Positions 1 to 64,000 of a stretch of DNA of 64,000 nucleotides are shown here, piece after piece. The number at the start of each line of letters is the position of its first letter. Within the stretch, counting starts at the first letter, position 1. The translations under genes were made by a program, and so were the position numbers. The DNA is from Mayamaea pseudoterrestris (Eukaryota): the NCBI GenBank assembly GCA_027923505.1, contig BROI01000033.1, positions 62,001 to 126,000 of the forward strand. Direction: 5' to 3'. The notes under the pieces were generated by a model. The model was not told where the DNA came from and made no database searches. It saw only the letters and a program-made list of their open reading frames with translations.

Positions 1-2
1 TG

Positions 3-2732
3 GACCTTTACCAGCGCACTCTTGATACGCTCGACTTTCCACGCATTCTACAAGCACTTGAGGAGCAGTGCACAACGGTACCTGCCAAGCGCATTATTCA
101 AAAGCAGCTGCATCAAAGGCAACCTGGTAGACTAGTTGACAACGAGAAAGTGGAGCTACGTGAAGCAGTGCCGACGCTCATGGCTGATACCGTAGACGGT
201 AGCCGCGAGCGTTATCAGGCCGTCCGAGAACTGCAGTGGCTGCAGATTGGAAGCACACCAACAACGGATTTGTCGCGCGTTTCCTATCGCAACCATCGAA
301 ACTACAAACAATCCGTCCTCAACTTTCCGTATGCTTCAAGCAACAGTTTTGATTTGGAACTCTTTTTCCAAGCGACGCAGCAAGGACGGGTGCTGCAAGG
401 TGCGGAGATTCGTGCCGTGGCCGACATGATGGAGTCGCTACAGAATACAATACTTTGGGGCGAAACGCTCCAAGAGCATGTTGGCGATGAATTCATTGCT
501 TTGCCGAAAATGACGCAGCAAATTCCTTTCAACGAAACATTGTACACGCTCCTGACGACGGCGCTGGAGCCCGACACGGACACGTTGTCGGGTAAAACGT
601 TTCCGCTCGTGGCGCAACTATGGTCTCGGGTGCGCTCCCTGCGAGCCGACATTTTGCAAACACTGGATGACTTGCTTTCCAAACCATCCATGCGACGAAA
701 TTTGGCGCTGGATTCTGGAGGTGCCTTGTACTCGGAGATGAGCTCGTCGGGTCGGTTGGTGATACCCGTTGATAGCAGCGCTGTCAAGAACAACATGGGA
801 ATTGTTCATGACACTAGCCGGAGCGGCAAGACTGTCTTTGTGGAACCGACGCAGATTGTTGGTCCGACGAATGAATTGAGACAAGCCGAAAGTGAGCTTC
901 AGCGCGAGGAAGCGCGGATATGGCGGTTGCTGACGGAACAAATAATATTGAACCAAGAATCTTTACTGGCTGGTGTCAATCGAGGCGTGGCACAGTTGGA
1001 TTTAGCGAGGGCTAGGCTACAAGTTGGAGAAATGATTCAGGGTGTCATTCCATCTGTAGAGGATGAAGGAGTCATTGTGTTGGAGAATGCCAAGCATCCA
1101 GTCTTGCTGCTGCGTCGAGTTGACAATGTTGTCGGAAGTGACGTTGATCTAGGACGTGGTGAGAATCAAGGATTGGTTCTGACAGGACCAAATAGTGGAG
1201 GAAAGACTGTCATTTTAAAGCTGCTTGGTCTTATGGCGCTCATGGCTAGATGTGGAATTCCAGTGCCTGCCGATGGAGCAAAGGAACGTGACGGTGAAGT
1301 CGTGTACATTCCCCGTGTTGACTGCTTCAAACCTGTCTTGGCGGATATTGGTGATATTCAAAGTGTCGGTGGCGACTTGTCGACATTTTCTGGACACATG
1401 CTGGTATGCCGCGAGGTTCTCGCCGAATCGCAACGTAATGCTTTGGTTTTGATGGATGAAGTAGGTTCAGGCACTGACCCAAACCAAGGTGTGGCGCTGG
1501 CACAGGCTTTGCTTGAGTCGTTATTGGAGACGGGTGCTCGTGTGGCCATCACAACCCACTTTATGCAACTGAAACAACTCGCTTCCTCAGACAACCGTTT
1601 CTCGGTTGGTGGTATGCAATTTGTCAATGGGCGACCGACATACAAGCTTATACCTGGTGTGGTGGGCGAGTCTTTTGCACTTTCCGTCGCCGAACGCCTA
1701 AAACTTCCGCAGAAAGTAATTGACCGCGCCAACATGCTGCTGGATTCTGAGACGAGGCAGATGGGTGACCTTATACGCGGCCTTGAAGATCAAAAAGTTT
1801 TGCTGGATCAGCAGTCGCTTGAATTGGAGGAGAAGCAAAAGGAAGTAGCTCGTTTAGAGCAAAAACTTGTCGAAGAAAAGATACGATTAGAAAAGAAACA
1901 ACTCATTGCTCGGAGAGAAGAGGCCAAAAAATTTGCCAAAACCCTTGAACTGAAGGAGCAAGCTTTGGAAGACTTACTTCGGAAGCTCAAGGAAGATCCA
2001 TCTCGACGCGTTGTTGCCAAAAGCTGGGACGAAATTAAAGTAATCAAGCGTGACGTAATGAAAGAAGCAGAGAATGTACCTAGTGTATTGGCTCGCAAGC
2101 AGCAGAATGCCGCTGTTTTGGATAATCTCCAAGCCGAGCTTGTTCCTCTCGCAGACATGGATGAGCGACCGGATTTCCAACCCGGTGACATGCTCATGGT
2201 ATGCAAACGAGGCCCCTTGTTGGGTCTTGATGCAGAGTTTGTGAGTGCATCGGGCAAGACAATCAACGTTAAAGTTAACAACATGAGCATGAACTTGAAA
2301 ATGACCGACCTGTCTCTACCCGGACAACTTCCAGCATCCATGGCAGGCATCAATCAACCAAAAAAGATCCAAATGACTGCCGCAGAACGAGCGATTGCCA
2401 TGGAGCGAAAGAGCAAGCCAAAGTCTGCATCTCCTCCGCCAAACACCCGTTCATCTTCCAGCTCTGGCGTCACCTTTCGCATCGAGTCGAACACAGTAGA
2501 CGTACGAGGCCTCACCTTTCACGAAGCTCAAGACAAGATCCGCACCAAGTTTAGCTCTGTTTTAATGTCGCGACAGACTGTGGTCTTTGTCCTTCATGGG
2601 CATGGCACTGGTGGCGTGCTGCGAAACAAGATTCGAAGCTGGCTGCAATCGGAACGACAGCTGGTAAAGACATTTGAGTCAGCCGATGCAATGGATGGAG
2701 GTGATGCATTTACAAGAGTCGAGCTGAGATGA
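3..2732 (+). CDS. mutS2: MutS2-family endonuclease/ATPase (MutS domain V + coiled coil + C-terminal Smr), 5'-truncated by window edge
   Basis: Frame open from nt 3 (DLYQRTLDTLDFPRIL, MutS2-like N-terminus); Walker A LTGPNSGGKT; DIGDIQSV..LSTFSGH; LMDEVGSGTDP; ITTH; Smr domain VDVRGL...VLHGHGTGGVLR...GGDAFT. Confidence 0.93.
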   Translation, partial: DLYQRTLDTLDFPRILQALEEQCTTVPAKRIIQKQLHQRQPGRLVDNEKVELREAVPTLMADTVDGSRERYQAVRELQWLQIGSTPTTDLSRVSYRNHRNYKQSVLNFPYASSNSFDLELFFQATQQGRVLQGAEIRAVADMMESLQNTILWGETLQEHVGDEFIALPKMTQQIPFNETLYTLLTTALEPDTDTLSGKTFPLVAQLWSRVRSLRADILQTLDDLLSKPSMRRNLALDSGGALYSEMSSSGRLVIPVDSSAVKNNMGIVHDTSRSGKTVFVEPTQIVGPTNELRQAESELQREEARIWRLLTEQIILNQESLLAGVNRGVAQLDLARARLQVGEMIQGVIPSVEDEGVIVLENAKHPVLLLRRVDNVVGSDVDLGRGENQGLVLTGPNSGGKTVILKLLGLMALMARCGIPVPADGAKERDGEVVYIPRVDCFKPVLADIGDIQSVGGDLSTFSGHMLVCREVLAESQRNALVLMDEVGSGTDPNQGVALAQALLESLLETGARVAITTHFMQLKQLASSDNRFSVGGMQFVNGRPTYKLIPGVVGESFALSVAERLKLPQKVIDRANMLLDSETRQMGDLIRGLEDQKVLLDQQSLELEEKQKEVARLEQKLVEEKIRLEKKQLIARREEAKKFAKTLELKEQALEDLLRKLKEDPSRRVVAKSWDEIKVIKRDVMKEAENVPSVLARKQQNAAVLDNLQAELVPLADMDERPDFQPGDMLMVCKRGPLLGLDAEFVSASGKTINVKVNNMSMNLKMTDLSLPGQLPASMAGINQPKKIQMTAAERAIAMERKSKPKSASPPPNTRSSSSSGVTFRIESNTVDVRGLTFHEAQDKIRTKFSSVLMSRQTVVFVLHGHGTGGVLRNKIRSWLQSERQLVKTFESADAMDGGDAFTRVELR

Positions 2733-2926
2733 TGCCTCTCTTGTTGAAATGTGCCAGATCGTTAGCGCTGCCCGAGGGAGTGACTGAGCCAAACGCCAAA
2801 CCGAACCGACAGTGCTCCGAACTTAAAGTCGTGAGCTACACGTGAGATACAGACTTGCAGTTTGTACATTTTTTAATATATATTTTTGATTACAATGCAT
2901 CTATTCTATTCCTCTAGCGATGTCTA

Positions 2927-3619
2927 TCAATTGCCTTGCAGCATGACTAGCGGACTACATGGCCCCGACTGACACTCAATCCTATTCCATAGCATATTTG
3001 CCACTGTGCTCCGGCTCTCAGGTCGCTGCATGTAGCAGACAAATATGGGAACATGTCTCTGCAAATTATCATGATCATGTCGTAATCCTTGGTCGCCGCT
3101 CTTGGTTGCAGAGTGCTGCCTGCTCATATTCTCGCGCTCCGCGACGGATGCACAGGATGACGGAACCGCCACGAGTGTCACTTTGCCTTGCAATATATCC
3201 ATTCGTGATACACCCCTCAATGATATACTCCTCCATATATCTTGACGCCAAGTTGCATTTGATTCGCGGTAATTTGCGAGAAACACAAAATGATCCATGG
3301 CAACCATTGCCGCCATCGACGATGCATTCAAAGTGCTATCCATTGATTCCACAAGATGGACATGCCTTCGTCGCATGATGGCATCTTTGGGCAGTGTTCG
3401 ACTTTGCAGCATGGAAACTGTGGCTGGTACTTTTCCGTTCATATCCGATTTATTTGCGTCGGCGTTGTCGTTCTGAACTTGCATCATGGCCTGAGCCAGG
3501 GGCTCGGTCAAGCGCAAATCGCCAACCAATAGAGTGTCGTAGCCAAGTACTGGTAGAGGAACTGATGCAGATGTATGGTTCATCAAGAAATATGAACTAT
3601 CAAGTGTTTCTCCAAGCAA
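2927..3619 (-). CDS. hypothetical protein, possibly the 3' part of a spliced or degraded gene
   Basis: 230-aa ORF with TTG start and an in-frame stop just upstream; no recognisable motif. Confidence 0.3.
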   Translation of the reverse strand: MLGETLDSSYFLMNHTSASVPLPVLGYDTLLVGDLRLTEPLAQAMMQVQNDNADANKSDMNGKVPATVSMLQSRTLPKDAIMRRRHVHLVESMDSTLNASSMAAMVAMDHFVFLANYRESNATWRQDIWRSISLRGVSRMDILQGKVTLVAVPSSCASVAERENMSRQHSATKSGDQGLRHDHDNLQRHVPIFVCYMQRPESRSTVANMLWNRIECQSGPCSPLVMLQGN

Positions 3620-4550
3620 GTTGTGTTGAGGAGCTCATCAGATCGCGCAGCGGCTTTGTCGTCGAAGAAAAATGTTGCATGTCGCGTAAAAACCGGAGCG
3701 ACAGTTCCTCATCGTTTCGTTGCGTCAAATCGAGGCCAGTTTAGGATGTAGATCATGTATGTATTGGACCAACGACTGTTACCTTTAAAAAAGCGTACAA
3801 TCGGAGCTCAGTTGCATTGCCAAAGACTTCCCACGGAAGCTTGCAAAGGGTGCAGAAGCCTGGTTGTATGTGGGGATCAAGTCATGGAGGTATATCTAAA
3901 GCATGCTCTTTGGCTTGCATTCAATCATGACATACTTGGGACCTATAACTTGCAAACGCGTACAAGCATGATTTGTCTACCCTGGACGGGGTAGCTATTG
4001 CATCTAACGAAATCATTGCATAGCTACGTTGGTTGAAGTTGAGCTTCGAATGCCACGCCATTCGCTTCGTTCGCACGACAGTGCAACAGCGCCACGCCAC
4101 AATGATACCCTCGCACGAATGCGCATCTGACACCATTTCAAATATTCGACTCCGAGTCCTGCCAATGATATGCACTGCGTCGATTCTATTGGCTCTTTAT
4201 TGGCATTCGTGTTGATTCGAGCCATGGACAAATCGGGTCGGATGAGACTTTAGTCACAAGGACTTAACGACTTAAAGGTGTCCCACATGGGCAATATAAC
4301 GACGAGCAGGAATGACTACAGGGCAGTTTAAATATAGGCATGGATGACTGCATAAACGACTGCATGGTCCGCAAACACCGAAAAAGACTTCTCAGACAGT
4401 GCGTCAATTAGGATGCGAAAGCCGCTGACAAAAAATCGGTGGCGCAACGACGATGCGCACCTTCGCACTTGTGGCGCGCACTCAAATCTTTGTGCCTGCA
4501 CTGAATGAACGCGACACAATTTTGCACTTCCTTCATTTGATTGCTTCATC

Positions 4551-5543
4551 ATGAACTTTTTGCCAATGCAAAGCCCTCTCCAATGGAATGGATACACTCC
4601 ACTCATGGATCCATACAAGTACCTTTATCCAACAGCACAGCCACAAGTCCCACTCTACAGCTTGGCGATGTACAATGGTGGAGCCTTCCAAGGAATGGAA
4701 CGCTTTCAAGATTTTCATTCACTCTATCCAGTGCCAGCCTCCTCCAGCGATTTCAAGGAATTGTCCCTCAAGGAGATTCTCGACCTTTCGGAAGACTTGC
4801 TGCTGGACAGTGACGACGAGGAAGACAGCAGCAGCAGCAACTACGACGATGATGACGATCCTCTCATGACAACTCCCATTCTTGAGCCACACATGTTTGT
4901 ACCGCCACCAATCCTTTCCAGTTGCGTCTCGAGAGACATTGTCCATCCCATTACTCCTTCCAACAGCAGTAACACGCTCGCCGACGATATGGAAAACCCA
5001 AAGAAGCGCCGCCGTGAAAGCAACAGTACAGCAGCATCAGTCTCCTCCTCGACTCCCCCCCCTCGCTTTCGCGAATACCAAGCCGGCAAATGGTCATGCA
5101 TGTTTGAGGAACTGTTGGCATACAAGGAGGAACATGGCGATGCTTGCGTTCCCTACACGTACAAGCGCAACCGTGCACTGGCACGCTGGGTCAAACGACA
5201 GCGATACCAATATCGCTTGATGGTCTCTGGCCAGCCATCCACCATGACGCAAGATCGCGCCAACGCCCTCGACGCCATTGGATTCTGCTGGGACTTTCAA
5301 GCCTCCAACTGGATGGAGCAGCTCGAGCAACTCAAGGAGTTTCAAGCCAAGCATGGCCACGTGCGTGTGCCGTCGCAGTACCCCGAGAATCCGTCACTGG
5401 CAGTGTGGGTCAAATGTCAACGAAGGCAGCACACGCTAAAATTGCAAGGCAAGCCGCACAACATTACCGCAGAGCGCATAGCAGTGCTTGATCAACTTGG
5501 TTTTGCATGGGAGGGGCGATCCTCCAAAAAGCAGCGAGTTTAA
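4551..5543 (+). CDS. helicase-associated (HA) domain protein with two HA repeats, putative diatom-type DNA-binding regulator
   Basis: W..MFEEL..YKEEHGDACVP...LARWVKRQR...LDAIGFCW and W.EQLEQL.EFQAKHGHVRVP...LAVWVKCQR...LDQLGFAW; acidic N-terminus and PKKRRR NLS-like motif. Confidence 0.9.
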   Translation: MNFLPMQSPLQWNGYTPLMDPYKYLYPTAQPQVPLYSLAMYNGGAFQGMERFQDFHSLYPVPASSSDFKELSLKEILDLSEDLLLDSDDEEDSSSSNYDDDDDPLMTTPILEPHMFVPPPILSSCVSRDIVHPITPSNSSNTLADDMENPKKRRRESNSTAASVSSSTPPPRFREYQAGKWSCMFEELLAYKEEHGDACVPYTYKRNRALARWVKRQRYQYRLMVSGQPSTMTQDRANALDAIGFCWDFQASNWMEQLEQLKEFQAKHGHVRVPSQYPENPSLAVWVKCQRRQHTLKLQGKPHNITAERIAVLDQLGFAWEGRSSKKQRV

Positions 5544-5854
5544 TAAGGGCAAGATGGGTAGAGACTAGAGACGTTTCCTGCGGGTCGCATTCATTGGAAT
5601 GCATCATTGTCAAAAAAATAGTACACCATAATTTAGAGTTGTTGTTCTGCGATGCATTCTTTAGTCAAAGCGCGTAGTTACTGTAAGTTTAAGCTCGTCG
5701 CGTGTGGACAAGCAGGCCGTGGTTGCCCAATCGGTCCCAAACAGTAGTGCGAGTCGCGTAGGCAAAGAATAAACCGGCGGTTGCCCCAAGGACGACGTCT
5801 AGAGTCGCCATGGACGAAACGATTCTAGTATGGCCAACCTTATTGGGCAAACCT

Positions 5855-8029
5855 CTACCAAACGACAATCGTGCTGAGTCGCATATACGCACCATCGCCC
5901 GAGACGCGAGCTCGAATCTCGTAGCGGCCTTGACTACTAGGAGGAAAGTAGGCGTTGCCGCCATCTGCTCCATGTTTCAAGAATGTTGCTGCAGAAGCTG
6001 TCGTCGTATTTGTGACTTTGAGTCCGTTAATTTCCATTTCGATCGCTCCAGTCGCGAATCCATCCTCGCGAACATCGCCTTCAGGACAACGCCAGCCACA
6101 GGAAGCCAATGCAATCATGACGAGGCCCTTGCGCGGTTCACCATTATCGTAATATTTTAATTCGCGATCGTTTGGAAACGTTATAGACTGCCAGCCATCA
6201 GTCGACGAGATCAAGTAGTAGTCTTTAAAGTCCTGGTTGAGCGGGACGACGCAGTCACGGGCACCATGAGATTCTTCAAACACCAGGCGCATGATACCAT
6301 CAGAATCAGAAGTATTACGGGCTTCGTCCACTTGCATTCCCACATCATAGTCAATGTAGCTTGTCATCTTGTCGGCCCGCTCCGTCATGATTCCCAAGTA
6401 GCGCGACTGAGCGGGAAGTCGAGCCGTTCGACACCATGGCCGCTTTCGAACGACCAAATTCATGTCGATGCTCGGGTCACTGACAATGCCTTCCTTCGCA
6501 TGGACAGTCATTTCGCTTTGTTGAAACGTTTTATAATCCTCATCTTCCTCGACAGTCAGCGTTTTCAACAGATCACCCGGCTCATAGGACCCTCTGTCTA
6601 CAAGTCCTTGCACGGCAGCATCGAGAATGTCAAAGAGAGACAAGGCCATGATCGTCCCATACATGGCATGGTATTTCCTGCTCATGTATAGGAATGAACT
6701 GTTTAGTAAGACCGGCAAAACGCATTGACTCAAAAAGCGACAGACATGTACTACTCACCATCCAGGATGCCATTTCACCTTGTACTTGCGCTCCGGACAC
6801 ATTGGACTCCAGCGCTCCAAGCCGCAGAAAGGATCGCCAACTTCCATCTGCCCCTGACACTTCATGTTTCGCGACAGCGGTCCCATGGCTTGCAGCTCCT
6901 CCTCCGTTTTACCAAACGAATCGGGCAATAAGTCACCAACTTGATTCACCGTCTCCTCATTCAAGTAGAGCACCGGCATGCCGTGCTCCTCCAAATGCTG
7001 CATGACATCCAGTCGCGCCTGTCCTCGTCGTCCGACGGCATTCAACGCCACCATGCCGGGGCGATTGGGATGAATCGCCGCGTGCGCAAAGTAATTCTCA
7101 AAAATACCAAAGTTACTACCATCCGTCATGCCATAGTCCCAGCTCAACATGTCAATGTCGAGTCCAAATATTTGATCGACGCACGCCCCAATTTCCAATC
7201 CGCTCGACGTTCCGCCCATGGCGTAGTTGCGGCCCACGAAGCGCATTCCCATTGACGCAAACACGGGAGCCAGCAGCTGCTCCAGTCGCGCCGTGTAGGA
7301 CTCGTTGAAGTAGTTGCCGTGACCCGCCGCCGCCGAGTGTCCGCCCGTGGCCCATATGAATGGGACCATCATGGTGTCGCTGCCGTCTTGCAAGTGTCTG
7401 TTTTGTCGCATGTTGGATAAACTTTGCTCGTCGCTTCGCTGGTGCAACTGCCGTCGTCGTTCATCGTCGTCCTTTGCCCGCAGCTGCACTTTAAGTAGTT
7501 TCGTTTGCAGCTTGCGCACCATGCGATGGCGCGAACGATTCAATGGACTGGCAAAGGTTAGGTTGCGCGACAGAAACATTTCCTGGGCGGCTTGCGTTCC
7601 ATATTCGGCTTCGAGACGGTCATGAAATTGTTGCTTGGCTTGCCGTAGATTGGCTTGGAGCGATGGAACGTCAAACGCTTGTTTTGACAGAGATAGAATG
7701 ACTTGATGTTGATTGAGGTATGCGAATGGATCGTCAATGTCAATGCCGCTGGTGACCGGTATGGTGAGAAGCGTTCCAGTCTCCCTTGTCTCGTACAAAA
7801 GCGTTTCATTCTTGACTCTCGTGGAACCAAATTCCACTTGGTGCTCCTCCTTTTCCGTAAAGAGGGCGAGCAACAGGACGATAATTACGACCAGCGGACC
7901 AATGGTTTTGCAAGTCGACCGAAGAGCCAAGGACCACCGACGACTGCTGCTGCTGCCATTCAAACGAACTAGCGGCACTTGCTCGACGCTCGTCTCCAAA
8001 GACTGCTTGTTCGCCTTGTTGCCTGACAT
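5855..8029 (-). CDS. type II membrane protein with SGNH/GDSL-like hydrolase motifs, paralog 1; exons 8029-6759 and 6677-5855
   Basis: N-terminal TM (IGPLVVIIVLLLALF); GGHSAAAGHG, NYAMGGTSSG, WDYGMTD, WHPGW; GT-AG intron 6758-6678 joins TG|G to give WHPGWKYHAM; collinear with 18467-20971. Confidence 0.8.
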
Positions 8030-8282
8030 GGTAAGAGCAGAACCTGTGATATGTGCAACTCAATGCCCATGCAGTCTCGCGAAAAAAATGTCTGCAGGGC
8101 GCAAGCATCGGCAGTGGCATAATTGGGTTCGAGGTTTAGAAAGTCTTTTTGCTCTGAGTGATATTTTACTTTTCATGACGACGAAGCCAATCATTGTGAG
8201 TCCCGTAAAGACTCAACTGTGACATCAAAAAGCGTCCGATTCGTTGCTCGCACCACTCATCATCATCTTTCATCTTGTCACC

Positions 8283-10988
8283 ATGGCGGCATCACCAGCG
8301 GCACTGACGAATCGCTTTCGACTGCTTCAGTCGTGGCTCTTGCTCGGAGCGACAGTGCTTGTAAATCCTTCCGAGTCATTTCTGGTTCAATCTCATGATA
8401 TTAGCGGACGACGACAGCGCAACTGTTTCAACGCGGCATTGGCTACCCACGTTGTATCATGCTCCAAGCGCTCCCAATTGTTTTTGCAGCAACGAGATCA
8501 TGATGACCATCATTATTTCAGCATTTACGATCCCGACGACCGCGCGTGGTTGAATCATCAATGCAAGTCGCAGCAAGCCAATGTGGTGCAAACCATTCGC
8601 ACGGCCAGCAACGCGACGCAAGTCATGGATGCGCTCGTCGAGTCGTCTGGTTTGTCGCCGACGAGACTAACCTATCCAGTGGCGGCAGCAGCGTTGCGAA
8701 CATTGGCAGTGCTTGACAGAAGAAACATGAAAGTCTGTCGCAATAACAATGATGATGAAGCTGTTACAGCAGGAGCTGCTGCGTGTCGGCAAGATCATGA
8801 CAACGATCAGTCATCGATACGAGTGCAGCACGAACTTTTGCAAGCCATATACAATCATGTCATGGAAGATGCAAATGGCGCATTGGACGATGACCAAGAA
8901 ATGCGTCTCTACAGCCAGTATGCACTCGCGGATACGCTTGCTGCCATGGCAATGTTACAACAGAAGCAACGAAATGAAACACTACCTTCCGATACAGCAG
9001 ACAGCCATACACGTGTCAGTTCATATCTTCCAAATTCATCGTTACATGATCTTGGCAATCGCATTTGGTCACTACTCTTTGACGACTATGACGCTCCGTT
9101 GCCGTCGCCCAAACGCCTCGCAAACTGCTTGCTGGCGAGTGACAAGCTCGGCTTGCTGGATACATTGACGCCGCAGAAACTCATGACGCTCGATCGCCTG
9201 CATCATCGCCTGGCGCAGGGAGACGCCATGGGGGAGTTGTCGGGCCCAACGTTGGTGCGCTTGCTGTTTTTGGCGTTGCGTCAGACGCGCCACATGCCAA
9301 CGTATGCGCCAACGGAGGCGCCGCTGCTGCGTGTCTTGGCGCGTCGATTGCGCAAGGAATCTGTACGCAACACCTTGTCGACGCATCAGCTCATGCTAGT
9401 GCTGCGAGGAACTGTTGTGGCGACGTTAGCGCCATGGAGCAATGATGCGGAAATGGAAGCGCAGCTTGTCGAGGAGCTCAATGTCATGGTGTACACCCTC
9501 ATACGTCATGAAGCATTGAAGCGGATTGATTTAAGTCCGTCGCAATCCACTGACTTGCTACAAATTGTAATGAAGATGCATTTGCCGTGGGAAGACGTTG
9601 TTGTGCAACAGATAATGACTCGAATGAAGACTCTCGTCTATTCCTCATGCCCAACCAGCGCAGTATGGTTGCAACAATCAGCAAGTATGTTGGAAGCTTT
9701 AGCATACTGGAGACAAGATTTTGACACGGGCGCAACGTTTTTGCATGTTGGAGAAACACTTAGAGAGGATATACGTGCAGATGCTAAGGAAGCGACACGA
9801 AACGTTCGCCATGTGAATTCACTGCTTCGGTCCGCCGTACTCTTGCATCGTCGCGATGCAACAACCATTGCGCCCTACGTTGCGTTGGCAACGCAGCTCA
9901 TTGCGTACGATGACAAATTCTTGCAAGGATGTCGGGCCAGCGAGGTTGTGAACTTGGCATGGTTCTTGTTGCGCGGCCGTCTTCATGAGCACACGGACAT
10001 GGCTGATGAACTTGTGAACAAGTTGGCATACCGGTTGCTGCAAGAAGATGCCATTATTGCTTGTACTCCAAAGTTGGCAAGTCGCATCATCAGCAGCTTT
10101 ACAGATCTCTTTGCGCTACAAGCAGAGACACGCAAAATAGTGCAAGACGATGGTTCGGCTGCTACCGGTAGTCAAGTGTTATTGTCGCAGCTCTTCGATG
10201 CGTTTGGAAGCCATTTGCTTTCCGTGGCCGCACTATCTCCAGCGGAACTATCTTCGTGCATCCACGCCATTGCAAAGGCATCGTACACGAGCAACAGGGG
10301 GATATTTGATTGCTTAATGGAAGAGTTTACGCAGAGACTTTACGCCGGGGCCACTGTTCGGCAAGCGACCCAATGCTTGTTGGCTTGCGCCAAAATGATG
10401 GCATGGGAAGATGATGATTTCGTTGAAATCGGGACACCACCATATTCGCAGCATGCACATGCCTTCTGCCGGTTTATAGTCCAAGAGCATGATTCTCTTT
10501 CAAGCCAAGATGTCAGTCAAGCATTGTGGTCTGTGGCTCGCCTGCGAATCGTTGACAAGAGCTTGATTGATCCATTGTTTGACCGAGCCAAGACGCTTGC
10601 TGGGGTGCTTTCAATGCAAGAAATTGCAGGCATTCTCTCGGCGATGAACAAACTCGATTATAAGCAATACGATGTTGTTTACGCTATTACGCGACGTCTT
10701 GCAAACACATCCGAAATTCGAAAAGAACAACCCTCCCCGCAAGAATGCTCTGTCATTTTACATTCTCTTGCGTGGATGGACATACGCGACGATGCGATAT
10801 ACGAGGCTCTCACGCAATGCATGCTGGCTCAGATAGATCAGACGAACGCACAGGCAGTTGCGACGGTACTCTGGGCACACGAGACGGTACATATATCGCC
10901 TCCGCAGCTGCTGCTTAACAAGTACGCCAATGTGAAACTTGGCATGGCGCCTGCAGTGCGGCGAAACAGCGTTCAGGAAGCCTGGTAG
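8283..10988 (+). CDS. helical-repeat (OPR/FAST-kinase/RAP-associated-like) protein, probably plastid-targeted RNA-binding
   Basis: ~900-aa ORF; signal peptide ending SES-FLV (ASAF-like); C-terminal degenerate repeats SSQDVSQALWSVARL, SMQEIAGILSAMNKL, SPQECSVILHSLAWM, NAQAVATVLWAHETV. Confidence 0.6.
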   Translation: MAASPAALTNRFRLLQSWLLLGATVLVNPSESFLVQSHDISGRRQRNCFNAALATHVVSCSKRSQLFLQQRDHDDHHYFSIYDPDDRAWLNHQCKSQQANVVQTIRTASNATQVMDALVESSGLSPTRLTYPVAAAALRTLAVLDRRNMKVCRNNNDDEAVTAGAAACRQDHDNDQSSIRVQHELLQAIYNHVMEDANGALDDDQEMRLYSQYALADTLAAMAMLQQKQRNETLPSDTADSHTRVSSYLPNSSLHDLGNRIWSLLFDDYDAPLPSPKRLANCLLASDKLGLLDTLTPQKLMTLDRLHHRLAQGDAMGELSGPTLVRLLFLALRQTRHMPTYAPTEAPLLRVLARRLRKESVRNTLSTHQLMLVLRGTVVATLAPWSNDAEMEAQLVEELNVMVYTLIRHEALKRIDLSPSQSTDLLQIVMKMHLPWEDVVVQQIMTRMKTLVYSSCPTSAVWLQQSASMLEALAYWRQDFDTGATFLHVGETLREDIRADAKEATRNVRHVNSLLRSAVLLHRRDATTIAPYVALATQLIAYDDKFLQGCRASEVVNLAWFLLRGRLHEHTDMADELVNKLAYRLLQEDAIIACTPKLASRIISSFTDLFALQAETRKIVQDDGSAATGSQVLLSQLFDAFGSHLLSVAALSPAELSSCIHAIAKASYTSNRGIFDCLMEEFTQRLYAGATVRQATQCLLACAKMMAWEDDDFVEIGTPPYSQHAHAFCRFIVQEHDSLSSQDVSQALWSVARLRIVDKSLIDPLFDRAKTLAGVLSMQEIAGILSAMNKLDYKQYDVVYAITRRLANTSEIRKEQPSPQECSVILHSLAWMDIRDDAIYEALTQCMLAQIDQTNAQAVATVLWAHETVHISPPQLLLNKYANVKLGMAPAVRRNSVQEAW

Positions 10989-11063
10989 ATTTAACATAAT
11001 GTTGGCATTACGTATTCCCTCATCTGTAAATTATACGTATACTATGACTAGTTAAGAATGCAA

Positions 11064-12881
11064 TCAATTTTTACTCTTGATTGCATCGCGAATCTCTTTA
11101 AACCTTTGCACGCAATCTTTCTTGGTCTTGCCAGTAACGCCTTTCGCAATTGCAGCCCATCGCTCGTTCTTATCCATGGTGGCTGGAAACTTGCCAAGTC
11201 CATCTTGAAGTTGCTGATCTTGTTCGGTGCTCCAGTCATCGGGAGATGATGCAGCCGCGCCGTTGCCAGGAGACGCAGCCGCATTTGCACCATTAGGCTT
11301 CCCATTAGCAGCACCATTAGAAGGTTCCACCTTCGTCGACTGTCTCGCTACTTGATTGAACTTCTCTATACACTCTTCTTTCGTTCTCGGTATATCTTGC
11401 TGACACAGTGAGTTGATGTATGAGCATATTGTATCCCACCGATTAGCTCCGGCACCAGGATACTTCTTCACAGCCTTGGCAAGCGCCGATAGTTCGTGAC
11501 TTGTCCATGGATTAGTTTCTTTCCTGCTGCCATTAACATTTGCATTTGTTGCCGGACCATTGGCCAACGGACTCGATGTCTTTGATTCGTCGCACTCTGC
11601 GGCGTTTCCGTTTCCAGCCTTCTCGACATGCGTCTTTATAATGGCCAGACATTCAATGCCTTCTTTATTGTCAACGAGCTCGTTTAAAATTGTCAGTTCG
11701 TCCAATGACAAGATTGTACACAAAAGTTCAACGTCTTGCTCCATCTCGTATTGATCTTTATATAAACCGTTCTCTCGAAATGAATTGCTGCTTGTCCGCC
11801 GAAGTAGTTGTCGAGCTTTGCGCAAATGCTTTTTCTGTTGCTCGCGCTCAAGTTTCTCCTGTTGTTTCGCCAGCTTTTCGGCTTCCATATCAGCTTCGGC
11901 TTGTTGCTGTTTTAATATTTCCTCCTGTCGTTTTCGCTCCTCCTCTTCTATCCTATCCTGCTTTGCCTTTTCTTTGGCTTCTCGCTCAGCCTGTTTTTCC
12001 AATCGTAGCCGAGGGTCTGCGTCCATGGCACGTTCAACTAGCAGCTGAATCCGATTCAGTTCCGCCTTTTTCAATTGCTTGGCTCGTTTGTCAACCTGCT
12101 GTTGGATCCACCGCTTCTCGTAGCGCGATTCGGCATTCTCCAAGTCATTTTCAACCTCCAGCTCATCGGCAGCTTGCGCCGAAAAGTCTCGCCATGATTC
12201 AAAGTGAATCCAGTATTCGTAAAAGGAGTGAACCTCAATCATTGGAGTGTTGGCGTCGCCTAGTTGTGGTGGTTTGGAAAGTTGAAATGACTTTCGCTTG
12301 GCAGACGTTTTCGCTTTGGACTGAATATCAGGCCGCAATCGAGCATCGAATCGTAGATTGCGTTCAAAAATTGGCCCAAACAATCCGTAAAAGTCATCGT
12401 CAGTGTACATGAGTGCTGCATCGGCGAGGAGTTTCTCACGAGGCGGAGGGACGGTCTCGTCAAAAAATAGAACCGTACTGTCGTAAGCCTGCAGGAAGAA
12501 AACGATGTCAGTGACATAATCAAATCAGTCACTCGCATTCCACACAATCAAAACGCAGCAACCACGTTTACTGTTACAAGTCATTGCTTTAAATATACAT
12601 GACGATGCCAAATTACGTACCTGTCGTTTCACAGGGTCCATCAAATGATCATAGGCGCGCTTGACAGCCAAAAACACATAGTCCTCTTGCCCCCGTCCAG
12701 TCTTATCGGGATGATACTTTAACGAAGACTTGCGATAGGCCTTCTTGACTTGGTCAGGTGTCGCATGGTGCGGAACGTTTAGTATTTCGTAATGAGTGAG
12801 CTTGTTATCGTCCATCAACTCATCCTCCGTGTAGTCAAAAAGACTTGCCGGCTTTCCATCAGTGTCATCCGATGGAGGCAT
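11064..12881 (-). CDS. DNAJC2: zuotin/MPP11-type J protein with two C-terminal SANT/Myb domains; intron 12620-12489; true start may lie upstream
   Basis: J domain HYEILNV...AYRKSSLKYHPDK; zuotin region FYEYWIHFESWRDFS, AESRYEKRWI, AMDADPR; SANT domains WTSHELSALAKAVKKYP..RWDTI and WSTEQDQQLQ..RWAAIAKGV.GKTKKDC. Confidence 0.92.
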
Positions 12882-13268
12882 GACGAGACAGTTATACCCT
12901 TGGGAAACAAGCAAATTGATAGAGTAATGAGCGAGTGTTTAGAGACGGCAAGATGATGTTTCTCATTGTTCACCTTCCGACGACGAAACGATTGGTGGTC
13001 GAAAGTTCTGTGCGTACGCGCTGTCGGTCCGGTACCCCAGACTACCAGTCCGACGTTATGAAACTTTGCTCTCACTGTCACACCATTTTGACTTTATGGT
13101 ATATAGCAGGTACCTGCAAAGGATGTGGTGGGTGCAATTAGTTTGAGTCTAGAAAAAAATTAATCATTTTGTATGCTGCCCATGTAGCCCATGGAGAGTT
13201 ATTTGCAGCAACCTAAGACCTCTTGTCTAGCTAGTCATCTCGCCGAGCGCGACACCATGGGAGATTTC

Positions 13269-14338
13269 CTACAAGAGTTGCTGTTCAGAAGCTTTGCCAT
13301 TGCTCCGCTCAAAATCGTCCAAGCCGGGGCCATAGACATACTGATCCCAAAAGTTTCGCTTCTGTTCATATGTCCACCGAGTAGCAGCCGGCGATACTGC
13401 CAACGCGCAAACTAGCGCAACCTTTCGCTGCTGCTCAACTCTATCATTGTCATTCCCAGCGCTACAATACTTTCCAAAAACATTGATGGAGCCTTCATGC
13501 TGTAATGGAACCAATTCTCCCGACGCCAGCCATTCCCGAAAATGTTTGACAAACAACTTGCATCCAGTGCTGCCGTTTGCGAAAACAATGCGCCGAATGG
13601 ATGGGTGCGCCTGGACAAACGTTTGAATGTCGTTCGGAATTTCCTTTCTGATATCTTGATCCAAGGATCCTGGCCGCTCGCAGCTTTGTACAACGTCCCA
13701 TAGACAGAAACCTTTGGCGACGAATCGTTCTAGTTGCTCGGAATATGGAATAATTGTTTCGTGGCGAAGATGCGCTGCAAACGCGTAGGGTTTGTTGCTG
13801 GATGGAGACACTGCCTCCTTTCGTCGAAAGCCGAGACAGTCGCCAACGATCCACCAAAAGGCGCTGGAAATGGTAAAATGAAGAAGTAGTCATGTGAGGA
13901 ATCGTGAAGATAATAAGCCGCTTTGCAGAGTGCATTAACCACAAGCATTACTACTTACTTCATGTCATGTCCAAAATATTCATGTCGTTCCAAACTCGCA
14001 ATGGATGGATGCGTGCCGAGAATGAGCGTGTGTGGTTCGGTTGGACGTAAACAATCGGGTAGCAACGTAGAATGCAGCAAGACCCCAAAGGATTCCGTCC
14101 GACGAGTCCTGGCAATCGCTTGTTTCTTTAATTTGGGAGAGCCTTCGTTGGATGAAGAGTCTGGAGTGACTCGTCTCACTTGTTTTGTCCGACTACGAGG
14201 AGGGGTATCAAGTGATGTGCTGCTGGTCGTTGCTACAAACGAGCTGGCGGAACGAGGAAGCGACGATGTTGCTATCATTGTCGCTGTCGCAGAAACAATG
14301 CGGGTTGAGCGTCGTAATGAAGTTGTCTTGCTACTCAT
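13269..14338 (-). CDS. uracil-DNA-glycosylase superfamily protein, family 6 (hypoxanthine/deoxyinosine DNA glycosylase-like); intron 13958-13864
   Basis: Spliced product LILGTHPSIASLERHEYFGHDMNAFWW; LWDVVQSCERPGSLDQDI; IVFANG; AVSPAA; basic low-complexity N-terminal extension. Confidence 0.8.
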
Positions 14339-14619
14339 AACTCGTCTATGACCAAAATAGGTGCAGCAGTTCGAAATTGTTGTGGTTGCGAAAGATCAAA
14401 ATGAAGGGAAAGAAATCGAGGCGCGGCGGCGATCAGCGCGCGGTGGTGGTTGGCGCAGCGGCACTGAAAAGAATTCATCAGAAACGGAGCGACATCAATG
14501 AAAGCAGGATCAGCGACAACTATGGAGGATCTTTCGCCATCGGAACTGCAAATCTGTCTGCCTTACCGCAAGTGTTTCCTAGACTAGTAGCAAAGGCAAC
14601 CTAAATAAACATAGTGGTC

Positions 14620-15585
14620 ATGCTTGCATCAAGAGTATGCATCGCATCACGACGCATAATGGCAGTTTCGCAGCGCAGCTTTCTGACTCGAACACTGCCA
14701 GTTCTTGCCGACAAGAAGGACTTGCCCTATCACTTGGTCATGGGCCTTCCGGCTCTGTCGCCTACCATGGAAACGGGAGTCTTGGCCGAGTGGTATGTGC
14801 AGGAAGGAGACAAGTTTAGTGCTGGAGATGTGAGTAATAAGTGAAAGAGTCGACCGTTTCAGTGGGAGCAGCCGAGCAGCTGCTTGTCGATTCCCAGACG
14901 GTGGCCTATTATTTGCAGTTACAGTCAATTCGTTCGCATTCACTACTCAAGTGATTGATGAAAAACGGCGACGAACCTTTTTGCCTATAAGTATGACATT
15001 GCGGAATGTCATGTCAACCGAAAGCACGCAAACGAACCAGTAATCAATCTGATCTCATCCTTTTCTTTCCTATTATCCATTTAGGCCATTGCAAAGATTG
15101 AGACTGACAAGGCATCCATAGATTTCGAAGCCCAAGACGATGCCTATGTTGCCAAGATCCTCGTTGAAGCTGGTAGCGGCAATGACATCAAATGTGGAAC
15201 GCCCATTTTGATCACGGTCGACGAAGAAGCTGATGTCGCAGCCTTTAAGGATTATGAGCTACCTGCGCAAGCGGAAACTCCGGCACCTGCTGCTGCAAAA
15301 GTAGAGGAACCGGTCAAGGAGGCTGAAGCTCCAGCTCCTGTGACACCGGAACCAGTCAAGGCAGCTCCACCAGCCGCAGCAGCTGCACCCACTCCTTCCC
15401 CGCCGCCAAAGGAGGCTCCATCTGTGGCGACTGCTTCAGTTGCACCTCCCCCGAAAGCAACTCCATCAGCTCCTTCCTCCTTTCGACCGACCATGAACCC
15501 CGCATCGGCACTGCGCAAGTCACTTGGCAAGTCGCAGCAAAGCTACATTGATCGTTTTGGAACGACTGGTCAACAGCCAGTGTAA
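14620..15585 (+). CDS. mitochondrial stand-alone lipoyl-domain protein (PDH E2/E3BP-like lipoyl domain + Ala/Pro linker); intron 14830-15084
   Basis: Mito-like leader; LPALSPTMETG...W.VQEGDKFSAGD|AIAKIETDKASIDFEAQDD; Ala/Pro-rich linker then stop, with no acyltransferase domain. Confidence 0.85.
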
Positions 15586-15946
15586 AGAGGCGCGCCTTGT
15601 TAGATGAAGCTATATGAGATAAACGTTAAACAATATTAATTGATCTTTTTCAAAAAATGATGAATACGCATGTGGGCTTGAATAGCATATGTGATGACTA
15701 TTATACTTCCGCCAATAACGTTCGTTGTCCATATGACTAATGGAACGAAAAGGCAATACAGCCACTGCCCGATTAGTAGCATTCTATTGCGAGATATATC
15801 GCCAGGAATGGCGCGGCAAGGTCTGAAAGTCGCTGATAGTGCAGTAGTCGAATGCTCTGGTTTGGACGGTCGACTTGCCTGGCATGGCGGCACACTCATT
15901 CCTCGTTACTTGTTGCACTCAATGCTGCCACCAATCAACGGCCTCA

Positions 15947-16537
15947 CTATCCGGGAACCGGCTTGTCAAAGTATCGCTGAACTATAAATGGCAGCTCCCA
16001 TCGTTGCAGCTCTCTCACAAACTCGGGCTCTTCCTTTGTCGTCTCCAGCAGTTTCAGTCGAGCCCAAACTGGCTCCTTCGGTTGCAGCTGCTTGGTGTAG
16101 GCCCGCCACAGCAACGGGCGATGCTCCTGGACCTGTTGCAAATGGTTTAGTACCGTTTGACGCTTAAACTCGGCGTGCAGCTCCTTCATGACTTCGGGTC
16201 GTTCCCAAATGCTTTCGCCAGGTCGAAGTTGATCTTTGAAGCGAGGAGCGTTCCACAAGTTTGGATTCGTCTGATGGACTTGTTGTTCGAATCGAAGTCG
16301 TTGTTTCTGAATATGCTCCTTCCGAAAAGCTTCTAGTTCAGCTGCTGATTGCAGTCCGTGGCTATCGGTTCCTTGGTGATTCAAAATGCTGTCAAAGCTG
16401 GTGGAAACGCTGCTGCAAGGAATTGCAACTGCTGATTGACCATTGTCGGCTGAACCCGGCATGCAGCGGGTCGAATTGCATTCAGATAGGCTAGCTGATA
16501 TGAAAAGAGATCTTAGTGATCGAGACAATATCGTCAT
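15947..16537 (-). CDS. hypothetical protein
   Basis: ~196-aa ATG-started ORF with protein-like charged helical C-half; no known motif. Confidence 0.55.
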   Translation of the reverse strand: MTILSRSLRSLFISASLSECNSTRCMPGSADNGQSAVAIPCSSVSTSFDSILNHQGTDSHGLQSAAELEAFRKEHIQKQRLRFEQQVHQTNPNLWNAPRFKDQLRPGESIWERPEVMKELHAEFKRQTVLNHLQQVQEHRPLLWRAYTKQLQPKEPVWARLKLLETTKEEPEFVRELQRWELPFIVQRYFDKPVPG

Positions 16538-16841
16538 GGTTCTTCTTGCAGAATGATGACTGTGTAGTTGTGAGGACGACAACGAATTAAGAGCATTGTC
16601 GAATCGGTGAAGTGGATCTACTCGTGAAGTATCTTTGAAACGTCATCTAGTCTTTTCAATTGTGTAAACTGACGACGTCATCCGTTTCTCGACGAACGTC
16701 ATTGCGCCGCGCCAAGTGCTTCCACGTGAAGCGTGCTCGGACGGCGCAGCCATTGCTTTCTTCTCCGCGCACTCTCGTCTCACAACATTCGACCTCACGA
16801 GACTATTCTTGTTTGACTACCATAGCAAGACTCTACGTAAC

Positions 16842-18162
16842 ATGTTTGGCGGAATCCCATTTGAACATTTTGCGCATGGCGGCGGCATGCCGCGTCGCCA
16901 AGCGGCTCCAGCGGAGGCGGCCGACACCACCAAGCTGTACGAGTTGCTGGAAATTCCAAAGACGGCCACCCAGAAGGAAATTAAAAAGGCGTACTTTCGC
17001 ATGAGCAAGATTCATCATCCCGACAAGGGAGGTGACGAACACTTGTTCAAGGAGATTAGTGCAGCTTACGAAATTTTGAGTGATCCGGAGAAGCGCGAAA
17101 AGTACGACAAGTATGGGCTTGAAGGAGTCGCCGACGATAACGTTTCGGCCGCTGGAGGAGAGGACTTGTTTAGCATGTTTTTCGGTGGTGGCGGCGGTGG
17201 TCGACGAAGTGGTCCGCGCAAGGGTCCGTCGGTGAATCACCCATTGGCTGTCAGTTTGGAGGATTTGTACAATGGCAAGACTGTCAAGCTGGCAGTGAAC
17301 CGCAAGGTTATTACTGGAGATGTCGTTGAATGCTCCTCATGCCATGGGCAAGGCATGCGCGTCGAAATTCGACAGATTGCGCCTGGCATGGTGACGCAAA
17401 TGCAGCGGCAATGCAGCGCCTGTGGCGGACAAGGACGATCGGCTCCGCAGAAGAATGAGCGCAAGGTCTTGGAGGTGCACATTGAAAAGGGCATGCAGCA
17501 CAATGAGAAGATTGTCTTTCGAGAAATGGCGGACGAAATGCCTGGCGTGGAAACTGGAGACGTCAACTTTATTATTCAAGAAAAGGATCATGCCTTGTTC
17601 AAGCGAAAGGGTGCCGACTTGCTCGTCACGAAGGAGGTTTCCTTGAACCAAGCGCTCTGCGGATGGACGGTACGTGTACATTTGTTGGTCATTTTTCTGC
17701 AATTTGTATTGCTAGCTCTAACTTTTACTGCATGTTTTCAATATTTAGTGGAAATTTACTCACTTGGACGGCCGCGAGATTTGCGTCAAGACCCGACCCG
17801 GTCAAATCATTCAGTGCGAAACGACGGACCCCGAATCGGGACGAACACTTCCATATATCACAATGGTCAAGGACGAAGGCATGCCAAGTCGAGGCAATCC
17901 CTTTGTCAAGGGCAGCTTGTACATTGCCTTTCATGTCAAGTTTCCAAAGAAGCTTTCCAGTAATCAGATTGAAACTCTGCGCGAGATTCTTCCAGATGCT
18001 GATGTCATGCCCGATTATGATCCGGAACACGTTGAGGAGCATTTCATGGACATGGCCGACTTGCGACACTTTGGCAAGGGAGGAGCAGCTGCGCATTCCA
18101 ACGAATATGACAGTGACGAAGAGGGCAACGGACAACAAGGAGTGCAATGCCAGCAGAGCTAG
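16842..18162 (+). CDS. DnaJ/Hsp40 type I-like (DNAJA/Ydj1) co-chaperone; intron 17670-17748
   Basis: J domain with HHPDKGGD; G/F region; CSSCHGQG and CSACGGQG; DnaJ_C (GDVNFII, THLDGR, EGMP); C-terminal CaaX CQQS. Confidence 0.93.
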
Positions 18163-18466
18163 GCTGGCGTAGGGTATTATAAGTGATTTTGAGTATGATT
18201 TAAAAGAATTGCTGTAGTTTAAATGTTGATAATAACGAGTATATATTCTTGGCAATCTTCGGGCGCTATCGTATCGCCGCGGTAGGAAATCTTCGAACCA
18301 GTCACAGTTCGATTTGGGTGAAAAGTCGTAGTGAGACCCGCTGCGACCTCTTAAATGACCGGAAAAGACTTCGACCATGCGCATTTGCGTCGGCACGAGC
18401 AGATCAAGATATCCGCTGCCGGAATAGCATTCACTGCAGGCAATCAGCATAGTATATACACCAGCC

Positions 18467-20971
18467 ATGGTCCAAATCGCCAACAAGCTGGAAGAGCGCG
18501 ATCCATTGGTCCGCATTGCCAAGCTTGGCAGTAGCAGCAACAAGTCCACGGATGCTTCCTCCGCTTCGAAAAAGTACTTTTACATGCTTGCATTCCTAGT
18601 CTTGATAATAGGAACGATAATGAGCAAAACATCCAAACAACAATCAACTGCGATATCGTCGACCAATCGAGCGATTGACAAGACGACCACTGATTCTCTG
18701 CTTCCAGCAAGCGAGGACGATGAGACGGATGACATTGGGCAATCGACAGTTCAGCAGCAAGACAATCAAGCTGCAGAATCATCCGGAGACGATGGCGGCG
18801 GCGGCGGCGAAGCTGAAATTAGCGATAATGATGCAGGAGAAGCTGATACTACGACTGATGATGACGAAAACGATGACGAAACGATTGACAATGAGGACGA
18901 TGGCGCCGACGAAGAGATTGATGAGACTCCTGCCGATGAAACAGCGAGTGAGAAGGATGAGACTCCTATCGAAAATATAGTGAGTGAGAATGATGAGATT
19001 CCTGCCGAAGAAACAACGGGTGAGACTGTCGATGACGCAGCGAGCGAAACGGAAGAATCACCACCAGCAGCCATGCCATCATCTCTTCCCGGCCCTGCTG
19101 AAGATTGGGCTTGGATAATAGAACACGAAATTATTCCGCCGCTACGTGTCACCGACTTTTCGCTTCCAAAGTTACTGGAGCAATTCCAGCAGGCTCGCCA
19201 GAACATGTACGAGCAAATGGAGCGCGACTATGGCGCCGAAACGTTCAAGGCAATGTTTCTTCGCGAGGGAGACGTTTCCGTCGGTCGCACCGCTTTAGAG
19301 TCTCCGCACCATCTGTCGCGCGCTCGCATCACGCGAAAAATGGTCATGAAGATATTGCAGGTGCAGACGCAAATGCAGGCGGTGGAGCAAAACAATCAAC
19401 GAATGTTGCGAGTTGGAGGGCGAGACTTGCAAACGGAAGACGATGCTCAACCCCTCATGATACCCTTTGTTTGGGCCACGAGTGGGCACAGCTCGGCGGC
19501 TGGACATGGCAATTACTACAATGAATCTTACACGGCGCAGCTTGAACGCATGGGTGTGCAAGTCTTTGAAGCGGTGGGCTTGCACTTGGTCGGACGCAAC
19601 TTTGCAATGGGTGGTACACTGAGTGGAATGGAGGTGGGGTCCTGTGTGGATCAAATCTATGGTTTTGATATCGACGTATTGAGTTGGGACTTTGGGATGG
19701 TAAGTAATCCTTGTAGGTTGCCTGTGTTTTTTTGTCACACACTTGAGCAAACGATTCGCGGAAGCTAACCTACTTTCTTTATGCAATAGACTGATGGTCG
19801 AGCTCTCGGAATCTTTGAAAACTTCTTCAGTCACGCTGCCATGCATTTAAATCGCCCCGCCATGGTCGCTCTGAATGCCAATGGACGATTTGATCTTGTT
19901 GGCCAGCTCGAGGAGAATGGCTTGCCAATTATGTACATGTCCGAACCAGAGGTTAAAAAAGTCTTTGAAGCAGTTCCTGATACTCTCGGGCGGACGCAGG
20001 AACAGATTGATGAAATGCCACTTATTGTTCGAAACTTTAAGTGCGACAACAAGATTGAGGTGGGCGACCCGGGCTGCGCTGACTTGAAGTTCACGCCGGA
20101 CCATTGTCCAGATCGCAAGTTTAGAACAAGCTGGCATCCTGGGTGGAGATGGCATCTTACCTTTGGTAACATCATCGCTTTAACCTTGACGGAGATGCTC
20201 GAAGACGCCTTGAAGTATCTCATGGAACGAGAAGCATATACAGTTCCGGAGCTTCTTAGCCAATTGCGGGCAGAAGAAGTGGAGGAATTCCAAAATTTTA
20301 CAAACAGCGATATCTTAACCCCCGGCAAGACTGACATTGTGTCGGAAGACCAGCTGAATGGTCTTGATATGCGAACACTTCTGCGGTCGAAACCTATTTG
20401 TCGAACATGTCGTCTGCCAGCCATGGCGCGGTATCTGGGATTGATGACCGAGACAACCCCTGGTGATATGTTTCATTACCCAATGGGATCTAGTTATGAA
20501 GAAGCGACATCGCAAGCCAACGAACAGAGCATGATGCGGCTTGTCTGGGAGGCAAAAGATCGGCAGCAATGCGAAGTGCCCTTGAACCAAGATTTCAAGG
20601 ACTACTACATGGTCACGGCTCAAGATGGTTGGCAATCGCTCATTATTCCAAATGACAGGGAAGCCGATTACTATAAAGCGAGCGATCCATATAAGGGCAT
20701 AGTGATGGTGACGATGCCAATATGTGATTGGGGCAATTGCCCCGCAGGTGCTATAAGAGAAGATGGCTATGCGTCGGGTAGTCTGGAGATGACAGTTAAC
20801 GGTGTGAAGGTGACTAATGCGACTGTTGCATGGGGGAGTCACTTTCTGCGGCACGGGGACGGGGAGGTGATTTTTCCGCCTAACGACCAAGGTCGCTTCG
20901 AGATAAAAGTCAGGGTGAATGGAGACACTACGGCGAACCATGCAAGGTTTAGCACCTTTACCATCTGGTGA
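18467..20971 (+). CDS. type II membrane protein with acidic stalk and SGNH/GDSL-like motifs, paralog 2; intron 19700-19789
   Basis: TM FYMLAFLVLIIGTIM; Asp/Glu-rich stalk; SGHSSAAGHGNYYNESY, NFAMGG, WDFGM|TDG, WHPGW; C-terminus FSTFTIW matches paralog LSTIVVW. Confidence 0.82.
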
Positions 20972-21098
20972 ACTAAGTTCTTTAATTACATCTATATTGC
21001 AACGCTGCTCAACCTTAGTCAGAGTACTGTACTGTGTCTCTCTTAACCGCGCATATAATTGTGACTACGTAGCTCATGTCATCTTCTTCAATTTTGAA

Positions 21099-23068
21099 TT
21101 ATCGTAACATGGGAGCGTACGAGTGTGCATGCTTTTCACCGGGGAGCAAAGGTCGCACTGTATTCGGTTGTCGTGTCAGGCAGAGAACTCGCTCCCAAGT
21201 GCGTCCGTGCGGATCCATGTGACGAGGGCTCGTCTTCACCATTTCGGGTATGGGCAGCCACACCATGCGATTGTTGCAGAGGCCAACGGAGAAGCCGGTA
21301 AAGCCGGCCATGGCGCCATGAACAGCATTTTGAGCAAGCTGCATGCAGTATAGGCTGTCAGCGGCATTTGCAGGGACGGATCGAACAGTGTACGACGGGT
21401 CAATGTATTTGACTGCGATTGAGAATTCAAGCACGTCAAAAAGTAAGTGATTGATGCATCCCGCCTGCTTTCAATCCAAAAATATGATTTAATAACAACC
21501 ACTTACCTGTAGCGGTTTCTCCATGCTTTGTAAAGTAATCTTCGACGGCTTTCTTCAAAAATTCGCCAATCTTGGGTAATTTCTTGTTGCCGCTCGCGTC
21601 AGTCTCTGCAGACTTTCCCAGCAGTTCTTCGCCGGCTGTACTTGCAGACAAATAGACAGTTAGCTGTATGATTGATACCGACAACAGAATGCGAGCATTA
21701 TTGGTTATTCCCTTTACTTACCTCCCTCAGCACATACGATAACGGCATAGCCTTGTTGTTTCACGCGTCTCATCAGATGCGGCAAACAACCATTTTCTCC
21801 TTCCAGCTCAATTGGCACTTCGGGAACCAGACACAAGTCTACATCTGAACTCGCCATGGTTGCATGCGATGCAATGAACCCACTGGATCGCCCCATGAGC
21901 TTAACGATTCCAATGCCATTGGGAATGTTGCAGACCGCTTCCGTCTTGGCGGATCGAATGGCCACTTGCGCTGCTTCCACGGCACTACTAAACCCAAACG
22001 AGTGGTCAATGTAGTCGACATCGTTGTCAATCGTCTTTGGAATTCCGGCCACCGAGACGTTCAGACCTTGCTCCATGCAACCTTCATGAATAGCAAAGGC
22101 ACCCCGATGAGTTCCATCGCCGCCAATCACGTAGAGCTGACATACGTTCTTCTCCTTCAAGAACTTGATAATCTTTGGTAAATCAAATCCGCCCCGACTG
22201 GATCCCAAGCAGGTGCCACCGATATGATGAATATCTTCAACGACGGCTGGCGTCAAAATGATGGGTTGAAGGTGAGGGCTCGTGTCGTAGAATCCGCGAT
22301 AACCGCCTTGAATGCCGTAGACATGACCCCCGATCCCATAAAGTTGATGCAGTGTTTTGGTGATCTCGCGAATGACATTGTTTAGACCGGGCTATGTGTG
22401 TATGGTTACGAGTTGAAATTATTTTGTGAGGTTCGCAATGAAGAACGAAGTCTTCCACCAGTTTCTCCACTTACACAAAGTCCTCCGCAAGTCACAATCG
22501 CTGCATTCACTTTCTTTGGATCAAAATGCAGTAGTTTTCGTGGACCGGCTCGCATATAACCGACAGTACTCGGCACCATCCCAGGCTTCCTCACAATTTC
22601 ACTCAAAATGAGTTGATTGTCGGTAATTAACTTGTTATACTCGGCACCCCGAACTGTTACAATTTCATCGTGAAAGGCATCAATGGTCGACGACGAAACG
22701 ACGCGTCGCAGCATGGGCGATCGAATCACGCCAGTATACTCGACAGCCTTGTTTTCCATGCGATTCTCCACTTGGGCGGAAACGAAGCGCTTGCGCAAAT
22801 CTTCAATCACCCAAGCATAGACGCGGTCAATGGAAAATCCTTCGACAAGTACGCCACTGGGAGGTTCATCTTGCTCCGCGCGTGTTGTCGATTCCGAGGC
22901 TTTGAGAGATTGTTCCTGAAGATACTGCTGATAGCGAATCTGCTGGTGCTTGCGCTCCTCCAAGGTTCTGGTAATGGCGTAAGTTACAAAGGACGCCACT
23001 GCGGCGACTGCTATTGTGGCGATCGTCTGATCTATCTGGCTATTGTTGCTATTGTTATTAGAGCGCAT
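21099..23068 (-). CDS. PFK: ATP-dependent 6-phosphofructokinase (plant/protist group X type); introns 22474-22392, 21721-21636, 21506-21413
   Basis: RAGPR, AAIVTCGGLC|PGLNNVIR, GGTCLGSSRGG, IGGDGT, IPKTIDND, VKLMGRSSGFIA, AEG|AG, KYIDPSY; all three introns GT-AG and frame-restoring. Confidence 0.95.
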
Positions 23069-23226
23069 AATGATCTTGTATTGAATATGATCCTCACTGT
23101 GCTTGCCTCTGGAGCAAACTCGGAAGATTTAGCGGAAGAATCTGTTTGGACGTCGCTGTTGCGCGCCGCGGCGTCACGCTAGTACGATTCATCCAATCAG
23201 ATCGATGAAACCTGTTGGGCCTTTTT

Positions 23227-23363
23227 TCAAAGTTATTGGCACTACTGTTCGATGCACAGTGCCAAAAACTTTGATATCTTTCAAAGTTTTTGGCACTACT
23301 TATTCAGCCACAGTAAACAACCGTTGAAAATCAAAGTTATTGGACTACTCTTTGATCCACAGT
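23227..23363. repeat. short intergenic direct/inverted repeat cluster in the divergent PFK/FkbM upstream region
   Basis: TCAAAGTT(A/T)TTGG(C)ACTACT..CACAGT at 23227, 23281, 23331; perfect 17-bp inverted repeat 23258-23274 / 23281-23297. Confidence 0.75.
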
Positions 23364-23547
23364 TGTTACTTTTGCACGACCGCCATTGATAACCTCTACG
23401 ACATTAAGTGTATCGGTATCGGCAGCAATCGATCATCATTCACAACCAGCCATGGCATTGGCCTACGGTAATTTGATCCCGCATCAGCTAGCATTCAAAA
23501 GCTGCAGCCTCCATGTACAGTTACAATATATATAACTCATCTGCATC

Positions 23548-24522
23548 ATGGTCTCTCGAATATCCAATCCACGAGGAGCGCATCAGCGCACCCGGCGGTC
23601 CAGTTCCATGGTGGTGCTTATAGTTGGATTCATTGGCGGCTTTTCGCTCTCCAAACTGTTGGATCGAATTGTTATGAATGGAGATGAATCAAGAATATCG
23701 TATATACTTGCAAAGCAATTACCAAACACCAAGGACTATAGGAGTAGCGACAGAATCGTGTCGGATGCTCATGGATGGGGCACGATTCATGTCTTTTACG
23801 GCGAGGCGTCTGCAATCTTTGGCGACGACACATCGCAACAATTCTTTGCACAAGTCAAGCAGGACGAGATTGTGTTGGATCTAATGCGAGACATTACAGA
23901 CAGAAGCAAGGTCAAATCCCAGGATGAACACCCATTCTTTTTCATTGATTTGGCTGCCAACGATGCCAAAACACTCAGCAACACGCTCGCACTGGAGCAG
24001 CGTGGTTGGCAAGGCCTTTGCATTGAACCGAACCCTGCTTACTAGTATGGACTCGCGCATCGTCGCAACTGCACCGTGATTGGAGCGCTGATCTCCGACA
24101 AGGTGGCGCCAACGCAGGTCAAGTTCCGAGGCGTCTTTGGTGGAATCGTTGGACAAATGGATGAAAAGCTGGCAAACCGTTTGCACGAGCCGGATCGAAT
24201 CGAGGAAACACGATATACTGTGCCGTTCGTAACGCTCCTTGCTCAGTTTCGAGTGCCGAAAGTGATTGATTATATGAGTCTCGACGTGGAAGGTGCCGAG
24301 TTTCTTGTCATGCACGATTTCCCGTTCGACGAGTACACCATTCAAATATTGACGGTAGAGCGTCCATCCAAACGACTGAAATCGCTTTTGGAGAGCCATG
24401 GTTACGTCTTTTTGAAAGATCTTGCCTGGTGGGGCGAAACCTTGTGGGCGCATCAATCTACTGGGCTGTCGCCACTGCATCCAAAGATTGTCAAAATCAA
24501 GACTGAGGGCAGGGATCGATGA
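23548..24522 (+). pseudogene. FkbM-family (Methyltransf_21) type II membrane methyltransferase interrupted by an in-frame TAG at 24043-24045
   Basis: TM segment; FFAQVKQD, FFIDLAANDAKTLSNT..LE..GWQGLCIEPNPAY*YGLAHRRNCTV, IDYMSLDVEGAE; frame continues through the stop. Could instead be a recoded gene or base-call error. Confidence 0.7.
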
Positions 24523-24740
24523 CGATTTTTATTAGTGACGTTACATGAAACACCTATAGAGAATATGGAAGTATAGAATTCATTTATAAAGTTAGAATTA
24601 CATAATGGTGAATGATTGTTTCCTCGTGTTACCCCTCGCACTTGCACTCCTTGCACTTGACTCGAGACGCGAATCAACGACAGGTTAAGGGATGTAAGAA
24701 TGTAAAGAGGTAGTCTTGCGCACGTTTCGCGTCTCGGAGT

Positions 24741-25258
24741 CTATTCGAGACCTTCCAAAGCATCTTCAACCTCGTCAACATGGGTGTGATGCGAGGAATG
24801 GAACCAACCACGTGCCTTGTTCTGAAGGTCTTTGCCGACTTCAAACCATCCAGGAAGAGGGTAGTGCTCCTGCTGAGACACCATCAAGTTTGGAGTTGCG
24901 TGGGCGACTAAATGAAGAAGTGACAAGATGGATCAGAAACAAGAGAACGATATCATGGCAGCGAGGGAATACAACTGCGAGTACATCAAGTCGCACGTCG
25001 CACGCCGCACGCACCTTCTTGTTTCACTTCCTTCATCGCTTCTGATAGTTCGTTTCCGTCTTCATGGATTTGAAACTCTTCCGGCACACCAAAATATGAA
25101 TCATCCAGCCCCCATCCAAAGGGATAGTACGGCTGGCCCAAATCTAAACCAGGAAGCACCTTGGAAGGCCCCATGATCGCCGTTGTCTCGATGCTGCGAC
25201 GAGCCGAAGCAACGCCAAGGAAAATGAGAGTTAAGAAGACAGTTGAGCGCATTATCAT
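24741..25258 (-). CDS. small secreted hypothetical protein; intron 25014-24908
   Basis: Signal peptide MIMRSTVFLTLIFLGVASA; donor G|GTGCGT and pyrimidine-rich acceptor ...CATTTAG join to the VAHATPNL...EDALEGLE exon. Confidence 0.65.
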
Positions 25259-25824
25259 TTTAGCTGATGACACTAGAGTATTGGCTAGCAAGTGGCGTTA
25301 ACGTGAGTGTATGACAAGTTGGATTCGAAAGAACAATGCAAGATCCATTATCCGCCAACTTGCGCGCGCTTCGGATCCGCAACTTCATCCACGACTAAAA
25401 CAATCCATCACGAGTCACGAGCAGTCACGCGTTGTCATGTCGTCCTTCCGCTACTCGGAGCTATCGTGACATTGCCAATCATCATTCTGTCTAGGGGGCT
25501 CGGTATATGGATGTGGTTGTGTTTAAATAGACTAGTACTCTTTTATGGTAAACTGTTAAATGTCTATTGTCTAACAAGAAACGCAAAGAAGTGTGATTGG
25601 ATACACAATTGGCTACAAACCAAGCCAACCAATTTGGCTATGAAATGTCACACTGGCAAGTGCCACAGCAAGTAGCTGGGCAGATGCATAAACAGTTAGC
25701 AGAATGGATCAAGGGATGTGGAGGAAAAGCTTGCAACTGATATATAGAATTGTTGTAGGAGGCAACAAAATAGGTGTGCACAAGGTTTGCTGGGAGGTGT
25801 AGTGGCTGGCAAGATACTACATAG

Positions 25825-26479
25825 GATTGGTGGTAACTTGTCACCAGTCTCAGCCAGCAGCTGCCATGCCCTTTAAATGCCCATACCTTGAGCCATGTGT
25901 ATGCCCCAATCAAGCCAGAATGGTGCTAACATCCTTATTTCAGGTGTGCTACAAGATGGGTTGCCTGGCTGGTGTCTCAGTGGACTGCAATGTGATTGGT
26001 GATAACTTGACACCAGTCTCAGCCAGCAGCTGCCATGCCTTTCAAATGCCCATACCTTGAGCCATGTGTATGCCCATATCAAGCCAGAATGATACTAACA
26101 TCCTTATTTCAGGTGAACTTCAAGGGAAGATGACTGGCTGCTGTATCAGTGGACTGCAATGTGATTGGTGATAACTTGTCACTTGCCATGCCTTTCAAAT
26201 GCTCATACCTTGAGCCATGTATATACCCAAATCAAGCCAGAATGGTGCTAACATCCTTATTTCAGGTGCGCTACAAAATATAATGACTGGCTGGTGTCTC
26301 AGTGGACTGCAATGTGATTGGTGATAACTTGTCACCAGTCTCAGCCAGCAGCTGCCATGCCTTTCAAATGCCCATACCTTGAGCCATGTGTATGCCCAAA
26401 TCAAGCCAGAATGGTTCAAACATCCTTATTTCAGGTGTGCTACAAGATAAGATGACTGGCTGGTGTTTCAGTGGACTGC
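25825..26479 (+). repeat. satellite family A (169-bp monomer), ~4 copies
   Basis: GATTGGTG(A/G)TAACTTG anchors at 25825, 25994, 26163, 26316 (169, 169, 153 bp). Confidence 0.95.
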
Positions 26480-29400
26480 TTGTTGGATCTGCAAGCTGAG
26501 TCTCACCATGGCACACATGGTGGTAGAGACTGAAATGGATGCTACTGAACAAAGCATTGGCCCATCAAGACAACAAACATGATTGAAAAGGATTTCAGGG
26601 CTCAGAAGGCAGCGCTGATGATCTTTATAGCCACAAAGTGTGCACTGCTGGCACATTCCACCATTGGTTGGATGTGCGGAGTCTCATGGCAAAGGGATGG
26701 GTTACACCCAAGGTGACAAGCCTATGAGTCCTAATCAAATTGAAACATAATGTTCGTTGTATTCCAGAATTGGCAGGCCATTCTGGCAGACAGAAGTGCC
26801 ATTGGAGGTGCACTGATAGCAGATCCAACAAGTTGTTGTCTCTGCTGAGTCCCACCATGGCATACGTGGTGTTGGAGACTGGAATGGGTGCAACTGACAA
26901 AAGCATTGGCTCATCATAATCAAACATGAGAAAGGATTCCAGGCTCGCTAGAAGGCAGCGCGATGATCTCCTGTAGCCAAAAAGGGTGCTGGCACATTCA
27001 ACCAGTATGGTGTGAGCGATGGGTGCACTGACAAAGCATTGAGTCCCGTGATGAATTGAGAACCAGCATAATGTTCTTTGTATTCCAGAATTGGCAGGCT
27101 TCTGGCAGTCAGAAGTGCCACTTGAGGTGCACTGCTACTGCAGATTCAACAAGTTGTTGAATCTGCAAGCCGAGTCTCACCATGGCACACATGGTGGTGG
27201 AGACTGAAATGGATGCAACTGACCAAAGCATTGGCCCATCATGACAACAAACATGAATCAGAAAAGTTTCAGGGCTCAGAAGGCAGCGCTGATGATTCCT
27301 GTAGCCAAAGGCCGCTGGCACATTCAACCATTGGAATGTGCGGAGTCTCATGGCAAAGGGATGGTTTCCACACCCAAGGTGACAAGCCTTTAAGTCCTCA
27401 TCAAATGAAAACACAATGTTCATTGTATTCCAATCTTGGCAGGCCATTCTGGCAGTCAGAAGTGTCACTTGGGTGCACTGCTAGCAGATTCAACAAGTTG
27501 TTGGATCAGCAAGCTGCGTCCCACCATGGCACACATGGTGGTGGAGACTGAAATGGATGCTACTGAACAAAGCATTAACCAATCAAGAAAACAAACATAA
27601 AATGAAAAGGATTTCAGGGCTCAGAAGGCAGCGCTGATGATCCCTGTAGCCAAAAAGGGTGCACCGCTGGCACATTCAACCATTGGTTGAATGTGTGGAG
27701 TCTCATGGCAAAAGGATGGGTTTCACACCCAAGGTGACAAGCCTTTGAGTCCTTATCAAATTGAAACATAATGGTTTTTGTATTCCAGAATTGGCAGGCA
27801 GTTCTCGCAGTCATAAGTGCCACTTGAGGTGCACTGCTAGCAGATCCAACAAGTTGTTGGATCTGCAAGCTGAGTCTCACCATGGCATACGTGGTGTTAG
27901 AGACTAGAATGGGTGCAACTGACCATAGCATTGGCCCGTCATGACACCAAACATGAATTGGAAAGGATTTCAGGGCTCAGAAGGCAGCGCTGATGATCCC
28001 TGTAGCCAAGAAGGGTGCACCGCTGGCACATTCAAAATTGAGTGAATGTGTGGAGTCTCTTGGCAAAATGATAGTTTCCACACCCAAGGTGACACGCCTT
28101 TGAGTCCTAATCAAATTGTAACACAATGTTCTTTATATTCCAGAATTGGCAGGCCATTCTGGCAGTCCGATGTGCCAATTAAGGTGCACTGCTAGCAGAT
28201 CCAACAAGTTGTTGGATTTGCAAGTATCACCATGGCATACGTGTCGGTGGAGACTGGAATGGGTGCAACTGAACACAAAGCATTGGCCAATCATGACACC
28301 AAACATGAATTGGAAAGGATTTCAGGGCTCAGAAGGCAGCGCTGATGATCCCTGTAGCCAAAATGGGTGCACCGCTGGCACATTCAACCATTGGTTGAAT
28401 GTGCGGAGTCTCATGGCAAAATGATGGTTTCCACACCCAAGGTGACAAGCCTTTGAGTCCCAATCAAATTGAAACATAATGTTCTTTGTATTCCAGAATT
28501 GGCAGGCCGTTCTGGCAGTCCAATGTGCCACTTGAGGTGCACTGCTAGCAGATCCAACAAGTTGTTGGATCTGCAAGCTGAGTCTCACCATGGCATACGT
28601 GGTGTTGGAGACTGGAATGGGTGCAACTGACCAAAGCATTGGCCCATCATGACACCAAACATGAATTGGAAAGGATTTCAGGGCTCAGAAGGCAGCGCTG
28701 ATGATCCCTGTAGCCAAAAAGGGAGCACCGCTGGCACATTCAATCATTGGTTGAATGTGCGGAGTCTCTTGGCAAAAGGATGGGTTCCACACCCAAGGTG
28801 ACAAGCCTTTGAGTCCTAATCAAATCGAAACACAATGTGCATTATATTCCAGAATTGGCAGACCGTTCTGGCAGTCAGAAGTGCCACTTGAGGTGCACTG
28901 CTAGCAGATCTAACAAGTTGTTGGATCTGCAAGCTGAGTCTCACCATGGCACACATGGTGGTAGAGACTGAAATGGATGCTACTGAACAAAGCATTGGCC
29001 CATCATGACACCAAACATGAATTGGAAAGGTTTTCAAGGCTCAGAAGGCAGGGCTGATGATCCCTGTAGCCAAAATGGGTGCACCGCTGGCACATTCAAC
29101 CATTGGTTGAATGTGCGGAGTCTCATGGCAAAAGGATGGTTTCCACACCCAAGGTGACAAGCCTTTAAGCCCTAATCAAATTGAAACATAATGTTCTTTG
29201 TATTCCAGAATTGGCAGACCGTTCTGGCAGTCAGAAGTGCCACTTGAGGTGCACTGCTAGCAGATTCAACAAGTTGTTGGATCTGCAAGCTGAGTCCCAA
29301 CATGACACACATGGTGGTGGAGACTGAAATGGATGCTACTGAACAAAGCATTGGCCCATCATGACACCAAACATAAAATGAAAAGGATTTCAGGGCTCAG

Positions 29401-32400
29401 AAGGCAGCGCTGATGATCCCTGTAGCTAAAAGGGTGCACTGCTGGCACATTCAACCAATGGTTGAATGTGCAAAGTCTCATGGCAAAGGGATGGTTTCCA
29501 CACCCAAGGTGACAAGCCTTTGAGTCCTAATCAATTTGAAACACAATGTTCGTTGTATTCCAGATTTGGCAGGCCATTCTGGCAGTCAGAAGTGCCACTT
29601 GAGGTGCACTGCTAGCAGATTCAACAACTTGGATGTGCAAGCTGAGTCCCACCATGGCATACATGGTGGCGGAGACTGAAATGGATGCTACTGAACACAG
29701 CATTGGCCCATCATGACACCAAACATGAATTGGAAAGGATTTCAGGGCTCAGAAGGCAGCGCTGATGATCCCTGTAGCCAAAATGGGTGCACCGCTGGCA
29801 CATTCAACCATTGGTTGAATGTGCGGAGTCTCATGGCAAAGGGATGGGTTCCACACCCAAGGTGACAAGCCTTTGAGTCCTAATCAATTTGAAACACAAT
29901 GTTCGTTGTATTCCAGATTTGGCAAGCCATTCTGGCAGTCAGAAGTGCCACTTGAGGTGCACTGCTAGCAGATTCAACAAGTTGTTGGATCTGCAAGCTG
30001 CGTCCCACCATGGCACACATGGTGGTGGAGACTGAAATGGATGCTACTGAACAAAGCATTGGCCTATCAAGACAACAAACATAAAATGAAAAGGATTTCA
30101 GGGCTCAGAAGGCACCACTGATGGTCCCTGTAGCCAAAAAGGGTGCACTGCTGGCACATTCCACCAATGGTTGAATGTGTGGAAGCTCATGGCAAAGTGA
30201 TGGTTTCCACACCCAAGATGACAAGCCTTTGAGTTCTAATCAATTTGAAACACAATGTTCGTTGTATTCCAGATTTGGCAGGCCATTCTGGCAGTCTGAA
30301 GTGCCACTTGAGGTGTACTGCTAGCAAATTCAACAAGTTGTTGGATCAGCAAGCTGCGTCCCATCATGGCACACATGGTGGTGGAGACTGAAATGGATGC
30401 TACTGAACAAAGCATTGGCCCATCAAGACAACAATCATGAAATGAAAAGGATTTCAGGGCTTGGAAAGCAGCGCTGATGATCCCTGTAGCCAAAAAGGGT
30501 GCCCCACTGGCACATTCAACCATTGGTTGAATGTGTGGAGTCTCATGGCAAAGGTATGGTTTCCACACCCAAGGTGACCAGCCTTTGAGTCCTAATCAAA
30601 TGGAAACACAATGTTCTTTGTATTCCAGTGTTGACAAGTGGTTCTGGCAGTCAGAAGTGCCACTTGAGGTGCACTGCTAGCAGATTCAACAAGTTGTTGG
30701 ATCTGCAAGCTGCGTCCCACCATGGCACACATGGTGGTGGAGACTGAAATGGATGCTACTGAACAAAGCATTGGCCTATCAAGACAACAAACATAAAATG
30801 AAAAGGATTTCAGGGCTCAGAAGGCAGCGCTGATGATCCCTGTAGCCAAAAAGGGTGCACTGCTGGCACATTCAACCAATGGTTGAATGTGCGGAGTCTC
30901 ATGGCAAAGGGATGGTTTCCACACCCAAGGTGACAAGCCTTTGAGTCCTAATCAATTTGAAACACAATGTTCGTTGTATTCCAGTGTTGACAAGTGGTTC
31001 TGGCAGTCTGAAGTGCCACTTGAGGTGCACTGCTAGCAGATTCAACAAGTTGTTGGATCTGCAAGCTGAGTCCCAACATGACACACATGGTGGTGGAGAC
31101 TGAAATGGATGCTACTGAACAAAGCATTGGCCCATCATGACACCAAACATAAAATGAAAAGGTTTTCAGGGCTCAGAAGGCAGCGCTGATGATCCCTGTA
31201 GCCAAAAAGGGTGCACTGCTGGCACATTCAACCAATGGTTGAATGTGCGGAGTCTCATGGCAAAGGGATAGGTTCCACACCCAAGGTGACGAGCCTTTGA
31301 GTTCTAATCAATTTGATACACAATCTTCGTTGTATTCTAGTGTTGACAAGTGGTTCTGGTAGTCTGAAGTGCCACTTGAGGTGCACTGCTAGCAAATTCA
31401 ACAAGTTGTTGGATCAGCGAGCTGCGTCCCACCATGACACACATGGTGGTGGAGACTGAAATGGATGCTACTGAACAAAGCATTGGCCCATCAAGACAAC
31501 AATTATGAAATAAATAGGATTTCAGGGCTCAGAAGGCAGCGCTGGTGATCCCTGTAGCCAAAAAGGGTGCACTGCTGGCACATTCAACCAATGGTTGAAT
31601 GTGCGGAAGCTCATGGCAAAGGGATGGGTACCACACCCAAGGTGACAAGCCTTTGAGTCCTAATCAAATTGAAACACAATGCACTTTCTATATCATTGTT
31701 GGCAAGCAGTTCTGGCAGTCAAAAGTGCCACTTGAGGTGCACTGCTAGCAGATCCAACAAGTTGTTGGATCTGCAAGCTGCGTCCCACCATGGCACACAT
31801 GGTGGTGGAGACTGAAATGGATGCTACTGAACAAAGCATTGGCCCATCAAGACAACAATCATGAAATGAAAAGGATTTCAGGGCTCAGAAGGCAGCGCTG
31901 ATGATCCCTGTAGCCAAAAAGGGTGCACTGCTGGCACATTCAACCAATGGTTGAATGTGCGGAGTCTCATGGCAAAGGGATGGTTTCCACACCCAAGGTG
32001 ACAAGCCTTTAAGTCCTCATCAAATGAAAACACAATGTTCATTTTATTCCAATCTTGGCAGGCCATTCTGGCAGTCAGAAGTGTCACTTGAGGTGCACTG
32101 CTAGCAGATTCAACAAGTTGTTGGATCTGCAAGCTGAGTCTCACCATGACACACATGGTGGTGGAGACTGAAATGGATGCTACTGAACAAAGCATTGGCC
32201 CATCAAGACACCAATCACGAAATGAAAAGGATTTCAGGGCTCAGAAGGCAGCGCTGATGATCCCTGTAGCCAAAAAGGGTGCACTGCTGGCACATTCAAC
32301 CAATGGTTGAATGTGCGGAGTCTCATGGCAAAGGGATGGTTTCCACACCCAAGGTGACAAGCCTTTGAGTCCTAATCAATTTGAAACTCAATGTTCGTTG

Positions 32401-34752
32401 TATTCCAGTGTTGACATGTGGTTCTAGCAATCTGAAGTGCCACTTGAGGTGCACTTCTAGCAGATCCAACAAGTTGTTGGATCTGCTAGCTGAGTCCCAC
32501 CATGGCACACATGCTGGTGGAGACTGAAATGGATGCTACTGAACAAAGCATTGGCCCATCAAGACACCAATTATGAAATGAAAAGGATTTCAGGGCTCAG
32601 AAGGCAGCGCTGATGATCCCTGTAGCCAAAAAGGGTGCACTGCTGGCACATTCAACCATTGGTTGAATGTGCGGAGTCTCATGGCAAAGGGGGAGGTTTC
32701 CACACCCAAGGTGATGAGCCTTTAAGTCCTCATCAAATGAAAACACAATGTTCATTGTATTCTATTATTGGCAGGCCATTCTGGCAGTCAAAAGTGACAC
32801 TTGAGGTGTACTGCTAGCAGATTCAACAAGTTGTTGGATCTGCAAGTTAAGTCCCACCATGGCACACATGGTGGTGGAGACTGAAATGGATGCTACTGAA
32901 CAAAGCATTGACACAGCAAGAGACCAATCATGAAATGAAAAGGATTGCAGGGCTCAGAAGGCAGCGCTGATGATCCCTGTAGCCAAAAAGGGTGCACTGC
33001 TGGCACATTCAACCAATGGTTGAATGTGCGGAGTCTCATGGCAAAGGGATGGGTTCCACACCCAAGGTGACAAGCCTTTGAGTCCTAATCGGATTGAAAC
33101 ACAATGTTCTTTTTATTCCAGAATTGGCAGACCATTCTGGCAGTCAGAAGTGTCACGTGAGGTGCACTGCTAGCAGATTCAATGAGTTGATGGATCTGCA
33201 AGGTGAGTCCCACCATGGCACACATGGTGGTGGAGACTGAAATGGATGCTACTGAACAAAGCATTGGCCCAGCCAGACACCAATCATGAAATGAAAAGGA
33301 TTTCACGGCTCAGAAGGCAACGCTGATGATCCCTGTAGCCAAGAAGGGTGCACTGCTGGCACATTGAAGCAATGGTTGAATGTGCGGAGTCTCATGGCAA
33401 AGGGATGGTTTCCACACCCAAGGTGACAAGCTTTTGAGTCCTAATCAAATGGAAACACAATGATCATTGTATTCCAGATTTGGCAGGCCATTCTGGCAGT
33501 CAGAAGTGCCACTTGAGGTGCACTGCTAGCAGATTCAACAAGTTGTTGGATCTGCAAGCTGCGTCCCACCATGGCACACATGGTGGTGGAGACTGAAATG
33601 GATGCTACTGAACAAAGCATTGGCCCATCAGGACACCAATTACGAAATGAAAAGGATTTCAGGGCTCAGAAGGCAGCGCTGATGATCCCTGTAGCCAAAA
33701 AGGGTGCACTGCTGGCACATTCAAGCAATGGTTGAATGTGCGGAGTCTCATGGCAAAGGGATGGTTTCCACACCCAAGGTGACAAGCCTTTAAGTCCTCA
33801 TCAAATGAAAACACAATGTTCATTGTATTCCAATCTTGGCAGGCCATTCTGGCAGTCAGAAGTGCCACTTGAGGTGCACTGCTAGCAGATTCAACAACTT
33901 GGATGTGCAAGCTGAGTTCCACCATGGCACACATGGTGGTGGAGACTGAAATGGATGCTACTGAACAAAGCATTGGCCCATCAAGACAACAATCATGAAA
34001 TGAAAAGGATTTCAGGGCTCAGAAGGCAGTGCTGATGATCCCTGTAGCCAAAAAGGGTGCGCTGCTGGCACATTCAACCAATGGTTGAATGTGCGGAAGC
34101 TCATGGCAAAGGGATGGGTTTCACACCCAAGGTGACAAGCCTTTGAGTCCTAATCAATTTGCAACACAATGCACTTTCCATATCATAATTGGCAAGCAGT
34201 TCTGGCAGTCAAAAATGCCACTTGAGGTGCACTGCTAGCAGATTCAACAAGTTGTTGGATCTGCAAGCTGAGTCCCACCATGGCACACATGGTGGTGGAG
34301 ACTTAAATGGATGCTACTGAACAAAGCATTGGCCCATCATGACACCAATCATGAAAGGAAAATAAATTTAGGGCTCAGAAGGCAGCGCTGATGATCCCTG
34401 TAGCCAAAAAGGGTGCACTGCTGGCACATTCAACCATTGGTTGAATGTGCGGAGACTCATGTCAAAGGGATGGTTTCCACACCCAAGGTGACAAGCCTTT
34501 GAGTCCTCATCAAAAGAAACACAATGTTCATTGTATTCCAGATTTGGCAGGCCAGTCAGAAGTGCCACTTGAGGTGCACTGCTAGCAAATCCAACAAGTT
34601 GTTGGATCTGCTAGCAGAGTCTTACCATGGCATATGCGGTGGTGGAGACTGGAATGGGTGCAACTGGCCAAATCATTGGCCCATCATTTAGACACCAAGA
34701 TGAATTGGAAAGGATTTCAGGGCTCAGAAGGTAGCACTGATGATCCCTGTAG
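26480..34752 (+). repeat. satellite family B, 356-bp dimeric unit (170+186 bp), ~23 copies
   Basis: GATTTCAGGGCTCAGAAGG anchors at 27610, 27966, 28318, 28674, 29030, 29386 ... 34364, 34713; modal spacing 356 bp. Confidence 0.97.
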
Positions 34753-34754
34753 GG

Positions 34755-35115
34755 GTGTTTGATTTGGGTGTATACATGGCTTGCTGTAGGGGCATTTGAA
34801 TGTCACGGCGTCTGCGGGTTGAGACTGGTGACAAGTTGTCACCAATCACATTGCTGTCTACTGAGACACCAGCCAAGCATACCATCTTGTAGCGCAGCCG
34901 GTAAAATGATGTTGGCACCATTCTGGTATAATTTGGGTGTATACATGGCTTGCTGTAGGGGCATTTGAATGTCAAGGCATCTGTGGGCTAGACTGGTGAC
35001 AAGTTGTCCCCAATCAAATTTCTGTCTACTGTGACACCATCCAAGCATACCATCTTGTAGCACAACCTCAAAAATGATGTTAGCACCATTCTGGTATAAT
35101 TGGGTGCATACATGG
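34755..35115 (-). repeat. satellite family A, inverted, subfamily A2, ~2 copies
   Basis: Reverse complement of A (GAGACTGGTGACAAGTTGTCACCAATCACATTG); TTTGGGTGTATAC at 34763 and 34932 (169 bp). Confidence 0.9.
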
Positions 35116-36197
35116 GTGGTGGCTGGCAGGCAGCATGGGTTTCAGCTACTCAAATACACTCAATTGCCATAGCCATGGGCCAGGTAGTTTCAATATGAGT
35201 CTCTGCGGTTGCTGGGCATGCATTAAGAATGTAGGATGTGCAATCCATTCAATGGTATACCAACAAACCCTCTAGTAAAATGACCGGGGTTGGGTTCAGC
35301 ATGGGTGTTAGCTACTCAAACACACTCAATAGCCATAGCCATGGGCCAGCCAGCTTCAATAGAAATCTCTGCGGTTGCTAGACATGGATTGCGATCAATT
35401 CAATGGTATACCTTCAAACCCTTCAGTAAAATGACTGGGGTTGAGTGGGATTTGGTGGTGGATGGCAGGCAGCATGGGTTTCAGCTTTTCAAACACACTC
35501 AATAGCATAGCCATGGGCCAGCCAGCTTCAATATGAGTCTCTGCGGTTACTAGGCATGAGGTAAGAATGTAGGATTAGCAATCCATGCAATGGTATACCT
35601 TCAATCCCTCCTGTAAAATGATTGGGGTTAGGTTCAGCATGGGATCCAGCTACTCAAACACACTCAATAGCCATAGCCATGGGCCAGCCAGCTTCAATAT
35701 GAGTCTCTGCGGTTGCTAGGCATGCATAAAATATGTAGGATGTGCAATCCATTCAATGGTATACCATCAAACCCTCCAGTAAAATGACCGTTCTTCGGTG
35801 GGGTTTATTGGTGGCTGGCAGGAGCATGGGTTTCAACTACTCAAACACACCCAATAGCCATAGCCATGGGCTAGCCAGCTTCAATATGAGTCTCTGTGGT
35901 TGCTAGGCATGGATTAAGGAGTTAGATGTGCAATCCATTCAATGATATACTTTCAAACCTTCCAGTTAAATGACCGGGGTTGGGTGGGGTTTGGTGGTGG
36001 CTGGCCGGCCGGCAGCTCTCAAACACACTCAATAGCCATAGCCATGGGCCAGCCAGCTTCAATATGAGTCTCTGCGGTTGCTAGGCATGGATTAAGGATC
36101 TAGGATGTGAAATCCATTCAATGGAATACCTACAAACCCTCCAGGAAAATGTCGGGTTAGGTTCAGCATGGGTTTCAGCTACTCAAACACTCTCAAT
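35116..36197 (+). repeat. satellite family C (~165-187-bp monomer), ~6 copies
   Basis: ACTCAATAGCCATAGCCATGGG-type anchors at about 35158, 35324, 35497, 35662, 35849, 36027, 36191. Confidence 0.92.
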
Positions 36198-36625
36198 CGG
36201 TGACAACTTGTCACCAGTTTCAGCCAGCAGCTGCCATGCCTTTCAAATGCCCATACCTTGAGCCAGGTGTATGCCCAAATCATGCCAGTACGGTGCTAAC
36301 ATCCTTATTTCAGGTAAACAACAAGATAAGGTGACTGGCTGGTGTCTCAGTGGACTGCGATGTGATTGGTGATAACTTGTCACCAGCCAGCAGCTGCCAT
36401 GCCTTTCAAATGCCCATACCTTGAGCCATATGTATGCAGCAATCAAGCCAAAACGGTGCTAACATCCTTATTTCAGGTGTGCTACGAGATAAGATGAGTG
36501 GCTGCTGTCTCAGTGGACTGCAATGTGATTGGTGATAACTTGTCACCAGTCTCAGCCAGCAGCTGCCATGCCTTTCAAATGCTTATACCTTGAGCCATGT
36601 GTATGCCCAAATCAAGCCAGAATGG
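36198..36625 (+). repeat. satellite family A, forward, ~2.5 copies
   Basis: GGTGA(C/T)AACTTGTCACC at 36199, 36368, 36531; same variants as the 25825 array. Confidence 0.93.
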
Positions 36626-36729
36626 CGACTAGCAAGGCAAACCTCGGACAATTGAAGTGCTGTCAACCAGTATTATGGCAGGAAATATTAAATTACACTG
36701 CACGCAAGTAGCTAGTTTTAGAAAGATAA

Positions 36730-38352
36730 TTATCGCCCGGCAGCCAGCTTGTTGTAATTCTTCAAACCCATGATCTGTTGAAATCGTTCCACCATTAACT
36801 CTCGTGACAAGGAAGCAGCGCCTTGCTGATCTGATCTTATCCAATTACTAGCGGCTTGGTACAATGCACGCAGAGCCTTGCTTGTGCTCTCGGGTGAATC
36901 TGCATCGTCGACTGCTGTTCGAAATGCTTCGCATGCCTTGTCCCATTGCTTGCGACCCGCATAGCAGCATGCCAAGCTATATCTTGGTGCAAACGCACTA
37001 GGCATTGCGTCAAGTGCTTTTTGATAATATTGTATTTCCTCATCCTTGCCTTCGTACAGCACGCCAAGGTTGCAGTACGCAGTCGACAGTGCCGTGGATT
37101 TGGCGCGCGGAATGTCAATCAGCTTTCTATAGTACTTCTCCTCCGATTGTCGATCCCCATGTGCACAGCAGACTTGCGCCATGGTGGAAAGCGCGTCAAC
37201 ATCATACGGGTCACCCTTTAAACAAATCTCCATGCACGACTTGGCCTTGTCGTAGAGTTGCTGCTCAATACATAGGCACCCCAGCGTGTAGGCGCATTCG
37301 CCACTGCTCGAATGAATGTGCTCCAGGCAATATTCCAATGTTTCGCGTGCCTTTGCCATCTCGCCGCGACGATCATATTCGTTTGCCAATAAATTGTAGG
37401 CAGCGTCGCAGGCTGGATTTATCACGACAGCTGCTTCCAGTGCTCGTAGTTGCTCATCCGCTGATGTTTTCGCGTCTGGCGTCAATAATTGTCGAACTAG
37501 TTCTGGTCGGTTTTGATGCATACAGAATCCTCCAATGATATACCGCGTCCCAGATTCGACGGCGTGTCCGCAGTGCTTGACACCACCAGGTCGAATCGTC
37601 ACTTGACCTGCCGCATTCATTTCCAACACACCGTCATTTTCCTCAAGTCCTTCAAACCAAGTACCTCCTCCGGTATATTCATCCCTGCTGTTCAGTGCAA
37701 TGGTGAAGGATATTGCTCCACTATCCGTGTGAACGTCGGTGCGTTGGCCAGTCTCGCGCGTATATTTAAAAAGGTAGGCATTATCAACACAAATATCATC
37801 GGGAGAAGCAAAAAAGTTGTCAAACTGTTGACTCAACAAAGGGAATAGCCGTTCTCTGCAAGTCTTGGTGAACCATTCATGCACGCTAGGAACACTCTTG
37901 ATGAAAAAGCCGGCGACTTGATATTGGCCCGAGCTTTGCAAAGGCCATTCGCCTCGAAAATGGTCCTCCGCCATGCGAATGACTTGATCGCATTCCTCCT
38001 TGCTCAACAATGAAATAGGATCCGTCACATGAATGTTTCGTTCCAGTTCGTCTGCGAAATCGGGCAAGCATCCTGGCCCTTGAATGGAATAAGTCTTGAG
38101 TGATGGTTGCTGTAAAAGTGAGGAGGAACTCGACCCACTGTTAGCCGAGTTGGTGGGGTAGTTTTGTAATGCTCGCTCAACGGCTCGTTTCTGTCGCTTC
38201 ATTGCCAGCGCCTTGGCGTCTTGTATTTGTTGGTCGTTGACATGAGCTAGAAATGGTGGTCGTAGATTGGTGGATTGATGTGCATTAGTCGCCGAATCAA
38301 CAACGGATAAGGCGACTATAAAAAGTCCATGTAAATAATTATGTGGTCTCAT
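36730..38352 (-). CDS. 2OG-Fe(II) dioxygenase (prolyl/lysyl-hydroxylase-like) fused to C-terminal TPR repeats
   Basis: Signal peptide-like N-terminus; LLSKEECDQVI, VHTDSG (HxD), YTGGGTWF, KHCGHAVESGTRYIIGGF; TPR motifs AYCNLGVLY, RYSLACCY. Confidence 0.85.
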   Translation of the reverse strand: MRPHNYLHGLFIVALSVVDSATNAHQSTNLRPPFLAHVNDQQIQDAKALAMKRQKRAVERALQNYPTNSANSGSSSSSLLQQPSLKTYSIQGPGCLPDFADELERNIHVTDPISLLSKEECDQVIRMAEDHFRGEWPLQSSGQYQVAGFFIKSVPSVHEWFTKTCRERLFPLLSQQFDNFFASPDDICVDNAYLFKYTRETGQRTDVHTDSGAISFTIALNSRDEYTGGGTWFEGLEENDGVLEMNAAGQVTIRPGGVKHCGHAVESGTRYIIGGFCMHQNRPELVRQLLTPDAKTSADEQLRALEAAVVINPACDAAYNLLANEYDRRGEMAKARETLEYCLEHIHSSSGECAYTLGCLCIEQQLYDKAKSCMEICLKGDPYDVDALSTMAQVCCAHGDRQSEEKYYRKLIDIPRAKSTALSTAYCNLGVLYEGKDEEIQYYQKALDAMPSAFAPRYSLACCYAGRKQWDKACEAFRTAVDDADSPESTSKALRALYQAASNWIRSDQQGAASLSRELMVERFQQIMGLKNYNKLAAGR

Positions 38353-38645
38353 GGTTCCGGATAGCAGGCTAAATTCTGTCACCGGCTTTGTTCACAAGCA
38401 ACGACAGCTCTGAATGAGACGGATGGATTGTTGTGATGTTGAAGTGCGCAATGGAACGAGTGACGCTGCGATGAGAAAAAGAACGCCAGAAACGTCAGTT
38501 TCCAGTTGCTCCAGCTACGAGTGTTTCAATTAGCGCCAATTACAGTTACAGTGCTGTTACTGATAACAACTGTACTGCATCTTCTGGAAATCTACTTAAA
38601 TAACTGATTATGAATAAACTAAAGTTTGGTTTGGCGGAAGAATAG

Positions 38646-40220
38646 TTACTGAAACGCCCCGCATCCAATATCGAATGAATGATATGCTGCACTCGAAAGC
38701 GAAGGTCCGGAAAGGCTGCTTGCAAAGCTTTGCGATTCGCCCAGCGTTTGCCACTTTCTCAGTGTTTCGTTGAAATTGACGTACACTTGATTTTCTCCCA
38801 GCTGACATGCCGGCTGCTGCTGGGTGAGCCCTGTACCGACTGATCCGTCAAAAAAGTCTCCAATTTCCGAATTGTCACTTTCGGTATCTTCAGAGTGGAC
38901 AATCCTTGGAGCGAGGTAAAACGAAGACTCATCCATAGAGGAAGAACAGTCGGTGGAGTCCCCTTCATCTGAAAGACTTGGCAGCTCAAGCGTCAATGTG
39001 TCGCTCGTCTGCGACGAGCTTAACGAGATGGTGGCTCTTTTTGGTGACGGTGTCTTTGGTACCACAGGAACAAGCACTGGAGAACAAGTTGAGACTGTCG
39101 TCTTTGGCACCTTAAAGTCACTATGATTTTTAGTTGCTTCAGGCGAAGGGCGCTTCGACGGGCGAGTCGACGCAGGCGCAGCAGCATTCACACCCTTGAG
39201 CTTTAAGCCAGCAAGTCCCCAGCATTGAATCGCATTCAACTTGGCATGCCACAGCGCCATTTCTCGGTTCGGCCGCGAAAGGTTGCGACTAATCTCTCTC
39301 AACTGCTCGGCCGGTAGTCCATTGTTGTCAACCACCGACTCGACCATCATTTTCTGTCCCATGAATCGGTTCTCGGCACTATAGTATCGTTCGCAGCCCG
39401 TGGCGCATTGATAAGGCTGAAGAGTCATGTCATTGATAAAGAGATCCGTGCCACTGCCGTGCTTTCGGACCGTTAGTATAGCCTGCTTCATGTCTTGGCG
39501 CTGCGAAACAATGTCGCGGCGACTGTACCAGCGAATTTCCTTGTCCAAACGTGACAGTTGTTCAATACTTTCGGTCAAGTGGTGAATGATAGGAGGTTCG
39601 GTATCGAAGCGTACGTTGCGTGGTGTAGGCGTGACTGGATGTATCAACACTTCGTCTTCGTCAACGACGGACTCGTCCAGAATAGTGATGCGGCTCGAGA
39701 CGGGGCTTTCCAAGACGTTACTTGCTGCCCGCAAAAGTTCCGTTTCCATGGAAACCTCAGACGGCTCCAACATTGACGTTGCATTTGAAAATGTTTCTTC
39801 CGATAGAGTGCTGTTGGAAGTCGCAGTCGACGTGGATGCATCATCATAGTCGTCAAAGGAGGGGCATCCTCGAAAGACTGCAAACTTGAGCTTTGCCAGG
39901 AGACCCGATTGCTCGGCAGCTGAGAGGTCCGCAATAATGTCTTCACTGGAAAGCGAATCGTACGTGGAGCCGGTGCAGACACTCTTGTCCAATGCAGATG
40001 ACGAAAGGGAATGATCAGCATCAATTAGCTTGTCTTTTTTGTTGGATCCTTTCTTAAATTGACGTCTGTTGCGAGCAATGTAGAGTGCCTTGTCCGCGCG
40101 TGTCGGAACCGATGGAGGCCGAGGTATGGGTGAAATGCTTCTCGAAGGATGACTACTCTGTAAACTCGGCAGAGCAGGATAGGAAGGAAATAGTTGAATG
40201 GTGCTGCTCATGGTAGACAT
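38646..40220 (-). CDS. hypothetical Ser-rich protein resembling the diatom 'VxF...WY...CxxGxE' family
   Basis: ~525-aa ORF; RNVRF...IRWYSRRDI...CATGCERY arrangement. Confidence 0.6.
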   Translation of the reverse strand: MSTMSSTIQLFPSYPALPSLQSSHPSRSISPIPRPPSVPTRADKALYIARNRRQFKKGSNKKDKLIDADHSLSSSALDKSVCTGSTYDSLSSEDIIADLSAAEQSGLLAKLKFAVFRGCPSFDDYDDASTSTATSNSTLSEETFSNATSMLEPSEVSMETELLRAASNVLESPVSSRITILDESVVDEDEVLIHPVTPTPRNVRFDTEPPIIHHLTESIEQLSRLDKEIRWYSRRDIVSQRQDMKQAILTVRKHGSGTDLFINDMTLQPYQCATGCERYYSAENRFMGQKMMVESVVDNNGLPAEQLREISRNLSRPNREMALWHAKLNAIQCWGLAGLKLKGVNAAAPASTRPSKRPSPEATKNHSDFKVPKTTVSTCSPVLVPVVPKTPSPKRATISLSSSQTSDTLTLELPSLSDEGDSTDCSSSMDESSFYLAPRIVHSEDTESDNSEIGDFFDGSVGTGLTQQQPACQLGENQVYVNFNETLRKWQTLGESQSFASSLSGPSLSSAAYHSFDIGCGAFQ

Positions 40221-40551
40221 GGCGATGGTACTTGTAGTTGTATAAGTCAAAGTGTCAGTTCTCAAATGCTTGCAGTTGCGTCGTTGCGTCGAGATCTAGT
40301 ACTGCACGGCTGCACGACCTGAAAATACGAGCTGCCCGTTTCGCGAATCTTTTCCGTCTTTGTAGATACATGCTAGATGCTGGTGTTTCCGTAGATTGGC
40401 CAAACCTAGTGAACAAAGTTGTTCGTTGGCAACTGCGACCAATTTTGTCGAGCGAAAATTCGGGCATCGGAATTTCGAAATCTAGTTTAATCGAACCGGT
40501 AAGGAATCCGACGAAGCGCTCACTCGTTTCAGTTTCATACTAACAGTAAAC

Positions 40552-40701
40552 CCTTTAGGCTTCGTTTTCACTGGCACCCGTTTCACACATATGCCTTTAG
40601 GCTTCGTTTTCACTCATAAGCCTTTAGGCTTCGTTGTCACTGGCACTCGTTTCACACATAAGCCTTTAGGCTTCGTTTTCACTGGCACTCGTTTCATACT
40701 A
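40552..40701 (+). repeat. 42-bp minisatellite, ~3.6 copies (one internally deleted)
   Basis: CCTTTAGGCTTCGTT(T/G)TCACT at 40552, 40594, 40621, 40663. Confidence 0.9.
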
Positions 40702-41049
40702 TTGCCTGCTCAGATGGGTCTCGTGCACGTTTTGCGCATGGCAGATCTTGCGCTGCTGGTGGTTGCATACTGCTACTGCATCTCATCCGTCGTTACTTTG
40801 CCATCAGCCCCTCTACGTTGCCTCATTGCAGTCTGATTTTGCAACTGAAGACTCTTTAGAATGCCGCCGCCTCCGCCGCCGTCCAAGTCGTACCTGTGGA
40901 AGTTTGATGCTACGACTCCGAAAACATCACACTGGTTATGACTCGCATCCAGACGTTCGACAAAATCAGAGGCGCTGTGGAGGTTTACCCAGACGCAATC
41001 CATCGTTTGAAGTAGAATCAAGACAATACAGAATTAATCAGTAAACACG

Positions 41050-42357
41050 ATGAGACGATTTGCGAGAAAATTATTGGACGCTTGTGCTTTGAATCCATCG
41101 AGAGTGCCAGCTTCCAATCACGGCCTTCGATGCTTTGCCTCGTCGTCAAGAAAAGCACCTGCAATGCGTCCCTCGCAGAAGCAACCTCTATCACAAGACC
41201 CTCGCATTCAAGCACGTCCTGCTGGCGAATCATCTGAAAAATTTGAATCAAAGTTTCCTTTTCCAGACAAGGAGAAGGAAATGGAACTCTCCAAGCTTCA
41301 GGTCCATGTCAACGACCTTTACAAGCATGGCAATTACGTCAAGGCGCTCTCCGAAGCCCAGCACTTGCTGACAGAGACTCGCAATCACTTTGGAGACTCT
41401 CATCCTGTCACTGCAGCAGCTTATAACAATGTCGGACTCTTTCACAAGCAATTGGGTCAATTCGACAAGGCACGCTTCGCCTATCAAGCCGCCATGAAGG
41501 TTTATCAGCAAACGGTGGGATCGGATCACCACTCGTACGCCTCCGCACTACACAACCTTGGAACGTTGAATCGGAGTCAAACGCATTTGGATGCCACATT
41601 GAAGGCAACGGATCGGCTGACATTGATGGACGAGTCGGCCCGCGTCTTGGAGCAAGCCTATCTAATTCGACGCGACGAACTGGGCGAGCAGCATCCGCAT
41701 ACGGTTGCCTCGCGATCCAGCTGGGGCGCCACGCTGGCGGCGCAGTTGCTGCAGTCCTACAAGCAAGTGGGTAGTGGTCAGTATGTAAATACGTCGTCGC
41801 GTAGCGCTCCCGCTCAACTTGCCTGGGAAGTTTGTGAGGAGCATTTGCAGCAAGCACTGGCCACGGCGATTGCTAATCCGCGAGGACCGAGCATTGCGAA
41901 AAGGTCAAAGGCGAAAGGAAAGCAGCAGCAAAAGAACAAGCAATCATTGGCAACTCGAGGCTCTGCCATTGAAACTCTATCCGCAGCATCTGCTGCGCAG
42001 AATCTTGCAGTCTTTATCAAAACAAGAGCCACCACCGAATCGGACGATGCCATGAAACAATCGCGACTGGAGGAGGCACACAAGCTATACACCGACTGCT
42101 TACGCGTGCGGACGCAGCTGCTGCCAAAGGATCATCCAGACGTTTATGCAACCATGTACAGCATGGCCGAGTTGCTTCAAGCCAAGGGTGATGAGGAAGC
42201 GGCGAATGCGATTCGGCAAGAGATTCTGGACACTTATGATCCTCCGGCGGCGGCGGAGGAAGCAGGAGCAAGTACAGAGAACTTGTCAACGGCGTTGAGC
42301 GACGACTTTCAGCAAGTGCATGATGTAGTTGCAAAGGAGAAACAGCAAGCGCCGTAG
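41050..42357 (+). CDS. TPR (kinesin-light-chain-like TPR_12) protein, probably mitochondrial
   Basis: Arg-rich leader; repeats HPVTAAAYNNVG, HHSYASALHNLG, HPHTVASRSSWG, HPDVYATMYSMA. Confidence 0.8.
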   Translation: MRRFARKLLDACALNPSRVPASNHGLRCFASSSRKAPAMRPSQKQPLSQDPRIQARPAGESSEKFESKFPFPDKEKEMELSKLQVHVNDLYKHGNYVKALSEAQHLLTETRNHFGDSHPVTAAAYNNVGLFHKQLGQFDKARFAYQAAMKVYQQTVGSDHHSYASALHNLGTLNRSQTHLDATLKATDRLTLMDESARVLEQAYLIRRDELGEQHPHTVASRSSWGATLAAQLLQSYKQVGSGQYVNTSSRSAPAQLAWEVCEEHLQQALATAIANPRGPSIAKRSKAKGKQQQKNKQSLATRGSAIETLSAASAAQNLAVFIKTRATTESDDAMKQSRLEEAHKLYTDCLRVRTQLLPKDHPDVYATMYSMAELLQAKGDEEAANAIRQEILDTYDPPAAAEEAGASTENLSTALSDDFQQVHDVVAKEKQQAP

Positions 42358-42467
42358 ATGACAAAAAGCTAATGCTGGAATGAACCAATTGCGTACACGA
42401 TTACAACAAACATAATTAGTCGTTGTGCTTCTTTCTCTACTAAATTCTTCACGCACAATAATTAACA

Positions 42468-45400
42468 CTACTTGGCAGTCACACCAAATACTCCTTCCAT
42501 GATTTTCTTGTACTCCAGTTGATGCACCTTCGTCAATCCCGTCGCCGGAGCCGCACTGACCGGTCGTCCCACATAGCGCGGACGCTTTTCGTCATCGTTC
42601 AAATCGCGCGATGCCGTCATGATGCGAGGGGTCACGTAGCTGTAGCAACCCATGTTCTTTGGTTCCTGTTGGGCCCAAATGACTTCGGCATTCTTGTACT
42701 TGGCGCAGTTGGCAGCAACGTGATCAAATGGAAACGGAGCAATCTGCTCCAAGCGGACGAGGGCAACATCTTTACGTTCCTGTGACTCACGCTCACCCAG
42801 CAGTTCATAGTAAATCTGTCCCGTGCAGAACACAAGCGTTTGAACCTGGTCTGGGTTGTCAACAATCTCGGGATCCGTCTCATCGTAAACGCGACGGAAC
42901 ATGGTTCCGGGCCCCATCTCCTCCAGCGACGAAACGCAGCGCTTGTTACGAAGCAAGTTCTTTGGCGACGCGACTATCAATGGCTTGCGGAAATCACGGT
43001 GAAGCTGACGACGAAGACAGTGGAAAAAGTTTGCCGGCGTCGTTATGTTGACGATTTGCCAATTGCAAAGCTGCACCTGCATGGACTCCTCACGTGCCAT
43101 CTTGGGAATGAAATGCTGGTCTTCTTCCGTGGCTTGCAAAAAGCGCTCAATGCGGCAAGACGAATGCTCTGCTCCCTGGCCATCGTAGCCGTGGGGTAGC
43201 AGCATGACAATGCCGCACTGACGCATCCACTTATCTTCACCCGCTGAAATGAACTGATCAATCATCACCTGCGCGCCGTTCACAAAGTCACCAAACTGCG
43301 CCTCCCAAATAACGAGCGCGTTTGGGTTTTCAAGACTGTAGCCTGTTTCGAAACCTAGTACTCCAAACTCGGACAGAATGGAGTTCCTAAATGTTGCTCC
43401 TGCCTGCGTATCAGTCTTGCCAGGCTCGGCCAAGGGTGCGCTGGGATCCATCTTTTGTCGCAAATAGTTTAACGGTGTGTATTCTGCTTCAGTATCCTGG
43501 TCCTTGACGACAGCGTGGCGATGACTAAATGTACCTCGCTGCACATCTTGTCCAGTGAGCCGCACGTGGTTACCTTCAATCAGAAGCGATCCGTACGCCA
43601 TTGCCTCGGCGGTGCCCCAATCAATTGCTTTGCCTTCCTGGGACATGTCGCGGCGGCTTTTAAAAATCTTCTCCATCTGACGATGGAGCTTGAAACCTTC
43701 CGGAACAGACCCCGCCTTGGTGCCAATTTCGCGCAATAGCTCAATGTCGACGCCTGTTTCGCGGATACGACTTCGCTGGGATGGTCCTTTGAATCCAGCC
43801 CAGTGATTGGCTAGCCAGTCATCCTCTTTCTTCTGGTAGGTCTTGCTGGCTTCAAAATCCTTTTCGTAGTTCGCCAGAACAAACTGCTTGATCTCATCAA
43901 GCTCTTCCTGCGTCATAGTACCATCCTGCAAAAGTCTGTTTTCAAATACTTTCACCGTTGACGGGTGCTTTGAAATCTCGCGATAAAGTATGGGCTGCGT
44001 AAAAGCGGGCTGATCCAGTTCATTATGTCCGTTGCGGCGATAGCAAATGACATGAACAATCACATCAGAACCCCATTCATGGCGCCACTCGACAGCCGTC
44101 TCCATGGCCGTCGACACCGAGAGTGGATCATCACCGTTGCAGTGAAAGATAGGACAGTTAAACGCCTTGCCAATGTCCGAAGAATATGGAGTGCTGCGAG
44201 AATGGATCGGGTTGGTCTGCGAGGGTGTACATGAAAACACAGGTCAGCTACTGCCACGGCTAAGAACAAACAGTTGAACACCACTCTCCAAGTTATTTCA
44301 CATAATGGCAAACCGGGAAACAGAGTCCTTCACGTCGTTTCACGTACCGTGAAGCCAATTTGATTGTCAACAATCACATGAATCGTTCCACCAACATCAA
44401 AGTCTTCCACTCCGGCCATTTGCATCGTCTCATAGACAATTCCCTGTCCTGCAATCGCCGCATCTCCATGCATCAAGAGCGGCACAACGTTGCGACGATC
44501 TTCCGCGCGGTTTCCGCAGTAATATTGCTTGGCGCGGGCCTTGCCAACGACGACAGGATTGACGCACTCCAAGTGACTCGGATTGGCCACGAGCGACAAG
44601 TGGACACGGCGGCCATCCGGATATGTCCGATCCATAGAAGAACCGAGGTGATACTTGACATCCGAGGAAATCGCATATTTATCCTGCTCCTTGACATGGT
44701 CCTCAACCTTGTAGTGCGAGCCTTGAAACTCGCTGAAGATGAGCGGCATTGGTTTTCGAATCACGTTCGCCAATACGTTCAATCGGCCGCGATGCGGCAT
44801 GCCAATCACAAAGGAATGCGCGCCAAGTTCACTGGCGCGATCAATCCCATCCTTGAGCCCCGGTACAATGGCTTCTCCACCATCCAAGCCAAATCGCTTA
44901 GTAGTGTTAAACTTGTTTGCTAAAAAGTTTTCAAACTGTGAAACGAGGGCGAGACACACAAACAATTAATAATGAGATGGGATTCAAGATTAGCATTACC
45001 TCTCCATTACTCATTGTCGTGCAACAAACAAGCAATAAATCTTGCATGCTTCATCTCACAGTCAAACAGCAACACGCACCGTATCGGCGAAGACCAATCG
45101 CTCAAAAATATGCATCTTCTTCTCCTTATCATATCGCGTCCACCGAGGATGTTCCACTCGCTCCCGAATCCAGTTCTTCTTATCAACTTCACCAATATGC
45201 ATGTATTCCACACCAAGCGTGCCGCAGTAAGTCTTGCGCAAGGCGTCGACAATTTTACGCAAGGTGACTTTCTCGGGCGACTGCGACAGCTCTTCGAGAA
45301 AGCCCTTGTTTCCACCCGACGAACGTCCCTTGAAGTGCAATCGCCGATCCAAATCAGCCTGCGTGAATCCATGATACTCAATGGTAAGTTCGGGTGGATA

Positions 45401-45889
45401 GCCATTCGTCCTGCTCAAATCCATGTAGGTGCACGGCCGCTTGGGAAAGGCGTCTCGATTGTAAACGCCCAGTGGATCCAAATTGGCGGCAAAGTGTCCA
45501 TTGACTTGGTAGGCTCGAATGAGATGCGATACAGCGAGCGAGTCGGATGGAGCTGCTAGTTCGTCGGTGGTTTTGAATGGTTTCATCGGCGAGAGTGCGG
45601 CAGATGGCGACGCGTAGTCGTTGGGATTGTATGGAACGTCGGCTGCTAAATTATCAAAGTAATTCTTCCACGATGAATGAACTAGAGAGGGATCTTGCTC
45701 GTATAATTCATACATTTGCTCTGCGTATACAGACGTTGTTCCAGTGAGAAAGGTTTCGGCAGTGGCTGGAGCCGTCGTTGACAAGCTGCGGACGAATGAC
45801 TTTTTGTTACTGCTATTGGAGAATGGCAAACTGCGGATGCGGCGGCCCGCACGTATGCTACGTGCCAAGAGCAGCGAAATAGAGCTCAT
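42468..45889 (-). CDS. OGDH: 2-oxoglutarate dehydrogenase E1, mitochondrial; introns 45079-44936 and 44347-44217
   Basis: LIRAYQVNGH, KRFGLDGGE, GMPHRGRLN, DVKYHLG, NPSHLE, HGDAAIAGQG (TPP motif), NQIGFT|TNP, GQDVQRGTFSHRH, WEAQFGDF, HGYDGQGAEHSS. Confidence 0.97.
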
Positions 45890-46101
45890 GCTGATTGTTG
45901 CTTATAAAGTATACAGTGCTTGTATAAACTATAGCAGCTCCAGAGGCAGCCGAATGAATTCGTGCTGCCACTAGATCTTCGCAGAAGGCGATGGATCCGC
46001 CGGCAGTTCAGCGATCATGAAAAGAACCCTTGTAATCGTAGCGGTACTAACGTGATGTTGCTCACTTTTTCTTCCGTCGCAACCATTCGACTCTTTTCAC
46101 C

Positions 46102-47121
46102 ATGGAGTTTTTCCATACGAAACGACCGTCAAAGCATGATGCAGCCTCTTCCAAACATGATAGTGAAAGTGACGATCACGATGATGACAATGACGACGAT
46201 GATGACCCATATTCACATTTAGTTAAATCAGTCCGCAGCGACACTGGTTTGGAAATTGGCGTGCATGTCAACTGGCCGCAGCTGGAGCAACCACTCTTAC
46301 TCTCCACCTGTCTACCGGAAGAAAACATTGCTCCCATTTTTCATGGATCGCAGTGGGCGGGAACGAGAGTCTGGCAGGCTTCCATGGTGGCGCTAGAGTA
46401 CTTGCTTTCTTTGAGTGTCACTCAAGATGGAATGATAATGGAGCAAGTGCAAGATGCAACAGAGCCACAAGGCAAAGATGGCGACTCGGTCGAGACGCCA
46501 TTCATTACCGCGGATACTTGCTTGCTGGAACTGGGAGCTGGTCTCGCGGCTCCCTCGCTCATACTTCGAGCATTGAGGCAGTGCACGATTGTCATGACGG
46601 ACGTGGAGTCGCTCGTTTCGCAGCTTCAAGAAAACATTGAAGCCAATAAAGCGTTGCTGCACTTGAATAAAGTTGATGACGATAATAAGTCGGAAGATGC
46701 ATATACGTGTAGTGACATGGCGATTCAAGCTTGCGAGCTGGATTGGTCTCGAGTTGGCGTACACGACATGTTGGCTCGACTGTCCGGCAGCCACAATAAA
46801 AACATTACAACAATCAATCCACCTGATCCACCACGCTTTGACGTCATTTTCAACTGCGACTGCCTCTTTGAACCTCTCTATGGCCCATCCAACAACTTGG
46901 TGGAATGCCAGGAAGCGCTACTGGAAGCGTTCCCGCAGTCACTCATGCTTACCGTCTGCGAGCGGCGGAACCATGACGGAATAGACAAGTACTTGACGGC
47001 GCTACGAGAGTCGCCGTTCGTAGAGCGAGTGGAGCAGATTCGACCAAAGACGTTTGAGTGTCCCATGGAGGTTGAGCTATACCGGATATATGGAATTGCA
47101 TCGTCTGGGTGTAAACAATAA
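46102..47121 (+). CDS. METTL21-like (Methyltransf_16) protein methyltransferase
   Basis: WAGTRVWQAS, LLELGAGLA (motif I), VMTD, ELDW, FDVIFNCDCLFEPLYG. Confidence 0.85.
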   Translation: MEFFHTKRPSKHDAASSKHDSESDDHDDDNDDDDDPYSHLVKSVRSDTGLEIGVHVNWPQLEQPLLLSTCLPEENIAPIFHGSQWAGTRVWQASMVALEYLLSLSVTQDGMIMEQVQDATEPQGKDGDSVETPFITADTCLLELGAGLAAPSLILRALRQCTIVMTDVESLVSQLQENIEANKALLHLNKVDDDNKSEDAYTCSDMAIQACELDWSRVGVHDMLARLSGSHNKNITTINPPDPPRFDVIFNCDCLFEPLYGPSNNLVECQEALLEAFPQSLMLTVCERRNHDGIDKYLTALRESPFVERVEQIRPKTFECPMEVELYRIYGIASSGCKQ

Positions 47122-47382
47122 TCAGTGACGTCGCGTCGCTATCGGCAGCATTTACTCGTCGCTGTCAGAGTGCTTCACATGTACGACTTGTGGAAAAAGG
47201 AGGGTTCATTGGCGACGCTCAAATCTAGATATACTCACTCTGTCGTTGGTACCATCGATTCATGCCATAAAAATGTAAACACCATCCTTCACACAAGACA
47301 GAAAGTAGCTACATATAATTACTGCTCAGTAGAACCGTGTGATGCATTTCTTTGCCAAGCGAAGATAAAGTACACATAAACG

Positions 47383-48741
47383 TTACGCCCACACTTTCAA
47401 AATCGAATCCCAGCTTCCCGAACATACTGCGTTTCCGTCCGGACTGACACCGACGCATGAAACGTGTCGTTCATGCGCTCCATTCATAGTAAATACTGGT
47501 GCATTCTTCTCTGACAAAATATCAAACGCATAAATGGAGCCATCCGAATGTCCACAGAAAATCAATCGTCCCGAAGCCGAAACACCCAGACTTGTAAACC
47601 CATCATTCTCAACACTGGCTGGATTAGGCTCCATGGCATTTCCAATGCGAGCCACTTCATTCTCAACACGAATGTCCCACACCCGCACACTTCCATCCTG
47701 ACTGCAGCTCGCCAAGCAGTGCGAGTCGGACGGAAGAAACTCCACGCCATTGACATCACCCAAGTGTCCAACCAACGTATGCGTCGCCACCTTTTGACGA
47801 ACGTCCCAAAGCTTGATGGTTTTGTCGACCGAGCATGACGCAAAGGTTTGCTGATCGTTGCACAGAGAAACAAACATGGCGTCGGCCGTGTGTCCACTGA
47901 ATCGACTAATTGGTTGCTTCGTGGTCAAGTCCCAGTGAATGCAACTAGCGTCACCCGACGATGTAATGACTTGCGTCTCGTTGAGAAACCGGCAGCACGA
48001 CACGAAACCATCGTGCGAGCTCATTTCCACTGGCTGACTGCTCGACGATCCGCGATTGTAAACGGTGCAGAGATTGTCCAAACCGCCGCAGGCAATCAAG
48101 TTGCCGTTGGTTTGCTCCATGCCGACCGACATGACGTAGGACGACTTGAGCGCAATCGCCTGCACCTTGCTGCCAGTGACAGCGTTCCACACCAATAGAT
48201 TACCATCCTGCGACGCGGAAACAACATGCGTGGAGTCTCCGCCCCAGTGTAGAGCCGTGACTTTACCAAAGTGTCCCTTGAGCGTGCGACGAAGCTTGGT
48301 GGATGGTGGGGTTCGCACCGTTGCCAGTGGCTGGGCTTTACTACTAGCCGAACCAGCGAGTGACTTGTCGCGTTTGGCTTGCTGCGCCTTTTCAATTTGT
48401 GACTTGAGATTTTCAATCTGTGAAAAAGAAAGAGGACATGATATAAGTTAGTACTTAGTACATTCCCATATATCGTTACTGCCAACAATGATGTGAGCAT
48501 GCGACGAGAACGGCGCCGGTGACACGACCATCTAAGTAAGGCTCGCAGCGAAAGATGTGATGCCCGCGGACGTAGAAGCTACCAATCGGATTAAAAAATC
48601 TTTCGTTCGTTTAATATCATCTCTTCATCTTTGCGAGTGACAAGCAGACTCTTCTGCTGACTGCTTCAAATTCTGTAATAGCCGCCGCGCGCTTATACCG
48701 ACCTGTCCCATCGCCGCAGCGACTCTTGCATCATCTGACAT
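47383..48741 (-). CDS. GNB: heterotrimeric G-protein beta subunit; exon 1 48741-48703, intron 48702-48418
   Basis: N-terminal coiled coil; RRTLKGHFGKV, VSASQDG, ACGGLDN.C, SCCRF, TSSGD, HERHVSC.GVSPDG.AVCSGSWDSILKVWA. Confidence 0.95.
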
Positions 48742-49050
48742 TTTGTTAAAGAATGTATGTAGCTTGTTCAAGAGCTACAGCTAGGTACAGTAGTTGAACC
48801 GATGCTTTCTTCTCGTCGACCTTTGATCCAGCTGACGGCGTTCAATCTTGGTGCGTTGGAGGAAGCGCGCGACGGCGCGGGCGGTCATTGATGAGTGTCG
48901 TAGCGGTTGGAACGCGTGAGTGAAAAGCAAGTCACGAGTCAAGAATTCGACAAGGACCGTTCCGCTTGCCGATCCACAATTCGCGACGGCTCGCATCCTT
49001 ATCAACATCTTGTTGCAAGCGTATATCTACTGAATATAGCTAAACAGACG

Positions 49051-50232
49051 ATGATAATGAAGGATCTTGTTCGATTAACGGCGATGATTCTTCTCCTGGC
49101 CTTGCCGGGAGCATCAAGCTCGTCTCCGTTTCGGACAGCCTCCACGACGCGTTCGACTCCTCGCTGCTGGGCTCCTAGCACGAAAACTCCATACAATCCT
49201 AGATCCATGAATGGTCCAAAACCATTCAGTCAAGAGATTATTAACTCGTGCCTCAATATTCGTGGAGGAGCCAGCAGCAACAAGAATAGTAGAGACAGAA
49301 AGTTTGGCGCTCCACACACTCGCGACCAGGACTTGTTTGACGTTATTGCAGCCATTTCGCGCGACTCGCTCAGTGCAATCTCGAATCCTAATGGCGTGGT
49401 TGTCAAGTCGATCAAGAAAAGTCGGGCTTTTATGAATGATTTGGTTTCCAATGAACCGCGAAACAAGAGCAAGTTACAACAACCAAGCAACAAGATTGGT
49501 CGCTGGTTCTTTTCGAGGCAATCGTCAACAAAGTCCACACCCGCAGCCACTATTGAACCTGAAATTGTAATCCGCCGCTCCAGTCGACTCCTTGGTCTCG
49601 GTTTAATTACTTGGCTCGTGGCGGAGGTCTTGGACTTTTTTGGTGCATTCACCCCAATGGGTGACTCGGACGAGGATGACAACGTTGCGGCGGCTGCCTG
49701 GAAGGACAAGTTGCATCCAATCGTGTTCAATATTCAAGAGATTTGGACGAACGTGCGCGCCAAGGCGCGCGCCTTTTGGTTCTTTCACATTTCCAATGCA
49801 CCGACGCGCTGGAGCGACTTATCCTTGGCCTTGCTGCAAACCTGGCCGCGCAAGTATCAGTGGGCGTGCGGTACCATGTTTGGTATGCTGCTGGCGCCGG
49901 CGGCTTGGCCAGTGCTGCAGGTGCTGCTGGAAGCGGGAGGGTTGGTGTATGTATTGGCAGCTTTGAATGACGCGAGCAAGCAGTCGTTGGAGCAGTAGAA
50001 CAATCTTTTGGTGTCGGAGGATTCGCCCGTGCTGTTGCAGAAATTGGATACAGTTTTGGATGAATGGCGCCTCAAGGTCAATGCGGCAATCTCCCATCCT
50101 GATGAAATTGTCGCCCGGGCATCCCATGGAGAGTTTTGGATGCCGCCTGAAAAGCTTTCGGTCGATGTGCAGCGCGGCGTGTTGTGTGGCGTTGCGCTAG
50201 GAGTCTTGCTGGATGCTACTCGTGAGGAATGA
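49051..50232 (+). CDS. hypothetical membrane protein with signal peptide; in-frame TAG at 49996-49998 followed by 77 further open codons
   Basis: Signal peptide, LNIRGG motif, several hydrophobic segments; same frame continues after TAG to a hydrophobic C-terminal segment (GVLCGVALGVLL). Confidence 0.55.
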
Positions 50233-51053
50233 AAGTAATATGCATGCACTGCTTAATGTAGGGTATAAATAAACATGTAATTTCGCTTGGAGGTCTCTGT
50301 CCTACCTATTCTTCGTGTGTGCACGAGTTGTTTTGTGCACGAGTACAGTCATCTTAATGCTTCAATCTCTTTCCTGCTACTACCGCAGTCGATATCCAAT
50401 GTTTCAAAAGTCGGTCAGTATTATTTGTCGCCTCCATGTTTGTAGCTTGCTTTGGTAACCTCGGCTAGCTATGTATATACTGTAATCCATCCGCAAATTT
50501 CGCATCCAGTCGGGCGTCCGCATAATCGTTCGGACTCCCGTTTTGTACACTCCCTGGCATATTCGAGACAATGACACGATCATTCGAAATGGTTACTTAC
50601 AAGCTTGCTCGTGGATATGCGCGCCAGTCCATCCAACAACTCCGTTGTGGACCATTTAAATATTTTATCATCTAAGTAGAATCCAACAAATCTCGACTGG
50701 CGTGAAAGGTGCTCGTTCCGTCTCACGCACGAAAACCTCCAAGCTTGATAGACTACGGAAGAACATGGCGTGTGCAGCTCTACAAAATTGTCCTTGCTCC
50801 CACCAAAAATCAAGAGCAACAGACAAGGAATCAACCACTTGTTCAAGGATAGAATCGAATTTGTTGACCATCACTCATACTCGAAATCCACGTGCACCAT
50901 TAATCCTAGCGTGACGGAAGCAAAAACTGAACCTCTCTCCCTCTCCGCTGTCGTCTTCGCTGGAAGCAACGCGCACCCCGACGAGCTAGTTGACAGCAGC
51001 ATCAGCAGCGGCGTTACTTGGTCGAGAGGCTCTTTTGGAAGTTACTGTACATA

Positions 51054-53678
51054 ATGGTGCATGAGGAGAATCGAGCATCTACTAGAATGAGTCCTTCCCG
51101 AGCGACGAGGAGAAGCAGTAGTTTTCTGCGAGATGGAGCTTCCGAAAACAGTGGTACCTGGGAGATTGCAGTGCCGAGCTGGAGCCACGACGATGACAAC
51201 GAGGAGCAAGAGGAAGGTTTTGATGACTTGTATCGGATGAGCGACCATATACCATCAACTCCCTTTACTCCAGACTGCAAGGATCGGACGATGGGGACGA
51301 CGACAACTGGAAGCCACTCGTCTTCCATGACCAATCCAAACTCGCCTCATTCACCTCTTCATCAGTATGACATCTTTCCATCTTCTGCTGGAGCAGCAGG
51401 AGGCAATGGAAGCAGCAGTTGTTATCTTTATCATGACTATGATTCCGATTCTCCTCCCAGCTTTGATCGGCCAAATTCGATTCCACTGCTACCTTCGCGT
51501 CACGGTCTTTCGGAGCGACGCCGCAGCAGCAAGAACCATTCCAGCACTGGAACGCTCACCAAATCCACCAGTTTCTCGCGGCACTCTCATTCTCCCACGG
51601 AGTATTCAAGCTCTGCCGATGAAGCAGCCGATTCAACCCCCGCCAGCAAGCGCAAGCAGCGGCAAAAGTTTCGCAAACGCGCGTCCGCAACGCCACTGAG
51701 TGCACGACAAAAACGACGCGAGTCGACGCAACATTTGCAGTCGGCCTTGCCAAGATCGTCGTCGCAATCGTCCTTGCTGAATTCGTTTTGGAATGGAACG
51801 TCTACGCCGACGCCGCCGTGCTGCTTTGGAGCTAATAGTGGTAACAGCGGCAACAACAAGTCGATGAGTCGGCGCAACCTAATCATGTGGCTATTGCTGC
51901 TCGTTGTTGGCGGCCTTAGCGTTTCACTAACCATTGCAACTAACTCGAGAATTCGCGAGCAGCAGGAGCAAAGCATTTTGTTGCTGCAGCAAGTTGTTCC
52001 AAAGTCGTTGCAGAAGCAAAAACAACAAAAGGAGTCGTCGTTGAGGGGCAATTTAATTTGGCACGAGCTGGAACGTATTGGGACGGGCGGTGGTGCATTT
52101 GCCAAGACGTCTGCCTCGTCTACTACTAACGCTGCCGATGAATTGACGTGGGCTGAAAAGTACTTGCCAGCGTCTTTGTTTTCTTGGACGTCACACAAGA
52201 AGAAAAAGGCAAAGAAACAGAAAAAGTCTCTCACCAAGGCTGCCATGGCTGCAACCACTGCTCGACAGCAACCACTTGGAAACGTCTATGGCGTATCGAG
52301 GGTCGTTCTTCCAGCGGCGGAAGTTCCGGCTATGCAGCAACACAAGCAGCGACAAGGTTTTGATGTGCATGATCGCAAGCTCTATCGTACAACCCACGTT
52401 GCCACGCCGTCCACCAAGTCATCGCGGGGTGAAGCAACGTCGCCTCACCGTCGACGGACTGTCATTCTACACGAGTCCATGATGGTTCCTACCTTTACCG
52501 CTGCCAATAGTAACTTCAACAAGAAGCACCTGACACTCTACCCACCTGATTTTACCGACAATACGCAACTCTACGGCATTTTGGATTCGAATGACGAGCG
52601 CGTCAAGACGATGGAGCGACGACCGCCACTGATTGACGGCGAGTGCGTGCCCATGCAAGAGTGGCAAACCACCTTTTACCCGTCTTGCAATAGCATGCAT
52701 GAAGTGGATTTGCATGGACAATCGTCCGAAACGAGTCTGTCATTGTTTGGAACGAAAGGATACTGGCGAAATGCCTGGAGAGTGGATGCGTATACGCCCG
52801 AGCAGCATGATACCTTGGTGCTCAAGACGTTAAAGTGAGTACATTTATGCGCTGCCTGTCTCGTGAACTCGTCCTGATCCTCGAATGTTCTTCTCACCGA
52901 CCACTTTTTCTCTTGCAGGATTGAACATCGCTTTGAGGAGGCTCATTTCGAACATGACCGCATTGATGCCGTTGCAATGGAGCGCCTTACGTCGTCGCCG
53001 CATGTCATTAACATCTTTTCCTTTTGCGGGCATTCGGTCATGACTGAATACGCTGACGGAAATCGTCTTGGTGAACTCGCTGATAAGTCGAAACGAACAC
53101 CATTAGCGCGGCTTCGCATCGCTCGGGACATTGCAAGTGGACTCGCCGACGTTCATGGTATTGACGGCGACGGTAATGCGACATTTGTTCATCTTGATAT
53201 CAATCCAGCGAATGTCATCTCGATCGGCGGAACTTTAAAGCTTAACGACTTTAACATTGGCATTATTCGAAAATGGAACACCACCTCAAATGAACCGTGC
53301 GGATTCCCTGCGCAGTACCCTAATCCACAATGGCGGTCGCCCGAGGAAGCTCGGAATGAACAAAATCTTACAGAAAAGGTGGACATCTTTAGCATGGGTC
53401 ACATCTTTTTCCGATTAATATGTGGACACGAACCTTGGCACAAGCTTGAAAAAGGTGGCAAGCCGAGCAAGCAAGAGATGAATGAAAAGGTACAAAAAGG
53501 TATACTTCCGACAATTCCGGATTTCGTCAAGAAGTCGACCTCGCCGGAGGTTGTCGCCATTCGTGATGCGATGTTGAAATGCTATGAATATGATCCACAT
53601 AAACGTCCGGGTGCAAGGGAGATTGCGACTGCCTTACAAAAGGCACTTGATAAGCTGGAATCGCAAGCCACCCCATAA
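51054..53678 (+). CDS. type II membrane protein kinase with probably lumenal catalytic domain (PKDCC/VLK-like topology); intron 52835-52918
   Basis: TM LIMWLLLLVVGGLSVSL; GTKGYWR, LVLKTLK, HLDINPANV, LNDFN, WRSPEE, KVDIFSMG, KRPGARE. Confidence 0.85.
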
Positions 53679-53872
53679 TGGTACACAAAGGCGATCTGAT
53701 GGCAGCAGAGCGCCGCCGCCAAATGGCTATGCCCACACGACATTACACGGTCTGTAAATAGTGTAATATAACCCCATCCACATGCTACTGCTTTAATTGT
53801 GTATGTGTTTACAAATGATTCATACACCCCTTGGCAAGATGCACTGCCAATGTTAGCTATCTTGGACTGCCT

Positions 53873-56800
53873 TTATATTAACGATGACGCTTGTTTGTAC
53901 GCCTGCTCGTATGAGTCCACCTCAGCGTCCAGCTCTACCCAGCTCTCGTTGAAGAGAGAGCCACTGATGACTCGTTTCGCCATGTCGACTTTTGGTTCTT
54001 TGTGCAGTGGATTGTTGCATAGGTCGATCGTCTTGCTTGCAGCTTTCGTGTCGTCAGAGCACCATGACTCGCACCAAAGCCACTCCTGTGGGAGGCTAAA
54101 GATCGGAACTTGATTTTGAGCATAGTTTGGAAGGTCTTGATCAAGATTCGAAAGACTGTGTGGGTCAGCAGAAAGTTGTTGATAGATGGCGCGTAAAGTA
54201 TCCCCGACATTGGTTTTTCGAAATCGGTCCAAGTCCACAACATACAGCGCAGAAATGTGATATGGCTTCCCTCGAAGATGCTGCTTCCAAAAGCCTTCCC
54301 TCCAAAATTGGTAGCCAAGTGTAGTTTCCCGGGACGTACAAAAGGGCGTGTATCCGTACGGCTTTCCTTCGAGATTCATGTCCCAAAGTTCCTTTAGGTC
54401 GCCTCGCAATACTTGATCAGCGTCTACATATATTATTTTTTTGACGTTCAAAGGAAAGAGGACATCGAGAAAAAGAATTTTGTACCCCCAAATTATGCGC
54501 TGCTTCTCACTTTGACCGCGTAGCCATTCTGGCCATTTGTATGTAACGAACTCCACTTCGCTCCCGATTGCAGCAGCCATGTGACGCGCGCTTTCCTTGA
54601 AGCTAGGAGACAGGAAATTTTCAAACAACCAGAATTTGACTTTGGCTGATGTTCGTTTAGTTACTGATAGCATCATGATCTTCAAAAAACGCTCATACAG
54701 GTGCCCCGTTGCCAAGGAAAATACGTTGATTACGTCGGCATTGTCGTCGCCGCTCAGTTCTTCCTTGTCCTCAAACAAACTTTCGCGTTCGTAGCCAGGT
54801 CTGCGCTTAACAATTAAAAGCTCTCCCTTATTAACGAAATCTTGCAGAGCTATAGTCTTTATCTTTTGATCCTCGCCACTCTCGCTGCTTGTGATTAGCC
54901 TTCCACGACGATACTCGCCAGGAATTATATCAAAGATTGTAGCACCTTTAGTGCCGCTAGCCATTGCAAGGTCCCAAAGCCCTGGACCGGCCTGCATCTG
55001 CCAGTACCCTGCATTTAACATCACAATTGTATCGGAATGAACGTGGTGCGATGGACCATATAGGTTGCGATGGTCAATGATTGTCCCATCAAGTCCGACT
55101 TCCTTGCTTGCGCTTGAGGTAGCGTACCGGTTGGAGAGCTGACGGGATAATGTTAATTGCAGGCCACTGGGAGGGCTGCCCGATGTCTCAAAGCACTGGC
55201 CGAAGATGAGTAGGCTTTTTAAATCATATTCGACTTTTGTTATTAGCTTCTGCTCGTACAAAGGTATTGTCATACTATCTTTTCCGGTATAAGTTTCGTC
55301 GCTACAACCGCTGTAGACATCGCATCGCAGATTATCGGAATCTTGTACGGCAAAAGACTGCTGCACATTCCATGGTTCCGCTACGTCAATTTGCAGGGTC
55401 AACACGTGGTTTGTAGGAAGATTATGAAAGTGAGCCCCTGGCGACATTTTTGGCACCAAGTCAGCGCTGACCACAAAGCGATAATAGCTTGATACAGGAA
55501 TTTTCGAATCCCCGTCAATTACAAGCTCTGGCCTCATAACTACTATCAAATCCATACGCATATGTTCGTGCAATAATCGGAGAATCGTCGAGAGGCGCTG
55601 GGCGGAAATAGTTGCTGGATCAACGACGGCGCACCCATGCAGCTTTAACGTATCTCCATCAGCAATGCTCCATGCCATGCGCAAGGGATTTCCATCTGCG
55701 GCCCATCGATCGCCGAGCTTTGTCAGCGACAAGGCCTTGTCGACGTGGACTCGAGCAATATTGCTCTCGGCATAGGCCAAGAACGATGCCGTGCGCGCTA
55801 TGCCATCCGCCGACGCATCTTCCAAAAGACGCGAAACTGCTCGCGCTCGCGCTGACTCCAAGCGTAAAAGTAACTCTAGATCGTCGCGCGTTGGCTGTGT
55901 TTTGGGATCAAGCGCATAAATACGCCCGTTGACGGAGATGAAGGAGGGTGGAAGTGATGGATCTTGATAGCCATCACTCAAACACGCAGCTGACGTCAAG
56001 TTTTTCTTGATTTTGTCAGAAACGACAGATCCATCAAGTAGATTGTCTATTGCAGCCCCGCTAGATGCGTTGGAAAAAATTGAGCGCAGCTTAGCCGTGC
56101 CCAGTAATGAAGCATGCAATAAGGCGCTGCATAATGCTCCACTCGCTCCGTGCCGCATCTTGGGAATAAAGCGAAACTGAATCGAAATATCATCCGGGGT
56201 AGCGTTGGAGGATTCAAATGCATCGAGTACATCGAGAAGTGCCAGCGCTTGTTTAAAAGCTCCATCCACGCTAAAATCGAAGACTCCTTCGATAATAACA
56301 TTGGGCTGAGGCGTCGATGGTGATTGCGGTGACAAAAGTGAAGCTTGTGCAAACAAATGGTCATGCTTCACGAAAGAACCCCCATTCTCATCTGCGTCTA
56401 CAAGTAATGGATGGAATCGACCAAAGACTTTATCACCGCTCAGCAAATGTCCATAAACACTCTTAGGGCCAGTGTCAGTAATTTCGCCCGTGGCAATCAA
56501 GTTGAACACATAACGCTGTTCGTCGTTTACCACTTTTCTCAGCCCGTCTGATTCCCGATTCAGAGGCAGTGGCCGCCCATTCAAAAAACTCATTCCTGCC
56601 GATAATCTCTTTTCTGCCGCAAAGCGTAATGCATGACCATATGATAGTTCATCATCGGCGCTTGGTGTCTGTGACAAGCCAAACATAGCAGCTTCTTGGG
56701 CATCGGCCGACTCCTTTATGCCTAATCCTTCAATTAGATTGCCGTGTATGACAACTAGATCGTATAAAGACATATGACCTCGTAACTCGGAATGCTCTCG

Positions 56801-58989
56801 TAGCTGAGACGCAAAGTATTCCAGGTACGCCAGCGCTGCGCCGCTTTCTTTACCATTGCCTTTCAGGAACGAATGGAAAATTCGATGAAAGGCATGTGTT
56901 GATGCCTTTATGCTTTTAAGGGCATCCAGCGATGGCTTGCCTGACACAATATCTTGTGTTGGACAAGGAGCGGCATCGTCAACATTCACTTGCAAGCCTA
57001 GCCATTGCGAGCATGCTCTTATATCCTCGTCGCTGACAAATAGCGAGCCGATTCGAATCGGAAATTGACTCTGCATCAGCTGCATGGCCACCTCCAAGCC
57101 AATATTTTCTGGACTTTTTATTGGATCTATTACTGCCAACATAGTGAACAAATTGCGTCGAACCATAGGAGGATAGCTGTGACACAACGAGAAGTGTAAG
57201 TACAAGGTCGTCGATGCACGTTTATATACCACCACTCGGCTGCCTACCCGTATTGCATGTTCATAAGCATCTTCTTGACTGATCGAGGCCACTGCATAAA
57301 CATTCGATCTTTTTCCACATCATTCAGATATAGAATCGCCTGTTTGCCGCCCCGAGCAACATCCACTCGGTAGCCTTTTTCACCTGCGGTGGTATCCTTA
57401 GCTTCGTTCGCCTCTGCAGACGTTGCTGCTTCGTCACTAGTTTTGCTACTTCGCATAAACTCGTCTCCCATAATCCAGGCTTCTTGGACAGCTCGAAGCT
57501 GCTCCATGGTCAGATATGGACCCAACTGCTCTTGCAAATCCGTCAGCGCCGCGTGTTCTTCCTTCATTACATCCATCAACTCAAACACATTGAACGACGG
57601 ACGATCAAATCGAATGGCTCGTCCATTAATGTAAAACTTCCCAGCTTGAATAGCGCTAGCATCATGCAGCTTGGTGGCCATTTCCAGCACCGTTTCGTTG
57701 ATTTTGACGTGCACCAACGTAGACGCGAGCGACGGCAAGTTTTGGCTGACATCCTCCAACGTTCGCAGTGGATCCGACGAGGCGGCAATGACCGTGGTCA
57801 TTTGCAGCGGCAACTGACGTCGCTGCCAGACCGGTGGGATGATTTGCGATTGGAGTTGTCGTTCATCATGTAGTTGCCACAGCTTGGACGCCAGCTCCTG
57901 TCGACGTGTCGTCAACTCATCGCCACCATTTTCGCCACGAAGCATACGATTCAACAATGGGGCAGTCAAGTTAACCCCCGCCAAAAATTCGTTTGGCAAT
58001 TTGATGGTAGGATCAGTCACATTGACCATACTGGATGATGCTTGCTCATCTCCCATAGCATTCGTTCGTCGATCGTCAAACACCTTGTACTCGACGTTGC
58101 GAATGTCGAGACGGACGCCATAGCCTTGCAATACGGTAGGCTTTGCCAAGGAAGCATCCTCCTCGTACGTGACGGCGCCCAAGTGGCGAATGACAAATTT
58201 GATGTTCGCGGATTGCTGCGTTAGTAGATTGTAAACGCGTGCAAAATCAACCGTTCCAAGGTTGGCGTAGAGGACTACGAAGATCGCTGACGTTTCATTG
58301 GAGCCTTGAAGTCGCTCGCCCGGTAGTATCAAATCGGTGTATGTATTGTTAATTGCCATATCGCTGCTTGTCAGTTTCTCCCAATCCAACGACTGCAAGC
58401 CTTCCATTCCAATTACAACTTGCTCCATTGGATACAAGACAGCCATGGCATTCATCACTGTCTCGTTTTGCACGGCAAGCAAATCACTTTGCTGCAAGAA
58501 AGTCTGCCTAGCCAATCCCCGATGCAGCTCGCACTTTGGACTCGACGCGCGCATGGCCAAGTGGAACTCGAGCAAGGACGTGTCAGGGTTGATGCTTGCC
58601 GCTGCGGACAAGGCTCGTTTGTTTGCAGTTTCTTGTTGCACTTCATCTTCATGCAATTTCTCTTCTTGCAGTATTATAGAAGCAAGCGCATCCAAAAATT
58701 CGTTCGACTGTGACGCAAAATATGCCATGGCTTCGCAGTAGACATTGTGCACTGTCGTTGGCCAGGAGCGCGCCACCACTTGAGCAGATATTTGACGATT
58801 CACAAGGGGCGAAACAAGTGTTTGCGAATTGTCATCCATACTACTTGCTTTGGTAACTTTGGACGGCTCGGAAGAGTCTTGCGCCGCGTCATCATTTGAA
58901 AGCCAGGACGACCAGGACGATGATGCCGACGAAAAGTGGCATCCCAGCAAGGTCGAGGCGGCGATTAGCGCAAGGCCCTGCAGACGCAT
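53873..58989 (-). CDS. UGGT: UDP-glucose:glycoprotein glucosyltransferase (GT24); intron 57247-57177
   Basis: Signal peptide; LQGYGVRLDIRNVEYKVFDD; YLNDVEKD; INVFSLATGHLYERFLKIMM; WGYKILFLDVLFP; YVDADQ; NLDQDLPN; WLWCESWC; IDLCNNP. Confidence 0.96.
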
Positions 58990-59529
58990 GACTTTTTGTG
59001 ACGGGCGAGACAATGCACTTTACAGTCTCTTAAAGCAATGTACAAGCAAAGGATTGTTGATGATAGAAGTTGGTCCAAAGATCTTCGATTGATTCTGCGG
59101 CGAGTAGACTAGCCGAATGGATGGGTCGATCATCTTTGAGTACCGGTCGGACGGCATTGCCTGCAGCACGATATTATGGCTGTCGATCGTGTGGAGGTAC
59201 GAATACACCGGTATGTACTGTACATACTGTTTGTACCACCTGAAAGTCGACCAACATGTTGTAGATATCCGCTTTTAGCAGCCTGCCTCTTATGAATAAA
59301 GTAAGTCTACATATCAGCAGTAAGAGGAGCTGATAATGCATCCATTTCTTCACAAGAGCCAAGCTGCTGTCCGGCACATCTAAGTCAAGCAAAAGCTGAT
59401 CACAAGAATTGGACAAGTTGCAACTCGTATCTCTTGCATGAAAGCGACGCACAAGAAGTAGTGTTTATCTTCGCCCACTCAGTCAGAGATCTTATAACAA
59501 ACAACCTGTTCCAAAGATATGAGAAAACA

Positions 59530-59601
59530 TCTCTGATAGTATAGTGGTTAGTATCCCCGCCTGTCACGCGGGAGACCGGGGTTCGATTCCCCGTCAGAGA
59601 A
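59530..59601 (+). tRNA. tRNA-Asp (GTC), copy 1
   Basis: 72-nt cloverleaf: TCTCTGA/TCAGAGA acceptor, CCCGC-CTGTCAC-GCGGG anticodon arm, GGTTCGATTCC T-loop. Confidence 0.97.
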
Positions 59602-59696
59602 TACTTTTGTCAAGCTCACTATCATTTTTTTACTGTTAGTAGTAGGTGGAAGCGCTATGTTGTGCCCAAGCGACGCAAGAGTCTGTCCTGAAACAC

Positions 59697-59768
59697 TCTC
59701 TGATAGTATAGTGGTTAGTATCCCCGCCTGTCACGCGGGAGACCGGGGTTCGATTCCCCGTCAGAGAA
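59697..59768 (+). tRNA. tRNA-Asp (GTC), copy 2, identical
   Basis: Identical 72-nt sequence 167 bp downstream. Confidence 0.97.
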
Positions 59769-60119
59769 CATCGTTTTGGTAGGCAAACAATCAAAAATCG
59801 TTTTGTTACGTCGCCAAATCTTAGTAGTAGCAGATGGAAGCGCGTCCTGTTGCCGAAGCGCCGCAAGACTCTGGTATGATACACATACCCTCACCAGCCA
59901 AAAGGCAGAGAAAGAGTTTTGACCAATCGATTATCAGTTAATGTTTCTTGTCCGAGCAAGACGAGAAAGTCTCAATCTTGCAATTGGTAGAACGTCCTAC
60001 AATGAAAGCTTTTAATGCTCGGACGTCAACATTGTGCTTGTGCTACGCGAAAATCAACCCAATCGTCGGATAGTAATGTAAAGTGTATCTATGCAATAGC
60101 AGTATACGCAATCATAAGC

Positions 60120-60809
60120 TCAACCAAAAGCAACTGTTTCACGCGCCTTGTCAATCGCATTCTGCGGCTCCGGCAAGATCAACAATCGATTCTCCAAAGC
60201 AACACTTTGATCAAACGCCATGACATGCAGCTCATCTAGAATTCCGTCTAAAATACTGGACTCGTGGATCATATATGCTGTCGATGGCAATGATCCGACA
60301 CGATCAATCGTGATACCTTCGTCAGTTGTCAGCTCCACTGTCAGCATGGCCGACCCGTCGTGAAAAAAGAACTCTATGACAAACTCGTCGCTCGCCGTTG
60401 TTAGCTGATTTGCCCTCCACAGGCGTTGTCCCTCTGGCGACTTTTGCTTCCCGAGCAAGTAAAACATGAGGAACAGTCGCAAGCCGCCAGGCTTGATGCT
60501 TTGAACCGGAATGTGCACAATACGAGTGGTTCCAGCAGGGCTGTCATCATCGCAACTATTGGTTGAGAAACTTTTGCTGCCGTTGTTCGTCAGTTCATTG
60601 TTGTTTGTTCCCAATTTATTATCCTCCTGCGGTTTCCAAAACTCGCCGAAGAAACTATAAAGGTCGTCAAGCCACCCGGCTGACACTCTTGTTATCGAGC
60701 GCCGGAGGGTACTGGACCTGATTTTAGACGACGGTGAGAATGACATGGACTCACGAAGCAAAAAGCATGTTATAAGAAGAGACACAGTATTTGTTTGAAG
60801 CAGTTTCAT
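60120..60809 (-). CDS. hypothetical plastid-targeted protein
   Basis: Signal peptide ending ESMS-FSP then Ser/Arg transit-like stretch; conserved-looking IKPGGLRLFLMFYL and C-terminal ...RETVAFG. Confidence 0.65.
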   Translation of the reverse strand: MKLLQTNTVSLLITCFLLRESMSFSPSSKIRSSTLRRSITRVSAGWLDDLYSFFGEFWKPQEDNKLGTNNNELTNNGSKSFSTNSCDDDSPAGTTRIVHIPVQSIKPGGLRLFLMFYLLGKQKSPEGQRLWRANQLTTASDEFVIEFFFHDGSAMLTVELTTDEGITIDRVGSLPSTAYMIHESSILDGILDELHVMAFDQSVALENRLLILPEPQNAIDKARETVAFG

Positions 60810-61571
60810 GGAGCAACAAAAATGAACCACGATGGAAAGGCTATCGGTATGTGTGTACTTGGTCGGCTCGGTGCGAGATAAGATGATGAATTGATGGACC
60901 AGCTTGCAAATGTCGCTCAGTGTGGCGGGTGATTCAAATTCGATATCGTGAGTCAAGCTCTTGTACTGCGTACTTATCCGATAGAGCGACCGTAGAATAC
61001 TCTCAACGAAGAAATGTCTTCACAGTAAGAACGGCCTTTGCTCCATGGTCGATGGTCGATGCTTTTGAAAGTGAGTCAGTCGCGTCGAGCATGACGAGTC
61101 GTACCCGTTCTTGTTCTGGAATCGACGTCTTACTGGGACTTGCACGACTGACGTGACTTTCCTACGCTATTGCCCAAATCGTGATGACTGAAGGCATATC
61201 TTTGTGATCGTGCAAGCAATATTAACTCATTCCGTTGAGATAGCAATGACCTCATTCATTGTGTTGATCGTATTTCATGAATAATCAATGGGGAAGGGCA
61301 ATGATGAATGACCTTAATCGGTGGTCGCAAAATGGCTGCAGCATTGAAGTGGCTCAGGGGAGTTACCGGCTTTCCTTCATTGCCCTTCAACAAGTGGACA
61401 CCACGAGTAAGATTGATATGCCGGAAAGTGAACACGGGTGGCTGGGAAAGCACAGCCCTCAATCACTTTAGTCGCCCTTGCCATTTCAGAAATCCTGCCA
61501 CGCCCACAGGCCAGAGAGGAGAGAGCAGAGCAGCACTCACAAATCAAAATATTGCGAGTTCAAAGCAAATA

Positions 61572-62741
61572 ATGACGGCCACCACGAGACAAGAGGAGAT
61601 TCTGCATCAGGGCCCAGCCCTTCGCAATGCCCAGCGACCCTTTCGCCATCCACTGCTAAAGACAAAGTCGCTTCCAAGCTTGCCGCAGTTGCGAGCTGAC
61701 TTGCTCGATTCGAGCCTCCATTTGCATCACAAAGGTGACGATGATGACGATTCAATGAGCAGTTTAGAAGACACTGACGACTGGAGAAGCTCCGAAAGAC
61801 GCAGGCTTACTGGCTTATCCAAGCAAGATCCGAACGCGTGCAGACTGCTCCTCAGTCACGCTCAAAAGACAAGCCTGGAGAACTCCTGTAGCAACCTCAA
61901 CTTATCGAAGGATGCCCCAGCTATGCCATTTCGAAAGAGGAGTCTGTTAAAGTCAGAGCAAGCCAATATGGATGAAGCCATAGAGCGTCTCCAGCGACTT
62001 TCCATGAGCGCGCCAAATTTGCGCTACAGCATTTCCAATTTAGATCTCGACCTTGAAGATGACAACGACGACGAAGACGCCAATAACACCAACCACACTG
62101 TCGTAACTCCAACCCGGCGCCGCAACCCGGACCATGATGAACGCGACTCGACCAAGAGTCCACGCACTGTCTACAGCGACGACACTAATGCGGGTGAGCC
62201 CCGCGTCTTGTTGAGCAAGCAGCAGACGCGGTCCTTCTCTCGCCGAGAGCGGCTCGAACAAAATCGAAGCACCAGCCCAAATTCCAGGCGCAACCAGCGG
62301 GCCAAGTCAGATGGCGGCTGCTCCACTGGTGGGATGAAACGTCGAGCTCGGGTCCGCGTCGTGCGTGCCATGAGCACGGAACGCATTCCAGACAAGGATG
62401 GCAAGGTTTTGCTATTTGAACCGGACGAAGATTCACCGACATCAAAAGATGACACTGGAGACGACACTAACAGCAAGAAACCTGTTCTTGAGAGACGTTC
62501 ATCCACCAAGCGCCCAGGTAGCAGACGACCAAGCGCCGTTGAGCGCAATCCCCTGGTGCGATCAGACAGCAAGACGCGAACCAGCACCAGTCCCTTTCGC
62601 GCGAGGCTACAAATCTCACGTCAAAAGCTAATTGAAAAGCTGACAGACGCCGGCGTTGCCGCTGACCAGCACGAGGAAATGATGAACAAAATGGGGTTTG
62701 GTTCGGATATGATTGAGTTGAATCAAAGTGCCGAGTTTTAG
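61572..62741 (+). CDS. hypothetical low-complexity/disordered protein
   Basis: ~390-aa ATG-started ORF, Ser/Arg/Asp-rich, with a diatom-typical P.MP.RKRS motif. Confidence 0.55.
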   Translation: MTATTRQEEILHQGPALRNAQRPFRHPLLKTKSLPSLPQLRADLLDSSLHLHHKGDDDDDSMSSLEDTDDWRSSERRRLTGLSKQDPNACRLLLSHAQKTSLENSCSNLNLSKDAPAMPFRKRSLLKSEQANMDEAIERLQRLSMSAPNLRYSISNLDLDLEDDNDDEDANNTNHTVVTPTRRRNPDHDERDSTKSPRTVYSDDTNAGEPRVLLSKQQTRSFSRRERLEQNRSTSPNSRRNQRAKSDGGCSTGGMKRRARVRVVRAMSTERIPDKDGKVLLFEPDEDSPTSKDDTGDDTNSKKPVLERRSSTKRPGSRRPSAVERNPLVRSDSKTRTSTSPFRARLQISRQKLIEKLTDAGVAADQHEEMMNKMGFGSDMIELNQSAEF

Positions 62742-62936
62742 GCGTTGGCTGCATTGGGTGCTCAACTACGACAACAGACCGCAATAGCTATAATTTTCTT
62801 CGTGATGTGAGCAGCCACTTGCTGAAGCGTAAGTTAAGAACAAAAATTCTACGTTCCATTCATTGAGTGTAGAATATGTTTATAAAATAAAAGAGCCTTA
62901 CATGCTAACGTACTAGAGGCTGTAACATACATAAAA

Positions 62937-63610
62937 GTAAGTTCTCACCAGTCACATTACAGTCTACTGAGACACCAACCAGGCATACCATCTTCAAACG
63001 CAGACTAAAAAATGATGTTGGCATTATTCTGGTGTGATTTGGGTGAATACATGGCATGTTATATGGGCAATTGAATGACAAGGCATCTGTGGGCTGAGAC
63101 AAGTGAGAAGTTCTCACCAATCACATTGCAGTCTACTTATTTAACTACCGGGCATACCATCTTGTAGCTCAGACTGAATAATGATGTTGGCACCATTCTG
63201 GTGTGGTTTAGGTGTATACATGGCATGTTATATGGGCAATTGAATGACAAGGCATCTGTGGGCTGAGACTGGTGAGAAGTTCTCACCAGTCACATTGCAG
63301 TCTCCAAAAACACACCATGCCCTCCATCGTGTAGCGCAGCCTGTAAAATGATCTTGGCATCATTCTGGTGTAATTTGGGCACCTACAGGGCATGCTGAAG
63401 GGGCGTTTGAATGTCATGGCATCTGCGGGCTGAGACTGGTGACAAGTTGTCACCAGAAACATTGCCATCCCCTGAGACACCAACCAAGCCTACCATCCTG
63501 TAGCGCAGCTGGAATAATGATGTTGGTACCATTCTGGTGAATTTTGGGCACCTACAGGGCTTGCTGTAGGATCGTTTGAATGTCATGGCATCTGTGGGCT
63601 GAGACTGGTG
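62937..63610 (-). repeat. dispersed array of satellite family A (A2 subfamily, inverted), ~4 copies
   Basis: GTT(C/G)TCACCA anchors at 62941, 63110, 63279, 63446 (169, 169, 167 bp); matches 34755-35115. Confidence 0.93.
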
Positions 63611-64000
63611 TTGCAGGATGCGAACGAAAACAGCGAAAATCGGGCAAGTCACACCGAATGTCCGATAGGGTGACACAGCGGCACTCGCGGCTCACCACAG
63701 CCTCACGATCGCGTGATGCGTGGCAGCGACGGCTTCGAAGCGATTCAACAAGTATATTGCTGAAACTAGTGCGATATAGAGTAGAAACAAGCAGACTTAC
63801 TAAGCTTGAAGAGTTAAGAAAGCGATTTATTCGTCTCTCGTATTGTAGCAACTGCAAGCTTGGATTGGCCATCCAAGGACAGCTACAAGCGAAAGGTGCA
63901 ACGATTTGATTTACAAGTTACAAGATTAACACTGTCTTGAGACTCATTGCCTCGGCATAGAGACTTTATCGACGAAGAGTACTATTGATTTACGAAGTAA

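What the first reader, a model, noticed from the sequence alone, without database searches (positions are those of the whole stretch)
25825..36625. 10.8-kb composite satellite island of three nucleosome-length repeat families (A> B> <A C A>): candidate centromeric/heterochromatic or mobile tandem-repeat system
Seen: in otherwise gene-dense DNA, a gene-free block made of A (169 bp), B (356 = 170+186 bp) and C (~165-187 bp) arrays abutted directly and bracketed by same-orientation A arrays. All three families have monomers of about one nucleosome repeat. Known: nucleosome-length monomers and dimeric higher-order units typify plant/animal centromeric satellites, whereas CENH3-mapped Phaeodactylum centromeres are low-GC and essentially non-satellite. 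Inference: this may be an undescribed diatom satellite system (centromere, heterochromatin seed or composite mobile element).
Basis: partly seen in the sequence, partly recalled or inferred. Interest (0 to 1): 0.85.

Follow-up and report, generated by a model that had tools for sequence, protein, structure and literature searches.

The report
Methylation-scarred satellite DNA island, freshwater diatom
This is a real 10.8-kb gene-free patchwork of three unrelated satellite repeats lying between ordinary diatom genes; it looks like long-methylated silent DNA made of repeats that are abundant across the genome, and nothing here shows that it is a centromere.

Summary
A (169 bp, +) lies at 25825-26479, B (356 bp, +) at 26480-34752, an inverted A at 34759-35112, C at 35131-36195 and A (+) at 36196-36625. 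A fourth, diverged A array lies at 62954-63610.

One ORF is 100% identical to a protein named from Mayamaea pseudoterrestris. That species' genome paper lists zero satellites.

- CpG observed/expected is 0.18 in the island against 1.06-1.09 in the flanks, with sharp edges. This is the footprint of long-term CpG methylation.
- In three short-read contig sets, word depth over A and C is 10^2-10^4 times that of the flanks, and over B about 3-280 times. The families are therefore genome-wide repeats.
- The island fails the low-GC criterion of mapped diatom centromeres.
- No transposon features were found.
- A and B units carry conserved palindromic boxes, and several array ends fall at these boxes.

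Best reading: an interstitial heterochromatic satellite island. A centromere role is untested. This scan noted similar islands before on other DNA of this genome.

The parts
25825..26479 (+). A1: array of four 169-bp A monomers, subfamily A-I. It starts 4 nt before a palindromic box and ends at monomer position 164.
   Evidence: TRF; BLASTN; monomer alignment; junction read; CpG o/e 0.03
26480..34752 (+). B: array of 24 full or partial 356-bp units, each with two box-bearing halves (186+170). Units are about 90-92% alike; edge units 2 and 24 are the most diverged. Its first base is the first base of the right arm of a B1 palindromic box.
   Evidence: TRF; BLASTN; unit alignment and identity matrix; box variants; CpG o/e 0.19
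34759..35112 (-). A': about 2.1 inverted A monomers of subfamily A-II (74-82% to A-I, 82-84% to A4). This stretch has by far the highest read depth.
   Evidence: BLASTN; alignment; depth (1.0-1.3 million against about 110-160 in the flanks, run X1)
35131..36195 (+). C: about 6 units alternating about 165 and 187 bp (dimeric period about 352-365). No strong dyad.
   Evidence: TRF; BLASTN and sequence read; CpG o/e 0.22
36196..36625 (+). A3: about 2.6 A-I monomers. It starts at monomer position 2 and ends in mid-monomer, 105 bp from the stop codon of a TPR gene.
   Evidence: BLASTN; alignment; junctions; contigs of runs X1 and X2 bridge 36577-37923
62954..63610 (-). A4: separate small array of about 4.0 A-II-like monomers in an intergenic gap. 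It is CpG-depleted, and both ends fall inside the palindromic box.
   Evidence: TRF; BLASTN; alignment; ends; CpG o/e 0.23
27840..27866 (.). Example of the B1 palindromic box (13-nt arms, 1-nt centre). 21 copies were located in the array.
   Evidence: hairpin of the 35-nt stretch 27836-27870 that holds this box -14.7 kcal/mol, z -7.4
29090..29116 (.). Example of the B2 palindromic box (perfect 13-nt arms). It differs from B1 by symmetry-keeping double changes.
   Evidence: hairpin -12.1 kcal/mol, z -6.3
34826..34844 (.). Example of the A-family palindromic box (8-9-nt arms, 1-nt centre), one per 169-bp monomer.
   Evidence: hairpin -7.3 kcal/mol, z -3.5

Best explanation
The block is an interstitial island of satellite DNA in the nuclear genome of a small-genome freshwater pennate diatom, by protein identity Mayamaea pseudoterrestris. 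It is assembled from three unrelated satellite families that are abundant elsewhere in the genome. It has most probably been kept as CpG-methylated, silent chromatin for a long time.

Shown:
- The arrays, their orientation and their tight junctions.
- Units of about one nucleosome repeat (169; 186+170; about 165/187 bp).
- One 17-35-nt palindromic box per roughly 170-186 bp in A and B.
- A sharp CpG depletion with TpG/CpA excess.
- Read depth far above single copy in three read sets, clear for A and C and weaker for B.

Inferred:
1. CpG methylation followed by deamination. Diatom genomes are described as isolated, highly CG-methylated repeat islands in otherwise unmethylated DNA.
2. Growth and partial homogenisation of each array by unequal exchange. 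B units are 90-92% alike, identity decays slightly with distance, and the edge units are the most diverged.
3. A patchwork origin by breakage and end-joining. A1 and A3 are one monomer population and fit in phase (position 164 to position 2), as if the 9.7-kb segment B-A'-C had been put into a single A-I array.
4. The palindromic boxes are preferred break or join points. B begins exactly at a box centre. The separate A4 array is a whole number of monomers bounded by two half-boxes, as expected if a hairpin or cruciform was cut, or a circular multimer was opened, before insertion.

No cellular function beyond forming a silent chromatin block is shown.
For: Anatomy.

CpG depletion. CpG o/e is 0.18 in the island (110 CpG in 10,801 bp) against 1.06 and 1.09 in the flanks. 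TpG and CpA are 1.72/1.73 against about 1.2. TpA is not raised (0.41 against 0.55-0.59), so this is not RIP-like. In 2-kb windows the value drops from 0.91 to 0.19 at the left edge and is back at 0.80 in the 2-kb window that holds the right edge and 1.07 in the next. A4 has 0.23. Within B, CpG sites segregate with TpG/CpA variants, for example columns 7, 121, 252 and 283.

Known diatom pattern: PMC9998398, Introduction passage read.

Abundance (summed contig word depth, which the tool warns is not a copy number):
- Run X1: flanks about 107-159, with one repeat-touched bin at 241; A1 76,000-120,000; B 2,000-35,000; A' bins 1.0-1.3 million; C 64,000-108,000; A3 94,000.
- The same ranking holds in X2 (flanks about 27-55) and X3 (about 5-12).
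- These are three runs from two studies.

Right edge: contigs spanning 36577-37923 in X1 and X2 bridge it, with 49 nt inside the array.

A1 and A3: identity between the two arrays (87-94%) equals identity within them (88-93%).

Boxes:
- 42 of 61 palindromes in the window (arm at least 9, at most 1 mismatch) lie in the island: 3.9 per kb against 0.36 per kb.
- B1 against B2: 3 of 13 arm pairs changed on both sides; 94.9% of cells paired against 24-36% when the partner is slid.
- A4a/b carry a G:C where A-II has C:G at the same arm pair.

Array ends: 5 of 10 A and B array ends lie within 12 nt of a box centre (binomial P 0.009) and 3 of 10 within 5 nt (P 0.023).
Against: - Methylation is inferred from sequence decay only. 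No methylation data were seen.
- Depth from assembled contigs is a rough measure. For B the excess over its own 24 local copies is modest (lower bound about 3-fold), so other B loci are likely but not proven.
- No whole genome was held, so the number and placing of other loci was not counted. Look-ups of A, A', B and C in this scan's index of other windows found 0 windows each.
- Within this B array the boxes are not significantly better conserved than the rest of the unit (diversity 0.079 against 0.104; 34% of random window pairs are as low). Selection on the boxes is therefore not shown; arm-to-arm copying would also keep symmetry.
- The array-end statistics are post hoc, use thresholds chosen after looking, and rest on 10 ends, 5 of which are far from a box.
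- The internal order and copy number of the 8.3-kb B array rest on a nanopore assembly with read N50 8.6 kb. Only short contigs were laid, and no listed piece spans the stretch.
Confidence: 0.62

Rival explanations
1. The island is the centromere of this chromosome, or part of its pericentromere. On this reading the species has satellite-based centromeres, unlike Phaeodactylum.
For: - Nucleosome-length monomers, dimeric higher-order units and layered unrelated satellites.
- Dyad symmetries once per unit, a trait reported as enriched in centromeric satellites (PMC5889037, abstract seen in a search listing).
- The A family, especially A-II, has the highest depth of the stretches laid. In many eukaryotes the most abundant tandem repeat is centromeric (recalled, not from a call).
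- No Phaeodactylum-type low-GC region exists anywhere in the 64-kb window to compete.
Against: - The high-depth A-II variant occupies only 354 bp here. Most of the island is B, the least abundant of the three families.
- A second A-family array lies 26 kb away, and an earlier unchecked note reports a 29-kb island 32 kb upstream on the same piece, plus at least four more on other pieces. That is more islands than one per chromosome would suggest.
- The surroundings are ordinary housekeeping genes with normal CpG and no transposons (0 of 38 ORFs scanned). Genes lie within 105 bp and about 530 bp of the edges.
- The centromeres mapped in Phaeodactylum, and those predicted by the same low-GC measure in Fistulifera, are low-GC and lack satellite arrays (10.1101/096016 and 10.1101/2021.11.10.468027, passages read).
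Confidence: 0.17
2. The block is, or lies inside, a mobile element: a composite or foldback transposon, a Helitron-type carrier of tandem repeats, or a retrotransposon-derived array that moves as a unit.
For: - Oppositely oriented A arrays bracket B.
- A-family arrays occur at two separate loci in the window.
- A4 is a whole number of monomers bounded by half-boxes, which fits insertion of an excised or circular piece.
- Reviews describe rolling-circle spread and transposon-borne tandem repeats (PMC10048060, passages read).
Against: - The inverted A arrays belong to different subfamilies (74-82% alike), so they are not a recent terminal repeat pair.
- I saw no target-site duplication and no TC...CTRR ends at the island or at A4 (read).
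- No transposase, reverse transcriptase, integrase or Rep/helicase domain in the island or anywhere in the window.
- No tRNA- or 5S-like sequence.
Confidence: 0.07
3. The order or size of the island is an assembly artefact: a chimera or a mis-sized collapse of satellite reads.
For: - The assembly merges two nanopore assemblies with read N50 8.6 kb, shorter than the island.
- No laid record spans the island, and many contigs show alternative joins within B (table 5).
- At the left edge I saw only contigs that stop there; most laid pieces are not listed.
Against: - The right edge is bridged in two runs of two studies.
- B units differ by 8-10% with unit-specific variants and an orderly identity matrix, which makes placement tractable.
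- The junctions are clean and single.
- The CpG boundary coincides exactly with the repeat boundary.
Confidence: 0.07

Closest known systems
Composite satellite-DNA islands of heterochromatin, and dispersed short satellite arrays in gene-rich arms (e.g. Tribolium castaneum about 170-bp tandem repeats in euchromatin, PMC4675708, abstract in listing; review PMC10048060, passages read)
   Same: Non-coding head-to-tail units of about 170 bp. Unrelated families abut directly. Dimeric higher-order units occur. The same family appears both as high-copy DNA and as short arrays between genes. Edge units are more diverged.
   Different: The host is a 30-Mb diatom genome whose published repeat table lists no satellites. 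The islands are only about 0.7-11 kb here and lie within about 100-500 bp of active-looking genes. The CpG-decay footprint is sharp.
Satellite-based regional centromeres with dyad symmetries (non-B-form DNA at centromeres, Kasinathan & Henikoff 2018, PMC5889037; abstract seen in listing only)
   Same: Nucleosome-length monomers, each carrying a short dyad symmetry predicted to form a hairpin or cruciform.
   Different: No CENH3 evidence. Several islands appear to lie on one contig. The boxes here are longer (arms of 8-17 nt) than the under-10-bp dyads described in that abstract.
Mapped diatom centromeres of Phaeodactylum tricornutum and predicted ones of Fistulifera solaris (10.1101/096016; 10.1101/2021.11.10.468027; passages read)
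   Same: Only the host lineage: raphid pennate diatoms with small genomes.
   Different: Those are short, a few kb at most, with low GC (100-bp windows at or below 32%; 36-42% in Fistulifera) and lack the highly repeated elements typical of other centromeres; a few hold small repeats. This island is 47% GC with 0 of 10,701 windows at or below 32%, and it is wholly repetitive.
PpSat1/PpSat2 satellites of the oomycete Phytophthora parasitica (PMC7290008; passages read)
   Same: Satellite families in a stramenopile, with high-copy arrays plus low-copy and solo copies. The authors also raise a candidate centromere role from abundance alone.
   Different: Different sequences. The word stem 'methylat' does not occur in that paper's main text.
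Isolated CG-methylated repeat islands of diatom genomes (Hoguin et al. 2023, PMC9998398; abstract and passages read)
   Same: A sharply bounded repeat island in otherwise CpG-normal, presumably unmethylated, gene-dense DNA.
   Different: The islands described there are repeats and transposable elements, mostly near telomeres. Here the content is pure satellite, and methylation is only inferred.

Membership tests
Satellite DNA | Head-to-tail tandem arrays of a non-coding unit | tested here: met
   TRF; BLASTN. No Pfam match for the four repeat-frame ORFs scanned and no Rfam match.
Satellite DNA | High copy number in the genome, beyond the locus itself | tested here: met
   word depth 10^2-10^4 times flank depth for A and C in 3 of 3 well-covered runs. 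For B it is about 16-280 times in X1, against 24 local units, so B is the least certain. This is a rough measure; no assembly-wide count was possible.
Satellite DNA | Packaged as heterochromatin or methylated | tested here: inconclusive
   Indirect only: CpG o/e 0.18 against 1.06-1.09 with TpG/CpA excess. No methylation or histone data were available.
Satellite-based regional centromere | CENH3/CENP-A nucleosomes on the array | not testable with these tools
   No ChIP data. No RNA or chromatin run was listed.
Satellite-based regional centromere | One such domain per chromosome | tested here: inconclusive
   A second A array lies in the window. Earlier unchecked notes report another island 32 kb upstream on the same piece and several on other pieces. 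The whole genome is not held.
Phaeodactylum-type diatom centromere | Cluster of 100-bp windows at or below 32% GC, and at least 500 bp below about 33% GC | tested here: not met
   0 of 10,701 windows in the island. The lowest 500-bp GC in the whole window is 39.8%.
Phaeodactylum-type diatom centromere | No repeats or conserved sequence | tested here: not met
   The island is entirely tandem repeats.
DNA transposon, Helitron or composite element | Terminal repeats or defined ends, target-site duplication, and an element-encoded enzyme or relatives of one | tested here: not met
   The ends read show no TSD and no TC...CTRR. The inverted A arrays are 74-82% alike and belong to different subfamilies. 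No transposon domain in 38 ORFs.
RIP-mutated repeat (fungal type) | C-to-T changes giving a TpA excess | tested here: not met
   TpA o/e is 0.41 in the island against 0.55-0.59 in the flanks. The excess is in TpG and CpA.

The most novel reading that the evidence does not exclude
Mayamaea-type diatoms may have replaced the low-GC, repeat-free centromeres of Phaeodactylum with satellite-based ones. These would be built on the 169-bp A family and its palindromic box. On this reading the present island is a centromeric or pericentromeric module. If the many small islands are all active, it would be one site of a dispersed, repeat-based centromere of the kind known from holocentric rushes and sedges. 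A weaker form of the reading: the palindromic boxes are cis-acting break and join sites that let satellite blocks move and recombine as cassettes.
Probability: 0.15. Interest if true: 0.8.

Novelty: new member of a known kind. Interest (0 to 1): 0.4.

Why it matters
The model diatoms are described as having low-GC centromeres that lack repeats, and my library searches found no paper on diatom satellite DNA. A 30-Mb freshwater diatom appears to carry large amounts of nucleosome-length satellites. They were probably filed as 'unclassified' repeats (7.36% of the assembly, against 'Satellites 0').

This shows that the heterochromatin content of diatom genomes is more varied than the models suggest. 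It also gives concrete probes for asking what a centromere is in this lineage: the A-I, A-II, B and C units and their palindromic boxes.

The sharp CpG-decay boundary within about 100 bp of a gene is a clean natural case of tightly confined silencing. The array ends at palindrome centres are a testable lead on how satellite blocks break and join. This island is only one of several noted by the scan in this genome, and its function is not shown.

Tried and rejected
- Whole-genome route. No genome is held for the window, so the proposed BLASTN of A, B and C against the assembly could not be run.
- This scan's index. Sequence look-ups with B, A1, C and A', and a 'relatives' look-up, found 0 windows each. 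The 'near' look-up found nothing. This says little, because the index needs about 90% identity for short DNA and withholds reports that touch mine.
- Metagenome scan with the 20-nt A-II box. It returned 60 loci, each with a single match. BLASTN of the island and A4 against them gave only matches of 22-42 nt around the pattern itself, and none spanned a monomer. These are chance or unrelated matches, not relatives.
- Sequencing runs. No RNA holder was listed, so nothing can be said on transcription.
- Laid contigs. No listed contig spans the island, and I saw only contigs that stop at the left edge. This is no evidence either way.
- Rfam at E up to 1 on 22000-38000. Only two sub-threshold miRNA-like hits at 23227-23299, outside the island. 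A tRNA or 5S origin of the satellites is rejected.
- Relationship between A, B and C: none beyond chance words.
- Higher-order structure in B beyond the 356-bp unit: none. Identity is 91.7% at lag 1 and falls only to 90.0% at lag 11.
- Stronger conservation of the boxes than of the rest of the B unit: not found.
- Transposon reading: rejected for lack of any defining feature.
- RIP-like mutation: rejected on dinucleotide pattern.


Full report
**1. Is it there?**

Yes. Tandem Repeats Finder reports five abutting arrays between 25825 and 36619, and nothing comparable in the flanks except one more 169-bp array at 62939-63610.

BLASTN with single units gives the following layout:

| Array | Coordinates | Strand | Content |
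|---|---|---|---|
| A1 | 25825-26479 | + | four monomers |
| B | 26480-34752 | + | 24 full or partial 356-bp units |
| A' | 34759-35112 | - | about 2.1 monomers |
| C | 35131-36195 | + | about 6 units |
| A3 | 36196-36625 | + | about 2.6 monomers |

- TRF places the start of B at 27070 only because the first two units are truncated or diverged. B in fact follows the last A base directly.
- A, B and C share only chance words of 7-19 nt.
- B has two box-bearing halves spaced 186 and 170 bp apart. Only 52 nt around the boxes still align, at 71%.
- C alternates units of about 165 and 187 bp.

**2. Whose DNA, and what surrounds it?**

A 1097-aa ORF (53873-57166, minus strand) is 100% identical to an NCBI protein named as from Mayamaea pseudoterrestris, on a contig of 278,135 bp.

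The genome paper for that species (PMC9724779; passages and Table S3 read) describes:
- a 30.6-Mb assembly in 41 contigs, made from nanopore reads with N50 8.6 kb;
- 19% repeats, 'mainly' Ty1/Copia;
- 'Satellites: 0 elements, 0 bp', and 2,255,301 bp (7.36%) 'Unclassified';
- no use of the word 'satellite' in its main text.

The window is otherwise ordinary gene-dense DNA. It holds MutS/Smr, zuotin, DnaJ, PFK, an FkbM-type methyltransferase (23536-24522), TPR proteins, 2-oxoglutarate dehydrogenase, a Gbeta-like WD40 protein, a kinase, UGGT and two tRNA-Asp genes. None of the 38 ORF translations scanned has a transposon domain.

The stretch without long ORFs or Pfam matches runs from about 24.5 to 36.7 kb. 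An unannotated 103-aa ORF (24986-25297, minus strand) is the only candidate gene in it. The stop codon of a TPR gene lies 105 bp from the island's right edge.

**3. Chromatin footprint.**

| Region | CpG o/e | TpG / CpA o/e | TpA o/e |
|---|---|---|---|
| Island (110 CpG in 10,801 bp) | 0.18 | 1.72 / 1.73 | 0.41 |
| Flanks | 1.06 and 1.09 | about 1.2 | 0.55-0.59 |
| A4 (657 bp) | 0.23 | 1.70 / 1.75 | 0.64 |

- The change is abrupt at both edges.
- Within B, individual CpG columns segregate with TpG or CpA variants.
- This is the classical trace of long-term CpG methylation and deamination. It is not RIP-like, because TpA is not raised.
- It fits the published picture of diatom genomes as isolated, highly CG-methylated repeat islands in otherwise unmethylated DNA (PMC9998398, passages read).
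- Methylation itself was not observed here.

**4. Local oddity or genome-wide repeats?**

No genome is held. I therefore laid the assembled contigs of four coded public runs on 23000-38500.

| Stretch | X1 depth | X2 depth | X3 depth |
|---|---|---|---|
| Unique flanks | about 107-159 (one bin 241) | about 27-55 | about 5-12 |
| A1 | 76,000-120,000 | 8,483-16,872 | 6,330-9,844 |
| B | 2,000-35,000 | 93-2,362 | 121-1,578 |
| Two bins holding A' | 1.0-1.3 million | 144,826-205,546 | 91,650-127,122 |
| C | 64,000-108,000 | 4,846-6,536 | 3,265-4,758 |
| A3 | 94,000 | 18,969 | 14,401 |

- The ranking is the same in all three runs.
- The tool warns that summed contig depth is not a copy number. I use it only to say that sequence at least 90% like A and C is orders of magnitude more abundant than one locus can supply, and that B is more abundant than its 24 local units, with less margin.
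- Contigs 36577-37923 in X1 and X2 (two studies) bridge the right edge.
- No listed record spans the island.
- The fourth run, X6, held only traces.

**5. Centromere?**

The only experimentally mapped diatom centromeres are defined by clusters of 100-bp windows at or below 32% GC, and they lack repeats (10.1101/096016, passages read). The same criterion was applied to Fistulifera (10.1101/2021.11.10.468027).

- The island has 0 of 10,701 such windows. The lowest 500-bp GC in the whole window is 39.8%.
- That excludes a Phaeodactylum-type centromere. It does not exclude a satellite-type one.

Against a satellite-type centromere:
- The families are not locus-specific.
- The very abundant A-II variant fills only 354 bp here.
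- Another A array lies 26 kb away.
- Earlier notes of this scan, which I could not check, report a 29-kb satellite island 32 kb before the window on the same piece, and islands of 12-37 kb on other pieces.
- The neighbourhood is transposon-free, with normal CpG and housekeeping genes.

For it:
- Nucleosome-length units.
- Dyad symmetries.
- The abundance of the A family.

I put the centromere or pericentromere reading at about 0.17.

**6. Palindromic boxes.**

- Of 61 palindromes in the window with arms of at least 9 nt and at most 1 mismatch, 42 lie in the island: 3.9 per kb against 0.36 per kb. Two more lie in A4.
- Each B unit has two 27-nt boxes (13-nt arms, 1-nt centre). Each A monomer has a 17-21-nt box. 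C has none of this strength.
- Predicted DNA hairpins are -14.7, -12.1, -7.3 and -11.7 kcal/mol (z from -3.5 to -7.4). The A-I variant with mismatched arms is not stable: -3.2 kcal/mol, z -1.1.
- Between B1 and B2, 3 of 13 arm pairs differ on both sides while staying complementary. 94.9% of cells pair, against 24-36% when the partner is slid. These are at least three events, each inherited by many copies.
- A4a/b carry G:C where A-II has C:G at the same arm pair.
- Symmetry has thus outlasted sequence. Within this array, however, the boxes are not better conserved than the rest of the unit. Selection and arm-to-arm copying cannot be told apart.

**7. How the patchwork arose (inference).**

- A1 and A3 are one population: 87-94% alike between arrays and 88-93% within.
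- A1 stops at monomer position 164 and A3 resumes at position 2. This looks as if a single A-I array had received the 9.7-kb segment B-A'-C.
- A' belongs to another subfamily (A-II, shared with A4), so it is not a local inversion of A1 or A3.
- The left end of B is exactly the first base after the centre of a B1 box.
- A4 begins and ends inside its box and is 4.0 monomers long.
- A1 and A3 each start 3-4 nt before a box.
- In all, 5 of 10 A and B array ends lie within 12 nt of a box centre (P 0.009) and 3 of 10 within 5 nt (P 0.023). The thresholds were chosen after looking, and the other five ends are far from any box.
- This suggests that hairpin or cruciform-prone boxes are preferred break and join points. 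It also suggests that short arrays such as A4 may derive from excised or circular multimers. Rolling-circle spread of satellites is discussed in PMC10048060 (passages read).
- B units are 90-92% alike. Identity falls only from 91.7% at lag 1 to 90.0% at lag 11, and the edge units are the most diverged. That pattern is expected from unequal exchange in an array that is not young.

**8. Rivals rejected or down-weighted.**

- Transposon. I saw no defined ends and no target-site duplication, and no enzyme. The inverted A arrays are only 74-82% alike.
- tRNA or 5S origin: none.
- Assembly artefact. This is possible for the copy number of B. One edge is bridged independently, the units are individually distinct, and the CpG boundary matches the repeat boundary.
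- Relatives in metagenomes: the one scan gave only chance matches.

**9. Novelty and score.**

This is satellite DNA, a known kind, in a lineage where it appears not to have been described. The library searches found no paper on diatom satellite DNA, and the species' own paper lists none. This scan has already noted several similar islands in the same genome, so this island adds detail rather than a new class. The added detail is the subfamily structure, the insertion phase, the ends at box centres, the depth ratios and the failed low-GC test.

- Interest: 0.4.
- Boldest reading not excluded: a satellite-based, possibly dispersed, centromere system in this diatom. Probability about 0.15.

Noticed in passing
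window 62954-63610: A separate array of 4.0 A-II-like monomers on the minus strand, in an intergenic gap 26 kb from the island. It is CpG-depleted (o/e 0.23) and bounded on both sides by halves of the palindromic box. It looks like an inserted whole-number multimer.
   Followed up: partly
window 23200-23345: Three copies of a motif of about 55 nt (CAAAGTT-TTGGCACTAC...CACAGT) lie between the PFK and FkbM-methyltransferase genes. There are weak sub-threshold miRNA-like Rfam hits, and read depth is about 8 times that of the flanks in the bin 23000-23516. It may be a small dispersed repeat or a promoter element.
   Followed up: no
window 40552-40696: Short tandem repeat (periods 27/42/69, 91-95% matches) containing the palindrome AAGCCTTTAGGCTT. 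It lies in the gap between the ORFs 38646-40220 (minus strand) and 41050-42357 (plus strand), which point away from each other, so it may be a repeated promoter motif.
   Followed up: no
window 59530-59601 and 59697-59769: Two tandem tRNA-Asp(GTC) genes 96 bp apart.
   Followed up: no
window 53873-58989 (minus strand): The two ORFs 53873-57166 and 57244-58989 are parts of one UDP-glucose:glycoprotein glucosyltransferase gene. The matching named protein has 1681 aa and carries the Pfam domains of both ORFs, so a short intron or frame break lies near 57170-57240.
   Followed up: partly
window 23000-25800 and 36626-38200: The unique flanks differ from the laid contigs at about 1-2% of positions (for example 18 in 902 nt and 17 in 1347 nt in run X1). 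This fits the 2.97% heterozygosity reported for the strain, or a strain difference.
   Followed up: no
loci L001-L060 (metagenome contigs): The exact 20-nt A-II palindrome occurs once in each of 60 unrelated metagenome contigs, some with 34-42-nt extended similarity. By my rough reckoning that is more than chance would give for a 20-mer, so it may be a conserved bacterial palindromic site. It is unrelated to the diatom satellite.
   Followed up: no
window 26749-27069: The second B unit is only 72-78% like the full units 3-23 (68% to the truncated first unit, 82% to the partial last) and has 66 nt (27004-27069) that do not align to the B unit. It may be an old edge unit or a small foreign patch.
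   Followed up: no

Follow-up and report, generated by a model that had tools for sequence, protein, structure and literature searches.

The window, by which we mean the whole 64,000-nucleotide stretch analysed here (contig C33:62001-126000, from a genome of 30.6 Mb in 41 contigs), is gene-dense with a G+C content of about 48%, and ordinary eukaryotic genes surround its satellite locus. Judging from its sequence, the 11.2-kb block between 25485 and about 36647 is a putative non-autonomous Helitron-like element that carries a satellite, named B here, as cargo. The parts of the block, in window positions, are as follows.

25485..25524, forward strand: left terminus (the 3' end when the partner's RepHel gene sets the reading direction)
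25525..25824, forward strand: unique subterminal sequence, common to other satellite-bearing copies
25825..26479, forward strand: C satellite, 169 bp, about 4 units with their own shorter palindrome; the repeat most often found beside these termini
26480..34752, forward strand: B satellite array, about 23 dimers of 356 bp (halves of 170 and 186 bp)
28378..28404, unstranded: palindrome S1 (B1 in the initial annotation), with near-invariant 10-bp outer arms and a variable 7-base middle
28548..28574, unstranded: palindrome S2 (B2 in the initial annotation), a paralogue of S1, relaxed, with many one-armed changes
32457..32489, unstranded: extended S2 copy, a perfect 16-1-16 palindrome
34757..35115, reverse strand: inverted C-family array, 2.1 units, with a palindrome at 34823-34847
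35116..36197, forward strand: D satellite, about 178 bp, about 6 units, without a long palindrome
36196..36625, forward strand: C array resumed, 2.5 units
36627..36648, forward strand: right terminus with a small terminal hairpin, partly decayed in the window copy

The subterminal sequence is 77-85% identical to copies on contigs C15, C9, C1, C4 and C26, and the C satellite runs from left to right in all ten loci in which it adjoins a terminus. The left C array breaks off at unit position 161 and the right one restarts at position 168, and the 9.7-kb stretch of B, inverted C and D would thus be a single insertion that cost the C array 6 bases.

Other features of the window lie outside this block. 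A separate inverted C array of 4 units at 62939-63610 has no termini, and includes a mirrored variant of the C palindrome at 63264-63294 (15-1-15 with one mismatch). From about 63899 to the window end at 64000 and beyond, some 600 bases belong to a repeat that also flanks an E-family array on contig C17, at 90% identity. A short dispersed repeat at 23222-23363, present also on contigs C23 and C2, holds a near-perfect 19-2-19 palindrome at 23258-23297, and a 27/42/69-bp minisatellite at 40549-40710 resembles repeats within a duplicated element on contig C6. Adjoining the element at about 23680-24522 is a methyltransferase-like ORF, which we take to be FkbM-like; with its apparent in-frame TAG near 24044, it appears to be a pseudogene or to reflect a sequencing error. 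LTR-like elements starting with TG occur within or against several satellite arrays (with edges on contigs C22, C1 and C19). A sequence recurrent at array ends, considered as a candidate satellite terminus, has the same TG start, and we take it instead for the end of an LTR-type element that inserted there.

The B satellite and its palindromes

B is satellite DNA: abundant, head-to-tail and non-coding, with a 356-bp period and no ORF of 200 aa in the array of the window. The initial annotation had described two 13-1-13 palindromes, each preceded by a shared motif and alternating every 170 and 186 bp through about 46 half-units. Its description is accurate. The sequences it gave for S1 and S2 are exact and form perfect 13-1-13 palindromes, its upstream motif and spacing hold, the array amounts to about 23 dimers, and the extended copy is a perfect 16-1-16. 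S1 and S2 differ at arm positions 4, 7 and 12, with mirrored changes at 24, 21 and 16, and they differ at the centre base as well. An ungapped scan of the array finds 41 palindromes (20 S1 and 21 S2), 18 of them perfect (13 S1 and 5 S2); the half-units outside the 41 have deletions or heavier changes. The longest arm in 20,000 simulated 200-base sequences with the dinucleotide make-up of the unit is 11, thus the B palindromes are not the product of chance. The two half-units are homologous, with a global alignment score of 91 compared to 33 +/- 8 for shuffles, and S1 and S2 are therefore paralogues. As single-stranded DNA, S1 is predicted to fold with -13 kcal/mol and S2 with -15.9 kcal/mol. 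Genome-wide there are 1107 exact matches to the degenerate box and 690 to the S1 outer arms, with 0 matches for the control in each case; in the metagenome collection, neither the box nor the left terminus has an exact match. We set aside a structured-RNA reading, since there is no Rfam match near the gathering score in 25300-29500, and dropped HSE-like and tRNA-box-like readings of the arms after comparing them by eye with consensus motifs.

B is one of at least 11 satellite families with units of 162-186 bp, which abut one another in mosaic blocks, and arrays are found at several places per contig. Long palindromes are confined to B (with its H variant) and C. The initial annotation's suggestion of one site per nucleosome is a candidate reading, and most families with units of this size lack a long palindrome. 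There is no motif common to the 11 families: two nine-base words occur in three families, compared to 0.85 in simulations, which is not significant. Whole-monomer homology between B and C is not detected (z 0-3). S2 (28548-28600) and the C palindrome at 34823-34847 are identical in the 9 bases at their centres and have a 7-base word close by in common, in units that cannot otherwise be aligned; these words, not significant against the simulated null, are possibly a relic of a common origin. The observed/expected CpG ratio is 0.19 in the B array of the window and 1.08 in the rest of the window. Across satellite arrays it is 0.24 compared to 1.08, with a TpG/CpA ratio of 1.68. Such depletion of CpG with an excess of TpG/CpA is what a long history of CG methylation would be expected to leave.

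Mirrored changes and constraint on the arms

The proposal made from the sequence of the window was that symmetry rather than sequence is maintained, with arm covariation across monomers as the test. We typed boxes in 862 kb of DNA, where 560 candidate boxes, after dropping 19 of uncertain orientation, leave 541 copies, from 24 arrays per site; the scan excluded copies with more than 4 mismatches in the outer arms and so is biased towards conserved ones. Perfect palindromes are 123 of the 281 S1 copies and 49 of the 260 S2 copies. Summed over arm positions, the 541 copies have 625 one-armed changes, 41 mirrored changes and 12 that are double but unmirrored, so that for present-day variation the covariation test fails. 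Most of the mirrored changes (34/41) are a single one, at S1 position 12 in the H subfamily. This subfamily forms one clade on a tree from which the palindromes were excluded, and more copies (72) have the change in one arm only. For S2 position 7, 8.0 mirrored copies would be expected if the arms varied independently, and only 3 are found. Whole arrays are fixed for asymmetric forms of the palindrome.

The proposal holds in part. Over long times symmetry has been maintained, as all three S1/S2 arm differences are paired, and there is one paired S1 variant in the H subfamily and one paired C variant. The words "rather than sequence" do not stand among the copies, where one-armed changes dominate, asymmetric arrays have been fixed, and the S1 outer arms are near-invariant in sequence. 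The three S1/S2 pairs are common to all sampled subfamilies and are therefore old. Template switching, as described in PMC8794818, can mirror several changes and invert loops; since one copying event can thus produce several mirrored changes, the three pairs are not three independent proofs. The C palindrome (466 copies) includes one mirrored variant in 15 copies, mostly with inverted centre and with at most 3 one-armed forms, and this is what a single template switch would give, by analogy with that mechanism (PMC8794818).

The constraint becomes visible on a tree of 24 array groups, from which groups with fewer than 3 copies were left out. The outer 10+10 bases of S1 have one change in 20 sites, compared to 1.40 per site elsewhere (about 28 expected). 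A value as low is not reached in 20,000 random draws of 20 sites, nor in 217 windows of like shape, where the minimum is 7. The inner 7 bases of S1 have 17 changes, a figure inflated by the fact that the groups had been split on that segment. The S2 outer arms have 16 changes, none of them mirrored (p 0.02, or 0.06 without CpG columns), and the flanks of S2 are conserved to the same degree. The unfiltered set of 234 dimers points the same way as the filtered copies, with a conservation of 0.93 in both boxes and 0.83 elsewhere. For the C palindrome, the outer arms have one change in 12 sites compared to 1.00 per site, and its right flank is equally still.

These counts bear on hairpin-templated correction, which the initial annotation named, when it is taken as a neutral process in which the arms copy each other at replication and array amplification does the rest, with no constraint. 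The mechanism is a documented one (PMC8794818, as described there), the paired C variants come without a full set of intermediates, and on the tree the S1 centre flips from T to A at four separate places. As proof of inversion the flips had to be discarded, because T-to-A makes up 36% of the T changes within arrays, which leaves them as weak evidence. If unbiased correction erased half of the new changes and mirrored the other half, about 14 paired changes would be expected in the S1 stems, where we find none and one single change; S2 has 16 changes, again none paired. Correction alone does not account for this result, and we consider it an unlikely explanation of the palindromes. The S1 stem is therefore constrained, whether in its structure or in its sequence; S2 is relaxed.

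Stem invariance cannot separate structure from protein binding. A second alternative is then a function for the host, with S1 as a two-fold symmetric (10-7-10) site, or a cruciform, to which a protein of chromatin or of the centromere binds; Helitrons would then only spread it. Invariant S1 arms around a freer middle would fit such a site, as would the 162-186 bp units of all the satellite families and the arrays at several places per contig, and there are precedents in Tyba of Rhynchospora and in the 19-bp box repeats of Meloidogyne, as reported in bioRxiv 10.64898/2026.01.17.700053 and PMC13404089. Long palindromes are absent, however, from most of the other satellite families, no word is common to the families beyond the simulated null, and S2 tolerates decay. 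Binding alone also does not predict the junctions at the tip of the palindrome described below. We regard a host function as rather unlikely, if the first of the alternatives to keep in mind.

Termini, partner elements and junctions

The 340 bases preceding the first repeat are found again ahead of other arrays, with a sharp boundary common to 13 loci that have unrelated flanks. Several blocks, among them that of the window (at 36627-36648), finish in another shared end that has a small hairpin; the same end is found in copies on contigs C24, C1, C4, C5 and C8. A search with the PF14214 profile finds four RepHel genes in the genome, and two RepHel elements, C5:402351-436646 and C8:397.9-411.0 kb, are bounded by exactly these termini with the Rep matches between them. 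The window termini match those of the C5 element in 35 of 40 bases on the left and 19 of 22 on the right. In both elements the RepHel ORF reads toward the left terminus. Satellite-bearing copies share further sequence with the right ends of these elements: 633 bp at 94% between the copy on contig C4 and the C5 element, and 193 bp at 98% between the copy on contig C1 and the C8 element. The terminus profile was trained on the same copies and used to locate ends; significance is taken from direct identity.

The RepHel of the C5 element is an open frame of 1931 aa with DUF6570, Rep and PIF1 domains. All three of the long ORFs scanned have these three domains and none has a Pfam match to an AP-endonuclease domain, which rejects a strict Helentron. 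Patterns that we presume to be those of the HUH and catalytic-tyrosine-like motifs are matched in the C5 RepHel, and the one we presume for Walker A is unmatched. There are 55 relatives of the RepHel in public data. Each of the eight complete elements is flanked by A at either end and then by a pyrimidine, and none has a target-site duplication; all eight flanks can be read as T^T on one strand or as T^(T/C) on the opposite one. The insertion target of HLE2 is TT or T(T/C) in the accounts of PMC11417382 and PMC13085455, the first of which also describes DUF6570 as an HLE2 marker. At the right end, the C5 copy has a hairpin with a 5-bp stem, weak by energy (z -0.7), and in the window copy a 3-bp stem is predicted; the left end has no hairpin. 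For terminal inverted repeats, the best match is 6 bases in the C5 element and 7 in the C8 element, compared to asymmetric ones of about 11-18 bases for HLE2. From these features, the block of the window is a putative non-autonomous Helitron-like element that would work like HLE2; we do not file it as an HLE2 member because its inverted repeats are only 6-7 bases. HLE1 (the canonical Helitron, with a 3' hairpin followed by CTRR and an A^T target) is rejected, as the shared sequence runs beyond CTAG at both ends and the left end is without hairpin. A search of four sequencing runs for an empty site finds no joint across the 470-bp copy on contig C6. The depth of C units at that copy is about 10,000 times that of the flanks in two runs, which is not a copy number.

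Several observations concern the content of the partner elements. The C5 element includes an internal tandem duplication of about 9.4 kb (C5:402351-421148), of which C20:249661-259045 is a 96-97% identical copy with the left terminus only. Three MBD-domain ORFs, one of them just under the Pfam cut-off, lie between the termini at C5:402351-436646, with homologues within the C8 termini, and this position makes the MBD-domain genes Helitron cargo. Other cargo (L102 5430-6254, and L105) consists of overlapping open frames on both strands, of 275 and 242 aa, present in the C5, C8 and C20 copies; the one of the two that was scanned has no Pfam match. A distant RepHel, open and 1823 aa long, is found at C12:207853-220278, at 1.1 kb from a satellite block of families F, B, L and F; the ends of its element were not found.

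Carriage of B by a Helitron is the case at this locus, a setting that the initial annotation did not recognise. Of the 25 blocks that contain B, only 3 lie near a terminus of this family, two of those three having been found by terminus search, and carriage is therefore not established as the main or general route of B. Of the 15 B blocks closed on both sides, 12 are without terminus. The usual neighbour of the termini is C, not B, and no other terminus family is found among the 71 flanks of blocks without ends. The palindromes are unlike the terminal hairpin of the element, thus no link between the boxes and RepHel or another enzyme is established.

We mapped 60 ends of B arrays, of which 31 adjoin another family or orientation and 29 are in unique DNA. 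Altogether 16 of the 60 fall within palindromes (p 0.018). In a split by partner type, chosen after that result, 13 of the 31 junctions to other satellites are within palindromes compared to 4.8 expected (p 0.0004), whereas for ends in unique DNA the count is 3 of 29 compared to 4.5 expected (Fisher p 0.008 between the two classes). Six of the 31 junctions lie at most 3 bases from the palindrome centre, where 1.2 are expected. If only sharp B junctions are considered, those within palindromes are 12/29 and 13/28 under two scoring schemes. The joints are mostly blunt or with a few bases of overlap or filler. The B array of the window starts one base to the right of an S2 centre. C junctions have no excess at the C palindrome (4/30), and small deletions are not enriched in either palindrome. 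Larger internal breaks are in palindromes in 43 of 186 cases compared to 28.7 expected, although these breaks are not independent. Both palindromes are frequent joining points to other repeats, and they look like working parts of the spread of the repeat, not like ornament maintained by self-correction.

Two further alternatives invoke a particular enzyme or element. The suggestion that the palindromes are sites of a tyrosine-type site-specific recombinase, already made in the initial annotation, would agree with the 10-7-10 layout and with the junctions near the centre. No PF00589 match is found in the genome, which is not proof of absence; the junction partners are unrelated and have no matching half-site, and the breakpoints scatter over about 20 bases. 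Taken together, this makes a recombinase site very unlikely. If instead the half-unit were a MITE, with the palindromes as back-to-back terminal inverted repeats, one would understand why the array of the window starts next to an S2 centre. The ends in unique DNA do not exceed expectation within palindromes, however, and closed blocks have no consistent target duplication; we find this reading scarcely credible.

Spread of the repeat and related systems

Our preferred reading, which we hold on balance to be somewhat probable, sees the palindromes as a hairpin or cruciform box under constraint. The satellite around it would be old, of nucleosome size and probably CG-methylated, at this locus the cargo of a non-autonomous Helitron-like element, and folding back and breakage at the box would seed the spread of the repeat. 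A B repeat that becomes single-stranded, by rolling-circle copying or at stalled forks, or that is extruded, would allow the box to fold back. The folded box would be cut, or would stall the polymerase or switch template, near its tip, and the broken end would be joined bluntly to another satellite to produce new mosaic arrays. Units with an intact S1 stem would be excised, amplified and re-inserted more often, a form of selection that would act on the repeat itself. The mirrored differences between S1 and S2, three in number, predate all sampled subfamilies and were probably fixed by rare arm-to-arm template switches under that constraint.

Helitron-carried satellites are already known in oysters, Paramecium, Rhynchospora and Meloidogyne, and each ingredient of the system is known from animals, plants or ciliates. 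The Cg_HINE Helentrons of Crassostrea gigas, as described in PMC7492417, are like the B locus in having dispersed arrays of 160-180-bp repeats between Helitron-type termini. In that description each element has one, rarely two, repeat families, usually with fewer than 6 units, unlike the several families, both orientations and tens of units found here, where most B blocks are without termini. The HLE2 'reverse' elements FoHeli3-5 and the proto-Helentron share with the partner elements a DUF6570-Rep-PIF1 transposase without endonuclease, a hairpin only at the end upstream of the ORF, and no target duplication, in the accounts of PMC11417382, PMC5148889 and PMC4067079. Their terminal inverted repeats are given there as 12-16 bases, compared to 6-7 matching bases here, and the descriptions at hand in the same three sources mention no satellite cargo, unlike here. 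The clam satellite phBglII400, in the account of PMC5139131, also has an internally dimeric monomer with palindromes in which breakpoints cluster (13/16 in the longer one). Its palindromes measure 10-12 bp in all, whereas here they are 27 bp and the clustering is only for junctions to other satellites.

In Paramecium, non-autonomous Helitrons are described (PMC13085455) that resemble the block of the window in the order terminus, several satellites, terminus, with ends shared with ORF-bearing copies and with ordered and mosaic satellite arrays as cargo. According to that description they are telomere-targeted, form a separate clade and have shorter units, whereas the locus here is interstitial among genes. 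Tyba/TCR1 in Rhynchospora and the 19-bp-box repeats of Meloidogyne are, as here, dispersed arrays associated with Helitrons, with conserved boxes at junctions of repeat families, and the Tyba units are 172 bp, as reported in bioRxiv 10.64898/2026.01.17.700053, PMC13404089 and PMC3694981. Those repeats are centromeric by CENH3 data in these reports, whereas B is described here by its sequence. The dyad symmetries of centromeric satellites in PMC5889037 are likewise symmetric sites in nucleosome-sized repeats, proposed there to form non-B DNA; as described they are shorter than 10 bp, compared to the 13-bp arms and the measured constraint on one of two paralogues here. Our search, which covered main texts in a largely open-access literature, turned up no report of diatom satellites that are palindromic or carried by Helitrons. 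A more far-reaching reading of S1 is as a cis-element defined by both sequence and symmetry that would specify chromatin (CENH3 loading) or be recognised by the Helitron machinery, in which case the Helitron-spread mosaic arrays would be dispersed repeat-based centromere units in a diatom-like alga, and the methyl-CpG-binding genes between the termini of the partner Helitron could read these CG-depleted arrays. We regard it as decidedly unlikely.

At this locus an extensive satellite system, dispersed through a small algal genome, is tied to a specific Helitron family whose transposase frame is still open. Within the same unit one paralogue is frozen and the other is decaying, in hundreds of copies with mappable junctions, which makes B a natural test of whether satellite palindromes are kept by selection, by self-correction, or by a role in spreading.
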